Positions 1 to 64,000 of a stretch of 64,000 bases of DNA are shown one piece after another. The position numbers and the translations under genes were made by a program. The notes below the pieces were generated by a model, which searched no databases, had not been told where the DNA came from, and saw nothing but the letters and a program-made list of their open reading frames with translations. The stretch is taken from positions 1,364,001-1,428,000 of the forward strand of contig JAWMAR010000421.1 in assembly GCA_036785375.1 (NCBI GenBank). The letters run 5' to 3'. How positions within the stretch are numbered: the first letter of the stretch is position 1; each line of letters opens with the position of its first letter. The stretch is from Leucoraja ocellata (Eukaryota).

Positions 1-61
1 CAATTAATTCATATTAATGTATTATCATGGAAAATGCCTTATTTAGATAATGAAGACCTAC

Positions 62-188
62 CTTTAAGAATCTCATTAACATAATTATTCATGTACTGTA
101 TTCGCCACTTATCACACAACTCAGTACACTGCCATTTCTCCGACACTCCATTTTCTGTCACATAGATCCTAGGGTTACCATATCGACT
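62..188 (-). CDS. LCTL: LCTL coding exon 10 (nucleophile TENG motif); gene continues beyond the left edge
   Basis: SRYGNPRIYVTENGVSEKWQCTELCDKWRIQYMNNYVNEILK. Acceptor tgtttcag, donor G|gtaggt. Translated manually. Confidence 0.95.
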
Positions 189-3029
189 CTGAAACAAATC
201 AGAAAACAAAAGTGTTGCAAATCAAAAATTTCATTCCCAAATTTCAAATTTATTGTTAGCCAAACTCATCCAGACTGACTTTTTATTTTATTTTAAAGCC
301 AGGCTTGACAGAAAGCCGAACATGTCTTGCATTGTTGACCAATTGTAAATAAGCCAATTCTGCTGGAGTGAACTATTACATTGTGTATTGTTTTAAATGC
401 GTGTGGTGATTTTTTTTTTGTACAAAGAGCTAGAGATTTCTGAACAAATGAAGTTGCTGTGTGCAAATTCCCACAACTATGTATGGTATTTATGACTGGA
501 AAGCAATTTGTTTGTTCAGCACCTTTGGATCGTAATTAGTGAGGAATCACAAAAAGTCGTTTTTCCAAATAATATGCAATTTATGAGACCAACCTTTTTT
601 TTTTTTTTTCCAGATGCACTTATCGCAGGAGCTTACACATGCCCTTCACCTCAAATCTATGATAACACAATTAAATGTCTGAAATGTCTCCCTGGAATTT
701 TCTGTTATTTTTGCTGTTTATGTATTTCATGTTGTTCTGCTTCTTTTATTAAAAACATATTTTCTAAACTTCTATGTGATTTAAAAATGATGCTGGGTAT
801 GGTGTTCATTTTCCAAAGCTTCAGTTAGAAGCCTGCTTCTGAGTCTGTGTTATAATCCCGGTACAAGCGTGAATAGATTGTCCACGGTTGTCACAGTGGC
901 AGATGGATGAAGCTTCTTCAGCACCACGTCCCAATCTTGTGATCTTGACAACCCAAAAGATCTTGGAACAAAAGTGGCAATGCTGGAAGAATTCAGCCAG
1001 TTAAGAAGCATCTGTGAAGTGAGAAACCAGTTAATGTTTTGGTTATGAAGGGTCTTCAACCTGAAGTATTAACTGGTTACTCTTTCCATAGATGCAGCTT
1101 GATTGGTTGAGCTCAACACCATTTCTGTTTTAAAATCGAACACTTCCGTCTGGTGGATGGAACCTAACTTTCCCTCCATCTTGGACCTGTTGCTATTCTT
1201 TTATTATCTTTGAGAATGTTAAAATGAAGGAACTGCCGCCTACCTAAAGTACTGAGGGAATACCTCCAACACTAGGACTAGAGTGGCACAGGGATAGCTG
1301 ACCACCATCTTCCTGGGCAACGGGATGAGGTAAATTCTGGGTGAGGTGGTGAAATTTATTTTCAAATAGATTTTCAAAACTAATGGTGCATTTGTTCTCG
1401 TACTTCCATAATGCAGCATGAACCCAACTGTTATAATAAGGGAATAAAATAATTCAGGAATTGTGCTTTTTTGTTTGCCATTCATATATACAGCTCACTA
1501 ATTCCTTATCCACCTCTTCCTATTCCACCTCTTTTCTCTAACCTTGCAAATTATTCCTTACCATAAATATGCAGTACCGAAGACGATATGGACCTGCCTT
1601 GACCACATCTACAGATAATGCATTACAGATTCCAACCATGCTATGTACAAAAACAAATCTTCTTGTGCCTTCTATCTTATTTTATGCCCTTAACCTCTAT
1701 TTCCCGGGGCCCTTCAACAGTGATACATCCTCCCACTATCAACTCCTGACCCTTCATCATTTTATATACAGGTACTTTAATCTTTTCAGCTGGAAAGGGA
1801 CAGTTGCAATTTCTCCAATCTTTCCTTGAATTCATAGAGCCTCACTCCTTGAAATATTCCCATCAATCTTTTCATGGTTCTTTTTAATGTCTTCACACCT
1901 TTCCTCCCAGGATAGGAATCTGAGATAGAGCTTGTTATATTCTTTCATTGTTAGATTTGTTTTATCTTTGTGCCCGGTGAAGGGAAGTATTTACTGGTGT
2001 TGCACTTTGCAGGAAGTTTCCATCCTATCTGAGCTCCTAACATTTAATGAGCCTTTCTCTGAAGGTGGTCTAATGCACCATGGATCGACATCGCAACCTG
2101 GAGGTTGCGAAGCGTAGTTAGCAAACTGGTGCCAAGGAACAGATCAGAGTTAATAACGTCTTTGGTGAGTGCTCACGCTGGCTTAGCAGGGCAGCAGTAT
2201 TAATTCAGAGTAAAGTTATACAGTGCTGAACATATAATGGCCTACTGAATGTAGGTGTAAGGATATGAGTGTTTATAAAGAAAGGACACATTTATGTAGC
2301 ATATTTAATAACTCAAATACAGCTAATTAAATGTTTTCTGCCATGATGCAGAAAACAGTCCATTTGTGTGTTCTATGATCCCACTACCAGCAATCTGAGG
2401 AGGAGTTAAATTGGTTGAGAGATAAATATAGACCTGAAAACTGAGAGAACACTATTTTTGAAGTATTGCAATGGGGTTTCTTGTTTCTTCCTGGAGATGG
2501 GCTCTTGTGTCTCAACCAAATACCAGATCTGTTCTGATGTCACACCGCCTCAGAACCACACTGGTCGATTATGTTTTCAGGTTTTTGATGTTACACTTGG
2601 CCCACATAGAACACTACCTAGTGGGTGAAGGTTGAATACTTGTGGCTTGAGGTTAACACTGCAAAACATTTTCGGACTTGTCTTTGGATCAGTCGACTGA
2701 TTGTACATTCAACTCCCACTATAGAGTTTGAAGACCATTCAAGTAGAGTAGTGAGATGAGACATTAAACCAAGATGCCATCTGATTCTCTTGGGCAGAAG
2801 GTGTTCTCTCCGAGTCCTGGCCAAATGTTAACCCCCAGTAAACGAGTAGATGGTGTAGTTATCATCAGATTGCTTTCTGTGCACAAACTGATGGCGGGTT
2901 TGAGAAAGGAGGACTTTGGCCTATAGTATGTTTACAAGTCATGGGATCATTAAATAAATAAACGTAAATCATTTGTCATTACTTCAAAATGAGAAATTGA
3001 ATTACGCGTCACCGATTTGTAGTAAATAC

Positions 3030-3304
3030 CTTAATAAAATTCAGGATCCTTCTGAAACCCCAGGGTACTGAGTAAAGCCATTCAGATCCTGGGTCTGGCC
3101 ACTGTGGGTCGACGAGTTCCACTAAATCACGATCAGTGTGATAATTTGGTCCCTTGCTGTAATGGTAATTCTTGTGAGTGATGTAACGGGTCGTGAAGTG
3201 ACCCAGTCCAAAAAAGTCTGCCGTGCCTTTGATGAAGTGTTTCTCCTGTGGAGTGAAGGCAGGCAGTCTTGAGTTGCCCAGGCCTTGCTGTGAACTTTTT
3301 CTCC
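3030..3304 (-). CDS. LCTL: LCTL coding exon 9
   Basis: GRKSSQQGLGNSRLPAFTPQEKHFIKGTADFFGLGHFTTRYI...WLYSVPWGFRRILNFIK; LGHFTTRYI is characteristic of LCTL. Acceptor tcaacag, donor AAG|gtattt. Confidence 0.97.
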
Positions 3305-4218
3305 CTGTTGATTGAGTAAACACCATGGTTATTTAGAATTAGTTCAAAGATTAGATATTCTGAACACTACCATTGGCTCCAATGCTAAATTTGCCCAAGT
3401 CTTGAACTGGCCCCATTTTGTCCTGGATTGTATCTGTCATGACATTGAATTGCGTTGTCTTCATAAAAATAGTTTTACATTGCTCGGATTCAATAAAAAT
3501 CTTTCACATTTTATTAAATGGAAAGAGTAGGAATGAATGCAATATAGGTTGCTGGAAATAATTCTGACCAGCAGAGTAGATAGTGGACAAGAAGAAAAAC
3601 TGTTCTGTTGGCACCCTGTTGAATATATAACATGAAAATAATTTATACATGCATTTCTGATGCCATATAGGACAATGTATCTTTCCCAGGCAATGCGTCT
3701 GTGAATCCCTTCTATTTACCACTTTTGGATTTTTTCGCTTCCTGTTTAAGATTCTTTAACTGATGCTGTCCCAGGTGCTGTGACATCATGAGTTGCCATC
3801 CACTGTTCATGCATGTCGTTATGATATAATGAATCTCTGCCTTTGCCTGCCTAATATAAATCCAGGCTTAAATTGGATGGCATTTACATCCATACTGCAG
3901 TACTTCTGGGGTCACATTTTCCCACCTGGCCTACTGAAAGCAGCAGTGAACAAGGGAAATTAAAGAACTGCAAAATTGGTTCCATTTTAAATTATATTAA
4001 GAAAGCAAAATACATTCTGTAACATTTGCCTGGTTGCATTTTAGACCGCTAAATAATCCATTGGAAAATCAGGATTATATGTGTCTAAACAGATTCATTT
4101 GCTCTCTGTTTTTAGTTTTTGTTGTGTCAGGTTAAGTTGCTATATAGGCTTTGTGTGTGTATGCATCTGTGTGTGGAGTGTGCACTCACTTTATTCCATC
4201 CTATTATTTTATACTTAC

Positions 4219-4380
4219 CAATACAGTCTTTCATAACTTGAGGGTAGTCGCCATTGAAAATAGGGTTGGCAAACCAGCCAAGATTAAATTGGATGTATCG
4301 CTCAGCAGCCTCAATATCCTTCTGGCTTGTAATGTCAACTGGATCTCCCCACTCACTTGTGATGGAAATACCCACCATGC
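4219..4380 (-). CDS. LCTL: LCTL coding exon 8
   Basis: GMVGISITSEWGDPVDITSQKDIEAAERYIQFNLGWFANPIFNGDYPQVMKDCI(G). Donor G|gtaagt; AT-rich acceptor attaaag. Confidence 0.95.
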
Positions 4381-5488
4381 CTTTAATATTAAAATAATGT
4401 TTAATAGGTACCACATGAATAGTCTTTTAAATTAGAATATATATGTTTCAGTTGTGATTTTTGTAAATCAAAATGGTTCCTGAGTTGAAGATCATCCACT
4501 ATATTTGTTCTCTTTCTCCACTGGTCAAGATCTCTTGGCTTTGATATTTGCTATGTTTTGGACTAAACCATGTACTATGTAGTCTCCTGGTCTGTCAACT
4601 TCTTGATTCACAGTATGCTCTTCAAGAATATGACACAGGTCACCGTTGAGGAAAAGATAGTAGATGTCTGAATTGATTTTGGTAAGCCATTTGATAAAGT
4701 CCCTCGTGTTAGGCCTCCAGATGTTTTAGGCTCAGTGATCCTGGCATTCATTCAGCATTGTTGCCATCCTTCAACCACAAGAGCCCTATGTTCTTAAGGA
4801 CCTTCCCTGACTCTCTTTGTCTTTTATCTCATCTTTTGGACACTGCTTAAAACTGACTGAATTTAGCTATTTTGAATATGAAACAATATAATGTGGTAAT
4901 GTGCATTAAAAGACATAGCTTAGTTCTATTCACAACTTCTTTCTCCATAATCTAGCAAATAGTTTAATTATCTGTAATTTCTCCATGTGTATGGTATTAT
5001 TCTGCTTTTGCAACATTTCCAGGCAGTGTATAAATAACATGCATAAAATATACTATTATTTCTTAAGTACTTTTGCCAATTACCTTAAATCTGTGCTCTC
5101 TGGTTTCTGTTTCTTGTCCATGGGACGGTTGTTTTTTTTATTTAATCTATCAAACCCTTTCATCAATATGAACCTCTTTAAAACCTCTCAACCACCAATT
5201 TAAAGGAGGTTAATCCCAATTTTGCATAACTCCACAGAACTGCTCAGTCATTAATACTCACTGAAATATAACAAACTGTGCTGAATTTAGGCCTTTCTAA
5301 TGACTAATGAGATTATTTGAATGGAGCTTGTCTCATAAATTCTACTTGAAACAGATGATACATCACCCTATCACATCTATATAGCAGAAAGTATGCAGTA
5401 TACTTTACGCTAGAAGTTCCAGTTCACTCCTGTGCTACTTATTTGTTATATGTTTGAGACTGGTTCCTTATTTTTGAGAGCTCGATAC

Positions 5489-5543
5489 CTTTTTGGCGAC
5501 TGCGCCAGAGTCTATCGTACGTGTGCCAAGTTGTCGCGTGGGC
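5489..5543 (-). CDS. LCTL: LCTL coding exon 7
   Basis: AHATTWHTYDRLWRSRQK(G); 55 nt, homologous to the GH1 AHAxAWHxY motif. Acceptor ctctttcacag, donor G|gtatcg. Phases fit both neighbouring exons. Confidence 0.92.
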
Positions 5544-6087
5544 CTGTGAAAGAGAAGTCAACACCAAGAGTGTTACTGAAATCATGGCTTCTTCACATTT
5601 TCCTCCCCCACCTTATTTAAAATTTCCAGCTGTCTCGCCCACCAAAAGGACCAGAAAAAGAACCTTCCTCCAAAACCGGACATCAGAATGTGGTGAGTAA
5701 GGCTTCTCCCATTGGTGACCCTCGACCTTGGTCATGGATTGAAGCCACATTGTGGGAACCCGCTTGACTGATGCCTTGGTGCAATACTGAGGCAGTGCTC
5801 CACTGCCAGACGTCCCGTCCTGTACGGTATATGGCAGATACTATGAGGCTGAGCATGCATGTGCTGCTCATGTCCTGGTATCAACCACTGGCAAAACTGA
5901 TTAATTCCTCATGTCTAATGCATTTTGTTTTATGCAAATTGATTGGAGAATGCTACATGAGGACCTTGTCAGATCAGGAAAGATGCTGTCTGCAAGCAAG
6001 TAGAGCAAAACTGATGATCCACTATCTGTTTTCTCAGAAATCCTCATAGATTGGAATCCAGCTCACTTGGTTCTGTTGACTGTGCTC

Positions 6088-6275
6088 CTATTTAACTCAC
6101 TGGCCCCAATCCTTCATTCCCACTGAACTCACCAGGGCCCCATTGTCCCATTCCCTTTAATCTCATGAAGACGCTGTTCCCATACTGCCTTTAATCTCAT
6201 GAGGACCCCATTCTTATACTTCTTTTAAACTCACCAGAGCTGCATTCCCACATCCCTCTAAACACCCGACTCACT
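6088..6275. repeat. Degenerate minisatellite of about 35 bp
   Basis: About five units of tttaa(a/t)ctca...cccc.ttccca. Confidence 0.6.
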
Positions 6276-6435
6276 GGAAAGTTTATCATAAAGTGAATTA
6301 AAAGTTAGTTGGTATTTCAAAAGGAATAATAACATCTGCCAGTCTGGCACCACCAAAGTACCAAGTGTGCTAGATTATCAGCATTTAGTGTTCTTTTATT
6401 TCATTGTTAAACAATTTTTTGATATAGAAACTTAC

Positions 6436-6531
6436 CCTAATAATGTTATGTGCTGCCCTGTAACCTCCTATTCCATTAAGCTTTAACCCTGGGGCATGCA
6501 GTCCAACCTCGTATCCTTCGACAGCTATGGA
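6436..6531 (-). CDS. LCTL: LCTL coding exon 6
   Basis: SIAVEGYEVGLHAPGLKLNGIGGYRAAHNIIR; 96 nt. Acceptor ttgcag, donor AGG|gtaagt. Confidence 0.95.
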
Positions 6532-6825
6532 CTGCAATATATAATACGTAAGCATCAATGATGGTAGTCTAAACATATCCCACTTATTCCACTGTGATCT
6601 AAAGCTCCTGAATTGTACTTAAATTTCCCACGATGGAGCTGCAACCATGTAGGCCAGCACCAGGTCTTTTCCCAAACAGGATCTATCCATCTTCCTTGCT
6701 TGCAGTCATTCGAAATGAGTGGCAAAGAAATAAGCATTTGTACCAGTTATTAGCCTGGCGAGGGATATTTGTCGGGTTTAAAAGAAAAGTGTTGACAGCA
6801 GGATATCTGCAAAAAAATGATTGTG

Positions 6826-7249
6826 TCTGAGCTATAGGGAGAGGTTGAGTAGGCTGGGATTCTATTCCTTGGGGAGCAGGAAGTTGAGGAGTGATCTTAT
6901 AGAGGTATATAATCATGAGAGGAATAGATTGGGTAGATGCACAGTCTCTTACCCAGAATAGGCGAATCAAGGACCGGAAGACATAGGTTTAAGGTGAAGG
7001 GGAAGAGATTTAATCGGAAGCCGAGGGGCAACTTTCACATAAAAGGTGGTGGGTATATGGAACAAGCTGCCAGAGGAGGGAGTTGAGGCAGGGACTATCC
7101 CAACGTTTAAGAAGCAGTTAGGTACATGGATGGGACAGATTTGGAGCGATATGGACCAAACATGGGCAGGTGGGACTAGTGTAACTGGGACAGGTTGGGC
7201 AAGTTGGGCCGAAGGGCTTGTTTCCACGTTGTATCACTCTATGACTCTG
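6826..7249 (+). mobile_element. CR1-clade LINE 3' end (second subfamily)
   Basis: Decayed SYRERLSRLG...VVGIWNKLPEE.VEAGTIPTFKKQL; tail gggccgaagggc...actctatgactct. Confidence 0.88.
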
Positions 7250-8370
7250 TTTGGTTATAGAATTCTCATGTGAGATTGAGAGGGAGATCAATAATGGTGG
7301 AGCTTGATTGGTGGGACGAATGGGTTAAACAAGAAATTGCCCAGGATAATCCTTCATATATTTGCCATCCAACACATGGGATCAACTGGTAATTAACCAA
7401 TTACAGGCCACTGCCTGCGACGAGGACATTGCAATACAGATCATAAACAGTTTGTTGAATTGATGAGAATTTTGCTTAATTCAAATCTCATTTTAGATCC
7501 TATGGTTCAATTTTTATATTTTTAATTTTAATCTTACTTATGCTTTCAATTAATAAATGAAACAGAATGGAAACACGGTGGAGAATAGTGTAAGATGGGC
7601 TTCAGCTGAATAATATAGAAAAGTAAAGTTGGAGAAAAATGGTCTCAAGTCATCATAATTAATATTTATTTTGAAACCATTTTCAATAATTTTAGTTGTT
7701 ACTTTCAAATAGAATTCTGAACACATGGCAGCGCTCAGCATTTTGAATATGAAAGGTAGTTGCCATGTTTCCAAAATAAAGTATGTCACTGCACCTCAGC
7801 TGGGTGAAAAGGTACGATGTAAAAGCAAGTCTTCTCACTGTTCCTTCTGCGAACAGTGTGGCCATTTTTGCAATGGGCTATCATGCTACCAAAGCATAGA
7901 GAACCAAATCGTTAACATTAGATTGAAACTGGATACAATAAGAATGGAGAAAAATGTTTAATCATACAAGTGTGAGCTTTTTTTAAATGGGGAGAGTTCA
8001 GAGCCAATGTGCTTATAAACAAACAACTGAGAGCATATATACAATTGTGCAATGTGGAAGACTTACATTGTTACAAATAAAATAACTCTAATCGTGTACA
8101 TAGAACAGTACAGTTTGGCCCACAGTGTCAATGTTGTACATGATGATAAATTATACTAATCTGTTCTGCCTGTATATGTGATCCATATCCTTCCATTTGT
8201 GCATAGCCACATACTTATAGAAACGGCTTTACTTGCACAGCTTTTTAAGGAATGCTGGAGTCGAAATGTATCAGTGCTGAATAATTGGTGACTGATACCT
8301 CTCATCTCCAGCGTTGCGTTCCACAAGTTAATGTTCAATTAATCAAACTCCATTATGACATAAAACGTAC

Positions 8371-8499
8371 CCAAGGATTGTTGAAAGTAATCCAATGTTT
8401 CACTCGGTCACCAAACTTCTCAAAACACAGATTGGCATAATCATTGAAGAAGTTAATCATACTACTGTTCTGCCAGCCACCATATTTATTTTGGAGGAC
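8371..8499 (-). CDS. LCTL: LCTL coding exon 5 (acid/base motif position)
   Basis: [43 protein letters not shown]; 129 nt, phase 0/0. Acceptor ttttag, donor TGG|gtacgt. Translated manually. Confidence 0.96.
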
Positions 8500-8699
8500 C
8501 TAAAAATAATAGAGATAAATACGAAATGAGAATCAAATGTCATTTAATGCATTATAACTTCTCTTTCTAACACGCTGTAGTGCATACCAATTTCTAGTGG
8601 GCTAACATGACCTTAGATGAACAAAAAAAACAAGCCGGTCATCAGACGTAAACAGATCAATTGGCGAAGGTATCTGCATGAAGAGCATGGCTAACTGTA

Positions 8700-9280
8700 C
8701 AGTAAATCTTCGTTTTAACGGACCCTTAAAACGGATTTTGGTTATAGCGGCGGACCCATCGACGGTTTCTAACATCACCACCGGCTTCACCGCCTCCAAG
8801 GCTGGGCTGCTTTCAGGTGCACTGCCGACGCCACCACCAGCCACTTCCAGGTCGGCCCACACAGTTTCCCTTGCCACTTCCAAGCTGGGCTGCCGACACC
8901 ATCTTCCTGGCTGCTTTTAGGCTGAGATGCCGACACCACCCCTGGCCCACACCGCCCTGCCCGGCAGCTTCCAGGCCAGACCTACTGCTGCCTCTGCCGG
9001 CCCACACAGCTCTCTAGGCCTCTTTCAGGTCGTGCCTGCCGCCGCCGACCCTTACCTGCACTCCAGCCGCCTGCAGGCCGGTACCAACGACTCCACCAAT
9101 CTTCGCCTCTCCTTGGGCCAGCAGGCCCAGGCCATCAACTCACCTGGAACTGAGAGTCTGAAAAAGGGTCTCGACCCAAAACGTCACCTATCCATGTTCT
9201 CCAGAGATGCTGTCTGACCTGCTGAGTTACTCCAGCACTTGCAGTTGTTTGTTTCTGTCCAATATAATGATGGTTTATGG
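8700..9280. mobile_element. Probable Tigger/pogo-like MITE with GC-rich interior
   Basis: Left end TA|CAGTAAATCTTCGTTTTAACGGAC and degenerate right end GTCCAATATAATGATGGTTTATGG|TA (16 of 24 positions match). Confidence 0.5.
9156..9241 (+). mobile_element. pLTR-type short repeat with a degenerate hammerhead core
   Basis: GTCTGAAAAAGGGTCTCGACCCAAAACGTCACC...CTGAGTTACTCCAGCAC. Further decayed copies at about 980-1130, 25430-25700, 26470-26595, 29765-29835, 34740-34835, 47855-47910, 55715-55845, 58580-58675 and 63945-64000. Confidence 0.8.
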
Positions 9281-10982
9281 TACTTACATTAACAGGGCCA
9301 GGTGGCTGTACAGTAAAGGGAATCCACAGGAATTGGAAAAAATATTTTAATAACCCAGTATGCCCTAAGAGAACCATAAATGTGCAGGCTGTGAAAAGAG
9401 ATGGGGAGAGACGCCTTTGTTAAGATTAACACAGCTCTTTTCTGAACTCCTTTCCCAAGACAATGAAATTCTTGACAGTAATAAAAAGGACTCCAAGAAG
9501 GCTGGTTTCATTGCCAACTTCTTTGTAAATATGAAATAGTCAAAGGTATTGAGTCAAAATAAATATTGTTAGAGCATTTCCGAACAGAGTGATTAAAATC
9601 TCAATTCCTCTGTGTCTCGTGGGACCGTTTGTTCAAGTTACATATCAGTTCCAATAAACACCTGACGTAAAGGCAGTGCATTCAAAAGGAGAGAGCAGGT
9701 GGCGGGAATAGATTACATTTTGTATTTTTCAATCTTAAAATTAATTGTGACTATATGTTAAAGCTGAGTGTAGCCACGAGAATGTAATTCAAAATGTGGC
9801 ATTGATGCAGTTTTAAATCAGGCAGCAAAGTTAGTCTGGTCTGAAATTCTGTTTGTTTACACTAAGGAAGAGTGAGATGTGAAATTTAGTGTAATGTTAA
9901 AGGAGAAGTAACAATTAAATCAGTTAATAACGGGCAGGGTTTTACCTTAAAAGACATTGCAGCCAGGGAAGGGTGACCTGATCAGTCATCAAACGTTATA
10001 GATCATTAGATTATCTGCATGTTGACCCCAAATTGATCATGAGGACATGCTCCACTGATAGCACATAAGGATAGGGAGGGAGTTCATTATATCAGCTGTT
10101 ACATTGTTGCCACTGTCAACCTCAGAGATGTTAAATCCTATATCACCACAGAACTAGGAATCCTGATCTATAGTCATTATTAAATCTCTTAATAACACTT
10201 CTGCACAACCGAAGTAATCAAACCCCACTCAGATAGGTGGAGACACTAGTCTGACAGTAATCCAGGAACCTGTGTGTAACACAGCTGTACTAGAGCTAGA
10301 ACGTCTTGTCCCTGGTCGTTCAGTCTGTGGTGGGAAGGGTAGTAGCAGAGTTGTTAAAGTTGGTCACGTACCCAAATCTGAAAAGGTAAAATAAAGCCAG
10401 ACTTTTCACATACAGGGGGAAATGCAGAAATTCAGATTTGCAAATTCAGATATATGGAGAGGCGCATATATGCATTCTGATGTAAATGGACAAATGTATG
10501 CTCACAATCATATTGAATTTTTAAATGATTATTGAGATGGTTGTTTCCCCACTTTCCATTCCCTCCACCCCACCCTTGCAGATGTCCCTGCTGAGAAAGA
10601 TTGTAATCATTTTGGGTTGCAATGACAGAATTCAGTAGATTAAGACAGGATTGTAGCATCACAGTATTCAGAGTGACCCGACCACTTTCTCTAAAAGTAT
10701 GGTCCTTAGGACGAACACAACAGTCCCCTCCTGCACAGGTTAGAATTAACCATGTGGGTGAAGCCTATGCTCTTTTATTTGTATTTATCTGTGGGATGTG
10801 GCTATTGTGTATAATTGTTGCCTTTTTGTGACTGACATTCAGCTGAAGAGTCAGTGCTCATTTATTTGTTTGTTCTCACACTATAGACAAGGTTGGGTTT
10901 ATTGTCTCCTTGAAACTCTGCAGTCCCTTGACTGAAACTGTACCAGTATATCCTAAATCACATTCAAACATTTGGTACAGAC

Positions 10983-11092
10983 CTGTGGAAGATCCCAGTG
11001 GTACAGGGTCACTATGGGCAGAATTTGGCTCTCCTGGAGGGTGTTTATCAGTTCATTATAATAGTCGATTCCTTTGCCATTCACTTGCTCGG
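10983..11092 (-). CDS. LCTL: LCTL coding exon 4
   Basis: [37 protein letters not shown] with the GH1 TLYHWDLPQ motif. Acceptor ttctccag, donor CAG|gtctgt. Confidence 0.95.
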
Positions 11093-11259
11093 CTGGAGAA
11101 TTTTGAAAGATAAGAAATAGATTATCTATAATGTACAAATTATTTGTAAATACAATCTTTGTTATACTCTACTGTAACTTTCCTAGAGTGAGGACCTCCT
11201 CCCACAGTTATATCAAGACTCTTATGTAGTGTGATAATACAGGTACTGCTGGCTACTGA

Positions 11260-11484
11260 GAATCTGTGGAATTCTCTGCCACAGAAAGTAGTTGAGGCCA
11301 GTTCATTGGCTATATTTAAGAGGGAGTTAGATGTGGCCCTTGTGGCTAAAGGGATCAGGGGGTATGGAGAGAAGGCAGGGATGGGATACTGAGTTGGATG
11401 ATCAGCCATGATCATATTGAATGGCGGTGCAGGCTCGAAGGGCCGAATGGCCTACTCCTGCACCTATTTTCTATGTTTCTATGT
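11260..11484 (+). mobile_element. CR1-clade (HER1-like) LINE 3' end, young subfamily
   Basis: Encodes the RT C-terminus NLWNSLPQKVVEASSLAIFKRELDVAL; 3' stem-loop ggccgaatggcc and (TTCTATGT)n tail. Near-identical to 24856-25105 and 33823-33974. Confidence 0.92.
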
Positions 11485-11884
11485 ACGTGGCAGTGCCGGA
11501 GATCAGATTTGGGAGTTGATGTGATGGGGAGGAAAGGTTGGGAGATGTCATTGCACAGCAGGGAATTTTTAATACTGAGCTGGTATCCGAGTATCAGCAA
11601 GTTTGGCAATCATGGAGTTATACAGCTATTAACTGACCTCACCCAGGATGATAGATTTATCCTCATAACTCAAAGCACAGAAACAGGGAGAGAAAACAAC
11701 CTTAGTATAATCCTTAGTTACACTTCAGTACCCATAAATTTGTACAAGGTTGGCCGAGAGTGGAAGGATGTCAGCCAAGGTTAAAGTGGTGGGCATAACA
11801 GGCATTTTTTCCTAATAATACAAAATAATTATAGGAATAGTGGTTTTCAGTTCTGTCCGCCCCATTGCAGGAAGGATGTGTGGT

Positions 11885-12492
11885 GGGCGGGGGAGTCGGG
11901 GGAAACTTTTTCAATCTCTTACCTTGCCGGAGATGCGATGGTTTTCTGGATCGTATCTCCGGTCGCTCTGCGACCTAACATCGTGGAGCTGGAGGCCTTG
12001 CTCGGGACTGACTTTGAGCCCCTTGCCTGGGCTCCATGCTCCAACTGCGGCCTTTAACATCAAGGAGCTTGCAGTCTCGGGTTGAGACCAACATCGGGAA
12101 GCTCCAAAAGCCGCAAGACGTTCGACTAGCCCCAACCCATGGTAGATCACCCGGCGCGGGGGAGCTGAGATTCCCTCCCCCCCACCCCCTCCTCCCAATG
12201 CATGAGCTTGATCGCCCCGACGAGGAGGCCAGCCGCCGGCTACAGGAGAAAGATCATCCCGTCAACGGAAGGCCCCCGACCCGTGGAGGACAAAGAAGTG
12301 AGAGATTGAACTTTTTTATCCTTCCATCAGTGAGGAATGTGGAGGAGTCACTGTGGTGGATGTTCATGTTAAAATGTATTTTGAGTGTTCTGTTGCTTTT
12401 TATTGGTATGACTGTATGTTGCGTGTATGTTGCACTGTAATTCCTCGTATATGGTGCAAAACATTCTTGGCTTATAAAGTATGATTATGATG
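11885..12492 (+). mobile_element. Unclassified CpG-rich non-autonomous retroposon
   Basis: Abrupt GC-rich block with internal aacatcg/ggagct subrepeats, an AT-rich 3' part and a short tandem tail (tatgattatgat). Confidence 0.55.
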
Positions 12493-13120
12493 CCATCCTG
12501 GTTCTTCAAGCCTGGTCTGTCACAGCTGTGGGGCAAATGCACAGCTTCTTTCCCTTCCCTTACAGGGTGACTGAGGCCAAGTGTTTACTGAGCAGAAAAT
12601 GTTTAAAGGGGATTCCAAACCAAAAAGTGTGAAAAGAGAGACGTCATATGTACTCATAGCTCAGGACTATGCCCTTTGGCCCATAAACTTTATGCCGAAC
12701 ATGACACCAATGTAAACCTCACATCTACCTACACATGGTCTATATCCTTCAGTTCCCTGTTCATGTCTCTCTATGCCTTTTAATCATTGCTATTATATCT
12801 GATTTCCAAAATCTACACATCCTGCCTATAATGTGGCGACCAGAAATGCAAACCAAAACTTTGATTTGTATTACAAAGTAAAAATACTTAATACCTGCTT
12901 AGTCCCAGAACTTGTACCCGGCCTGACACCTTTCCACTCTCTGCCAATCATGTGCAAATCTGTGGATGCTGAAGTGCAGCAAAAGATTATGCTAAAATTC
13001 ATTTTCTCCCTGTGAACAAGGAGGGAATCTGCTCACTTCTGACAGCATTAACATTAGCTTACTAGCATTCAGAGAAGGCCGACTCCCTACCTAGCAAGAC
13101 AGTAAAGTGAGAGATGTTAC

Positions 13121-13208
13121 CTTTTATCCCCGTTGGTATGATTCGAGGCCAGGATATAGAAAAGCGATAATGATTGACTTTTAACTCCTTCAACAAGGCA
13201 ATGTCCTC
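13121..13208 (-). CDS. LCTL: LCTL coding exon 3
   Basis: EDIALLKELKVNHYRFSISWPRIIPTGIK with the GH1 YRFSISWPR motif. Acceptor ttacag, donor G|gtaaca. Not in the ORF track; translated manually. Confidence 0.95.
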
Positions 13209-13355
13209 CTGTAATAAAATCAGGTGTTAACCAGGCTTTGCATGCATGAGGAAAATTATGAAGTTACTGGGTCTAGAAGGTTTGCTGGACAGGCTAGGAA
13301 TTCTTTACCTGGAACATAGGAGCCTGAAGGATTATGTTATGGAGGTTTATAATAT

Positions 13356-13470
13356 CACTAGACCAAGTGGGACACGTTGGGTCCTTGTCACACTGGAGGG
13401 CTGGTCCCCGATCGCAATATTCCACCACTCACCCAAAGCCCCCAACTGTGCAGCCGCGGTTGTGACGCCA
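13356..13470 (+). mobile_element. Possible Helitron/Helentron-type terminus fragment
   Basis: ACTAG followed by the imperfect hairpin GGGACACGTTGGGTCC. It interrupts a CR1 remnant (13255-13352). Confidence 0.35.
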
Positions 13471-13740
13471 AAGGTTTGGGATAAGGGCCAGGTGCAGGCA
13501 GTTAGGTAATCCAAACAATGTATTTTCACCAGAAATACTTGGCGATGGAGGATAGTTACATATAGAATTGCAAATCGAGTCACTTAGAAAAGTGGTCAAT
13601 AGACCTGATTGACAGTGGGTGATCCAATCACACCCATTCTGTCAGGAATTTCACCATATTCCACCTTAAACATTTCATTGCCTGCAAAATACCTTGGGAT
13701 GTGAAAAACTCTAACACAACCCCATATTCTATGTTCTTAC

Positions 13741-13901
13741 CTTGAATTTATAATAGCTTTCACAGGATGAGTCCCCTGTTTCATTCAGGAATACTTTTCC
13801 TTTCTTATGCGTGAAAACATCCCAGATACTGAGACCTTTCCCATCTTGATTCCAAGCTCCTTCTGTCTGGTAGGCCGAACTGCCCACACCCCAGGAGAAA
13901 C
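13741..13901 (-). CDS. LCTL: LCTL coding exon 2
   Basis: [54 protein letters not shown] contains the GH1 N-terminal signature. Acceptor ttttag, donor AAG|gtaaga. Confidence 0.96.
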
Positions 13902-16175
13902 CTAAAATCAGTAGAGTACTTAAACACTGTGTTTCATGACAATATATATTTGTGCATTGATTGGTACTTGGAAATATTCCAAATTGTTTCAAACTAAGAT
14001 TAATTAAAGTTCGGTATTTTTCACATTTCCATACAATGCAGGAGGCCATTCATCTGATTGAGCTTATGCTGGCTGTTAGTAAAATCCCATTATCCCACTT
14101 ATTTCCCTTGTAATTATTATTTCTCATACATTGCAGGACGTCTCTGTTCCGAGTCTATATGCCTGTGATGCTGCTGCAAGCAAGATTTTCATTGTACCTG
14201 GATCTCACCACACTTGTGCATGTGACAATAAACGTGACTCGCCTTGAGATCTACCCTAATTCACCAGCCACCCACCTACACTTGGGACAACCTAGTATGA
14301 CCAATAAACCCAACAACTCTTGTGAGTTTCGGACATGGGAGAAAACTCAAGAGTACCCAGAGAAAAGCCACATTGTCACAGAGAGAACATGGAAATCGGA
14401 GCTAAGATCAGGATCAAACCCAGGTCACTGGAGATGTGAAGCAGCAGAACTGCCTGCTAAACCACTGTGTTGCTCATATATGCTGCAGCACAGAACGTTT
14501 AAAGATGGTACTGCATGACTTTCAGCTCTAAATACAAACTCTGAAGTGATATTAGAAAATTGGTGTGGAGCTGATTGTGTCTGGTCCAGTACGAGACGAG
14601 AAACAGAACAACCATGCTGTCACAAGATCTGTAGCTGCACGGGACTGTTCATTAATTTGTATAGTCTGCCATGAACATAGTAAAACATCCAAGGCGTGTC
14701 ACAAAAGGAGATGGCAAAGAGAGAACCAAAGTCAACCAACGAGTTGTGCTTTAAGGAGCATGAAAGGAGGAGAGGGAGGCAGAGAAGTTAGGGTTGGTGT
14801 CCAAGAAACTGACAGAGAGATTAAAATCCACATTGACTGGAAGGCTGTGAGAGTTGGGGGAACACAGAGATCATAGAGAGTTGTAGCACTAGAGTTTACA
14901 GGGATGGATTTCCACTCAGGGTGAGCAGGGGCAAAATCTTGGAGGAATTTGAAAGCAAAGTTGGAATTTTTAATATCAAGACCTTTATTTAATGTGAAGC
15001 CTACATAACTCCCACAGCACTGGAGGTGGAAGGAATGCAAATTAGACATATTTCTTAAAGAAAATAACATTTTGAGATTCTGCATGAATAATCTGAGAGG
15101 ATGTACAGTGGAAAGCAGATATCTTTGGACTTAATGTTTCCCAAGGGCTATGCTCACTCACACATAGGAGCACACAAGAACAAGAGAGGTTTCATAAAAG
15201 ATCTTGGGAGGGTTAGACAGAAGGACATGTCCATTGGTTGTGAAATCCACAATTAGAAATCATGGATTCATGCTATAATTTCATCTATTTGGGAGAGAGC
15301 TGAGTAGAGATTTATTTTGAATTCTCTGCAGCACCATATATGTGGTGCTTCGTCATTTGCATGTTTGAGGCTTAGATTAGGTAGTTTCTGAGGTTGTAAT
15401 GAATTAATGGATATTGGAAAGTTATTGTAAAGTTGAATTATTTAATGGAAGGGCGGAGAGGCCATTCGTTTCAGTTCCTAAAAGCTACGTATCATGGGGG
15501 CTTTATTCATTTCTAGCCTGGATTTGTTGTGGACTGATTAATAAATCGTCTGTGTATCAATTGATCATTGGGATAGTGGAAGATGAATCAGATAGATCCT
15601 AGTCCTTGGTGCTGTAACAATTCCAATATCCTAAAGTCTTTTCAGAATACTTGTTAGATTCAACCAATCAAGATTTTGAATATTTGTCTCTTTTTTTCAC
15701 CTGGATCTTGATTTGTAAACTTAGAAGGTAAATGCACATACTGTTTCTTATGGGGACTGTCAATAATCTGTCACTACAGGGGCAACAGTCATTCGTCATT
15801 GAAAACTCAATGTGATGCATATAATCCAGTTTCTGGTAACAAACATTGGCCTGCTCTAAACTGGTAAGAATTCTGAAGCTATTGGACACAGAGAACATAT
15901 CAAAAGATCAGTTTATTTGTATATTGCGTAAAGTTAAGAAACTGTCCACAAATCTGGTATAATGAGAAGATTCCAGAACTGAGAAGGACCAATATTATTT
16001 TTCTTGATTATTCTTAAACTTTTAAATCAGTGACCAGAAATGGACATTCTGTAACAATAGATTTGTTCTGACCATAAAAATCATGCCTTCATCATACAGC
16101 ATCTTAAAAGTATTAACAGTAAATTAATACATCGCTCTAGTTCCTAGCTCTACTTGGGCCCTTCAATGTACTTAC

Positions 16176-16296
16176 CAGCAGGGAAAGTCCCATAGTAGAA
16201 GGATCCGCCATGGTCTTTTGTCCAGTCAAAGTCCAGAGTCAGGCACAGAGGCAGAGCCAGCAGCAGCCCTCCGTGCAGAACCAGGGGCTGCATCAT
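16176..16296 (-). CDS. LCTL: Lactase-like protein (gamma-Klotho/KLPH), coding exon 1 with signal peptide
   Basis: Manual translation MMQPLVLHGGLLLALPLCLTLDFDWTKDHGGSFYYGTFPA(G). Hydrophobic signal peptide, FYYGTFP matches the LCTL N-terminus, an in-frame TGA lies two codons upstream of the ATG, donor G|GTAAGT (phase 1). Confidence 0.92.
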
Positions 16297-19200
16297 CCTT
16301 CAGCCTTTATCAGTCCAGTGTCGTTACCTAGCACCCGATGGCAGCTTCTCCCCACAATCTGTCCACACACAGAGTACAACACGATCATGCAGAAGAGTGC
16401 CGCAGAAAAACTAACCACACGGGCAAGAGCACATTGTAAAGTGAAAGCTGAGGGATGACCCGACAGGTCTTTCAAATTCTGAACTAATTTGATTGATAAA
16501 TGAAGAGAAAACATGTCCCCATCTTAATGAATTCACAGTGCAAATGTGAAACTTCTTCCCAAAGGAATAAACGTACAAAGGAGGATGTTATAGAACGAGA
16601 TGATGGTGGGATCGGATGAATGGGGAGAATGTGATGCCGTGAGTGAGCACTTGATCTGAATGATCTCTTTCTATGCTGTGCTTTCCATACAAAATAAAAG
16701 TGCTGGTTATTAACCATCATAGCTTCTACCGCAGGCACAAGTATCAAAGATATGCACTACCATGTATTTTTTGTCTTGCATTATATTAATTGGCATCCTC
16801 GTCATCCAAGTAATTAAAATAGCATTTACTGAATTTGCGTTCAGATTGAATCCTCCATTCAGAAAGCCACAATACTGCTTTTGGGCTCTTTCCTTCATTT
16901 GTTGAGTGCAGAATTCTCCCAAGTTCCTGATGTTGAACATTTGCACCAGATAGTTAAAGGTATCACCTTGATATCACATTGTTGATTTCCAGACAATATT
17001 GTAGAAAAAATGAATTCCTAATGCAATGCTCATTTGTGTTATATACACATCCAGTCAAGTTTGGCAAATGAGATTAATGAAAGACTGACTGCCACAAATC
17101 ACCATCTTACCTGTTAACCTTTCTTCATTTATCTGGATGAGAAGATGACACCAATACTAGGCACTCAGAATAAATCCACCCTGCAGCCGTACACAGTCCA
17201 AAAATAAAGTAAAAATTTGGAGAACAATCTAGCAAACTATTCATTGGTTCCAGAGAGAGAATGTCATTTGGAATTCAATGATGCGTTAGCAAATTTAGCT
17301 GAACTTGACAATTCTCTTTGTAAAGGCCGAGTTTCCCTTGTAAGCAAACTTTTCTAAGCTGTATTTGAACCAGCCTCTCTTGTGTGTGTTTTTGATGACA
17401 ATACTTCAGTGTGAGGATGAGCTCTGTGTCATTTTCATAGGAATAGTTCTGAATGTAAGCATATAAAGGATCACAATGTTGTGCCAGGTTGGAAACAGCT
17501 GCTCAGTGGCAAACACTGACAAAGCAAGTTCAACCTCTTTCCCTCTGCCTAGATACTGCAATGGGGTGAATGCCTCAGAATTAGAATGGCTCACCCCTCT
17601 GAAAAGTATTGCACATTTTCCAAAAAAAGATCTTTTGCAACAAATCCAAACTTCTGATAAAATTCCAATGGGGATATTACATTCTTCCAAAGACATGTTG
17701 CACTAAACGTTATTCCCTTATCATGTAGCTGTACACTGTGAATGGCTCGATTGTAATTATGTATTGTCTTTCCGCTGGCCGATTAGCACACAACAAAGGT
17801 TTTGCACTGTACCTCGGTGCACGTGACAATTAACTAAACTGAACTGGACGAGGGAGTTCATTGTTGTAATTATCTTTTACAGTGAGTTTTAACCTTTCAG
17901 TAGGCTTGAGGTAGTTGTTGAAATGTTCAATGATAGTTCATAGTATCTGTATAGTGACGTTGCCATGTGTGTTTGACCTGATCTTACCCAAGAGTCAGTA
18001 TGTGCATCAAGTTCCTCGAAGCAGAAGATAGACAATTTTCTTGCAAGTGAGTGATAGTATGGATGCAAATGGATCTCCCTTGGCATATTCACACTTCTAC
18101 TCAAAATGTTAGCCTAACTGCTCCCCTAAACCGTCATGTTCTTGTTTCACATATGAATGTTTAGCTTTCAGAGTAATTTGAAAATGTATTAAATGGGCCC
18201 TTCAACAGTGCTACTAATCATAGAATGAAACATCTATAATGTTGCATTGGGAGTCCAAATTAGCTTGGATTATCTCATGCATGCATCAGTCTCACTGAAA
18301 TAAGATTCATAAAATACAGATTGTGGAATTCTCTGCCACAGAAGGCAGTGAAGGCCAATTCACTGGAGAGTTTACAAGAGAGTTAGATATAGCTCTTGGG
18401 GCTAACAGAATCAAGGGATATGGGGAGAAAGCAGGAACTGATTTAGCATGATCAGCCATGATCACAGTGAATGTCGGTGCTGGCTCGGTGCCAAATTGCC
18501 TACTCCTGCACTTATTAAAGGAGAATGGGATAGGATCAATAACACACTTCTATTTAATCCCAGTTCAAATGATATTGGTCCATCTCCAGGCCACTTCAGA
18601 ACATTCAGTCATCTGACTGCGACAGCTTCAGAATCTTATTATCTTTTAAAGGCAGCCTAATCTGTCTAGCACCTGCCACAAAGTTTCATGATCAATGAGC
18701 CAAAGTGTTTCCTCAAAACAGCAAAAAAAACACCAACTAATTTTGTTTACAATACCTTCCTGGATAAGCCCTTTTTGGTACACACCCTCCTGTTAGTTTA
18801 GACTAGTTTAAAGCCTCCTGAGTAGTCCAGCAAACCTGTCCACCAGGATATTGTTCCTCTTACAGTTCAGTAGCAGCATCTGTGTCTAATACAGGTCACC
18901 TCTGCTCCTAATAGGTCGCAATGGTCCAAATGCCTTCTCCTGTTCCAGCACATGATGCCCTTTCCTCCTATTCCTGCTGTCACTAGCACTTGAGAGGCAA
19001 CGATGTTGGCATTCTCAGTCTTCTGGAATCTTCTCATTGCACTAGATTTGAAAAACAATTCATGAAGTGCCTGCGTCTTCATTCTGTTGTATTCAGCTTA
19101 TGTGCTGTTTGGTTCTGAGTCTCATCTGACATGCACTGAGAGTTGGCTTAAAATGATATTTAATTGTAATGATGGTTTACCTGTCAATGATTAGCTTCAA

Positions 19201-20318
19201 GTCTATACGGGATAATCCTACAATCATTATGACTAATTTGAATTTAGAAGTAAAAAGATGTGATGTTAAGATTTATATTCAGAAAAAAAAAACGTCATAT
19301 AGATTGTTACAATCTCCCATCACTAACATATAAACTACATCAATGCCATTTTGCACCCTGCATCTTGACACACATTCTCCCTTTAAAATATAAGAAAAAT
19401 AAACTTTCCCAACTCCCAAATTCTGAATCTCATTTCATATCTCAAATGCTTCTGCCAAATATCCTGCAAATTCAAATAAAATGAGCTCAGGCACAGTACA
19501 ACAGTACAACAAGGACACCCAATCAAAAATAGCACCCTTCTGTCTTTCTCCGCAGCTTACATTAACTAAGAACAGTGGTTGTTTGCCCCAGCATTAAGGC
19601 TGGCAAAGAGCTTTGTACGCCCTGCTCAGTTGGAGGGTCAACAACATTGTTTTCAGCAATCAGCCTTCACTAAAATTGTCTCAGGGTACATTCCCGAAAA
19701 CAATTTAAAGGAAATCTTTTTATCGTGGTTTAATAAATACATGGGGTTATGTGCACTTTATGCTGGTACGGGTAATCAATTGCATTGCTACAAACATAGC
19801 CAATGCAATACTGTGAACTGTTAAGAAATGTAATGACACCAAGAAGCTGTCACCAACTCAGCTGTAGATGAGTTATATGGATGCCACACCAGACATTCCC
19901 GTCTCCCTGTAATTTCTGCCGACATTCGGTAGACATTCCTCTCTCCTTGTTAGACTACCCAAGCTTGTTACCATAAACATGGACACTTACTATTGTAATG
20001 GTACTTTCAGGAGTTTCTGCACAGGCTTTTTTATTAACAAAACTAATACTGCAATAGTGATTAGTCACTATTGGAGATCCTCAGGGGATGCACAGAAGTA
20101 ATAAAATAATAAAAGATCCCATGGCCAAGCACAGAGACTGCAGCATGTGAATATCATTCATACATCCAGCTAACTTTGTTGTCTATTGTTCCAAAACCTC
20201 AGCACCCATGTTCCAAGAAAGTTCAAAATTGCGAAAATTTGCACACCCGCAGATGCGTTTCTGATTTTGTCTTCCTAATTCTCAGGGACTTGTCAGTTTT
20301 TTGTGCCGATAACACATC

Positions 20319-20324
20319 TTTATT
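20319..20324 (-). terminator. Candidate SNAPC5 polyadenylation signal (AATAAA)
   Basis: AATAAA on the minus strand about 230 nt after the stop codon; a second one lies at 20030-20035. Confidence 0.4.
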
Positions 20325-20552
20325 CAGCACAAAGGTTGCACCGCTGCAACTGTCGTCCACTGCAGCTGCCCTTCTCATTTCTGTCAAGGAGGTGAAGCAA
20401 TGAAGACAACACTTTCAAAGTAATGTTTCAGAAGTTATGGTCTGCAGTTCTCAAAGGCTGTTGTGTTCATACATCCAACTTGCTGTACATTGAAAAAAAA
20501 TCTGAAGACATCTTTTGTGCTATTAATTTAAAGTCTTGACACAAAGCATGAT

Positions 20553-20693
20553 TTAGTTATATTCTTCATCCTCTTCTTCTTCCACTTCCTCCTCCTCCTC
20601 CTCATCATGTCTTATATGAGTAACAAACTGGGATGTGTTTAACTGTAGCTGGGTTTGATTGATGGCATTTTCATTGTCTACCTGCATCAAAGA
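20553..20693 (-). CDS. SNAPC5: SNAPC5 last coding exon with acidic tail
   Basis: SLMQVDNENAINQTQLQLNTSQFVTHIRHDEEEEEEVEEEEDEEYN*; VDNE..INQT.L.L and the poly-Glu tail match SNAPC5. Acceptor cttctacag. Total protein 108 aa. Confidence 0.93.
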   Translation of the reverse strand, partial: SLMQVDNENAINQTQLQLNTSQFVTHIRHDEEEEEEVEEEEDEEYN

Positions 20694-21425
20694 CTGTAGA
20701 AGGAAATGATTAGCAATAAAAATAAGGTATTCAATAGACACATTAGGTTAAAGCTATAATGAATCTTAAATAACTTTCACTCCTTAAATTTAAGATTAGA
20801 ATTACTATTCTATTAAATTACTATTCAATTATTCTAGAATGAATATAATATTAAATGTTTTGCTCCCTTCTTTTTTCTAGTTCAAAACCCATTTTGAGGG
20901 GAATTAGTCTGTTGGGTCCCTACATATGAGAACCTTGGAGGGGACAGGGATATGGATTACGTAGGCTTGAGGAAGATAACTTTCGATTCTCGGGAAAATT
21001 TCACAACCTTATAACATCTCAAATCAATTTACAGTTGTGTTGGAGTGTAAAGCTGCCAATTTGTGCACAGCAAGCATCTGCAAATAGCAATGGGAAATTG
21101 ATCAGGTATCTTTCAGTACTGAGGAATAAATTTCAGACAGGGAGATCAGGAAGAGCTCCTCAAAAGTAATGTTCTGGGATCATTCTCACCTGGATGGGCT
21201 CCTCCATTTAATGTGTCATTGAAAATACACAACTTCACCACTGAGAATCTGGACCAAACACAGGGTACCCCAGATTAATGGGGATTTGTATACCTAGAAA
21301 ATGGCCTGTATTCTAATTTTCTTTAACGCAAAGTCATGTTATTTGTGCATAAATACAAATTGGAAAAGAAATTGTCTTTATTCACGTAAATCCTGAGAGC
21401 GTGAATCAAATGGGCTTTTATCCTG

Positions 21426-21558
21426 TGTCAAGAAGGAACTGCAGATGCTGGAAGATCGAAGGTACACAAAAATGCTGTAGAAACTCAGCGGGTGCAGCAG
21501 CATCTATGGAGCGAAGGAAATGGGTTACGTTTCGGGCCGAAACCCTTCTTCAGACTGA
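21426..21558 (-). mobile_element. Short Penelope-terminus (pLTR-like) insertion with a minimal hammerhead core and 11-bp TSD
   Basis: Flanked by direct repeat CTTTTATCCTG (21415-21425 and 21559-21569). Homologous to the terminus of the GIY-YIG element at 50682-50805. Confidence 0.85.
21526..21553 (-). ncRNA. Minimal type I hammerhead ribozyme motif
   Basis: Minus strand CUGAAGA-A-GGGU(UUCG)GCCC-GAAAC-GUA: both conserved boxes, a stem II hairpin and an NUH triplet. Stems I and III are minimal. Confidence 0.6.
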
Positions 21559-22152
21559 CTTTTATCCTGGATGGCTTTTAGTTTCTGAATGTAGTCTGAA
21601 CTGTGCTTATCCAGGTAAGTGAATAGTACACTCATGTTCTGTATTTGTACTTTGCACATTTAAAGACTTGAGTGTCATGAGATGATTCACTTTCAGCAGA
21701 ATTCCCAAGCTTTGACTTGCTCACAATCACAGGATACAGCATTCAAATTGACAAAAAGAGTACTGGTGACAAGCTGACCAAAGGAGTTAGTGTAGGACAG
21801 AACCCAAGAGAAAAAAAATAAAAGGCAGGTACACAAATGAGCAAACTACAGGAAAGCAGAGTAGAAATGCAAGGAAGAAGGTACACAATGGGTTCTTTAC
21901 AAAGTAATCTATTCAACCTTATTATCTTGTTCTAAATTCCTGCAATATTTTCTCCAAATAATGGAAAATAGAACAAAGAAATGAGGTCCAAGTATGAATG
22001 AAGAAAAGTACATACAAATACTAAAGCATACCAGAATTAAGGCAGCACATAACCAAAACAAAATTACAAGCAGTCACTGTGCCTGGCTAATCTGTCATCT
22101 TGGAAATTTTACTAAACATTACAGTATTTACAGCACAAAACACATTTCTCAC

Positions 22153-22248
22153 CTCCATGGATTCAGGTGTTTGGCCACACTTGTCAGTGCCAACAGTGTG
22201 GCCTTCATCTTTGGTCATGATCATGGATCGCAAGGCCAACTCTTCTAC
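22153..22248 (-). CDS. SNAPC5: SNAPC5 second coding exon
   Basis: VEELALRSMIMTKDEGHTVGTDKCGQTPESME; VEELAL.SMI continues the conserved sequence. 96 nt, acceptor ttgcag, donor GAG|gtgaga. Confidence 0.93.
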
Positions 22249-23959
22249 CTGCAATCATAGCAAACTCACATTAACATGGACACATTCCTAAAGCTGTAGA
22301 TAGCCACATTAACAATAACTTGCATTCATAATGCATTTTGAAAAATAGTGACATTGCTGGTCACATAAAGGTTAAATAAATCAAACATGTATAGAACACA
22401 GAAACTGAAAAGCTATTTAGCCCCTCAGGCCTCTATCAAAATTCATTGTGGCCTGATGTTTTAAGACCAAATGCTGGAAGGTGTTTGGATTATTATTTTA
22501 TGACTGACACAAATACTGGCTGAATGACTCATTCAATATTGTAAATTATTAAATATATTTAAATATAATCAAGCATTTTGGGGCTAAGAGAAGTCAATGG
22601 TTAGGCAGGGAGGTTAAGTTGAGGCCACAACCTGATTAATTATGATCTTAGTGAACCTGTAGGGCCTAATTGTATTATTAAATTTTCAGCTGCATTCTGA
22701 CAAGACTCAGTACTTTGACTGGATCATGACCAATCTATTTAAGTGCCATTTTCCAGAAATATCTCCACATCCCCAACTCCATCTTGGTTCTGAACAAATT
22801 CATGACAGAGTGTGCACTATGTAACAGGATAGGCCAGTAGAAACATCTTTCCTATGTCCACCTTGTTGAGCCCTAACTTTTCTAAATGCTCATACAATCT
22901 CTTGTTCATCTAAAAGCTCTTAACAATACAAGTCTGGCCAACTCAATCTTTCATGGAAAACAAATCATTCTCAGAACGAGTCTTGGGAACCTTCACTGCC
23001 CTCCTTGTGTAGTAGGTATACTTTCTTGCAGGATAAAGAGCAAATCTCTGCACATAACTCACCAATGCCCCCATATAATTACAGCAATACCTCTTTACTC
23101 CTGCACTCAAATCTTCTGATGATAAATAAGGATAACATACAATTTCCCTTTGTAATGCCTTGCTGAACCTGCATATTAACACACATAAACAATTCCAGAT
23201 GATTGGAAGATCATACCCAGACCGTATACTATCTCTATCGCTACCTCTTTTAAAACTCTGAGAAATAAATGAAGGGAGTTTTGTACTTCTAGTACTTTAA
23301 ATATATATATAATTTAATTAATAGACACTTGTCTGCTATTTCTGGCTGGATTAATACATGAAGACATGGTAATTGTTTCTGTGCCATTTGCTTATACCAT
23401 AATACAAATCCTCCCATCTCTTTCTGTCAGGGACCCATCTCTATCTGTGCTTGCCTTATTCTTTTTACACATCTATAGCAGATCATGCAGTCCAGTTTAA
23501 GTTTCCTGAGTGGATTTCTCACCTTAACAGAAATTCATGATCTGCTGAGATGGACTGATGTGATGTAACTAAAATGCTGAGATTTTTATTTGATTAAATT
23601 TCCCCAAGTCCATTGGTGGGTTTGTTGGAGATGGGATTTGAATATTATCCTAACTGCCAAGCTGTTGCTATTATAGGATAAGGGAATGGAGGGACATGGA
23701 TAACGTGCAGGCAGAACAGATTAGTTTAATTCGGCATCAGATTGGACACAGACATCGTGAGCCAAAGGGCATGTTCCTGCGTTGCACTGTCCTATGTTCT
23801 AAGACTGGACAGATGAATGGTAAGATAGTGGCAAGGATTTGTGCATTTATCTGGCACATGACCTAACCTGGATTATTTGATTGAAAGGGATTCCATCTCC
23901 TGGCATGGCACAGCACAAGAGGACAATCCACTAAACACAAACTTTCTTTGTGGATTTAC

Positions 23960-24049
23960 CTTGAGTCGGTTTAATTGATCTTGTAAAGTGCTTTTGATCT
24001 TCAGTAGAGCTTCCTCTTCTTTTTTCAGCTCTTGTAGCCGACTCAACAT
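23960..24049 (-). CDS. SNAPC5: snRNA-activating protein complex subunit 5 (SNAP19), first coding exon
   Basis: MLSRLQELKKEEEALLKIKSTLQDQLNRLK matches the vertebrate SNAPC5 N-terminal coiled coil. Donor AAG|gtaaat. Confidence 0.96.
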
Positions 24050-24855
24050 TCTAAGCCTCACTGTGGTTTTCAGCTCACCTGCAAGATGTTTAATTCACTT
24101 GCTCTCAATCATACATTGCAGTCCTACCAGGAGCAGCTATCTATGTGTGAAGACCAGGACAGATATGCAGGAGCAGCTTCAGAAATGTAGACTGCTAATT
24201 AAAGACAAAATAGCAGTATGTCATGAAATAAAGGTCTTTTCACGAGTCAATACCTGAAAGAGAAAAATTGTTCAGTACTTGGAGGAATCACATTCACAAT
24301 ATTAGTTAACATTCACCGACATGAAAATCCCAGGTCATTCACAGCTTAAAATGGAGAAAGAGCATTTATGATGGCTCCAAGTACTTCAAATACTTTTGTC
24401 AGAAGCCTGGTACAAATGGCAGGAGTGAATTAGCATCCAAACTGTCCACCCATTCACTCCACCTGTGGAAAAATTTTCAGATCTCATATCGACCATTGAC
24501 CTTAGGCATCCAGCAAAGGAAAATTAAGTCTGTACACTATTTCTACACTGCTCTGTGTACTACTAAAAAATACGGAAGCTCTCTCCATCCGCTACCCACT
24601 TTAGCTTAAATTTCCAATCTGAGTAAACCCCGACTTTAGAAAGTTATGCTACATTCTAATGGAAATGTTCAAAATGATTTGACATGGGAGAAATGTAAGT
24701 AAAGGACTGAGAACCAAGCCATTCATCTTTGAAATTAGAAGCAATACATTTTCTAAACAAAGGATGGTGGAAATCTTAGAAGGTGTTTCCCCAAAAAACG
24801 AGTTTGTGGATGATGAAGGCACATATCTGGTGCTGGGGGGGATGGGGAGTTGGCT

Positions 24856-25105
24856 AACTTTTTTCACACAGAGAGTGGTGAATCTCTGGAACTCTCTGCC
24901 ACAGAGGGTAGTTGAGGCCAGTTCATTGGCTATATTTAAGAGGGAGTTAGATGTGGCCCTTGTGGCTAAGGGGATCAGGGGGTATGGAGAGAAGGCAGGT
25001 ACGGGATACTGAGTTGGATGATCAGCCATGATTATATTGAATGGCGGTGCAGGCTCGAAGGGCCGAATGGCCTACTGCTGCACCTAATTTCTATGTTTCT
25101 ATGTT
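24856..25105 (+). mobile_element. CR1-clade LINE 3' end, young subfamily
   Basis: FFTQRVVNLWNSLPQRVVEASSLAIFKRELD, with the same tail as 11260-11484. Confidence 0.92.
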
Positions 25106-25849
25106 TAACTGAGTTGCAATAGAGACGAGGTATGACGTAACTGACCCTGCTGTCAGTGTGGAGTTTACATGTTCTCCATGTGACTAAGTGGATTTACTGT
25201 AAATTGCCCATCGTGTGCCAGCGAGTAGATTCGGGAGAGAGTGAGTAGGAGCGCGTTGATAAGAATGTTGGGAGAATAAAATAAGTCAGTGTAAGGTTGG
25301 TGTAAAAATGACAGTCGCAGTTGGATATTAATTCAGATCTGTTAGTCAAGGCCTTAGGATTTCTAGCCCAGTAATATGGCAGCTGCACCTTCACTTTCAG
25401 TAGCACAGTTTAAGGTGTAGAAGGAGTCACGGGAAGACACAAGTGCTGGAATAAGTCAACGGGTCAGGCAGTGTCTCTATAGACAACATGAATAGGTGAC
25501 GTTTCGGGTCGCGACACAAGACACAGCGGATGTTGGAATCTGGATCAACAAACAATCGGCCGAAGAAACTCAGTGGGTCCAGCATCATCTGTGTAGGGAA
25601 AGGAATTGCAGGGTCCTGATGCAGAGTCCCGACCGCAAACATCCACAATTCCTTTCTTCTTACACATGCTGCTCGACCCGCTACGTTCCTCTAGCAGACT
25701 GTTCATTGCAAGAAGAACATGTTTCCACACTGTCGTCAGGGAGGGAGCTCCATGACTCAAACTCAACATTGTTTAAGGCAGAGGAACAGCTTGATCATCA
25801 AATCCCCACTAACAGCTGCAGATTAATTCCCTGGCTGCCGACGACACAT

Positions 25850-26400
25850 GCCGGTCACACACCTTGCTGCACTGCAAACTTATCATTCACCACGCACGCC
25901 CCGCTTTTAACCATCAGACTTGAAGAAACCGGTGCAAAGTACAAGGTTTCAGCTTGGGCGTTTCAGTTGCAGCTCGGAGTTCTTTGCACCCACCCACCAG
26001 ACATACAGACGACCGACCGGCCCGTCGCCCCGCTCACTACCTGAACACGTCCCACCTGCGCGGCGTCCGACACGACCGGAACCCGCTGCCCCACGCAACC
26101 CATCCGTCACTTCCGACTCCCCGCGCATGCGGGCTGGAGACACGTCCCTAGCAACCGCAGGTCGCCTGCAAGCTGTGGCGTTGGCGGCGGCGTTGACCCA
26201 GAGCCGCTTCCAGCGCCGGCACCGACAGCCTAAAGTGAAGCCCACTGTGGCCGAACTGCCGATTGTGGAGTTAATCCGGCCTCACAGTGGTTTTGTCCAT
26301 TGCTTACACCGAATCGAGCACCTTTAACGTTGCAAAGTACCACGAGCCTCAGGTGCCAGAAAGTTCGAAGCTGTGAGTTTCCCGAACCCCGCCTGGTTGC
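25850..26400. promoter_or_regulatory. CpG-island promoter of SNAPC5, with a probable non-coding first exon ending at 26041
   Basis: Sharp CpG/GC enrichment. ETS-CRE composite CGGAAGTGACG (minus, 26105-26115), NRF1-type GCGCATGCG (26123-26131), RFX X-box-like GTCCCTAGCAAC (26144-26155). Minus-strand donor CAG|GTAGTG at 26041/26040. Confidence 0.75.
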
Positions 26401-27096
26401 TGTGAAGTGAAAATTGTAAATAAAAGATCCTGAAGGTCTCGAGCAAAAAAAAACTGCTGGAGGGACTCAAACTGTCTGAATAAGTATCCCGTCCGTCCCA
26501 AAACATCGTCTGTCCATTTCCCTCCACAGATGCTGCCTCACCCGCTTCTCTCCTCCAGCACTTTGTGTTTTGCTCAAGCTTCCAGCATCTGCAGGCTCAT
26601 GTCTCTCTATCCTGAAGGAAGGCAAGTTTCCTGGCTTGAAGAATCGAGAATTAGATGTCACTGGTTAAAAATAAGGTGGTCACCATTTAAGACAGAGATG
26701 AGACTTTTTTTTCCTCTCAGAAAAAGTCATGAGCCTTTGAAACATTGTCATAAAGTGGAGAGGGCGGAGTGTTGGAAAATGTTTAACTTAAGAAGTGAAA
26801 GTGTACCAAAGGTATTCAGGAATATAGAGTTGAGGCTGCAGCTATATTAGTTATGACATTAAATGGTGTTTAAACTAGCGGCTGAATTATACATTCACAT
26901 GCTTTATAATTCCACACCAACCTTTCCACTTAAATTATGTTTTCTAACCCTGCCATATTCCCTTTCTTTCACACATGTATCATAGAAACTAGTTGAAGAT
27001 AATAGTTCCAAGTTCTGTTTACATCTAACTTCCCTGCCATTGTATTCCATTAGTACACAAATGAGCTCATTAATTTACATTCTGTTGGCCCATTTA

Positions 27097-28055
27097 TAAG
27101 TGATAGGAGTAAAATTTAGGCCCATCAAGTCTACTCTGCCATTCAATCATAGCTGATCTATCTCTCCCTCCTTACCCCATTCTCCTGCCTTTTCCCCTTA
27201 ACCTCTGACATCTGTACTAATCAATAATCTATCCATCTCTGCCTTAAAAATATCCACTGGCTTGGCCACAGCCTTCTGTGGCAAATAATTCCACAGATTC
27301 ACCACCCTCTGACTAAATAAATTTCTCCTCATCTCCTTCCTAAAAGAATGTTCTTTAATTCTGAGGCTATGACCTCTAGTCCTAGACTCTCCCACTGGTG
27401 AAAACATCCTCTCTACATCCACTCTGTCCAAACCTTTCATTATTCTGTATATTTCATTCTGGGATCATTCTAGTAAACCTCCTCTGAACCTTCTCCAGAG
27501 CTAGCACATCCTTCCTCAGATATGGTGCCCAAAATTGCTCACAAATTCCAAATGCGGCCTTAGCAGCGCCTTATAGGGCAATTGAAGGAAAGAGTGTTCA
27601 TGTCGCGGCCCTGTTTCCACCAATCTTTCCACCACCACGCACAAGCAGCGACAAGACAGATACCATTGTATGCAGATGCGGAGAAGTGTGTTGAGCTCTG
27701 GCTGAACAACTTCTAATCTTGTGTGTGGACTCAATAAGAAGAGGTTAGAGCTTCAGCATTACATCCCTGTTTTTAAATACAAGCCCTCTTGAAATAAACG
27801 CTAGCATTGAGTTTGCTTTCTTTACTACCGATTCAACTTGCAGATTAACTTTTTGGGAATCCTGCACCAGCACTCGCAAGTCCCTTTGCACCTACGATTT
27901 GCATGTAACGTTCTTAATTCTCACCCCATTTAGAAAATAGTCTACACCTTTATTCCTACTATCAAAATACATGACTCCACACTTTGCTGCACTATATTCC
28001 ATCTGCCACTTCTCTGCCCACTCGCCCAACCTGTCCAAGTCATTCTGCAGTTTTC
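27097..28055 (-). mobile_element. CR1-clade LINE 3' fragment with internal deletions and a foreign insertion
   Basis: MKGLDRVDVERMFSPVGESRTRGHSLRIK...FSQRVVNLWNYLPQKAV and YKALLRPHLE. Same-family copies at 28138-28482 (+) and 28739-29019 (-). Confidence 0.9.
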
Positions 28056-28137
28056 AGAATTCTGTCCTTTTCCGTTCACCTTACTCCTTCGGCTATAAGG
28101 CAATGAATAGTCTATTAGTATTAGCTGTGACACAATC

Positions 28138-29019
28138 ATTCCCAGGAATGAGTGGGTTAACATATGATGAGAGTTTGACAACACTGAGCCTCTACTCGCT
28201 GGAGTTTAGAAAGATGAGGGGACCTCATTGAAACTTACCGAATAGTGAAAGGCCTTGGATAGAGGAAAGGATGTTTCAGGCCAGAAGTCATAGCCTTAGA
28301 ATTAAAGGATGTTCCTTTAGAAGGAAATGAGGAAGAATTTCTTGTCAGAGGGTGGTGAATCTGTGGAACTCATCGCCACAAAAGGCTGTGGAGGCCAAGT
28401 CAATGCTTTTTTTAAGCAGAGATAGGTACATTCATGATTAATAAGGCTGCCTATTTTTGCTCCTATCACATGAACTTATGAGCTATTATTTGGACATGAT
28501 TCCTATGTCCAGAATGCAGATCCATTATACTGATCTTGTGCTGGGAAAAATATTAGTTAGCAAAAACAACAAAATAATAAAATTATAAAAACATACCAGT
28601 TTACTAGCTTCTTGAATGCATTCTGAAAGATTGCAAGACAAAGCCATGATGGCTTGGCCAATGGTAACACATTATGTAATTGGCACCCAGGCAATGAAAC
28701 AATAGTATATTGTGCTGATTAAATGAACACTTTTTCATATGATCATAAGCGATAGGAGTACAATTAGGCCATTCAGCCCATCAAGTTTATTCCGCCATTC
28801 AATTATGGCTGATCTATCTATCCCTCCTAACCCCATTCTCCTGCCTTCTCCCCACAACCTCTGAAACCCGTACTAATCAAGAATCCATCTATCTCTGCCT
28901 TAAATATATCCATGACTTTGCCACCACAGCCTTCTGTGGCAAAGAATTCCACAGATACACCACCCATTGACTAAAGAAATTCCTCCTCATCTCCTTCCTA
29001 AAAGAATGTCCTTTAATTC
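28138..29019. mobile_element. Two further CR1 3' fragments (28138-28482 on +, 28739-29019 on -)
   Basis: PGMSGLTYDESLTTLSLYSLEFRKMRG on the plus strand; the minus-strand copy closely matches 27097-27360. Confidence 0.85.
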
Positions 29020-30724
29020 CTATTTGGACAATATTCCTGGAACATTATCTGAACTTCACAGTCTGCAAGTTATAAACGCATGCCTGATTCAATCATTCTC
29101 TGTAGTTTAGTTCTGAAGGTCTCCAGTGAGGTAGATAGTAGCTCAGGACTGCTCCCTAGTTGTTGATAGGATGATCCAGTTGCCGGATAACAGGAGGGAA
29201 GAAACTGTTCCTGAATCTGGAGGTGTGCGTTTTCACACTTCTGTATCTCTTGTCTGATATCATGTTGATTCTGTCTCTAAAAAGACAAAAATCCCACAGA
29301 TGGTTCAAGAAGCCTCATTATGCTCACATTCTCTGTGGTGGATAGTAATTTGCTACAATTAGATTTGTTTACTTCCTTGAAGATATCACAATGGTGGTGT
29401 TCCCAAGGGCCGTCCTCTTCCCAGAAGAAGATGAGGTGGTGAATTGGTACCAGTTGTCCCTCCATGTCTAGTTTTACAACTTAATCAAGGATATTTTCTT
29501 CTCCTAAGGTCTAGTTTTTCAGTTGGTATAATGCATTTTCAATCTTTTGTCAAGCTAGGGCTGTGGAAAGAATGTACTGTGCAACATCCTTGTCTCCCAG
29601 TAAATTGAGCATGAGTATTTGAAAACGAAGGCTGTACGAGATTTTATCAAGAACAGAGAGGCTGTCAGCCCTCGCTGCCAAGACTATTTTAAAGAAATCC
29701 TCAACATACTTCTTTCAGAACTCTTTGACTCCATGTGATCAGAAGATCAAGAGTAGCAGTTTGAAGCCCAAAACGTTACTTATCCATGTTCTCCTGGGAT
29801 GCTGCCTGACCTGTTGAGTTATTCCAGCATTTTGTATCTATTTAAGAATTTAAGCCCTACATATAGATTGATTGGTGAGTGGTGGACAGTCTGTTTAGAG
29901 TCATAGGGTTATACACCATGGAAATAGCCCTTTGGTCCAACTTATCTATGCTGACCAAGTGTATTCCTGAGCTAACCCCATTTACATGCATTTGGCCCAC
30001 ATCCCTCTAAGCCTTTCCTCTCCATGTACCTGTCTAAATGTCTTTTAAACATTGCAATTGTACTGACCTCAACCACTTCCTCTGGCACTTAATTTTATAT
30101 GTGAACCTTCTTCTGAGTGAGAAAGGGTATGCCTGAATGTATATAGGAGAAACCTGAGGCATGATGCTCTTGATACTTAAGTGGCTGAACATGTAATGCA
30201 GATCCTTTTTAATATGTGACATCTTAATTAGAGTGTGTAAATCTTTTTGAATTAAGATAAATTTACGTGTTTTTCTACATGCATCCCCAGAGAGTTATCG
30301 CAGAGTGGCACAGCAGATAGAACTATTGGAAGAATGTGAAAGCATTGGAGAGGGTCCAGCAAAGATTTATGCCAATGGTTCTTGAAATGATGGATAACAA
30401 TTACAAGGATAGATTAGAGAGGCTGGATATGTGTTCCTTGGAGAAGGGAAACCCTAAAGGATATTTGACAGATGTAATGAATAGTCTAGGCAGAGTTGAT
30501 TGTGAGAGACTGTTTTCTTTGGTGGAGATGTTGAGGACTAGAGGTCATAGGTAAAAATAAAAAAGAATTAAGAACGACATGAGGAAAATTTATTTTACAG
30601 CGTGTGTTTTGAAATTTGCAGATGTGGTGGTAGTGGCTTTAGAGGAATTAGATAAATATATGGTGCAAAAATATCTGCAAGGTGGTGTAGATAGGACTAA
30701 AGGCCGATCTAATAAAAAAAAAAA

Positions 30725-31065
30725 AGTTCTGGGTCAGGCAGCAGCTCTGGAGAACATGGATAGGTGATGTCTCAGGCTGAGATTCATCTTTAGATTGATT
30801 GTAAAAGGAGGGAAAAAGCTGGAAGAGGTGGGGGTGGGAAATGTGACTAGTGGTGGGATCATGTTGAAGGTGGTGGAAGAATGATGTGTTAGATGTGGAG
30901 GCTGGTGAGGAGAAAGGTAAGGATGAGGGGACCTGTATCCTTGTTTTATCAGTGGGAGCAAGATCAGAACTCCAGGACACAGAGATGTGGGTGAGGTTTG
31001 CATCTACGACAACGGGGTGAGGGGGAGGAGGCATGTTTACAGAAGAAAGAGTACATCTCGGATGA
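30725..31065 (-). mobile_element. Penelope-like element fragment
   Basis: Decayed pLTR followed by a segment translating to HHLQHDPTTSHI, typical of the PLE linker upstream of the GIY-YIG domain. Confidence 0.6.
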
Positions 31066-32609
31066 AAAATTGAGATCTAGTGAGTTGCTCTGGTAGTGAG
31101 TTGGCATAGGTCTCAGGATAAGGGGTCAGTAAATGGGCTATTGGATTTTACTCAGATACATAGTACACTCAGGAGAGATTATTAAAGCTTTAGATTCTAA
31201 TTGAATTATAGGTTATGGGAATGGATAGGAAAGCAGAGGGGAGGTCGATAAGCCATCGTCTTATTTCTCTGTTCGTGTTAATTGGCGTTTTTCCTCCTTA
31301 GAAATTTCTCTTGATCTGCTTATTTGAAAATAAAAGAACTTACCTCGTAGCCTGGCGACAGTTACAATCTCTCCTCTTGTATTCATATATTATTTTGGCA
31401 TCTAGTAGCAAAACAAATGCATTGTCTTGTATCCTTAAGATTAACCAGCAGCTTTAACTGGTCAGATAAAAACTTGAAAGCCAGAATTAAGTATCCAATT
31501 AGAATTATCCAACTTTTGTGTTGACTAGAGAGAGGAGACATCTAATTGTTGGAGTATGAACAAGTAGATGAGGATGTTTTGTCTATTTGTGCAGTTCAGA
31601 GTAGAATATGTGATCTCCTTGATTCTCTCATACCCATGTATAAAAACATAATAAAAATAATAATTTCCAAAATAAATACTGGCATAGACCACTTGACTAC
31701 ATTGACCTGTTTTGGAGCTATAAATAATTGGTAGGAGCTTGAAGAGACTTCAGGGTAACTTGCTTCTTCAATAATTGTTGCTAAATAGGCCAATTGTAGG
31801 GATGAAACTGCTGGAGGATTGTCATTAGGATTCATGTTAGCATTAACAGTTCAAAGGCTTTTTCTTTTTTGGCAATCTCTCATAGAGAAATTGAGAGATG
31901 TCTAGTAGGATATGGATTGTGTTGTTTTCACATTTACATACTCCCAGCAAGGAAATACTTTTTTTTAAATTGAACTATGTTTATGTTTTGTAACCACAAT
32001 TTCCGATTGGTACATCAAACATCATTAGACCCCCTTTTAATTGTTGTGTAATTATGGTATATAAATTCAGAATTTAAGCCGTCTAAAAGTTTGTTTATAT
32101 TTGTTAAATTTTAGGTGTCTGACCACTTGTAAACTTGTTCTGAATCAATCCTCAGCAGAGTAGTTTAAAAAAAGATATAGCCCACTATATATGTGTCTTT
32201 TCGTTTATATTTCAGTTATAGGAGCAATTCTCGACATACCCAGAGTAGTTGAACTGTTACTTTTTTTCTACTCTGCCTTTCTAGTGGAGCGTTCTCCCTG
32301 AATCTTTTCACATAATCAATGTTGGTGGCCTGTATTTCAGATGGGATTGATTTTTTGACGTAGGATCATCCTGTTATTCACAATATTGTCATGCTTGTGA
32401 ATGCACTGGATGATGAAATGCTTAATAAAGAATTGATTACCAACTTCCAGCTCTCCTTATCATTTTCCATTTTCCCCTCCTGTCCACATATCAGTTCTGG
32501 CTTAGTGGGTACCACGTTGGTCTCTGTATCAATAGATTTGTAGTTTAAAGACTTGACCATAAAATATAAGGCAACGTTTATGTCCAATATTGATGAGTGC
32601 TGTACCATT

Positions 32610-32905
32610 ATGTTTTAGGTGTTGTAGGTGAAATGTTAACCAGGCCCCATCTGAACGACCCAATGGCCCTATTTTGAAGTTGAGCAGACAGGTTTTCCCC
32701 TTATGCCCTAAACTGTACTTATCCCTATCGTCATCAATAAAAATGCATACCTAGATATTGTCAATAATAATTTGATCTGTGAACATTGCTGTATTGTTTC
32801 CTATATTACAGTAGTGACTATGCTTTGTAAGTACCTAATTTGGTGTAACAATGCTTTAAAATTTCTGAAAGTTGTGAAAAATATTAAAGTGATGAAATTC
32901 TTTCA
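32610..32905 (+). mobile_element. Old Deu-domain SINE (SacSINE1/AmnSINE-like) with an L2-type tail
   Basis: Decayed ttaac.aggcccc...ctattttgaag..gagcag...ttatccct...attacagtagtgacta. Homologous segments at about 2280-2580 (-), 2750-2900 (+), 21010-21250 (-), 37560-37795 (+) and 60645-60810 (-). Confidence 0.6.
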
Positions 32906-33039
32906 GTTTGTTGCAGTTCTGAAGTTTAACACTAAGTACCATGTTGCCTTATTGAAACAAGCCTGTTCTGGAGTGCAAGAATATGCTACTTGGTATACCT
33001 TGAGGATTCACCAAATGTACAGTAACTGTAAGAAGTTTG

Positions 33040-33136
33040 CTATGTCGCTCTTCAAGGGAGATGCTAAATGCATTTCGTTGTCTCTGTACTGTACACTGAC
33101 AATGACAATTAAATTGAATCTGAATCTGAATCTGAA
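33040..33136 (+). repeat. Retroposon tail ending in (TGAATC)n
   Basis: catttcgttgtctctgtactgtacactgacaatgacaattaaat followed by TGAATC x3 plus TGAA. Confidence 0.7.
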
Positions 33137-33822
33137 GAATATAATGAATAATGTGCATAAAATATGGTTCCATATTCACAAATACCCATAATTTCCATCT
33201 GAAACTCTTACCTTGCCATAGAGGCTGTTAAGAATATAGGAACAAAGTATGACCCCACCTTGTAATGTGGCATGACCTTGTTTGCTTACATAGACACATC
33301 CCTTTGAGAACAGCTGCATCATTGTTACTGCTATAACGTTGAGATTTGTAAACTCAGCATTCTGCAGGCAATCATTGTTTCCTTATTTCTTTGTAGTAGC
33401 TCTTATTTACTATGGATTGGAATATTATATAATCTAAGAAGATAAGAGAGCGAAGCAGGAATAGACCATATCACCTAATGCCCACTCTGCCATTTGGTAA
33501 GGTCATAGTGGATCTGTTCATTAGTCTCATCTTCAATTTCCTGCCCAGCCCCAATAACCTGCGAATGCCCGGTGGTCCAAAAATCTCTCCATGAGTTAAC
33601 ATCTGGCCCAATTCCAACCTAGTGAATCACAGTTTCATGTTGAACTAATTCCAGCTTGTTGTGAGTCACTTCGCATTTGTCCTGAAGCAGTGAACTCAGG
33701 ACAAGCAAATGTGTCTTGTTTTTTATCCAGTGATTGAACTAACTTTTGACTCCTTCTATGTAATTCCACAAGAAACTGAACAGAATTTGGTGTATTTTAA
33801 AAGAACAAATTCTACTTGGTAG

Positions 33823-33974
33823 TGTGGCCCTTGTGGCTAAAGGGATCAGCGGGTATGGAGAGAAGGCAGGTACAGCATACTGAGTTGGATGATCAGCCAT
33901 GATCATATTGAATGGCGGTGCAGGCTCGAAGGGCCGAATGGCCAACTCCTGCACCTATTTTCTATGTTTCTATG
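33823..33974 (+). mobile_element. CR1-clade LINE 3' end, young subfamily
   Basis: Near-identical to the distal part of 11260-11484. Related older tails at 18322-18513 and 40677-40843. Confidence 0.9.
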
Positions 33975-34164
33975 AATTGGGTCTGACTGAATTTGTGAAT
34001 ATTAATCTACCTAGTGAGTCTTTACAAACCATTTTAAAGTCCCCAATGCCAATGACATGCAGTAGTCAGGGGGGAAAAGATGCTGTAAATCGTATTTAAT
34101 ACATCAGCATTGGCTGGTGCAAAGGCTTCCCTGGTCAGTGATAATGCAACAACTGTTAGTCTTA

Positions 34165-34728
34165 AGTCATAAGACCATCAAACCAGGATCAGAACTAGGC
34201 CATTCAGTCCATTCAATCATGGCTGATCGATTTTTCCATCTCAAACTCATTCTTCTGCCTTCTCCCCTTAACCTTTAACGTCTTTCCTAATCAAGAATCT
34301 ATCAATCTCTGCCTTAGAAATACCCAATGTCTTGGCCTCCAATGTCTGTGGAAATTCCACTCTATGGCTAAAGAAATTCCTCCTTGTCTCCATTTTAAAG
34401 GAACATCTTTTTATTCTGAGGATGTGTCCTCTGTTTCTAGACTCTCCCATTATTGGAACCGTCCTTTCCACATCCACTAATAGGCCTTTTATTTTCAGGT
34501 AGGTTTCAATGAGATTTGTCCCTCATCCTTCTAAACTCCATTGAATAGAGGCCCAGGGCTTCAAACGCTCCTCATACGTTAACCCAATCATCCTCTGGAT
34601 CCTTTCTCATAAACTTCCTCTGGACACTCTACAAAGCCTTCCTTCCTCATATATGGGGCTCAAAACTGCTCATAATATTCCAAATGTGGCCGCATCAGCC
34701 CCTGAAAAAACCCCAGCATTACATCCTT
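34165..34728 (-). mobile_element. CR1-clade LINE 3' fragment
   Basis: MDVERTVPIMGESRNRGHILRIKRCSFKMETRRNFFSHRV. Confidence 0.85.
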
Positions 34729-35526
34729 AAACAAACGGAAAAAGAACTGCTGGATGAACTCAGTTAGTCAAGTTGCATTTGTGGAGGCAAGGAAATCATC
34801 TACCAGAAATGTTAAGCAGATTCCAGCATCTGCAACCTCTTGAACCCCAGAAGCTAGTTTTAGAATGAAGGCTCAACTCTGCAAATTACTCATTTTTGGA
34901 GAGCAGGCAGGGTGTCAGACATTCATGACAGATTGTTTTTTTTCCTGGAGACTTTGAAAACATAACCATAGTTATGAGGGTCTCTTGGTGGTGATGGTGT
35001 TAGTGATATTTCTGTGCCTGGTTCTTCAGCCATTTTCAGATTCCCTCTGAATCTACTTTGTTGCAAGATAAAGCTGTAAATTAACTGAGAGTTAAAGAAA
35101 TAAAATAAATGTTTTTTTTTAATTATTGAATTACTGATTAGATGCTCACTAAAAGATCACTAATATATAGATCTCTTGAAATCCCTAAATGAAACAAAAA
35201 CATTGACATATTTAATATCATTATAAAATAACATGTACTCCTGTTGATTTCAGTCAGTTTCAGTCTGTAGAGTAATATATGTGTTCAAAAATATTGCTTC
35301 CTGTCCACCACAGGCATAATAATAACTCCAAACACCTCAAGCATTAAATCATCTTGTACCCATAATAAATGTGTGAATATTGTTTCTTGTTAGCATCAGA
35401 ACCATTCAAGCTTGAGGATATTGGCAGATTACAAAATGCCATTTTATTTATATTCAGATGAACACAAATAGGGGCTAAACTTAGTTATTCCACACAAGAT
35501 TTGCAACTCTCTACCCTCCCAACATA

Positions 35527-35564
35527 CCCCCTCCCCCCTCCCCCCTCCCCCCTCCCCCACCCCC
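35527..35564 (-). repeat. (C5-6T)n tract, G-quadruplex-prone on the minus strand
   Basis: Six runs of 5-6 C separated by single bases. Confidence 0.8.
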
Positions 35565-35704
35565 AAATTGAAATTGAGTGGGCCTAGCTATAGTTTGACT
35601 TTCTTGAATTGACTTTCATCAGTAAGGTTATACTTTTCAATATCCCTTAAATCGATGTTGTACTTTAGTCTGCTTTGGTAGTTAACCCTTGCACTCTTTA
35701 AATA

Positions 35705-36146
35705 CAGGAGATGTGCTGAAAGATTGGAGGGTGGCAAATGTTGTGCCTCTGTTCAAGAAGGTTCTGCAGGGGAAATGCTGGGAACTATAGGCCAGCGCGC
35801 TTAACATCTGTAGTTGGAAAGTTACTAGAGAGTATTCTGAGGGATAGGATATACAGGCATTTACTGTAGATGGGCAAGGACTGATTAGGGATAGTCAGCA
35901 TGGTTTTGTACATGGGAGATCATGTCTCACAAATCTGATTGACTTTTTTGAAGACAAGACCAAAAAGGTTGATGAGGGCAGATGGACTTCATATGGACTT
36001 CAGCAAAGCATTCGACAAGGTTCTGCATGGAAGGTCGCTCTGGAAGGTTAGATCGCATGGATCTAAGGAGAAAGCTGAATGGATAGAATATTGGCTACAT
36101 GGAAGAAAGCAGAGGGTGATGGTGGAAGGTTGCTGCTCAGACTGGT
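35705..36146 (+). mobile_element. CR1 reverse transcriptase internal fragment
   Basis: Frameshifted DWRVANVVPLFKK / GNYRP..LTSVVGKLLESILRDRI / SQHGFV..RSCLTNL / DFSKAFDKV motifs. Confidence 0.92.
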
Positions 36147-36580
36147 TGCAAACCTTGCAGGGACCCTCCAAATGACGTTCATCTTGTTGGTGCAGGCCAT
36201 CATTCGCAGATTCCATCTTGGGGAAACTTGCTTATTTATAGATATTAAATGTACAAACTGAGCAAATACATATCACATTATTTACATAATGGCAAACACT
36301 TAGGACAACAGACACAATTAGAGCTGTAGGAAAATTGGCTTTTCCAAAAAGCTTGTCCTTTCTCAAATTTCCCTTGCAAATTTAACATCAGAATGTGTCT
36401 GGATTTGTGGGAATCTTGCCACAGACAAGAATTTAAGGTGGTTTAAATAGAAAAATCCATACATGTTGATGTATTTTGAAACTGCAAACTGCCAAGTAAG
36501 ATTATTATTTCAGTCATCTAACTGAAGCAAATCATAGGTAGATAAAGGGTGTAGGAAGGAACTGTAGACACTGGTTTATA

Positions 36581-36793
36581 CCAAAGATAGGCACAAAATG
36601 CTGTAGTAACTCAGCGGGTCGGGCAGCATCTCTGCAGCAGTGGAATAGGTGACGTTTCAGGTCAGAACAAATTCTTCAGACTGGGTGTGAAGATGTCTGA
36701 AGAAGTGTTCCAACCTGAAATTTCACCTATTCCTTTTCTGCAGAAATGCTGCCTGACCCGCTGAGTTACTCCAGCATTTTGGGCCAACCTTGG
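36581..36793. repeat. Palindromic (head-to-head) pair of pLTR-type units
   Basis: Arms 36581-36681 and 36695-36793 are imperfect reverse complements, each with a CTGAAGA...GAAA motif; 13-nt spacer. Confidence 0.85.
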
Positions 36794-37350
36794 TAGACAA
36801 AGAAGTATTTACTTGTACATATATTTTCTCATTAAACAGAGCCGAATTTAAATTTTCTCGCAAATAATACTTTGAAAGAAACATACTAATACAACCTAGG
36901 TTATATTGTATAATTATGCTCCTAGTGTAAATAATATTTGCTTGAACTTTTCATTTTTAATATGCTTGATATTTTACAATTTTTAACAGAGTAATTGGCT
37001 TGATAGAACAAATCAAAATGCTAACTTTTCCTTAAGCCCACTGACTTAAAGTTGATGAACTTCCTACCTCCAGTAATGCACATTAGCCTTGTTATTATTA
37101 AACAGCAGGATTTATTGTATTAGATTTCAGTGCCTACATGTGCAAAAGAGGGTAGAATTCAGTGGAAGTGTTGGTAAGATATCTATGAACAAGATGACGT
37201 GCTGAAACTATTACATATAAACAAATTGACCATCCTTGATACGGGGTTGATTTTTATTGTTGTATGTGCTGTCTACAGTGATACATAGGTCCAATGGAGA
37301 ATATAATAAAAAGGAATTGGTTGGTTAACTCCAGATTCTGGTTAACATCA

Positions 37351-37500
37351 AAGATAGACATAAAGTGCTGAAATAACCCAGCAGGTCAGGTGGTATCTCT
37401 GAAAAAAATGGATAGGTGACGTTTCAACCCAAAGTGTCACCCATCCATTTTCTCTAGTGTTACTGCCTGACCCACTGAGTTGTTCCAGCATTTTATATCC
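37351..37500. repeat. Palindromic pair of pLTR-type units, centre deleted
   Basis: taaagtgctgaaataacccagcaggtcagg...ggtgac / gtcaccc...cctgacccactgagttgttccagcatttta. Confidence 0.75.
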
Positions 37501-38433
37501 AAAGGAGAATAGCTGTTTTCTACTTCACCTTTGCCTAGATACATTTTTCAGAAAAGGCCTGTCAGATGGATGGCACAATTTTGAAGAAGGTAAGGGTGTA
37601 CTCCTCTCTTCCTGAGCCAATATTATCTCTCAGACAAAGTTACTGAAATACAATATTGTTCTTCAAGGGTGTGTGCTCTGTGCAAAGTGGCTGACCTGTT
37701 TCCTTCACTTATAGCCGTGATTATATTTCAGAAGAACTTCATTGGCTACAAAGGTCTTTGGAATGCCCTGAGCTCTCAAAAATCGAGAATGCAGACATGC
37801 CAAGGGGAATTAAATATAAAATAGGGAGGGTATACTTCAATGTGTATGTATTGTTGTAACCCTATTTGGAGTGCTGCACACAATATTGTTCTCCTTTGGT
37901 AAGGAAGGATGTTAATGCATTTGGATGCAGTTCAGAGGTTTACTAGACTGATAACTGGAATGTGGGTTCAACATTTCTGACAAGGAAATGTTGAACAGTC
38001 CAGATCATATTCTCAGGAGTTTAAAAAAGTGACAGGGGACTTGATTGAAACATAAAATATTCTGAGGACTTTCAACAAGCATGGATCTGAAGAGACTGCT
38101 TCCCTTTATGGAAGCAGATTCCTAATATTTTTAAGCCAGAGGTAGGTCATTTCTTTATTAGGTCTGGGATGGGATGTGAAATGTTATCTCAGGGAAACGG
38201 GAAAGCAGAGTTGAGAATACAATCAGATCGGTCATGATCTTGGTAATTGATTGAGCAGACGAGAGTCAGGTAGCCTAATCCTCCTCTTATTTTGTATATT
38301 CGTAGAAACCTGTTCATTTTTACAAGAAATTAATGAATGTATTTGCCATAAGCATTCAGGGAAATCATTGGCAGAAAAACAAATGTTAACATGTGCCTGC
38401 ATTCTCCAACCTACATATGTGCATTACAATATT

Positions 38434-38654
38434 GGGCTGTCCCACTTAGGCGATTTTTCAACATGTTAAAAAATGTTCGCCGACAGTGGTGACAATCTGG
38501 GCACTCAAAGGTTGTTGTAGGTGCTGTCGTAGGTTGTCGCAGGTTAACGTAGGTTGTTGCCAGGTGATGTAGGTTGTCGCCGGTGCTGACCTGTGAATTC
38601 CATTGCCCTAGTTGCTGGCAGTCGTCTAAAAAATCGCCTAACTGGGACAGGCCC
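38434..38654. mobile_element. Non-autonomous DNA transposon (MITE), Harbinger-like TIRs
   Basis: TIRs GGGCTGTCCCACTTAGGCGATTTTT and AAAAATCGCCTAACTGGGACAGGCCC; internal GTAGGTTGTCGC subrepeats. No clean TSD. Confidence 0.8.
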
Positions 38655-39752
38655 AGGATCACAGGTAGTAACAACTATCAAGGTGAGGCATTATCAAAAA
38701 AAATATCAGCAGAAGCAGATAAGAAGCTAGCAAACACAGTGTGTAATCAGATAGCAGATAATAATTCTTGCCGAAATAGTAGCTTGTGAAGTTTGTGATT
38801 AACCATGCCTTTCTGATACCGGAAATTATATATACATATACATTCTTTGCATCTGCTAAATACACCACAGTGACTGCGTTTTACCAGTCATGCAAGATAC
38901 ACCAAAGCTCAGAACATATTTTCTGTAATTTCCTCTTCTTTTAATATAATACAGCTTTGGAAGTGAAAGCAGATTTTATTTGGACCCCTAGATGCAGAAT
39001 AATATCTAAATCTGGCGTGGAAGAAAAAAAACATGGTATTTGAACTCTACAACATAGGATGTTAGATTACTAATATAAACATGATATTTCAAGATATATC
39101 ATAATTAAGGAAATACTGATTCACAATAAGGATTAACCCACAAATAAATTGCCTTAAAAAAGAAAGCCAATTCTACTTCCATCATAATGAAATTTTCATA
39201 AGCACAGGACTGGAAGGGCTGGGAGGGTTTGACATCATTTCATAACCAAAACAATGCAGCTATGTCAATATGGAACAGGCGTTTGGACAGATTTCAATGG
39301 GAAAATATGGCATTCTGATAGTGATGACATTAATGTTACAATAAGTTGAGGTCTACTTGTTAAAAATTATTTTCCCATCTGCTGTCATTTGACAAGTAAT
39401 TATTTCCGAGTCAGTAGGAAAATTGGGAATCTCTAAGGTTTGAAATCAGTGCATAGTGTTAGGAAATCTTTATGGTGTCTCCAGAACTCTGGTTCTATGT
39501 AGTTTTCAATGTAGACAGTCCCTGGGTAATGACAGTTCCTGGGAACTGTCTGAATGTCAATTATCCCACATATCTATTTTTTCATAATAGCCCAAATTGT
39601 ATCTACAGACACGTGCTATTATTCTTTAATTTCATTGACTATTCATCCTAACACTATCTATAATTAAATTAAGGAAATATATATATGAATGAATGCAGCA
39701 AAACAATCTTGAAAACTGCTTTAAAAATGTTTGGGAGCATTTGTAGCGAGTG

Positions 39753-39833
39753 GGATTTGTATGTGAGATCATCTTTAACCTCGGGATACCCTAGGATTTG
39801 TATGTGAGATAATCTTTAACCTAGGGATACCTA
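39753..39833. repeat. 41/40-bp tandem duplication
   Basis: GGATTTGTATGTGAGAT(C/A)ATCTTTAACCT(C/A)GGGATACC(C)TA occurs twice. Confidence 0.9.
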
Positions 39834-41299
39834 GGGTGGCCTTGGCTTGGAGACCAATGCTCCAAAGGAGAACAGTCCCCAGGTTATTGTAAAGGTTTTG
39901 TTCCTGAGAATTGTTCATAAACTGTTTTTTCCATGTCCGAAATGAACAATTTCAATAATGTTGATTATCATGAACATTTATTTATTGCCATACCCTGCAT
40001 AGTTACAATGGTACAGAATCAGAATGTCACGTGACTAGTGGCTAGTTTCAGTGGCCTTAAACTGTAAATGGATGTCACATTGTTTGATAAAGTATTTTAC
40101 AAGATGAATAAAAGAGATCGCATTGTCAGTTTCCAAACCACATCTCTTAAATTGCCTCCTGCCATGAACTGGCACCTGCATTCTTAACAGACAATGGTCC
40201 CTGATTACTGCAGGAAGGTTACATGTAAACATTTTTTGAAGACTGGTTGTATTTTGAATTATCATTATTCTATAACTCCTGTAGTTATTTCCATTTTTCT
40301 AACCAACTTTCCTATTCTAAATATTCTTGAAATGTTTATGGGAGAATTTGCGAAAAGTTGGATTTCTGTAAATTGGACATTCCGTAATCGGGCATCCGTA
40401 TAGTTTATGGGAAGGAATTCTGAGTGTGACCCCCATTGCTTTTTTGCAGTTGATGGTAGTGAATATCTGGTGCACTTGCTGCAGTTGGAAGAATGGAATG
40501 TTGAGTGAAATCATTACAATGCAGTTCATTATAGGGAATGAAAATTATAGGGAATGTTGGCTGGGTGACTCCTGCAGTCAATAGAAAGAGGTTGGGTGAG
40601 AGTTCAGTACCACCTGTAGTTGATAGTAGAGAACACCACATGTGGGACCATGCAGTTGATAGTAGGAAATGTCTAGTGCTTTCAAGAGAGAGTTAGATAG
40701 AGCTCTTAAAGATAGCGGAGTCAGGGGATATGGCGAGAAGGCAGGAATGGGGTACTGATTATGGATGATCAGCCATGCTCATATTGAATGGCGGTGCTGG
40801 CTCGAAGGGCCAAATGGCCTACTCCTGCACCTATTGTTTATTGCAACACCAGCACACTCTTTAGTAAGTGGAAAAAAGTTTGAGTATGTGACCAGTGCCT
40901 CCTCTAATTGATGGTGGGAGATGTAAGGTACAACACCTCTACATCTGATGGAGGGGAAAGTCGTCGAAAACAGCAGCCTCTACAGTCAATGGACAGAACA
41001 TGGAGTGAGCCCAGAGCCCCAGCAGTTGATAGACCATAGGTAGGAGAAGTATGCCATTTAGCCCCTCATGCTTGGGATCTGTTAAATGAACAGTTTCTGC
41101 CTCATGTCATTTTCTTTATCAATATTCCTATTCCCTCCTTTGTCATAAGCAAAAATAGAAATATTACATTTGGACCCTATAGCTAAATAGGTGATATAAA
41201 TTGTGAATACTATTGTTGGGATCTGAGCACCAATCGCTGCAGTACCCAATCTGTCTCAAAATACCAAATGGAGATTGACCTGGCCTACTGAATTTCCTG

Positions 41300-41720
41300 G
41301 TTGCTAACCATTTCAACTACTCTCCACATTCCCATACTGACCATCTTACTCAGGGCCTCCTCCATTGCCAGAGGGGGACCACATGTAAACTGGATGAACA
41401 GCACCTCATATTACACTTAAGTAGCTTACAACCCAACGGTATGAACATTGGATTCTCCAGTTTTAGGTAACCTCTCACTAGGTAACCTCTCCCCCCCCCA
41501 CCCCCACCTCTCCACCCCCACCTCTCCCCTCCCCTTCTGCTAGTTTCCTGCATCTAGCTCTGCTATTCACAACTCCAACCCTGTTGCACACCCCATGCAT
41601 TTATCTCTGGCCCTTGTTCCAATCATCTGCCTATCAAAATCCCCCCTCACCTGTGTCCATCTATAGCCTGCCACTTTGTTTTGCCTCTCACCTCTTCTAG
41701 CTTTCTTCTTCCCCCTCCTC
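41300..41720 (+). mobile_element. Penelope-like element fragment (GIY-YIG C-terminus)
   Basis: Decayed VANHFN...GLLHCQ...KLDEQHLILHLSSLQPNGMNIGFSSFR*, homologous to 50900-51090, followed by a C-rich 3' UTR. Confidence 0.75.
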
Positions 41721-42708
41721 ATATCCTTAATTATAGATTTTCTACTGCTGACATCAGGTTGACAGATCATTAATCCCTTATTTTGTCTCATTCATTTCTT
41801 AAAAAAAGGGGATCACATTTACTACTATATTCTGCAGGAATCATTACAGAGTTTGTCAGATCTTGAAAGATGATAAGCAAAGTTTATATTGTCTCTTCAG
41901 TCATCATTTTCAAACCTTTGTGGTGGATGAGCAGGTCCTTACTTTTATTTTAATTTTAAAGTTCACTAACTTCTCTGGAATCATTTCTTCATTCATATCT
42001 ATTTTTTATTTGCTTATGTGCATGGGACCCTTGGTTCTTTAGGAGATGTGTTTGTAACTATCTTCAAGGAAGACACAAAGTATTTGTTAACTTTCTCTAC
42101 CATTTTTTTATTGTCCTTTATAAACTCCCCCCCTCCCTGCCAACAAGGTTTCCCTTGTTATACTCATGCTTTGTGGATATAAGTAGAAGCTCCTACAGTT
42201 TATTTTTACATTGAGTGAGAGACCAGTGCCCTTGCAATCGATGGAAGGAATGTCTGGTGACCCCATAGTCAATTGAAGTAAAGGTCAGGCAAAAGAATGG
42301 AAGTGCTAGCGGACTATTAATAAATATCCCATGTGGTTTGTAACAGGAGACTGACACTCGTTTTCAGATGATAACTAAAATGATTATTGTGTCAACTGCA
42401 GCACCAAAAGGCAATGAGGTGCTTAATGGGAAATGACCAGTGTCTTCTGTAATCAATATAATAGAATGTCACATATGGTCAATATGAGAAGCCCTTATTG
42501 TTAATTTCATGACCCCGATACATTTGAATTTCATCCTTATTTGGAACAAGATTTGATTGGTTTGTATCCATCACATATAATCAAGGTGACCCAGCCAGCC
42601 CAATTCGATGTATTGAATCACTTTAAAGAAAAACATTGTACTTGTTAAACTGGAATTAGTCTTACTTATCCAAAAGATCCATAAAATGAAGATAAGATCA
42701 ATGTGTTG

Positions 42709-44415
<1,707 letters not shown>

Positions 44416-44929
44416 CTAATACTGTCTTCGATGCACACACATTGTATATAATGTCCTATCATTTATCTGTGTAGAGTTACAAATTATAGATATTACAGGG
44501 ATCCTGGATTAGGGTCGAGGGATCAGGCAGGAAACAAAGACCAGATCTACTAATGATCTTACTAAGTAGAAGAGTAGCACGAGGGAACGAGGCCACTTCC
44601 ACTCCTGTTCTTACGCAGTTTCATTGCTATTTATATACCGTTGGCTGATACTCTAGTACAGTGATTAGGGAGAGCTTAAATGGATGCCTTGTCTATTTTC
44701 TCAGATGACTGTCTTATAAGGAATGGTCAGACAAGCCATGCTTGTATCTACAGGAGTTTAGAAAGGTGAAGGGGATATGACAGAAACATTAGATGTTGAG
44801 GAATCAGGACAGCTTGGTGTGAAGAGAGAAACTATAACTAGGACTGTTTAAAAATAGAAAGTCATTATTTGAGTTAAAGATAAAGTGAATTATTTTATCT
44901 CAGGTGGTCGCAAGTCTTTGAACTCATTC

Positions 44930-45320
44930 TCAAGGGAAACCATTCATCATCCCAGTTAAGCAACTTCATGACTCAAAAACTGTCATCTATGATTTAAAAT
45001 CTTTCCATTGTCTATATTCTCCACCAGGTGTTCAATCCTCATGACTTCTCCACTCTCCTCTTGATAATCCCAAATTTAACCCATCCTCCGGTGGCAGTCA
45101 ACCCTTTAGCTACTTGCACCTGGAGCTCTGGAATTCCTCCCCTCAATCTCTCTGCCTCTCGTTTTACACATTTATTTTAATCCATCACTCAGACTGTCTC
45201 AAACCCACTTGTGCTAATATCTCCTGAGAGAGCCTGGTGACGTTTTTCCTTTGATAATAACCTTGTGAGATGACTGGTCAATTAACCAATTAAAGGCACA
45301 ATATAAATGGAAGTTATTGT
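44930..45320 (+). mobile_element. Old L2-clade LINE 3' fragment
   Basis: Decayed cctttagctac...ccctggagctctggaattcctcccctcaatctctctgcctct...taaaggcacaatataaatggaagtt tail. Similar pieces at about 4700-4870, 14690-15010, 58700-58890 and 61440-61780. Confidence 0.55.
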
Positions 45321-46071
45321 CATAGAAATTCCATTGTTTTCCTTGCATAATGACAAGAAATACTTACTACAACACAGAAGGAGGTGATGCAGCCATCAGG
45401 TCCATGCAGCAATTCCAGCAGTACCATTCTTCCTCCCTATTTCCCTGCAATCTTGCAATTTGCTCTCATTCTCATCTACCCCACACACACACACACACAA
45501 AATTTGATGGTTTGCCATTTACCTATCGTCAGGGGTAATTTATAAGTGCCAGAATGTCTTTGGGATATGGGAGGAAAATGGAGCGCTGAAAGGAAACTGA
45601 CATGGTCACAGGGAGAACATGCAAACTTCACACGGACAGCACAGGAGGTCAGGATTGAACCCGGCTTGTTTTCAATCCTGCACTACTGTGCTGACCTTGA
45701 CAGATGAATGACGAGATTTACATACTTATTTTTTGAAAGATTCAAACTGAGGACACAAGAAAATTAATTAGTAATTGTGCTTGTACATTTCTTCTTGGAG
45801 TGGTATGTCTGCAGCCGGCTCCCTTTATTGTTTCTGCCCAATTGGAACTGTCTGTACTGGTTAATCCTGACCTGTGCTGACACTCATTAAATAGAGTTGA
45901 TAGCCACGGTTAAGTAAAATACTTCAGCGGTAGGGTAAGCATCATCGCATTTCAGTGCAGCCTAATTATATTAAAACTGTGATCACGTTCAAGTGGATGC
46001 AATCGGGTATAAAGCAACAGAATATCAGTCAAGTCCCAATGGTTTGGATGAAGCTACTTTCCATGTTTTGG

Positions 46072-46085
46072 ACAGTAGATGGCGC
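46072..46085 (+). promoter_or_regulatory. Candidate CTCF site
   Basis: ACAGTAGATGGCGC versus core CCASYAGRKGGCRS (1 mismatch), in unique CpG-retaining sequence. Confidence 0.4.
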
Positions 46086-47716
46086 AGCTGTTCATGTGAG
46101 CAGCAAGATTAGGGAAATGCACACGCGTTTGCCCTTAGGATGTTGCCGCCGTTGCTGATGTTGTTGTCCGTAACTCATTCTCAAGTGAGACCGTGACATC
46201 TAGTCTACAATGTTGCGATGAGTACGGAGATGGCTGATTTGACCAATCGAGGCTCGAAACTTTCTTTCACACAGGTTGAAGTGGTGGAAGGATGCTGCAG
46301 CATCAGTGGTTCCAGAATCACTGCTAATGTTAGAATATTGCACTGTATTGGACCATACCCTTTAGAGGGGCACAATGTATAGTATAGTATAACAAAGTTG
46401 TTGGAAATAGTCTAGTACGCTAGGCAAATCAATCCAGGCGCAGTAAATGTCAAAATGCATAATAATCAATCTTAATTTTAACCTCTCCAATCGAATTGGA
46501 ATTAATGTTGTTAGGTTTGAATGAACCAGTTGTGACAGTTTTACTTGTTTACTGGCTCCGTGAATTTCAGAATCCTTGTTCTCATTTATAATCTTTCTGC
46601 CTCGCCATTTCTTTAACTCTGTTTAGTGGAACCATAGACCTGTTAAATGATCAAAGGATAACACCAAGCCACCCAGTCGGCTGGTTACCCAATCTTTTCA
46701 TGGAGCCTTGAAATTTACTTTTCCATAAATTATCCGTTTTCCCTCAACAGATTTCCTAAATAATTGACTTTTGAAGGCCCTCGGAGCCTGTTTTACACCG
46801 CCCATACAGGCAGCGAGTTCCAGACCAGAACCGCTCACTGCTCCCAAATGAATCCCGCCGTCTCTTTAAATTCGTGTCTCCTGCTCTTTGAACCAGTTGA
46901 CACTTGGAACAAATTTTCTGCATTCGTCCCATGTAAAAGAATCATGATATGGCGCACCTCTGTCAGGTCTCCTCTCAACTTGTCTGCAGACGGGGGAACA
47001 ACAACAGCTTCTCCAGACTAACCTTAGAGCTGGAATCTTTCATCCCAGAGTGGTTGTATCGCCAAATCCTCTTTGGTTTAGCACAGCTATCTCCCGTCCC
47101 TTCTCCCGCTTGGTCACCATCTCCTGAGCCCTCACTCTGTGAAACACCAATCGGTGAAAGGAAAAGGTCGCCTGTAAAATGCCAATCCTGCGATAGGCAT
47201 TAATTGACGAAAATGTTCTTCATTTTCTTAATAATGTTCTGGTCCATTCTGCACTTTATTTCAATTAAAGTATTTAATTGTAATTAAATATAAATTTTAA
47301 CATTATAATAACCCACCGGAGCTAAAAACTAATTAATTTATACAGGAAAATATAGGGAATGGAAATTAGTTAATTAAATTCAGAACATTAGCACTGATTT
47401 GAATTGGATATTCAGAATTACAAAATGAACATGCAAACCAAACAAAAAGGAAAGTCACTATCTTTACCCTAACAGCCTGATATTGAGAAGGGTGTGTCGG
47501 GCATCAGATACAGAGGCTTTGACTGTGAGGATGTGAAAAGCAAAGACAAGAGGAACCGAATATCTTGTGGTGGGGACCGACAGATATCGAGGTAGATGGA
47601 GACAGACAGACAGAGACGTCGAAGAAATATAAACGGACAGGCGGGGAAACAGAGGATACGCATACCAGAGACTAACCAGGAACTAACTGTGGCTGTTGAT
47701 AAATCGTTAGGGAATG

Positions 47717-47737
47717 GTCGCTGTCCACGGTGCTGAT
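47717..47737 (-). promoter_or_regulatory. RE1/NRSE (REST binding site) in ANKRD34C intron 1
   Basis: Minus strand ATCAGCACCGTGGACAGCGAC versus consensus TTCAGCACCnnGGACAGCGCC; both half-sites are intact with the canonical 2-nt spacer. Confidence 0.8.
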
Positions 47738-48842
47738 TTCACAACAATACCACTATCCCTTTCATTCACTAGGCTCTGGGTCTAGAATTACCCTTCTTCC
47801 GTCCCTGCTCACCCCTCTCCAACATCTTGCCGCTCACATAGAACCCTTGAAACTTTAACTCTGCATCTCTCTCCGCAGATGCTGTCTGACCCGCTGAGAA
47901 TATCCTGCACTGTCTATTTCTATTTATTGGGCTCCATGCAGCCTCTCACTACCCCCACCTCAATCCTGCAGTTTGCCTCCTTCCAAATCCCCTTGGTACC
48001 TCTACCCTGCCTTCCTGTGCTGGGGACGCCTCGTGTACTACCCGCATTGTGCTGCGGGCAGCCTGTTTACCATTCGCTAATGTGCTCGCTCTAATTATTG
48101 TGCAGGCGCTCACTCCTGTTGCCTTTCAGTGTGGGAACCAGATAGCGCAACGTCAATCCTCCAGCCTTGTGCGAGCGGCAGGGGTTTTGAACCAGTGACA
48201 AGGGTTCTCGTCTCTGATTCCCTAGACCCACTGGGGCAATGCCGAGGGGGAAATCATCCCGTGGGCATTTGCGGGTAAAGAAAGGGCGTGTTCAGGATTC
48301 GGGGGAGGGAATCGACAAGAATGGTACAGAAGTCCAATATTTCCAGCGACCAGTTCTCCAGGCTGTTTCCCGAGCCCCCATTTGAATGACTCGTTGTTGC
48401 TTCAACCCGGGTCAGTAAACTGCAGGTCTCTTGATCGGAGGGAAAATCCCGCCACAGAAGTATCAATTGGTAAATGTCGCGGACACCCGGTCGTACCCCT
48501 GAAGACATTTGAAAGTGTAATCCTCGGCGAGAAAAGCAACTCTCTCGGACTAGACAGAGTTAAAAGCACGCCTACACCAAAATGCTTTGCTGTTGCCGAA
48601 CTCCGCAATATCTCCCCCCGGGGGACAGAGCTAAGGGAGGGGGAGCGGGGACTGCTAACTGGAAAACTAAATACATATTTAAAAAAATTACATTTAGCTA
48701 TCTAGGCTGCTCACACAGAGATCGTAACAGATTATCATTCTTAAATCGTCGATAGACATTACATTTAATAGCCCTTAAAATTGCCTCTCTATTCCATGTT
48801 TTTAAAATGATGTTTTAAAGGGTGGGAAATAAGCAGACTTAC

Positions 48843-49175
48843 GCGTTGGGACGGAGCTCGACATCGCTGAGGCGTTGAACAGACCATGGTGTCTCTCTCT
48901 GCCTGTTGAAATCGCTGAGAGCCTTGTTCAATGTTGCTATTTAATCCAAAAATAAAACATCAAGAAGTCGATGTATTTCCCGACTGCGGCAGCACGGGGA
49001 GGGGAGAGGAGGGGGAAGCAATGTGTGCAGGGTTGCGATCGTAGCTCCGGCAGGTAGAGGATTTTATTTACATGTTGAAACGGGAGGTGATGAGTGGAAT
49101 CTTGCAGGTGAGACCTGCCGGTGGTGTTGCCCCTCGCGGGTCTGGACAGCGTTGTTTTGGCTTGTGCTGTGTTTA
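48843..49175 (-). other. ANKRD34C: Probable first exon of ANKRD34C (5' boundary estimated from the TATA box)
   Basis: CpG-rich unique sequence ending in donor CGC|GTAAGT (48843/48842). TATAAA lies about 30 nt upstream of the estimated start. Phase is compatible with the 44369 acceptor. Confidence 0.6.
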
Positions 49176-49199
49176 GGGTGAGCTCAGATGGAGAGATAG

Positions 49200-49290
49200 G
49201 GTTTATAAATATCCGTTTCTTTCATTTGTCAGAAGAAGTACGATAGCGTGCGCGTCATGAACGTCATCCCCCAAATAAGCACGTAACCGG
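49200..49290 (-). promoter_or_regulatory. ANKRD34C core promoter candidate: TATA box plus two CRE half-sites
   Basis: Minus-strand TATAAA at 49202-49207; TGACG at 49253-49257 and TGACGT at 49261-49266. Confidence 0.5.
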
Positions 49291-49959
49291 TGTAGAAAGT
49301 ATTTTTGCCCCTCTGTTCTTAACATCTTCTAAAAATTACTCTTCTGTGGAAATATCACCTCCTTGTCAAACGTAATCAGTCACGAAGTGTCTGCTGGAGG
49401 GAGGGGCTGTATTCAGGTCATTAAGATAAGAACTTTTGAACAGTTAAACATAATTTGCCTGGGAATTGCTTGCTTTTCAAAGAAGGAATGGTCCGGGAGA
49501 GGTCTGCACTTTTATCCCACTCATGAGGCACTGGGCAGCTCGGGATGGTCAGCAGGTGGTTTTGACGTGAAGGGGGCAAGAGGCGAGGTTGGCCGGGCGG
49601 TGGATGTTTAATCCTCCCGCCTATGGTGTGCAGTCACATTGAGGCAAACTCTCGTCTCAGTTCATCTGATGACACTGGTAGGGTATTACAAATGGACCTT
49701 ACGCAGATGTCAGCCATTCTCTTAAGATCCGTTGAAAGGGTCTCCGAATCACAACTTGACGAAGACCAGACAAAGTATCCTGGGTGATTATTGTCCCATT
49801 TGATGTTCTTTCGTCTGCGACCGTGTCATGAGAGTCTCTGAAACACTCTACGGATCGGCTGGGAGGGAATGCACACTCGTTGCCTTTAGGGCATTTCTCT
49901 GTCCACCCCGACTGCTTACAGTCCAGAGAAGCGTCACCACGCTGCACAAGAAGGGAGCA

Positions 49960-50677
49960 AAGCAGAATAGTGGAACTATAGGCCAGTAAGTATGAGTTCA
50001 GTGGTTGGTAAGATTTTAGTCCATTAGAGGCCATTATAAAGGATGAGGTTACGGAATAGGCCGAGGTCAGCATTGCTGGACAAATTTGCTGGAATTCTTT
50101 GAAGAAGTAAATAGCAGGACAGACAAAGGAGTGTCAGTAGACGTTGTTTACTTAGATTTTCAGAAAGCCTTTGATAAGGTGCCGCACAGTTAGGCTGCTT
50201 AGGAAGATGAGAGCCCACGGTGTCAAAGGGCAGATACTAGCGTAGAGAAAGCAGGGACTCTGCAGAAGGACTTGGACAGGTTGGGTGAGTGGACAGAGAA
50301 GTGGCAGATGGAATATAGTGTAGCAAAGTGTGGAGCCATGTATTTTGGTTGTAGGAATAAAGGCGTAGACTATTTTTAAAAAGGGGCGGGAATCCAGAAA
50401 TCGGAAACGCACAGGGAATTGGTAGTGCTGGTGCAGGATTCCCAAAAAGTTAAACTGCAAGTCAAATCAGTAGTGAAGAAAGCAAACTCAATGCTAGCAT
50501 TTATTTCAAGAGGGCATGCATACAAAAACAGGGATGTCATGCTGAGGCTCGATAAGACGCAGGTAAGGCCGCTTTTGGAATATTGTGAGCAATTTTGGGC
50601 ATCATTTCTGAGCAAGGATGTGCTGGCTCTGGAGAGGGTCCAGAGGAGGTTTACAAGAAGGATCCCAGGAATGAGTA
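49960..50677 (+). mobile_element. CR1 RT fragment with internal deletions, ending at the Penelope-like element
   Basis: NYRPVS, YLDFQKAFDKVPH, VKKANSMLAFISRG, VRPLLEYCEQFW, LERVQRRFTRRIPGM. Confidence 0.92.
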
Positions 50678-50681
50678 GTGT

Positions 50682-51461
50682 TTAAGAAAGAACTGCAGAT
50701 GCTGGAAAAATTGAAGGTAGACAAAAATGGTGGAGAAACTCAGCGGGTGAGGCAGTGTCTATGGAGCGAAGGAATAGATTTCGGGTCGAGACCCTTCTTC
50801 AGAGTGATGTGGAGGTGTGGGGGTGAGAAGAAGAAAGGAAGAGGCAGAGACAGTAGGCTGTGGAAGAGCTGGGAAGGGGAGTGAAAGGAGGGAGAAAGCA
50901 AGGACTACCTGAAATTGGAGGTCAATGTTCATACCGCTGGGGTGTAAACTGCCCAAGTAAAAAATATGAGGCGCTGCTCCTCCTGCAGTAGGACTCTGCA
51001 GTAGGACTCACTCTGGTCATGGAGGAGGCCCAGAACAGAAAGGTCGGATTCGGAATGGGAGGGGGAGTTGAAGTGCTGGGCCACTGGGAGATCAGGTTGG
51101 TTAGTGCGAACCGAGCGGAGGTGTTGGCCCGAAGCGATTGCCAAGCCTACGCTTGGTCTCACCGATGTAGAGCAGCTGACACCTAGAGTAGCGGATGCAA
51201 TAGATGAGGTTGGAGGAGGTGCAGGTGAACCTCTGCCTCACCTGGAAAGACTGCTTGGGTCCTTGGATGGAGTCAAGGGGGGAGGTAAAGCGACAAGTGT
51301 AGCATTTATTGAGGTTGCAAGGAAAAGTACCGGGGGAGGGGGTGGTTTGGGTGGGAAGGGATGAATTGGGAAGATCATCCCATCTCCTCTCTTTTCGACT
51401 TTCCACAGAGACCGCTCCCTCCGTAACTCCCTGGTCAATTCGTCCCTTCCCACCCAAACCA
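50682..51461 (-). mobile_element. Penelope-like element 3' fragment (GIY-YIG endonuclease remnant plus pLTR) with an inverted 5' segment
   Basis: Translation FPCNLNKCYTC...RQRFTCTSSNLIYCIRYSRCQLLYIGETKRRLG and VAQHFNSPSHS...EEQRLIF matches the PLE GIY-YIG domain; frameshifted. Terminus carries CTGAAGAAGGGTCTCGACCCGAAA. Confidence 0.9.
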
Positions 51462-51845
51462 CTGCAGAGGTGGAGTTGGATTCACTGGAGATGGTCTTGG
51501 AAGGGAGGATGCTCAAACTGCAGAGCATCTTGGACAATACAGCTCACACCCTCCATGACACACTGGTCAACCTGAGAAGCACCTTCAGCAACAGACTTGT
51601 TCCACGAAGATGCAGCACAGAATGCCACAGGAGATCCTTTATCCCTGTGGCTATCAAACTGTGCAACTCCTCCCGCTTTTGCCATGGGGTAGACTAACTC
51701 CCCTTCCCCCTCCTCAATCTTTGCACATCCCCAATCCTGGACTTTGCACTCGTCATTTTAATTTCATGTTTCATGTATCTTGTTGTGTTTTATGACTGTT
51801 GGCAGACCAATTTGCCTCCTGGGATAAATAAAGTTCTCTCATATT
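51462..51845 (+). mobile_element. Rex1/Babar-like LINE 3' end
   Basis: LQSILDNTAHTLHDTLVNLRSTFSNRLVPRRCSTECHRRSFIPVAIKLCN resembles the Rex1-type RT C-terminus; tail cctcctgggataaataaag. Confidence 0.75.
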
Positions 51846-51849
51846 GTAA

Positions 51850-53200
51850 AGGAGGTGCATGGCATGTTTACCTGCATTGATTGGTGCATTGAGTATCAAA
51901 GTTGGGAGGCCATGTTGCAGATGTGTAAAACTTTGGTTGGGCAATATTTGTAGTAGTGTTCGCAGTTTTGGTCACCACACTACAGGAACGATGTGGAGAT
52001 TTTAGAGAAGGTGCAGAAGAGGTTCACAAGGATGTTGCCTGGATTAGCATGTATTACTTTGTTGCCTTGTTTAGAGTGTATTAGCTATGATTACTACTGG
52101 TTTATTATTTCATGTGTACTGATGTATTGTGAAAAACACTGTTTTGCGTGCTATCCAGGCAAATCATACCACATGAGTACAATGGGTCGTGCATAAGAAA
52201 AAAATAAACAGAGTTCAGAATGTAGTGTTACAGCTGTAGGGAAAGTGCAGATTATAAAACAGTGCAAGGGCAACAACAAGGTAAATTGGAAGAAGGGAAA
52301 TCCATGCTTACCATATGAGAGGTTCTTTCAAGATTCTGGTAACACTGAATAAGAAGCATTAAAACATAAATCTGTTGGTACGTGCATTCATGTTTTTGTA
52401 TCTTCTGCCTGACAGGAGAGGGGAGAAGAATGACCTGAGTATGAGTGGTCTGCATTCAAAGGCAGCATGAGCGTAGATTGAGTTGATGAGGGTGAGGAAA
52501 GCTAGACAAACTTGGGTTGGTTTTTTTTGGAGGATTGGATGCTGAAAGGCTGAGGGGATAGAAATATTCCTTCTGATTCAGTGGCAATTTCTTCCCAGCT
52601 GTTATCAGGTAACTGAACCATTCTATCATCAACTAAAGAGTGGTCCTGACCGACCATCTACTCATTGGATCTTTAATCTTTAATCTGACTTTCCTGAACT
52701 GTATCGTGCACTAAACATCATTCACTTTATCCAATAAATGTACACAATGGACGGCTTGATTGTGATCATTGTATGGTCTTTCCTTTGACTGGAGAGCATG
52801 CAACAAAAAAGCTTTTCACTGTACTTTACTAAACATGACAATAAACTAAAATTATGAGAGGCATAGATATGGAAGATAATTAGTCTTTTTCCTAGGTGTA
52901 GTCAAAAATCAGTGGGCATAGGTTTAAAGTGAGAGGGGGAAAGTTTAACAAAGATTTGCAAGGCACGTCTTTCACACAGGGAGGGATGGGTTCCTGAAGC
53001 ACACTGCCAGGTGGGATAGGGGAAGCAGTTTTGATAGTAATTTTTAAGAGACATTTAGACAAATACATGAACAGTCATGAAATTGAGCTATTCAGACCGT
53101 GTACATGCAGATGGGATTAGTTTGGACTGGCATTGTGATTAACACAGCCATGGTGGGCCGAAGGGTCTTTTTCTGTGCTATACTGTGTTATATGTTCTAT
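51850..53200 (+). mobile_element. CR1 3' fragment interrupted by two Rex/L2-type tails (about 52095-52445 on -, 52570-52850 on +)
   Basis: LEKVQKRFTRMLPGL resumes after each insert and ends in gggccgaagggtc...tgttctat. The insert tails resemble 17700-17845 and 29105-29260. Confidence 0.7.
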
Positions 53201-55872
53201 CAGATTACAATGGATCCTGCATGTGATTCATACATTAACCATACATCTATCCTTTGAATGTTATCCTTCAATTGTGAATTATGTAGAATATCAACCAATA
53301 TAATCTGTTTGGGGCATGGATTGAGCCTGTCGCTTATTCACTGGCGGTTAAAAATCCCAAAATAGATCCTTTTAATGTTTGTTGCAGTGCTAGTCTAAAT
53401 CTCACTCTGTGACTCACTGTAAATATAAATATATTTATAGACTCATTGAATATGTTTTGCTGTTCAGTTGTCACTTACCTAAAGTTCAAATATAGGGATG
53501 TTAATTCTGTACGGTGTATAGTATCTCAAAAAGTCTTGTGAACAATATTGATAATTTTTCTTGGAGAGGCTCATCTACATTTTGAAGTCTGTTACAGACA
53601 CCATGAAGCTTAAATCAAGCTGATACTGAAGTATTGGGAAGTGGAGGAGTCCTTGTAGCTATTATTCTCAACAGGCTGAGAAGCTCTTCACGGGAACGTT
53701 TAAGAAACACTTTGGAGGTACAGTATATAGCTTTCGTAGAGTAGAGGGGGAGACATTGTTTCCAGGATGACATGTAACTGGTATGTATAGATTTTGGGTT
53801 ATTGGTGACAGAACCAGAGGAGATCTGAAGAGAAAGGTTTCCTACAGTATATTGAGATGTAGAATATGCTGCTTGAAAAGAAGATGGATAGATAAATACT
53901 GTGAGGGGAGAATGTAGTGAGAAGAAGCAGATGTTGCAGTGCACACTGAGGAAGGACACAGCTTTTGGAAGGAAGGATATGGTGGGTGGAAGAAAGGGCA
54001 GCATTTGGAAGCAAGAATGGTGGGTGGATGGAAGGCCAAGGTGGGTTGAAAGAAGGTTGTGCTGAACAAGGTCCTCCTTGAGGCACAGTTGGTGTACCCA
54101 TTGCCATTGGTGCAATACCATCTACAATCTCCCTTTTCACCAAAATTCTGCAGCCTTCAAGCTCAAACAATACACACACCAACCTTACTTAGCATCTTAT
54201 TAAAAATCAAACACTGAATGCCAGAGCCTTACATGGATACAGGCATAGGCTCTAGTTACCCACAGTCCACATTCCTGCACTGGTCCTCCTTTCATTGGCA
54301 AAGCATTATTTCATTTCTTAGGTTTTCTGGAGTAACTATCAATTCATCTCAGTCTTTCCCTGTGGGAATCAGTCTCATATTTTCCCCAGGCTCTGGGTAA
54401 ATAAGTTGTTCCTGAAAGCCTTGTGGGATTTATTAGTCACTGTCTTACAATAACGACCCCATTGTGGTTTATCATACGTGGCAACATCTCTCATCCAGCT
54501 GATTAAAATACTTTTCATATTTAAAAGATTATATCAGATCATCCTCAATGTTCTTTTCTAGAGAAAAGTACTCAGCCTGTCCCCCTTTATCGCAGTACTA
54601 GTATCAAAGTTGTAAACTCGTATCAGAATGTATTCGGTCAACAAATATCTACAGCTAGGAATCATTACTGTGGAGCCCTTGGTCAGGTCCATGATCAATG
54701 GAATCCCTACATTGCAATATCTCCATGTAATTCCATGGTTAACCATTATACCATCACACCCTCACCTTCTCCAATGTGACAATCATGTCCTCAGAAAAAG
54801 TCTGCAGTTCACCAACACTGCAGTCGTCACTGGCCTCCAAAGCATTACTGCAGGCTATTATAACCCAAGCTGGAATCCACCCAGATTTCTTATAATATGA
54901 AATTTGCAACATTTGACGTGTTTTCCTGCTCAGTTTAGTGAGTGGCTCCACGGTCCGGCGTGTCCAGCTATCTGATGTCACTATTCATGTTTTATAATAG
55001 TGGGGTTTCAGGGCTTGTTCTCTCTACCATCCGCTCCCTGTAAAACAGTCTGAAGGATTCTTAATCCCCTGTTTCTCCCTACATACTGAAGGAACAGGGA
55101 TGTAGGTGTTACACTGTCACACTGAACCACAAACCACTGAAAATGTTATCAATCTATGCACCAATGTTCCTCCAAACAGTTACTGGTGTCTCGCCTTTTT
55201 ATTGAGTATTGTCACTCCAAGGACTTTTGTCATATAATATAGGCAGTATTAATGTTCAAATGCTTTCCCAGTACAATTACATTTTCCCCATGCTAATGAA
55301 GCATGTTCCAACCCTGACCCTGGTACCTGAGCTAGGGCCCTAAGTGCCTATAAAAGCTTCTGTCGTTGTATTTGAATTGCAGTTGTTGATCAAACTTCTA
55401 ATAAGGCACTAGGTGACAGATGTTGGAATGGACATGGAGCTGCTAATTAATGAGAGTTATGAATCTACATAGATTACAGTCTGTTACCTGTTTCACACAC
55501 TGTGGGCTGGATTGGATTCAGTTACATTTTACACTCCTAGCCTGTATTAGCTGATATTGAGATTGTTTTTTAGTTGTTGCTTCATTTAGATGATTAAAGC
55601 TTCAGTTAATAATATAGCTTATGAATACGAGCAAGTGGTATTGATAGTCATTATTTATTCAGGCACAGCAGTGCAAAAGAGAAGATTCCTGGGATAATGA
55701 ATGTTGTTACAGTACAAGAGACTGCAGATACTGGAATCGGTAGCAAAGGAAAGAGAACCACTAGAAGAATTCAGTGGGTCAGGCAGCATCTGTGGAGGGA
55801 AATGGCCAGTTAATGTTTTGAATCGAGACCCTTCATCCAGACTTAATTTTGACATAATTCACATAATTCAGG

Positions 55873-56190
55873 ATGTTTCCACTAGTGAGAGAATCTAGGA
55901 CTAGAAGTCATACTCAGAATAAAAGGACATTCCTTTAGGAAGGAGATGAGGAGGAATTTCTTTAGTCAAATGGTGGTGAATCTATGGAATTCTTTGCCAC
56001 ATAAGACTGTGCAAAACCATGTCAATGGATATTTATAGAGCAGAGATAGAGTGATTAGTGCGGGTGTCAAGGGTTATGGGGAGAAGGCAGGAGAACGGGG
56101 TTGGGTTGGAGGGATAGATTAGCCATGATTGAATGGCGGAGTAGACTTGATCGGCTGAATGGCATAATTCTGCTCCTATCACTTAAGACA
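55873..56190 (+). mobile_element. CR1-clade LINE 3' end
   Basis: Reverse-orientation homologue of 27097-27420. Other older CR1 tails at about 29896-30100, 30335-30690, 37830-38300 and 57170-57430. Confidence 0.85.
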
Positions 56191-58409
56191 TTATGACCTT
56201 ATTGCCAGCTCTTAGAACCAATCAGGTCACTGCTAGAAGTGTTGTTATGTTTCATGCTGTCCCTTCAAAGCTTTAATTAAATGCTACACAGTTCACAGTG
56301 GAAATCAAAATGCTGGTTTCGGGTTCATCCCATTGTGATTACAAATTTCACGCTATCACTTTATGGTTAGCAAATAGTTATAGTGAGGCCCAGTGGGAGA
56401 GAAAGAAGGGTTGAATGGGAATCTTTGGAGAAGTGCACAGAGCAATCAATGATGCAGAGCAGGATGCTCAACGTGTGAATGCTGCTTCCTGTTTTAGATT
56501 TTTTGCCTCCCAGAAGTCTCACTGAGTGCAGATGTTAAAATAATGTTCAAATAAATGCTGGATCATGACTAGGTCTTTGCTATTTGCGTCACATCTAGTA
56601 GCTACCATTTTATCTACGAGTCATTTAACTAGCAATCCAACAAGTAACCTAATCCTGTCTGCTGACATCATGAGCACAATCCTACTATAAAATTGAGTGT
56701 GCTGAACCACCGTGGCACTATGCACCCAGCTCCACAGGTGTATCATGTATGAAAGTGCACCATTGCGATCAATTCTGTCTAAAGTAAAATTTGAGAGAAA
56801 AATTGCTGCATCTGACATTGGAGAGAGTTAAACAGAAAAGTAATCAGCAACAGGATGTCTGACCCACTTTTAACTCTCAAAAAAATCTTCTCACCTAACA
56901 TATCATGTGCTTAGGACTCATTTTGTGACATCACAATTCTAAACCTCTCAGCCTTGTGTTCAAATCACTTCCTTCTCTTTGACCTCTTCTAACTTTACAA
57001 TTCCTTGAAATTATGCAAAATTTTTACACTCCAGCAATTGTAGACTTTTGCACAAAACCTCCCTCTCCTTGATATTAATTGAAGATTCTGCCATTTGCTT
57101 TTCTTTTCCACCTCCATATGTTAACCCTGGCTAAATTGGATTGTTGGCGAATCAGAGTTGGCGAATCAAAAGCTCGATGGCATAGGTTTCAGATGAGAGT
57201 GGAAAGAACCTGACAGACAATGTTTTCACACATAGTGTAGTGGGAATATGGAGCTGCCAGACAAAATAGTTGAGGCAGGTACAATAACAACATTTAAAAG
57301 ACATTTGGACAGGACATGGATTGGAAAGGTTTAGAGGGATTTGAGTCAAATGGAGATGTACGGGACTAGCTTAGATGAGGAATCTCGGTCAGCATGTGAG
57401 ATGTGCTGAAGGGCCTTTTTCTGTGATGATAACCCTTGCACGTGGTCAACATGGATTTTGTGGGTTGCATGGTCACCTTTTGTGCCTTAATAATCCTATG
57501 ATTCCACCTATTGCTTCTTTAAGAGCGACCCTTCAAGTCCTATTTTACTTATCGTAAGATTGCTTATGACATTTGGGCGACATGTGTGGAATGTTGCATT
57601 GCACCAAATGTTCTACACAATTGCAAGTTATTGTTGTTGCTGTGGTTTGTCAGTTGTCAGATACTGGCTGAGACTGAGTGAAAGGTAAAGGTGCATTTGT
57701 TTATTATGTGGTTGTGGAGGTGGAATTGAACTTGCTAACGTTACCATGACTATGAAAGCCAAATATAATGACGGCTAATCAATGGCAAACGGTTTCCATG
57801 TTCAATCTCATTTTATTTTCCTTTTTAATAAATTGGAAATCTAGGATATGCTCCATTTCGCTTGACTTCGATGTGTTCTTATTCTGAGCTGACAGCTAAA
57901 GATCACCATGGTTATTGCTTCATCTATTTCTATTTCTGGAGGTCAGATGCAAGCAGTGAGCAGAATCTGTGAGTAATTAGGCTGACAAGACCTGGATGTG
58001 TCTGATGGTTATGCAAATAACACAATGACAATAAATAACATGAATTTTGATTACTTTATGAATTCATCAGCATATCCATAGAATTCAATGGGTGGGATTT
58101 TTGCTCAGTACATTCAGTGTAACAGTGCGAGGTATCGAACTGCTCCAGAAAGGTTACAAAAGTGCATATGTTGGAGAAGCACCAAGAGTTTCACATGGTC
58201 AGCGGTGAAGGATTGAAATGTGTGGTCCATGTTCTCTTTTAGTGAACATAGAAGATACCTGTTTCTATTCAAAATAGTACTGAGAGGCTGATCAGCATTC
58301 CTTTCCCAGGATGTGCACAGATTGAGAGGGAAAGTGGGAATGGTACAGAGTCAGCCATAGGATAGTGCCGGTCACCACTTAGCACTGCCAGTTATTGACG
58401 GACCACATT

Positions 58410-58432
58410 TATATATATATATATATATATAT
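58410..58432. repeat. (TA)n microsatellite
   Basis: About 11 TA units. Confidence 0.95.
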
Positions 58433-60834
58433 TTCTCACCCTGTTTCTTACAATCACTTTCTAAAGGTCATGCCTTTCACCTGATCTGTCTTGGCCTATC
58501 TCCATATCGGCTTTGTCTAATGCGACTCCTCTTCCCAGCTCTGCTTTGAATATTATAACCCCCTCCATTCTCTCCTCATTATGAGGAAGGGTGCTGATCC
58601 ACCCTTGAAAACATTGACTAATTTCTCTTTTCACAGATGCTGCATAGCTGGCTGAGTTCTTCCGGCATTTCTGTATTTGTTTGAAATTTCTCATTTTTGT
58701 TTACAAGACATTTCCTCCCTATGTTCAAATTCTCTGACCAGCAACAATCTCTGAGAATTCTGCCTTCACCAGTTCTGATTCTTGTGCACCCCTGATTTTG
58801 TCGCTCTGTTGTTGGTGGCTATGTCTTCAACTGACTGGTCTTCGACCTTGGGAATTTCCTTCATGTCTCTCTATCTCTGCACCTCTCTCTCGTTTCCTTA
58901 ATTGCTCAAATTTTGATGAAAAGTCTCCTTATCTGAAACCTTAATTCTGTGCCTCTCTCTATGGAAGGTGCCTGATCTGATGAGTATTTCAAGTATTTTT
59001 ATTGCTGGCTTGGGACTAATATAAGACCTCACACAACAGAAAATATTAGACCTGAAGTGTGTTTGTACTTTGAAAATCAAGATTTGGTAAATTGGATGTA
59101 TGTGGATTTCTGTAAACCATGTAATGCATGGAGCTGAATTATTTTGAAATTCCTGATCCGTACCATTTATGCCTGCCATTTATCAATGAGAAACAGCTAA
59201 ACAAAGCCTACTGGAATTGTAAGCACGCCAATGCAATCGTCCAACTTGATTTCATGGAGCAGGGATTAATCAACAATTACTCTAACCAGAAGAAAATCTT
59301 GTCAGAGATTCATTGCAGTGTGCGATTTGAAGAGAACTTGTGAGAATACCAGTGGGCCTTCGGTCTTCCTAGGTGGTTGGGATTGTGGGCTTGGTTGGGT
59401 CTGTTGAAGAAATTGAAGCGATTGCTGCAGACTGGCTTTCAGACACGGTGTGTACTGAGGTCGAGGAGGTAACTGAAGTCCGTTCACATGGAAAAACTTC
59501 CACATCTCAGTTGTCCAATGTGTTTGACATTGATGCAGGCATTCTTCTTAGAATAGAGAAGTTTTTTTAGGGGATGTTTCATAGAGTTGTTAAAAATCAT
59601 GAAACATTTTGATTAAGTAAGAATGAACTGTTTCCAGTGACGAGGGATCGGTCACCAGAGGACTTTGAATGATCTAAGAATGGAAAGGAAGCTGAGAAAA
59701 ACATTTCTATTTTACGTGAATTATTTGCGTGAAACATTTTTATGTGGGTTGCTCTCCTCTGGGAAGTGGTGGAAGCAATTCCAATTAGAAAGTAAAATGT
59801 GGAGCTCTGTATAAAGTGCGGGCTGGGACTAACTAGCAAATTCCTTGAAAGAGCTGGGGTGGGCAAGGGGGAGCAAATAGCCTCATCCTATACTGTATCA
59901 TTCAATAATTATATGAAACAAAAAATAAATCTATTACATCAGCCTTTGAGTATCAAATAGATTAAGATTAATATCCTGAATTGTACGTGCACATTTAATA
60001 TGAATGAGATATTTATATCTTGAAGTATTCATAGAGCACTTATATTCTCTAACATATGTGGAGAATGCCCCTCTGTCTATTATATCCTGTAATAAACACT
60101 GGTCTGTTCATCCTCGAATGTACACAAGCATGGATATTCTGTATTAAGCACGGAGAGTGTATATCCTGCAACATCTATGAGGTGTTTATAATCAGTAAAT
60201 ACATGGAGTATGCACATCCGCTACTGTTTGGCATGTATATCCTGCAATGTACATGGGACATGCAATTGCCAGTTAAGATTGTAAAAAGGATTAGGAAAGA
60301 AGTTAGATAGTCAGAATTGATTTAAAATAGAATAGTGCTGAGTTCCTATTATGCAATAAATCTTTTATGTTCCATTGTGCCCTTTTTCTTTTCTATTACT
60401 GAAATTATTCCTATTTAATCTTCTCAGTTTCACCATTTACAGACCATAAAATCACAGTCACCAGATAGTTTATGTTTGAATATCAGTTCCTCTCAGAGCA
60501 ACGATCGGACAGCGTCTGTTTGTTTGATGGATGATTTAGGTTGGGGGCTATTATCCTGTAATATAAATATGCCTGTAATTACCACACTCGACGTAAGTCT
60601 CAAGATAGCAGGTCATGTAGCAATTTCTCTTCTCTCGCGCTGGCAAGAAGAAAGAGCTACATTTATATAACCACTTTCACAGCCTCGGGGTATCCCAAAC
60701 CACTCTGAGCCATTAAAGGACTTTTCACATGTAGCCACCATTGCACAGTGGGAAATAGCAGCCAAATTATGCACATAAAGCACCCACAAACAGCAATGAC
60801 TAGATATGTTGTACTGATGTTATGTGTTGATTAT

Positions 60835-61440
60835 AACACAAAGTGCTGGAGGAACTCAGCAGATTAAGCAGCATCTGTGGAGAGAATGTACAGATGACAT
60901 TTGGGTCAGGAGCTTTCTTCAGACTGATTGGAGTAGGGGAGACAAAGCTGAAAAAAAGTGGGATCGGGCCAGGACAAAGGCTGCCAAATAAATGGTGTAT
61001 ACAGGCAAGTATGGTTGACATTTGCATGGAGTAAGTGACAAAGGCTAAAGGGGAAAAGGTGACCAAAAAAAGTCAGATAAGAAGGAGGAGTGAATTGTAT
61101 AGCCTGAGCCTCCCTGAGGGAGGGATAAGGATGGAAATGGAAAGGAGGAGGGAATAAAGGGGAATTGGGAGACTAAAGGGGAGTTGGGGGATCTGCACAA
61201 AGAAGGAATAAGTAGTAGGAAGGTGAGCAGGTTGACTGATGGGTGGGAGATGGTGGGAAAAATATGGATGGGAGTGGCCCGGGAAAGAGATAGGGAGAAG
61301 GAGTTATTATTTGAAATTGGAGAATTCAATATTCATACCATTTGGGTTGTAAGCTCTGCAAGCGGAATATAAGGTTCAGTTCCTTCAGATTGTGCATTGG
61401 CTTATCTGGCAATGGAGGAGGCAGGCCCTGAACAGAAATA
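60835..61440 (-). mobile_element. Penelope-like element 3' fragment with decayed pLTR
   Basis: Same terminus (gtgctggaggaactcagc...cttcagactga), a purine-rich UTR, and a GIY-YIG C-terminal remnant at about 61310-61430. Confidence 0.7.
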
Positions 61441-63510
61441 TGTTAAGAGCTATTGTCCTGTCGTGTAAATGTAATTTCTGTGGTTTCCACAGATAGTAAG
61501 TCACGCAGCATTCTCTATGCTCTAGCACCAACAGTGAGGTCAGTGTGAGGCCACACGCAAACTGGCGGGACAGCACCTTGGCATTCCAGCAATAGGTATT
61601 GAGATTGTATAAGCGGCCAGAATTAGAGATGCACAAGATCTCGGGGAGCTGCAGTGCTGGAGGAGGGGAGCCAAAGTCATGAAGCAATTTGAACACAAAG
61701 ATGAGCATCACAAATTTGAGGTTTTGCCTATCTTGGATTGGATTGTGTCAGAGATCGCAGGTCAGTGGACGAGTGGGATGATACAGGTTCCAACATAGTA
61801 AATGCGATTGCAGCTTTTTGCTGCTATTGTAAGCTGCTTGTGTCTGACTTTCATGGTGAAAACTAGGTAGGTAGGCTGTGAAAATCATTCCAGCAATTTC
61901 CACACATCTCCAAATTCCTCTCTCCTTAACCTCATCGCTCTTCCACTGCAGCTGCCTGGGTCACTTCCGCAAAGGCAATGCAGTGTGCCATTTACTATGA
62001 TGCCATTGGGACATGGCTGAGTTTTTATCCATGGACAAAGAAGAGGTTCAAAAAGTTAACTTAGTTTGGTTTACTGAGGTGACGAAGATTGCCATTTGTG
62101 AAGGTTTAACCCAATAACTCAGCCTATATATCCTGCAGCAGTTCCAAATATCTTAATGACATCATACTCTCCCACCTATTTTCATGATATCAGCAAACTT
62201 GGATACCTTACACTCTGCCGCCTACAAGTAATAGTAAATAATTGAAGGCTGAGAACTGATCTTTGGGGCACTGCACTAGTCACATCTTTATAGCATGACA
62301 AAGACCCGTTTATTTGACTCTCTGTCTTCATCCATGTTAACGCACTTCTTCTAAAGACTATGAGACTTTTATGTGGCATCTTGTCAAGTACGTTCTGGAA
62401 ATGCAAATACACCATATTTACAGGTTTCCCTCTATTGGTACCTCCTCCGGGGTTGGAGGAGAGGGAAGTGTGGAGAGTTGTCATCAGGATAGTTCATTCT
62501 CTACATTACCATACTCTGCCCTATGTATATTAATTTCCAGACTTTTATTTATACAAGACTTTGCATTATAGTATGGCTCATGAATTTGGAATATTGCTAT
62601 CATAATTCATCTCTTTTAAGAGAAGATTCCGTCGATTATCCACATTTCACTTGGAAATATATTGCCAGTTCTTCACCCTCACAATCTAAATTGTGGAACT
62701 CCTACATCAGTATTGTGGGAGTACCTTCACCAGAAGAACTGGCAATATATTTCCCACCATCTTCTCTGTTAGGGACAGGCAATAAATGATAGCCTTGCCA
62801 ATGTGTATGTGGATTCATAAAAATAAACATACAAGCAGATGAATACATCCATTGCAGCAATTCTAATCACCTGGCACTTTCTTTGTATTCTGTCATATTT
62901 AAATTGCCATTGTACTGGGTGTACCTTCTACATGTTTTATTATGATATTTGTATGATGTGTTACTGTTCACACATGACAGCTCACAATCTGTTTCTCAAG
63001 CCTTGGTACTTTTTAATCCAAAAGCACTCAAGATTTGATATAAAATATTTAACGTGGCTTGAATTGAGCCCTGTGTCGTGTACAGCATTCAGGCATTGGG
63101 GACAGCACATTATCGAACACTGCAGTCAAAGTAACTTAATTTAGAGTCTACTTTTATTTAATCTATATTTCTTGTGCTCTCTCCATCTTTGGTCTCCTTC
63201 TGCAGCAGTGTGAGTGTGTGTTATGTGTGTTTAGCTGTCAGGAGACATACTGTAATGTGAATGAGGAGACAGATGTTATGGAGCCACAACTCGAGTAAAT
63301 GGGCCTCTGGTTTGGAAGACGGTGCCTTATATTAGGCTTTTCATTATTAGCACTGGGATGATTAACACATCCATATGTAATTCTCCTGCCAGCTGTTTTA
63401 ATGGAGATGCTAACTTTCAAATCAATTAACCATCGTTCCTGTTAAAATAGAGGAAATTCACATGGCTCTGCTAAAATCAGAAAGCATTATCTCAGTGGCC
63501 AGGAAATAAG

Positions 63511-63830
63511 CAGCACAGTGGCACAGCTGATAGAGCCTCTGCCTCACACAATCAGATACCCAGATTCAATCCTTGATCTCAGATGCTGTAGGTGTGAAGT
63601 TTGTACATTCTCCCTGAAATTACACGGGTTTCCTCTGGATTCTTCCGTTATCTCCCACATGCCAAAGGTGTTGGCCATTATAAATGGTGTAGGTAATGAA
63701 GGAAGGTGGCATTTAGGAGAATACGAGGAAAATAAAAAAAGCGATTAGTGTAGGATGTGTTAATCAGTCGTTGATGGACATTGCAGACTCGGTGGGCTGA
63801 AGGGTCTGTTTCCACGCTTAACTCTCTATT
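63511..63830 (+). mobile_element. tRNA-derived V-SINE (HE1-like)
   Basis: Box A-like GTGGCACAGCTGATAG, box B-like GATTCAATCC, V-domain (gtgtgaagtttgtacattctccc...gggtttcctctgga...ctcccacat..caaag) and a CR1-derived tail. Further copies at about 14310-14470 (-), 25140-25330 (+) and 45545-45700 (-). Confidence 0.8.
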
Positions 63831-64000
63831 CTGAATAAGACACAGTAGTGCAAAAATTAGAACAGGAAAAGATGAAAGCACCTGACAGGTCAAGCAGCAC
63901 AGGTCCATAGACAAAATGCATTCATGTTTCAGGTCTGTTACAGTTCTGCTGGAGGGTCTTTGAATTGAAACATTAGCTTGTTTTCTCTTTCAACAGATGC

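What the first reader, a model, noticed from the sequence alone, without database searches (positions are those of the whole stretch)
21415..21569. A 133-bp mobile unit with an intact minimal hammerhead core sits sense-wise in a SNAPC5 intron
Seen: 21426-21558 is bounded by a perfect 11-bp direct repeat (CTTTTATCCTG), which looks like a clean target-site duplication. On the minus (SNAPC5 pre-mRNA) strand it reads UCAGU-CUGAAGA-A-GGGU-UUCG-GCCC-GAAAC-GUA-ACC. That gives both hammerhead boxes, a UUCG-capped stem II, an NUH triplet, a stem I of about 2 bp and a loopless palindromic ACGU stem III. Established: Penelope-like elements carry minimal type I hammerheads in their pLTRs, and these are thought to cleave mainly as dimers. 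Inference: this is a young insertion of a tiny ribozyme-bearing unit that might cut the host pre-mRNA, possibly only by pairing with another copy. Caveat: the element's 5' end lies 5 nt upstream of the core, not at the cleavage site.
Basis: partly seen in the sequence, partly recalled or inferred. Interest (0 to 1): 0.7.

Follow-up and report, generated by a model that had tools for sequence, protein, structure and literature searches.

The report
Penelope retrotransposon end in SNAPC5 intron
This 133-base insert in an intron of the SNAPC5 gene is one of tens of thousands of clipped end-pieces of a known type of jumping gene; it carries that element's known minimal self-cutting RNA motif, but this old, mutated copy is predicted not to cut the host RNA, so it is real but ordinary.

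Summary
The 133-bp insert (21426-21558) has an 11-bp target-site duplication, lies sense-wise in SNAPC5 intron 2 and carries a minimal hammerhead core. A related organism has the empty site with one copy of the repeat.

It is not a stand-alone or young element. It is the terminal repeat (hammerhead to 34-nt tail) of a roughly 3.9-kb Neptune-type Penelope-like retrotransposon; 30,473 exact copies of its core occur in the assembly. The insertion is shared by four organisms about 2% apart.

Host cleavage looks unlikely: stem I is 2 bp, there is no second core in the gene, private changes favour a rival hairpin (predicted stem II under 0.2%), the GUA triplet is a decay mutation, and the second haplotype has lost C3. 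RNA data were too thin to test cleavage.

One family feature is real: 44 of 85 sampled copies start within 18 nt of the hammerhead's front edge, not at its cut site, probably the 5' end of the element's RNA. The scan noted this kind of repeat, and that edge, several times before.

The parts
21415..21425 (.). Target-site duplication, copy at the element's 3' end
   Evidence: Exact 11-bp repeat; one copy only at the empty site of organism E
21559..21569 (.). Target-site duplication, copy at the element's 5' end
21426..21558 (-). Terminal repeat (pLTR end: hammerhead to tail) of a Neptune-type Penelope-like retrotransposon, unit positions +1 to +133
   Evidence: 95-98% identical to the ends of RT plus GIY-YIG elements; 87,331 exact matches to a 28-nt family motif
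21526..21555 (-). Minimal type I hammerhead: 2-bp stem I arm, CUGAAGA (21553-21547), extra A (21546), stem II (21545-21534), GAAA (21533-21530), ACGU stem III palindrome (21530-21527), H17 = A (21526)
   Evidence: Read from the sequence; descriptor scan; 30,473 exact matches to the 29-nt core; no Rfam hit
21522..21526 (-). Private or rare changes at +33, +34 and +37 that let GGGUU pair with AACCC, a rival hairpin
   Evidence: Differences from other copies and pair probabilities; GUA and GUG triplets both rare
21553..21553 (-). Catalytic-core C3; changed to A in the second haplotype copy (G000:C79)
   Evidence: the flank contig of run X2 stops at 21554, as a heterozygous site would cause (inferred)
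21426..21459 (-). 34-nt optional 'tail' (+100 to +133) between the family's two 3' end points
   Evidence: 34 of 85 sampled copies have it, 51 stop near +99; matches the 30-40 bp PLE tail (PMC11167929, PMC8557442)
23960..24049 (-). SNAPC5 first coding exon
   Evidence: Pfam PF15497
22153..22248 (-). SNAPC5 second coding exon
   Evidence: Splice sites and open frame
20553..20693 (-). SNAPC5 last coding exon
   Evidence: Splice site, open frame, stop codon

Best explanation
The insert is the 133-base terminal repeat of a Neptune-type Penelope-like retrotransposon, placed in SNAPC5 intron 2 with an 11-base target duplication, and it is likely an inert by-product whose hammerhead is predicted not to cut the host RNA. 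Steps: (1, shown) full elements read repeat - ORF (RT, CxxC linker, GIY-YIG) - pyrimidine-rich 3' UTR - repeat, about 3.9 kb. (2, inferred from PMC11167929) the element's enzyme nicks host DNA and starts reverse transcription inside its RNA at two sites 34 nt apart, giving the two 3' ends near +99 and +133. (3, inferred) the template RNA begins at the front edge of the hammerhead, so priming on the 5' repeat copies only 100-133 nt before the template ends; this gives the short unit and the pile-up of 5' ends at +1 to +16. (4, shown) this copy inserted after the split from organism E and before A-D separated, and has since gained point changes. (5, predicted) alone in the gene, with 2-bp stem I, loopless stem III and a rival hairpin, it does not reach the active fold and leaves with the spliced intron.
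For: Parent element: upstream sequence shared by long copies encodes RVT_1 and GIY-YIG matches (both just under Pfam's cut-offs), with ADKG, YIDD and CX4CxxC motifs in an 889-aa frame; the best homologue is 68% identical and named from a shark. Copies with the unit at both ends 3.9-4.05 kb apart: L216, L217, L218. Copy number 30,473 and 87,331 exact motif matches. 5' ends: 44 of 85 non-redundant copies end at -1 to +16, 12 at +17 to +57, at most 5 in -110 to -2; per-base stop rate 14 and 29 times the two neighbours. Of 13 loci whose hammerhead unit continues into the element's 5' region, 7 loci (6 insertions) also start at this edge with no element DNA upstream. Short and long copies co-occur in the same subfamilies, 17 short and 13 long in the largest. 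Age: present in A, B, C, D, absent in E. Inactivity: P(stem II) 0.0003-0.0012 in four contexts; forming the trans junction costs 0.7 kcal/mol against stem II alone; no second core in the SNAPC5 region by descriptor scan; C3 changed in haplotype 2; GUA 58 and GUG 42 of the first 100 of 193 matches, so GUA is decay; core positions vary as much as non-core ones among 49 copies, 8 of 539 against 16 of 1127.
Against: No cleavage assay or RNA-end data exist for this copy; folding programs ignore tertiary contacts and proteins, and the Anolis PLE hammerhead cleaves only with the element's protein (PMC11167929). The core of this haplotype is complete and the insertion has persisted in four organisms. 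About 30,000 cores could pair in trans. The RNA 5' end at +1 to +4 is inferred only from DNA copy ends; in D. virilis the start site lies upstream and an intron ends at stem I (PMC2377424, PMC4209133), and here a pyrimidine tract plus CAG precedes the core in long copies, so a splice site or a pause at the C-run could also explain the edge. The 85-copy sample comes from the first 5.5 Mb of one contig, 14 of 99 matches were dropped as duplicates, and a few duplicates or paired halves of one insertion remain.
Confidence: 0.85

Rival explanations
1. The short unit is a self-propagating non-autonomous element (SINE- or MITE-like): short copies are transcribed from an internal promoter and re-inserted by the Penelope enzyme.
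For: Sharp 5' edge, fixed 3' ends and duplications in 23 of 33 short copies. The unit contains the inferred priming sites and starts with an initiator-like TCAGTCT (consensus recalled). Non-autonomous PLE derivatives are proposed in bioRxiv 10.64898/2026.07.22.740005.
Against: No subfamily of more than a few copies is only short; all six combinations with four or more typed copies hold both long and short copies. Copies that run on into the ORF start at the same edge. No tree was built, so a minority of short-derived copies is not excluded.
Confidence: 0.1
2. The edge at +1 to +16 comes from reverse transcriptase stalling or template switching at the hammerhead hairpin or the C-run just upstream, or from a 3' splice site (pyrimidine tract + CAG), not from the RNA's start. 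The copy would still be an inert pLTR end.
For: Long copies have a pyrimidine tract and C-run directly before TCAG. D. virilis Penelope has an intron ending at a 2-bp stem I (PMC4209133). Several inverted copies join inside the quasi-palindromic core.
Against: Many copies keep the CAG itself and none starts at +5 among 85, which a spliced template would not give. Ends fall after the hairpin has been copied and stop before the C-run. No RNA loose-end peak at that acceptor among the rows shown (916 rows not shown).
Confidence: 0.3
3. This copy is an active or host-used intronic ribozyme that cuts SNAPC5 pre-mRNA, alone with a protein or by pairing with another copy.
For: All core bases and an NUH triplet are present in this haplotype; the insertion is fixed or shared across four organisms; domesticated intronic hammerheads exist in amniotes (PMC6155905, passages).
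Against: Stem II predicted under 0.2%; no partner core in the gene; C3 changed in haplotype 2; single PLE minimal hammerheads showed no cleavage and dimers low cleavage (PMC4209133); 8 of 9 frog dimers did not cleave (bioRxiv 10.64898/2026.07.22.740005). At 8.9 cores per Mb a 3.5-kb gene has about a 1.5-4% chance of a sense copy, so hundreds of genes would.
Confidence: 0.04

Closest known systems
Minimal hammerheads (min-HHR) in pLTRs of metazoan Penelope-like elements (Cervera and De la Pena 2014, PMC4209133)
   Same: Type I core, extra base between 9 and 10.1, G10.1-C11.1 pair, palindromic 15.2-16.2, no loop 3, mostly single dispersed motifs from truncated elements.
   Different: Stem II is 4 bp and stem I 2 bp (2 bp as in D. 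virilis, shorter than the 4-5 bp in Schistosoma). At least 30,473 exact cores here against about 4,000 (coelacanth) and 9,000 (Xenopus) reported there, by different search methods. Their supplements were not read and may list this family.
Neptune clade of EN+ Penelope-like elements (as described in PMC8557442)
   Same: [quoted passage not shown]
   Different: Clade assigned by the linker motif only, no tree against named elements. The window copy has no ORF.
Poseidon element PAc of Anolis (Frangieh et al. 2024, PMC11167929)
   Same: Two end points about 34 nt apart defining a tail; hammerhead upstream of the priming sites; copy ends not at the cut site.
   Different: In PAc the ORF starts in stem II; here the likely start codon lies about 30 nt after the tail (inferred). 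That paper's main text does not describe a pile-up of 5' ends at the hammerhead's front edge.
Animal non-LTR retrozymes (bioRxiv 10.64898/2026.07.22.740005)
   Same: Non-coding, pLTR-related, type I hammerhead; dispersed monomers are described.
   Different: Retrozymes are defined as tandem units; this copy is a single insertion with a target duplication, colinear with the parent's end.
Conserved intronic hammerheads of amniotes (RECK and others; PMC6155905, passages)
   Same: Type I hammerhead in sense in an intron.
   Different: Those are conserved across distant species; this one is a lineage-restricted repeat copy, absent in organism E and mutated at C3 in one haplotype.

Membership tests
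PLE minimal hammerhead (min-HHR) | CUGANGA and GAAA boxes, stem II, NUH, palindromic 15.2-16.2, extra base after A9 | tested here: met
   second haplotype fails at C3
PLE minimal hammerhead (min-HHR) | Lies in the terminal repeat of an RT plus GIY-YIG element | tested here: met
PLE minimal hammerhead (min-HHR) | Self-cleavage as dimer or with protein | not testable with these tools
   No assay; folding predicts an off-pathway hairpin; RNA lays show no end pile-up but cover the locus at about 1x or less
Rfam hammerhead families | Covariance-model match | tested here: not met
   8 matches at E up to 10 in 19000-24000, none a hammerhead
Neptune clade EN+ PLE | RT with C-terminal GIY-YIG endonuclease in one frame | tested here: met
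   889-aa frame in L115 with DKG, YIDD and IY..YIG motifs; Pfam matches in L031
Neptune clade EN+ PLE | CX2-5CxxC linker between RT and EN | tested here: met
   CX4CxxC at residue 756 of L115; the motif is also in Nematis (PMC8557442)
Neptune clade EN+ PLE | RT phylogeny groups with named Neptune elements | not tested
EN+ PLE insertion structure | 30-40 bp optional tail, inverted truncated partners, partial tandems | tested here: met
   Tail in 34 of 85; 11 of 44 edge-starting copies have an inverted partner; tandems in L216, L217, L220
Non-LTR retrozyme | At least two tandem units each with a hammerhead | tested here: not met
   Single unit between host repeats
Independent SINE-like family | Own diagnostic sequence lineage, separate from the autonomous partner | tested here: inconclusive
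   Short and long copies share subfamily variants in 85 copies; no tree built
Domesticated intronic hammerhead | Conserved at the orthologous site across distant species, core protected | tested here: not met
   Absent in organism E; C3 changed in haplotype 2; core state in B, C, D could not be read

The most novel reading that the evidence does not exclude
The element's RNA starts exactly at the hammerhead's front edge, so every transcript can be primed on its 5' repeat and shed a 100-133-base ribozyme-bearing mini-insertion; tens of thousands of these sit in introns, pair in trans through the ACGU palindrome with help from the element's protein, and cut host pre-mRNAs, which would select against sense-oriented copies. 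One single-cell RNA run showed 4.5 times more antisense than sense reads over the unit, as such depletion would predict, but a second stranded run was near parity.
Probability: 0.06. Interest if true: 0.7.

Novelty: new member of a known kind. Interest (0 to 1): 0.17.

Why it matters
As a single locus it matters little: an old, probably silent repeat copy in an intron. It is useful as a clean dated example, with a filled site in four organisms and an empty site in a fifth, that Penelope-like elements make ordinary target duplications and shed ends that start at the hammerhead's edge rather than at its cut. That pattern bears on the open question of what PLE hammerheads do, since it suggests uncut RNA is the template, in line with PMC11167929. 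It would matter much more only if such copies were shown to cut host transcripts.

Tried and rejected
Rfam scan: no hammerhead hit.

Young or polymorphic insertion: rejected; both haplotypes in the assembly and organisms B, C, D carry it.

Source RNA made by hammerhead cleavage: only 3 of 85 copies (2 insertions) start at +34.

GUA as a selected variant: rejected; the inactive GUG is nearly as common.

A longer stem I through splicing at the CAG before the core: no copy starts at +5; I looked at candidate donors only by eye, so this is not excluded.

RNA evidence: no RNA holder was listed for organism A. Raw reads of B and D showed no place where many molecules begin or end, but SNAPC5 was covered at about 1x or less and the intron flanks at 0, so this says nothing on cleavage. 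Core state in B, C, D could not be read because repeat reads swamp the site.

Literature: searches for hammerhead + Penelope + dimer + shark, Penelope + Neptune + elasmobranch, and Penelope + skate + cartilaginous + retrotransposon found no paper describing this family; the library lacks most subscription papers. Lunse et al. 2016 was not held and is known only through PMC6765202. No supplements were read.

Gene scan: only the 150 longest of 283 open stretches were scanned with Pfam. A sequence look-up in earlier findings returned nothing.

Full report
Observation. The insert, the 11-bp flanking repeats and the minus-strand hammerhead reading are as described. SNAPC5 exon 1 matches Pfam PF15497. 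Coding exons at 24049-23960, 22248-22153 and 20693-20553 give one 109-aa frame, so the insert is in intron 2 in sense. Rfam has no hammerhead match here.

What it is. The unit has many close relatives in the genome: 30,473 exact matches to the 29-nt core and 87,331 to a 28-nt motif downstream, in a 3.44-Gb assembly that holds many loci twice. Many copies extend upstream through a pyrimidine-rich stretch into a reading frame that matches RVT_1 and GIY-YIG, both slightly below Pfam's cut-offs. An 889-aa frame has DKG, YIDD, a CX4CxxC linker and the nuclease motif; its best homologue is 68% identical and named from a shark, so the host is probably a cartilaginous fish (inference). In tandem copies the sequence continues past +133 into the element's 5' region, and L216, L217 and L218 have the unit at both ends, 3.9-4.05 kb apart. 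The unit is thus the terminal repeat of a Neptune-type Penelope-like element, by the linker criterion in PMC8557442 (passages read).

Ends of the copies. I sampled copies by a motif at +58 to +85, which does not depend on the 5' end: 99 matches in the first 5.5 Mb of contig C1, 85 after dropping 14 duplicates. The 3' end is near +99 in 51 and near +133 in 34, the 30-40 bp tail that PMC11167929 (main text read) ties to two internal priming sites. The 5' end lies at -1 to +16 in 44, at +17 to +57 in 12, at +58 in 1, and upstream in 28, of which at most 5 end within 110 bases; the stop rate at the edge is 14 and 29 times that of the neighbouring stretches. Only 3 start at the predicted cut (+34). 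Of 13 loci where the unit runs on into the 5' region, 7 (6 insertions) start at the same edge; 7 other fetched loci lacked the hammerhead part. Short and long copies share subfamily variants, and 23 of 33 non-inverted short copies have duplications of 7-17 bp. I infer that the template RNA begins at the hammerhead's front edge and is copied uncut. A pause at the C-run or a splice acceptor is the rival; D. virilis has an intron ending at a 2-bp stem I (PMC4209133, parts 1-2 of 4 read; PMC2377424, passages).

Age. The second haplotype carries the insert. In runs of organisms B, C and D the flank contigs run 21-29 bases into the element on both sides, with 16 of 848, 20 of 838 and 19 of 816 differences on the left flank, so it is shared. 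In two runs of organism E one contig skips 21417-21559 with one letter between and keeps one copy of the repeat; E differs by about 3-6%.

Can it cut? Not tested directly. Against: stem I is 2 bp and stem III a 4-base palindrome; the trans junction is predicted at -4.4 kcal/mol against -5.1 for stem II alone, and the descriptor scan found only one other core-like site in the window, 29 kb away and lacking the palindrome. Changes at +33, +34 and +37 let GGGUU pair with AACCC, and stem II has a predicted probability of 0.0003-0.0012 in four contexts; one other family core tested reached 0.41, others were also low. GUA and the inactive GUG are similarly rare, 58 and 42 of the first 100 of 193 matches. 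Haplotype 2 has C3 changed. Among 49 copies core positions vary as much as others. Published single motifs did not cleave and dimers cleaved weakly (PMC4209133); 1 of 9 frog dimers cleaved (bioRxiv 10.64898/2026.07.22.740005, parts 1-3 of 5 read). For: this haplotype's core is complete, the insert has persisted, and the Anolis hammerhead is protein-assisted (PMC11167929), which folding programs cannot see. RNA lays gave no end pile-up but almost no coverage of SNAPC5. Over the unit, summed across all copies, run X22 gave 1333 against 1522 for the two directions and run X23 gave 4686 against 1036; judged by a few SNAPC5 exon reads these mean near parity and a 4.5-fold antisense excess. Internal priming on A-rich stretches could explain the latter.

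Comparison and verdict. It is a member of the known PLE minimal-hammerhead class by sequence and position; activity is untested. It fails the tandem criterion for retrozymes and the conservation criterion for domesticated intronic hammerheads (PMC6155905 and PMC6765202, passages). Three searches found no paper on this family; and one search gave the class papers. Earlier notes of this scan, seen after my analysis, describe the same kind of repeat and the same edge in this genome; they are not independent support. Hammerhead numbering, the NUH rule and the initiator consensus are recalled. Real, ordinary, interest 0.17.

Noticed in passing
window 3012-14049, minus strand: Three Glyco_hydro_1 exon matches (3012-3332, 4130-4426, 13732-14049) downstream of SNAPC5 in the same orientation; probably a lactase-like (LCTL) gene, name recalled.
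   Followed up: no
window 42712-44415, minus strand: A 568-aa uninterrupted frame with N-terminal ankyrin repeats, possibly an ANKRD34-type intronless gene, name recalled.
   Followed up: no
window 9155-9240, 25564-25606, 26518-26594, 36555-36780, 50684-50807, 55768-55843, 60836-60927: Eight older relatives of the unit at 72-83% identity, including an inverted pair at 36555-36780.
   Followed up: partly
L029 (G000:C104), L196, L198, L204, L208: Internally deleted mini-elements: unit, 100-230 bases of the 5' region, then the 3' UTR and a second unit. These place two hammerheads 300-400 bases apart and are better dimer candidates than the window copy.
   Followed up: partly
window 21504-21522, minus strand (unit +37 to +55): A pyrimidine tract followed by TAG then ATG looks like a cryptic splice acceptor inside the unit; no RNA support among the rows shown.
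   Followed up: partly
run X23 over window 21468-21588: Single-cell RNA reads over the unit are 4.5 times more frequent in one direction, apparently antisense to the ribozyme; run X22 is near parity.
   Followed up: no
run X23, loose ends at window 21557: 807 reads continue into a different upstream sequence, pointing to a second family that shares the same hammerhead unit.
   Followed up: no
G000:C1, about 0.2-2.9 Mb: Many sampled copies occur twice in mirrored order on this contig, suggesting a folded-back haplotype duplication in the assembly.
   Followed up: partly
L154, L160, L169: Inverted pairs join inside the quasi-palindromic core (+12 to +28), suggesting fold-back priming there.
   Followed up: no
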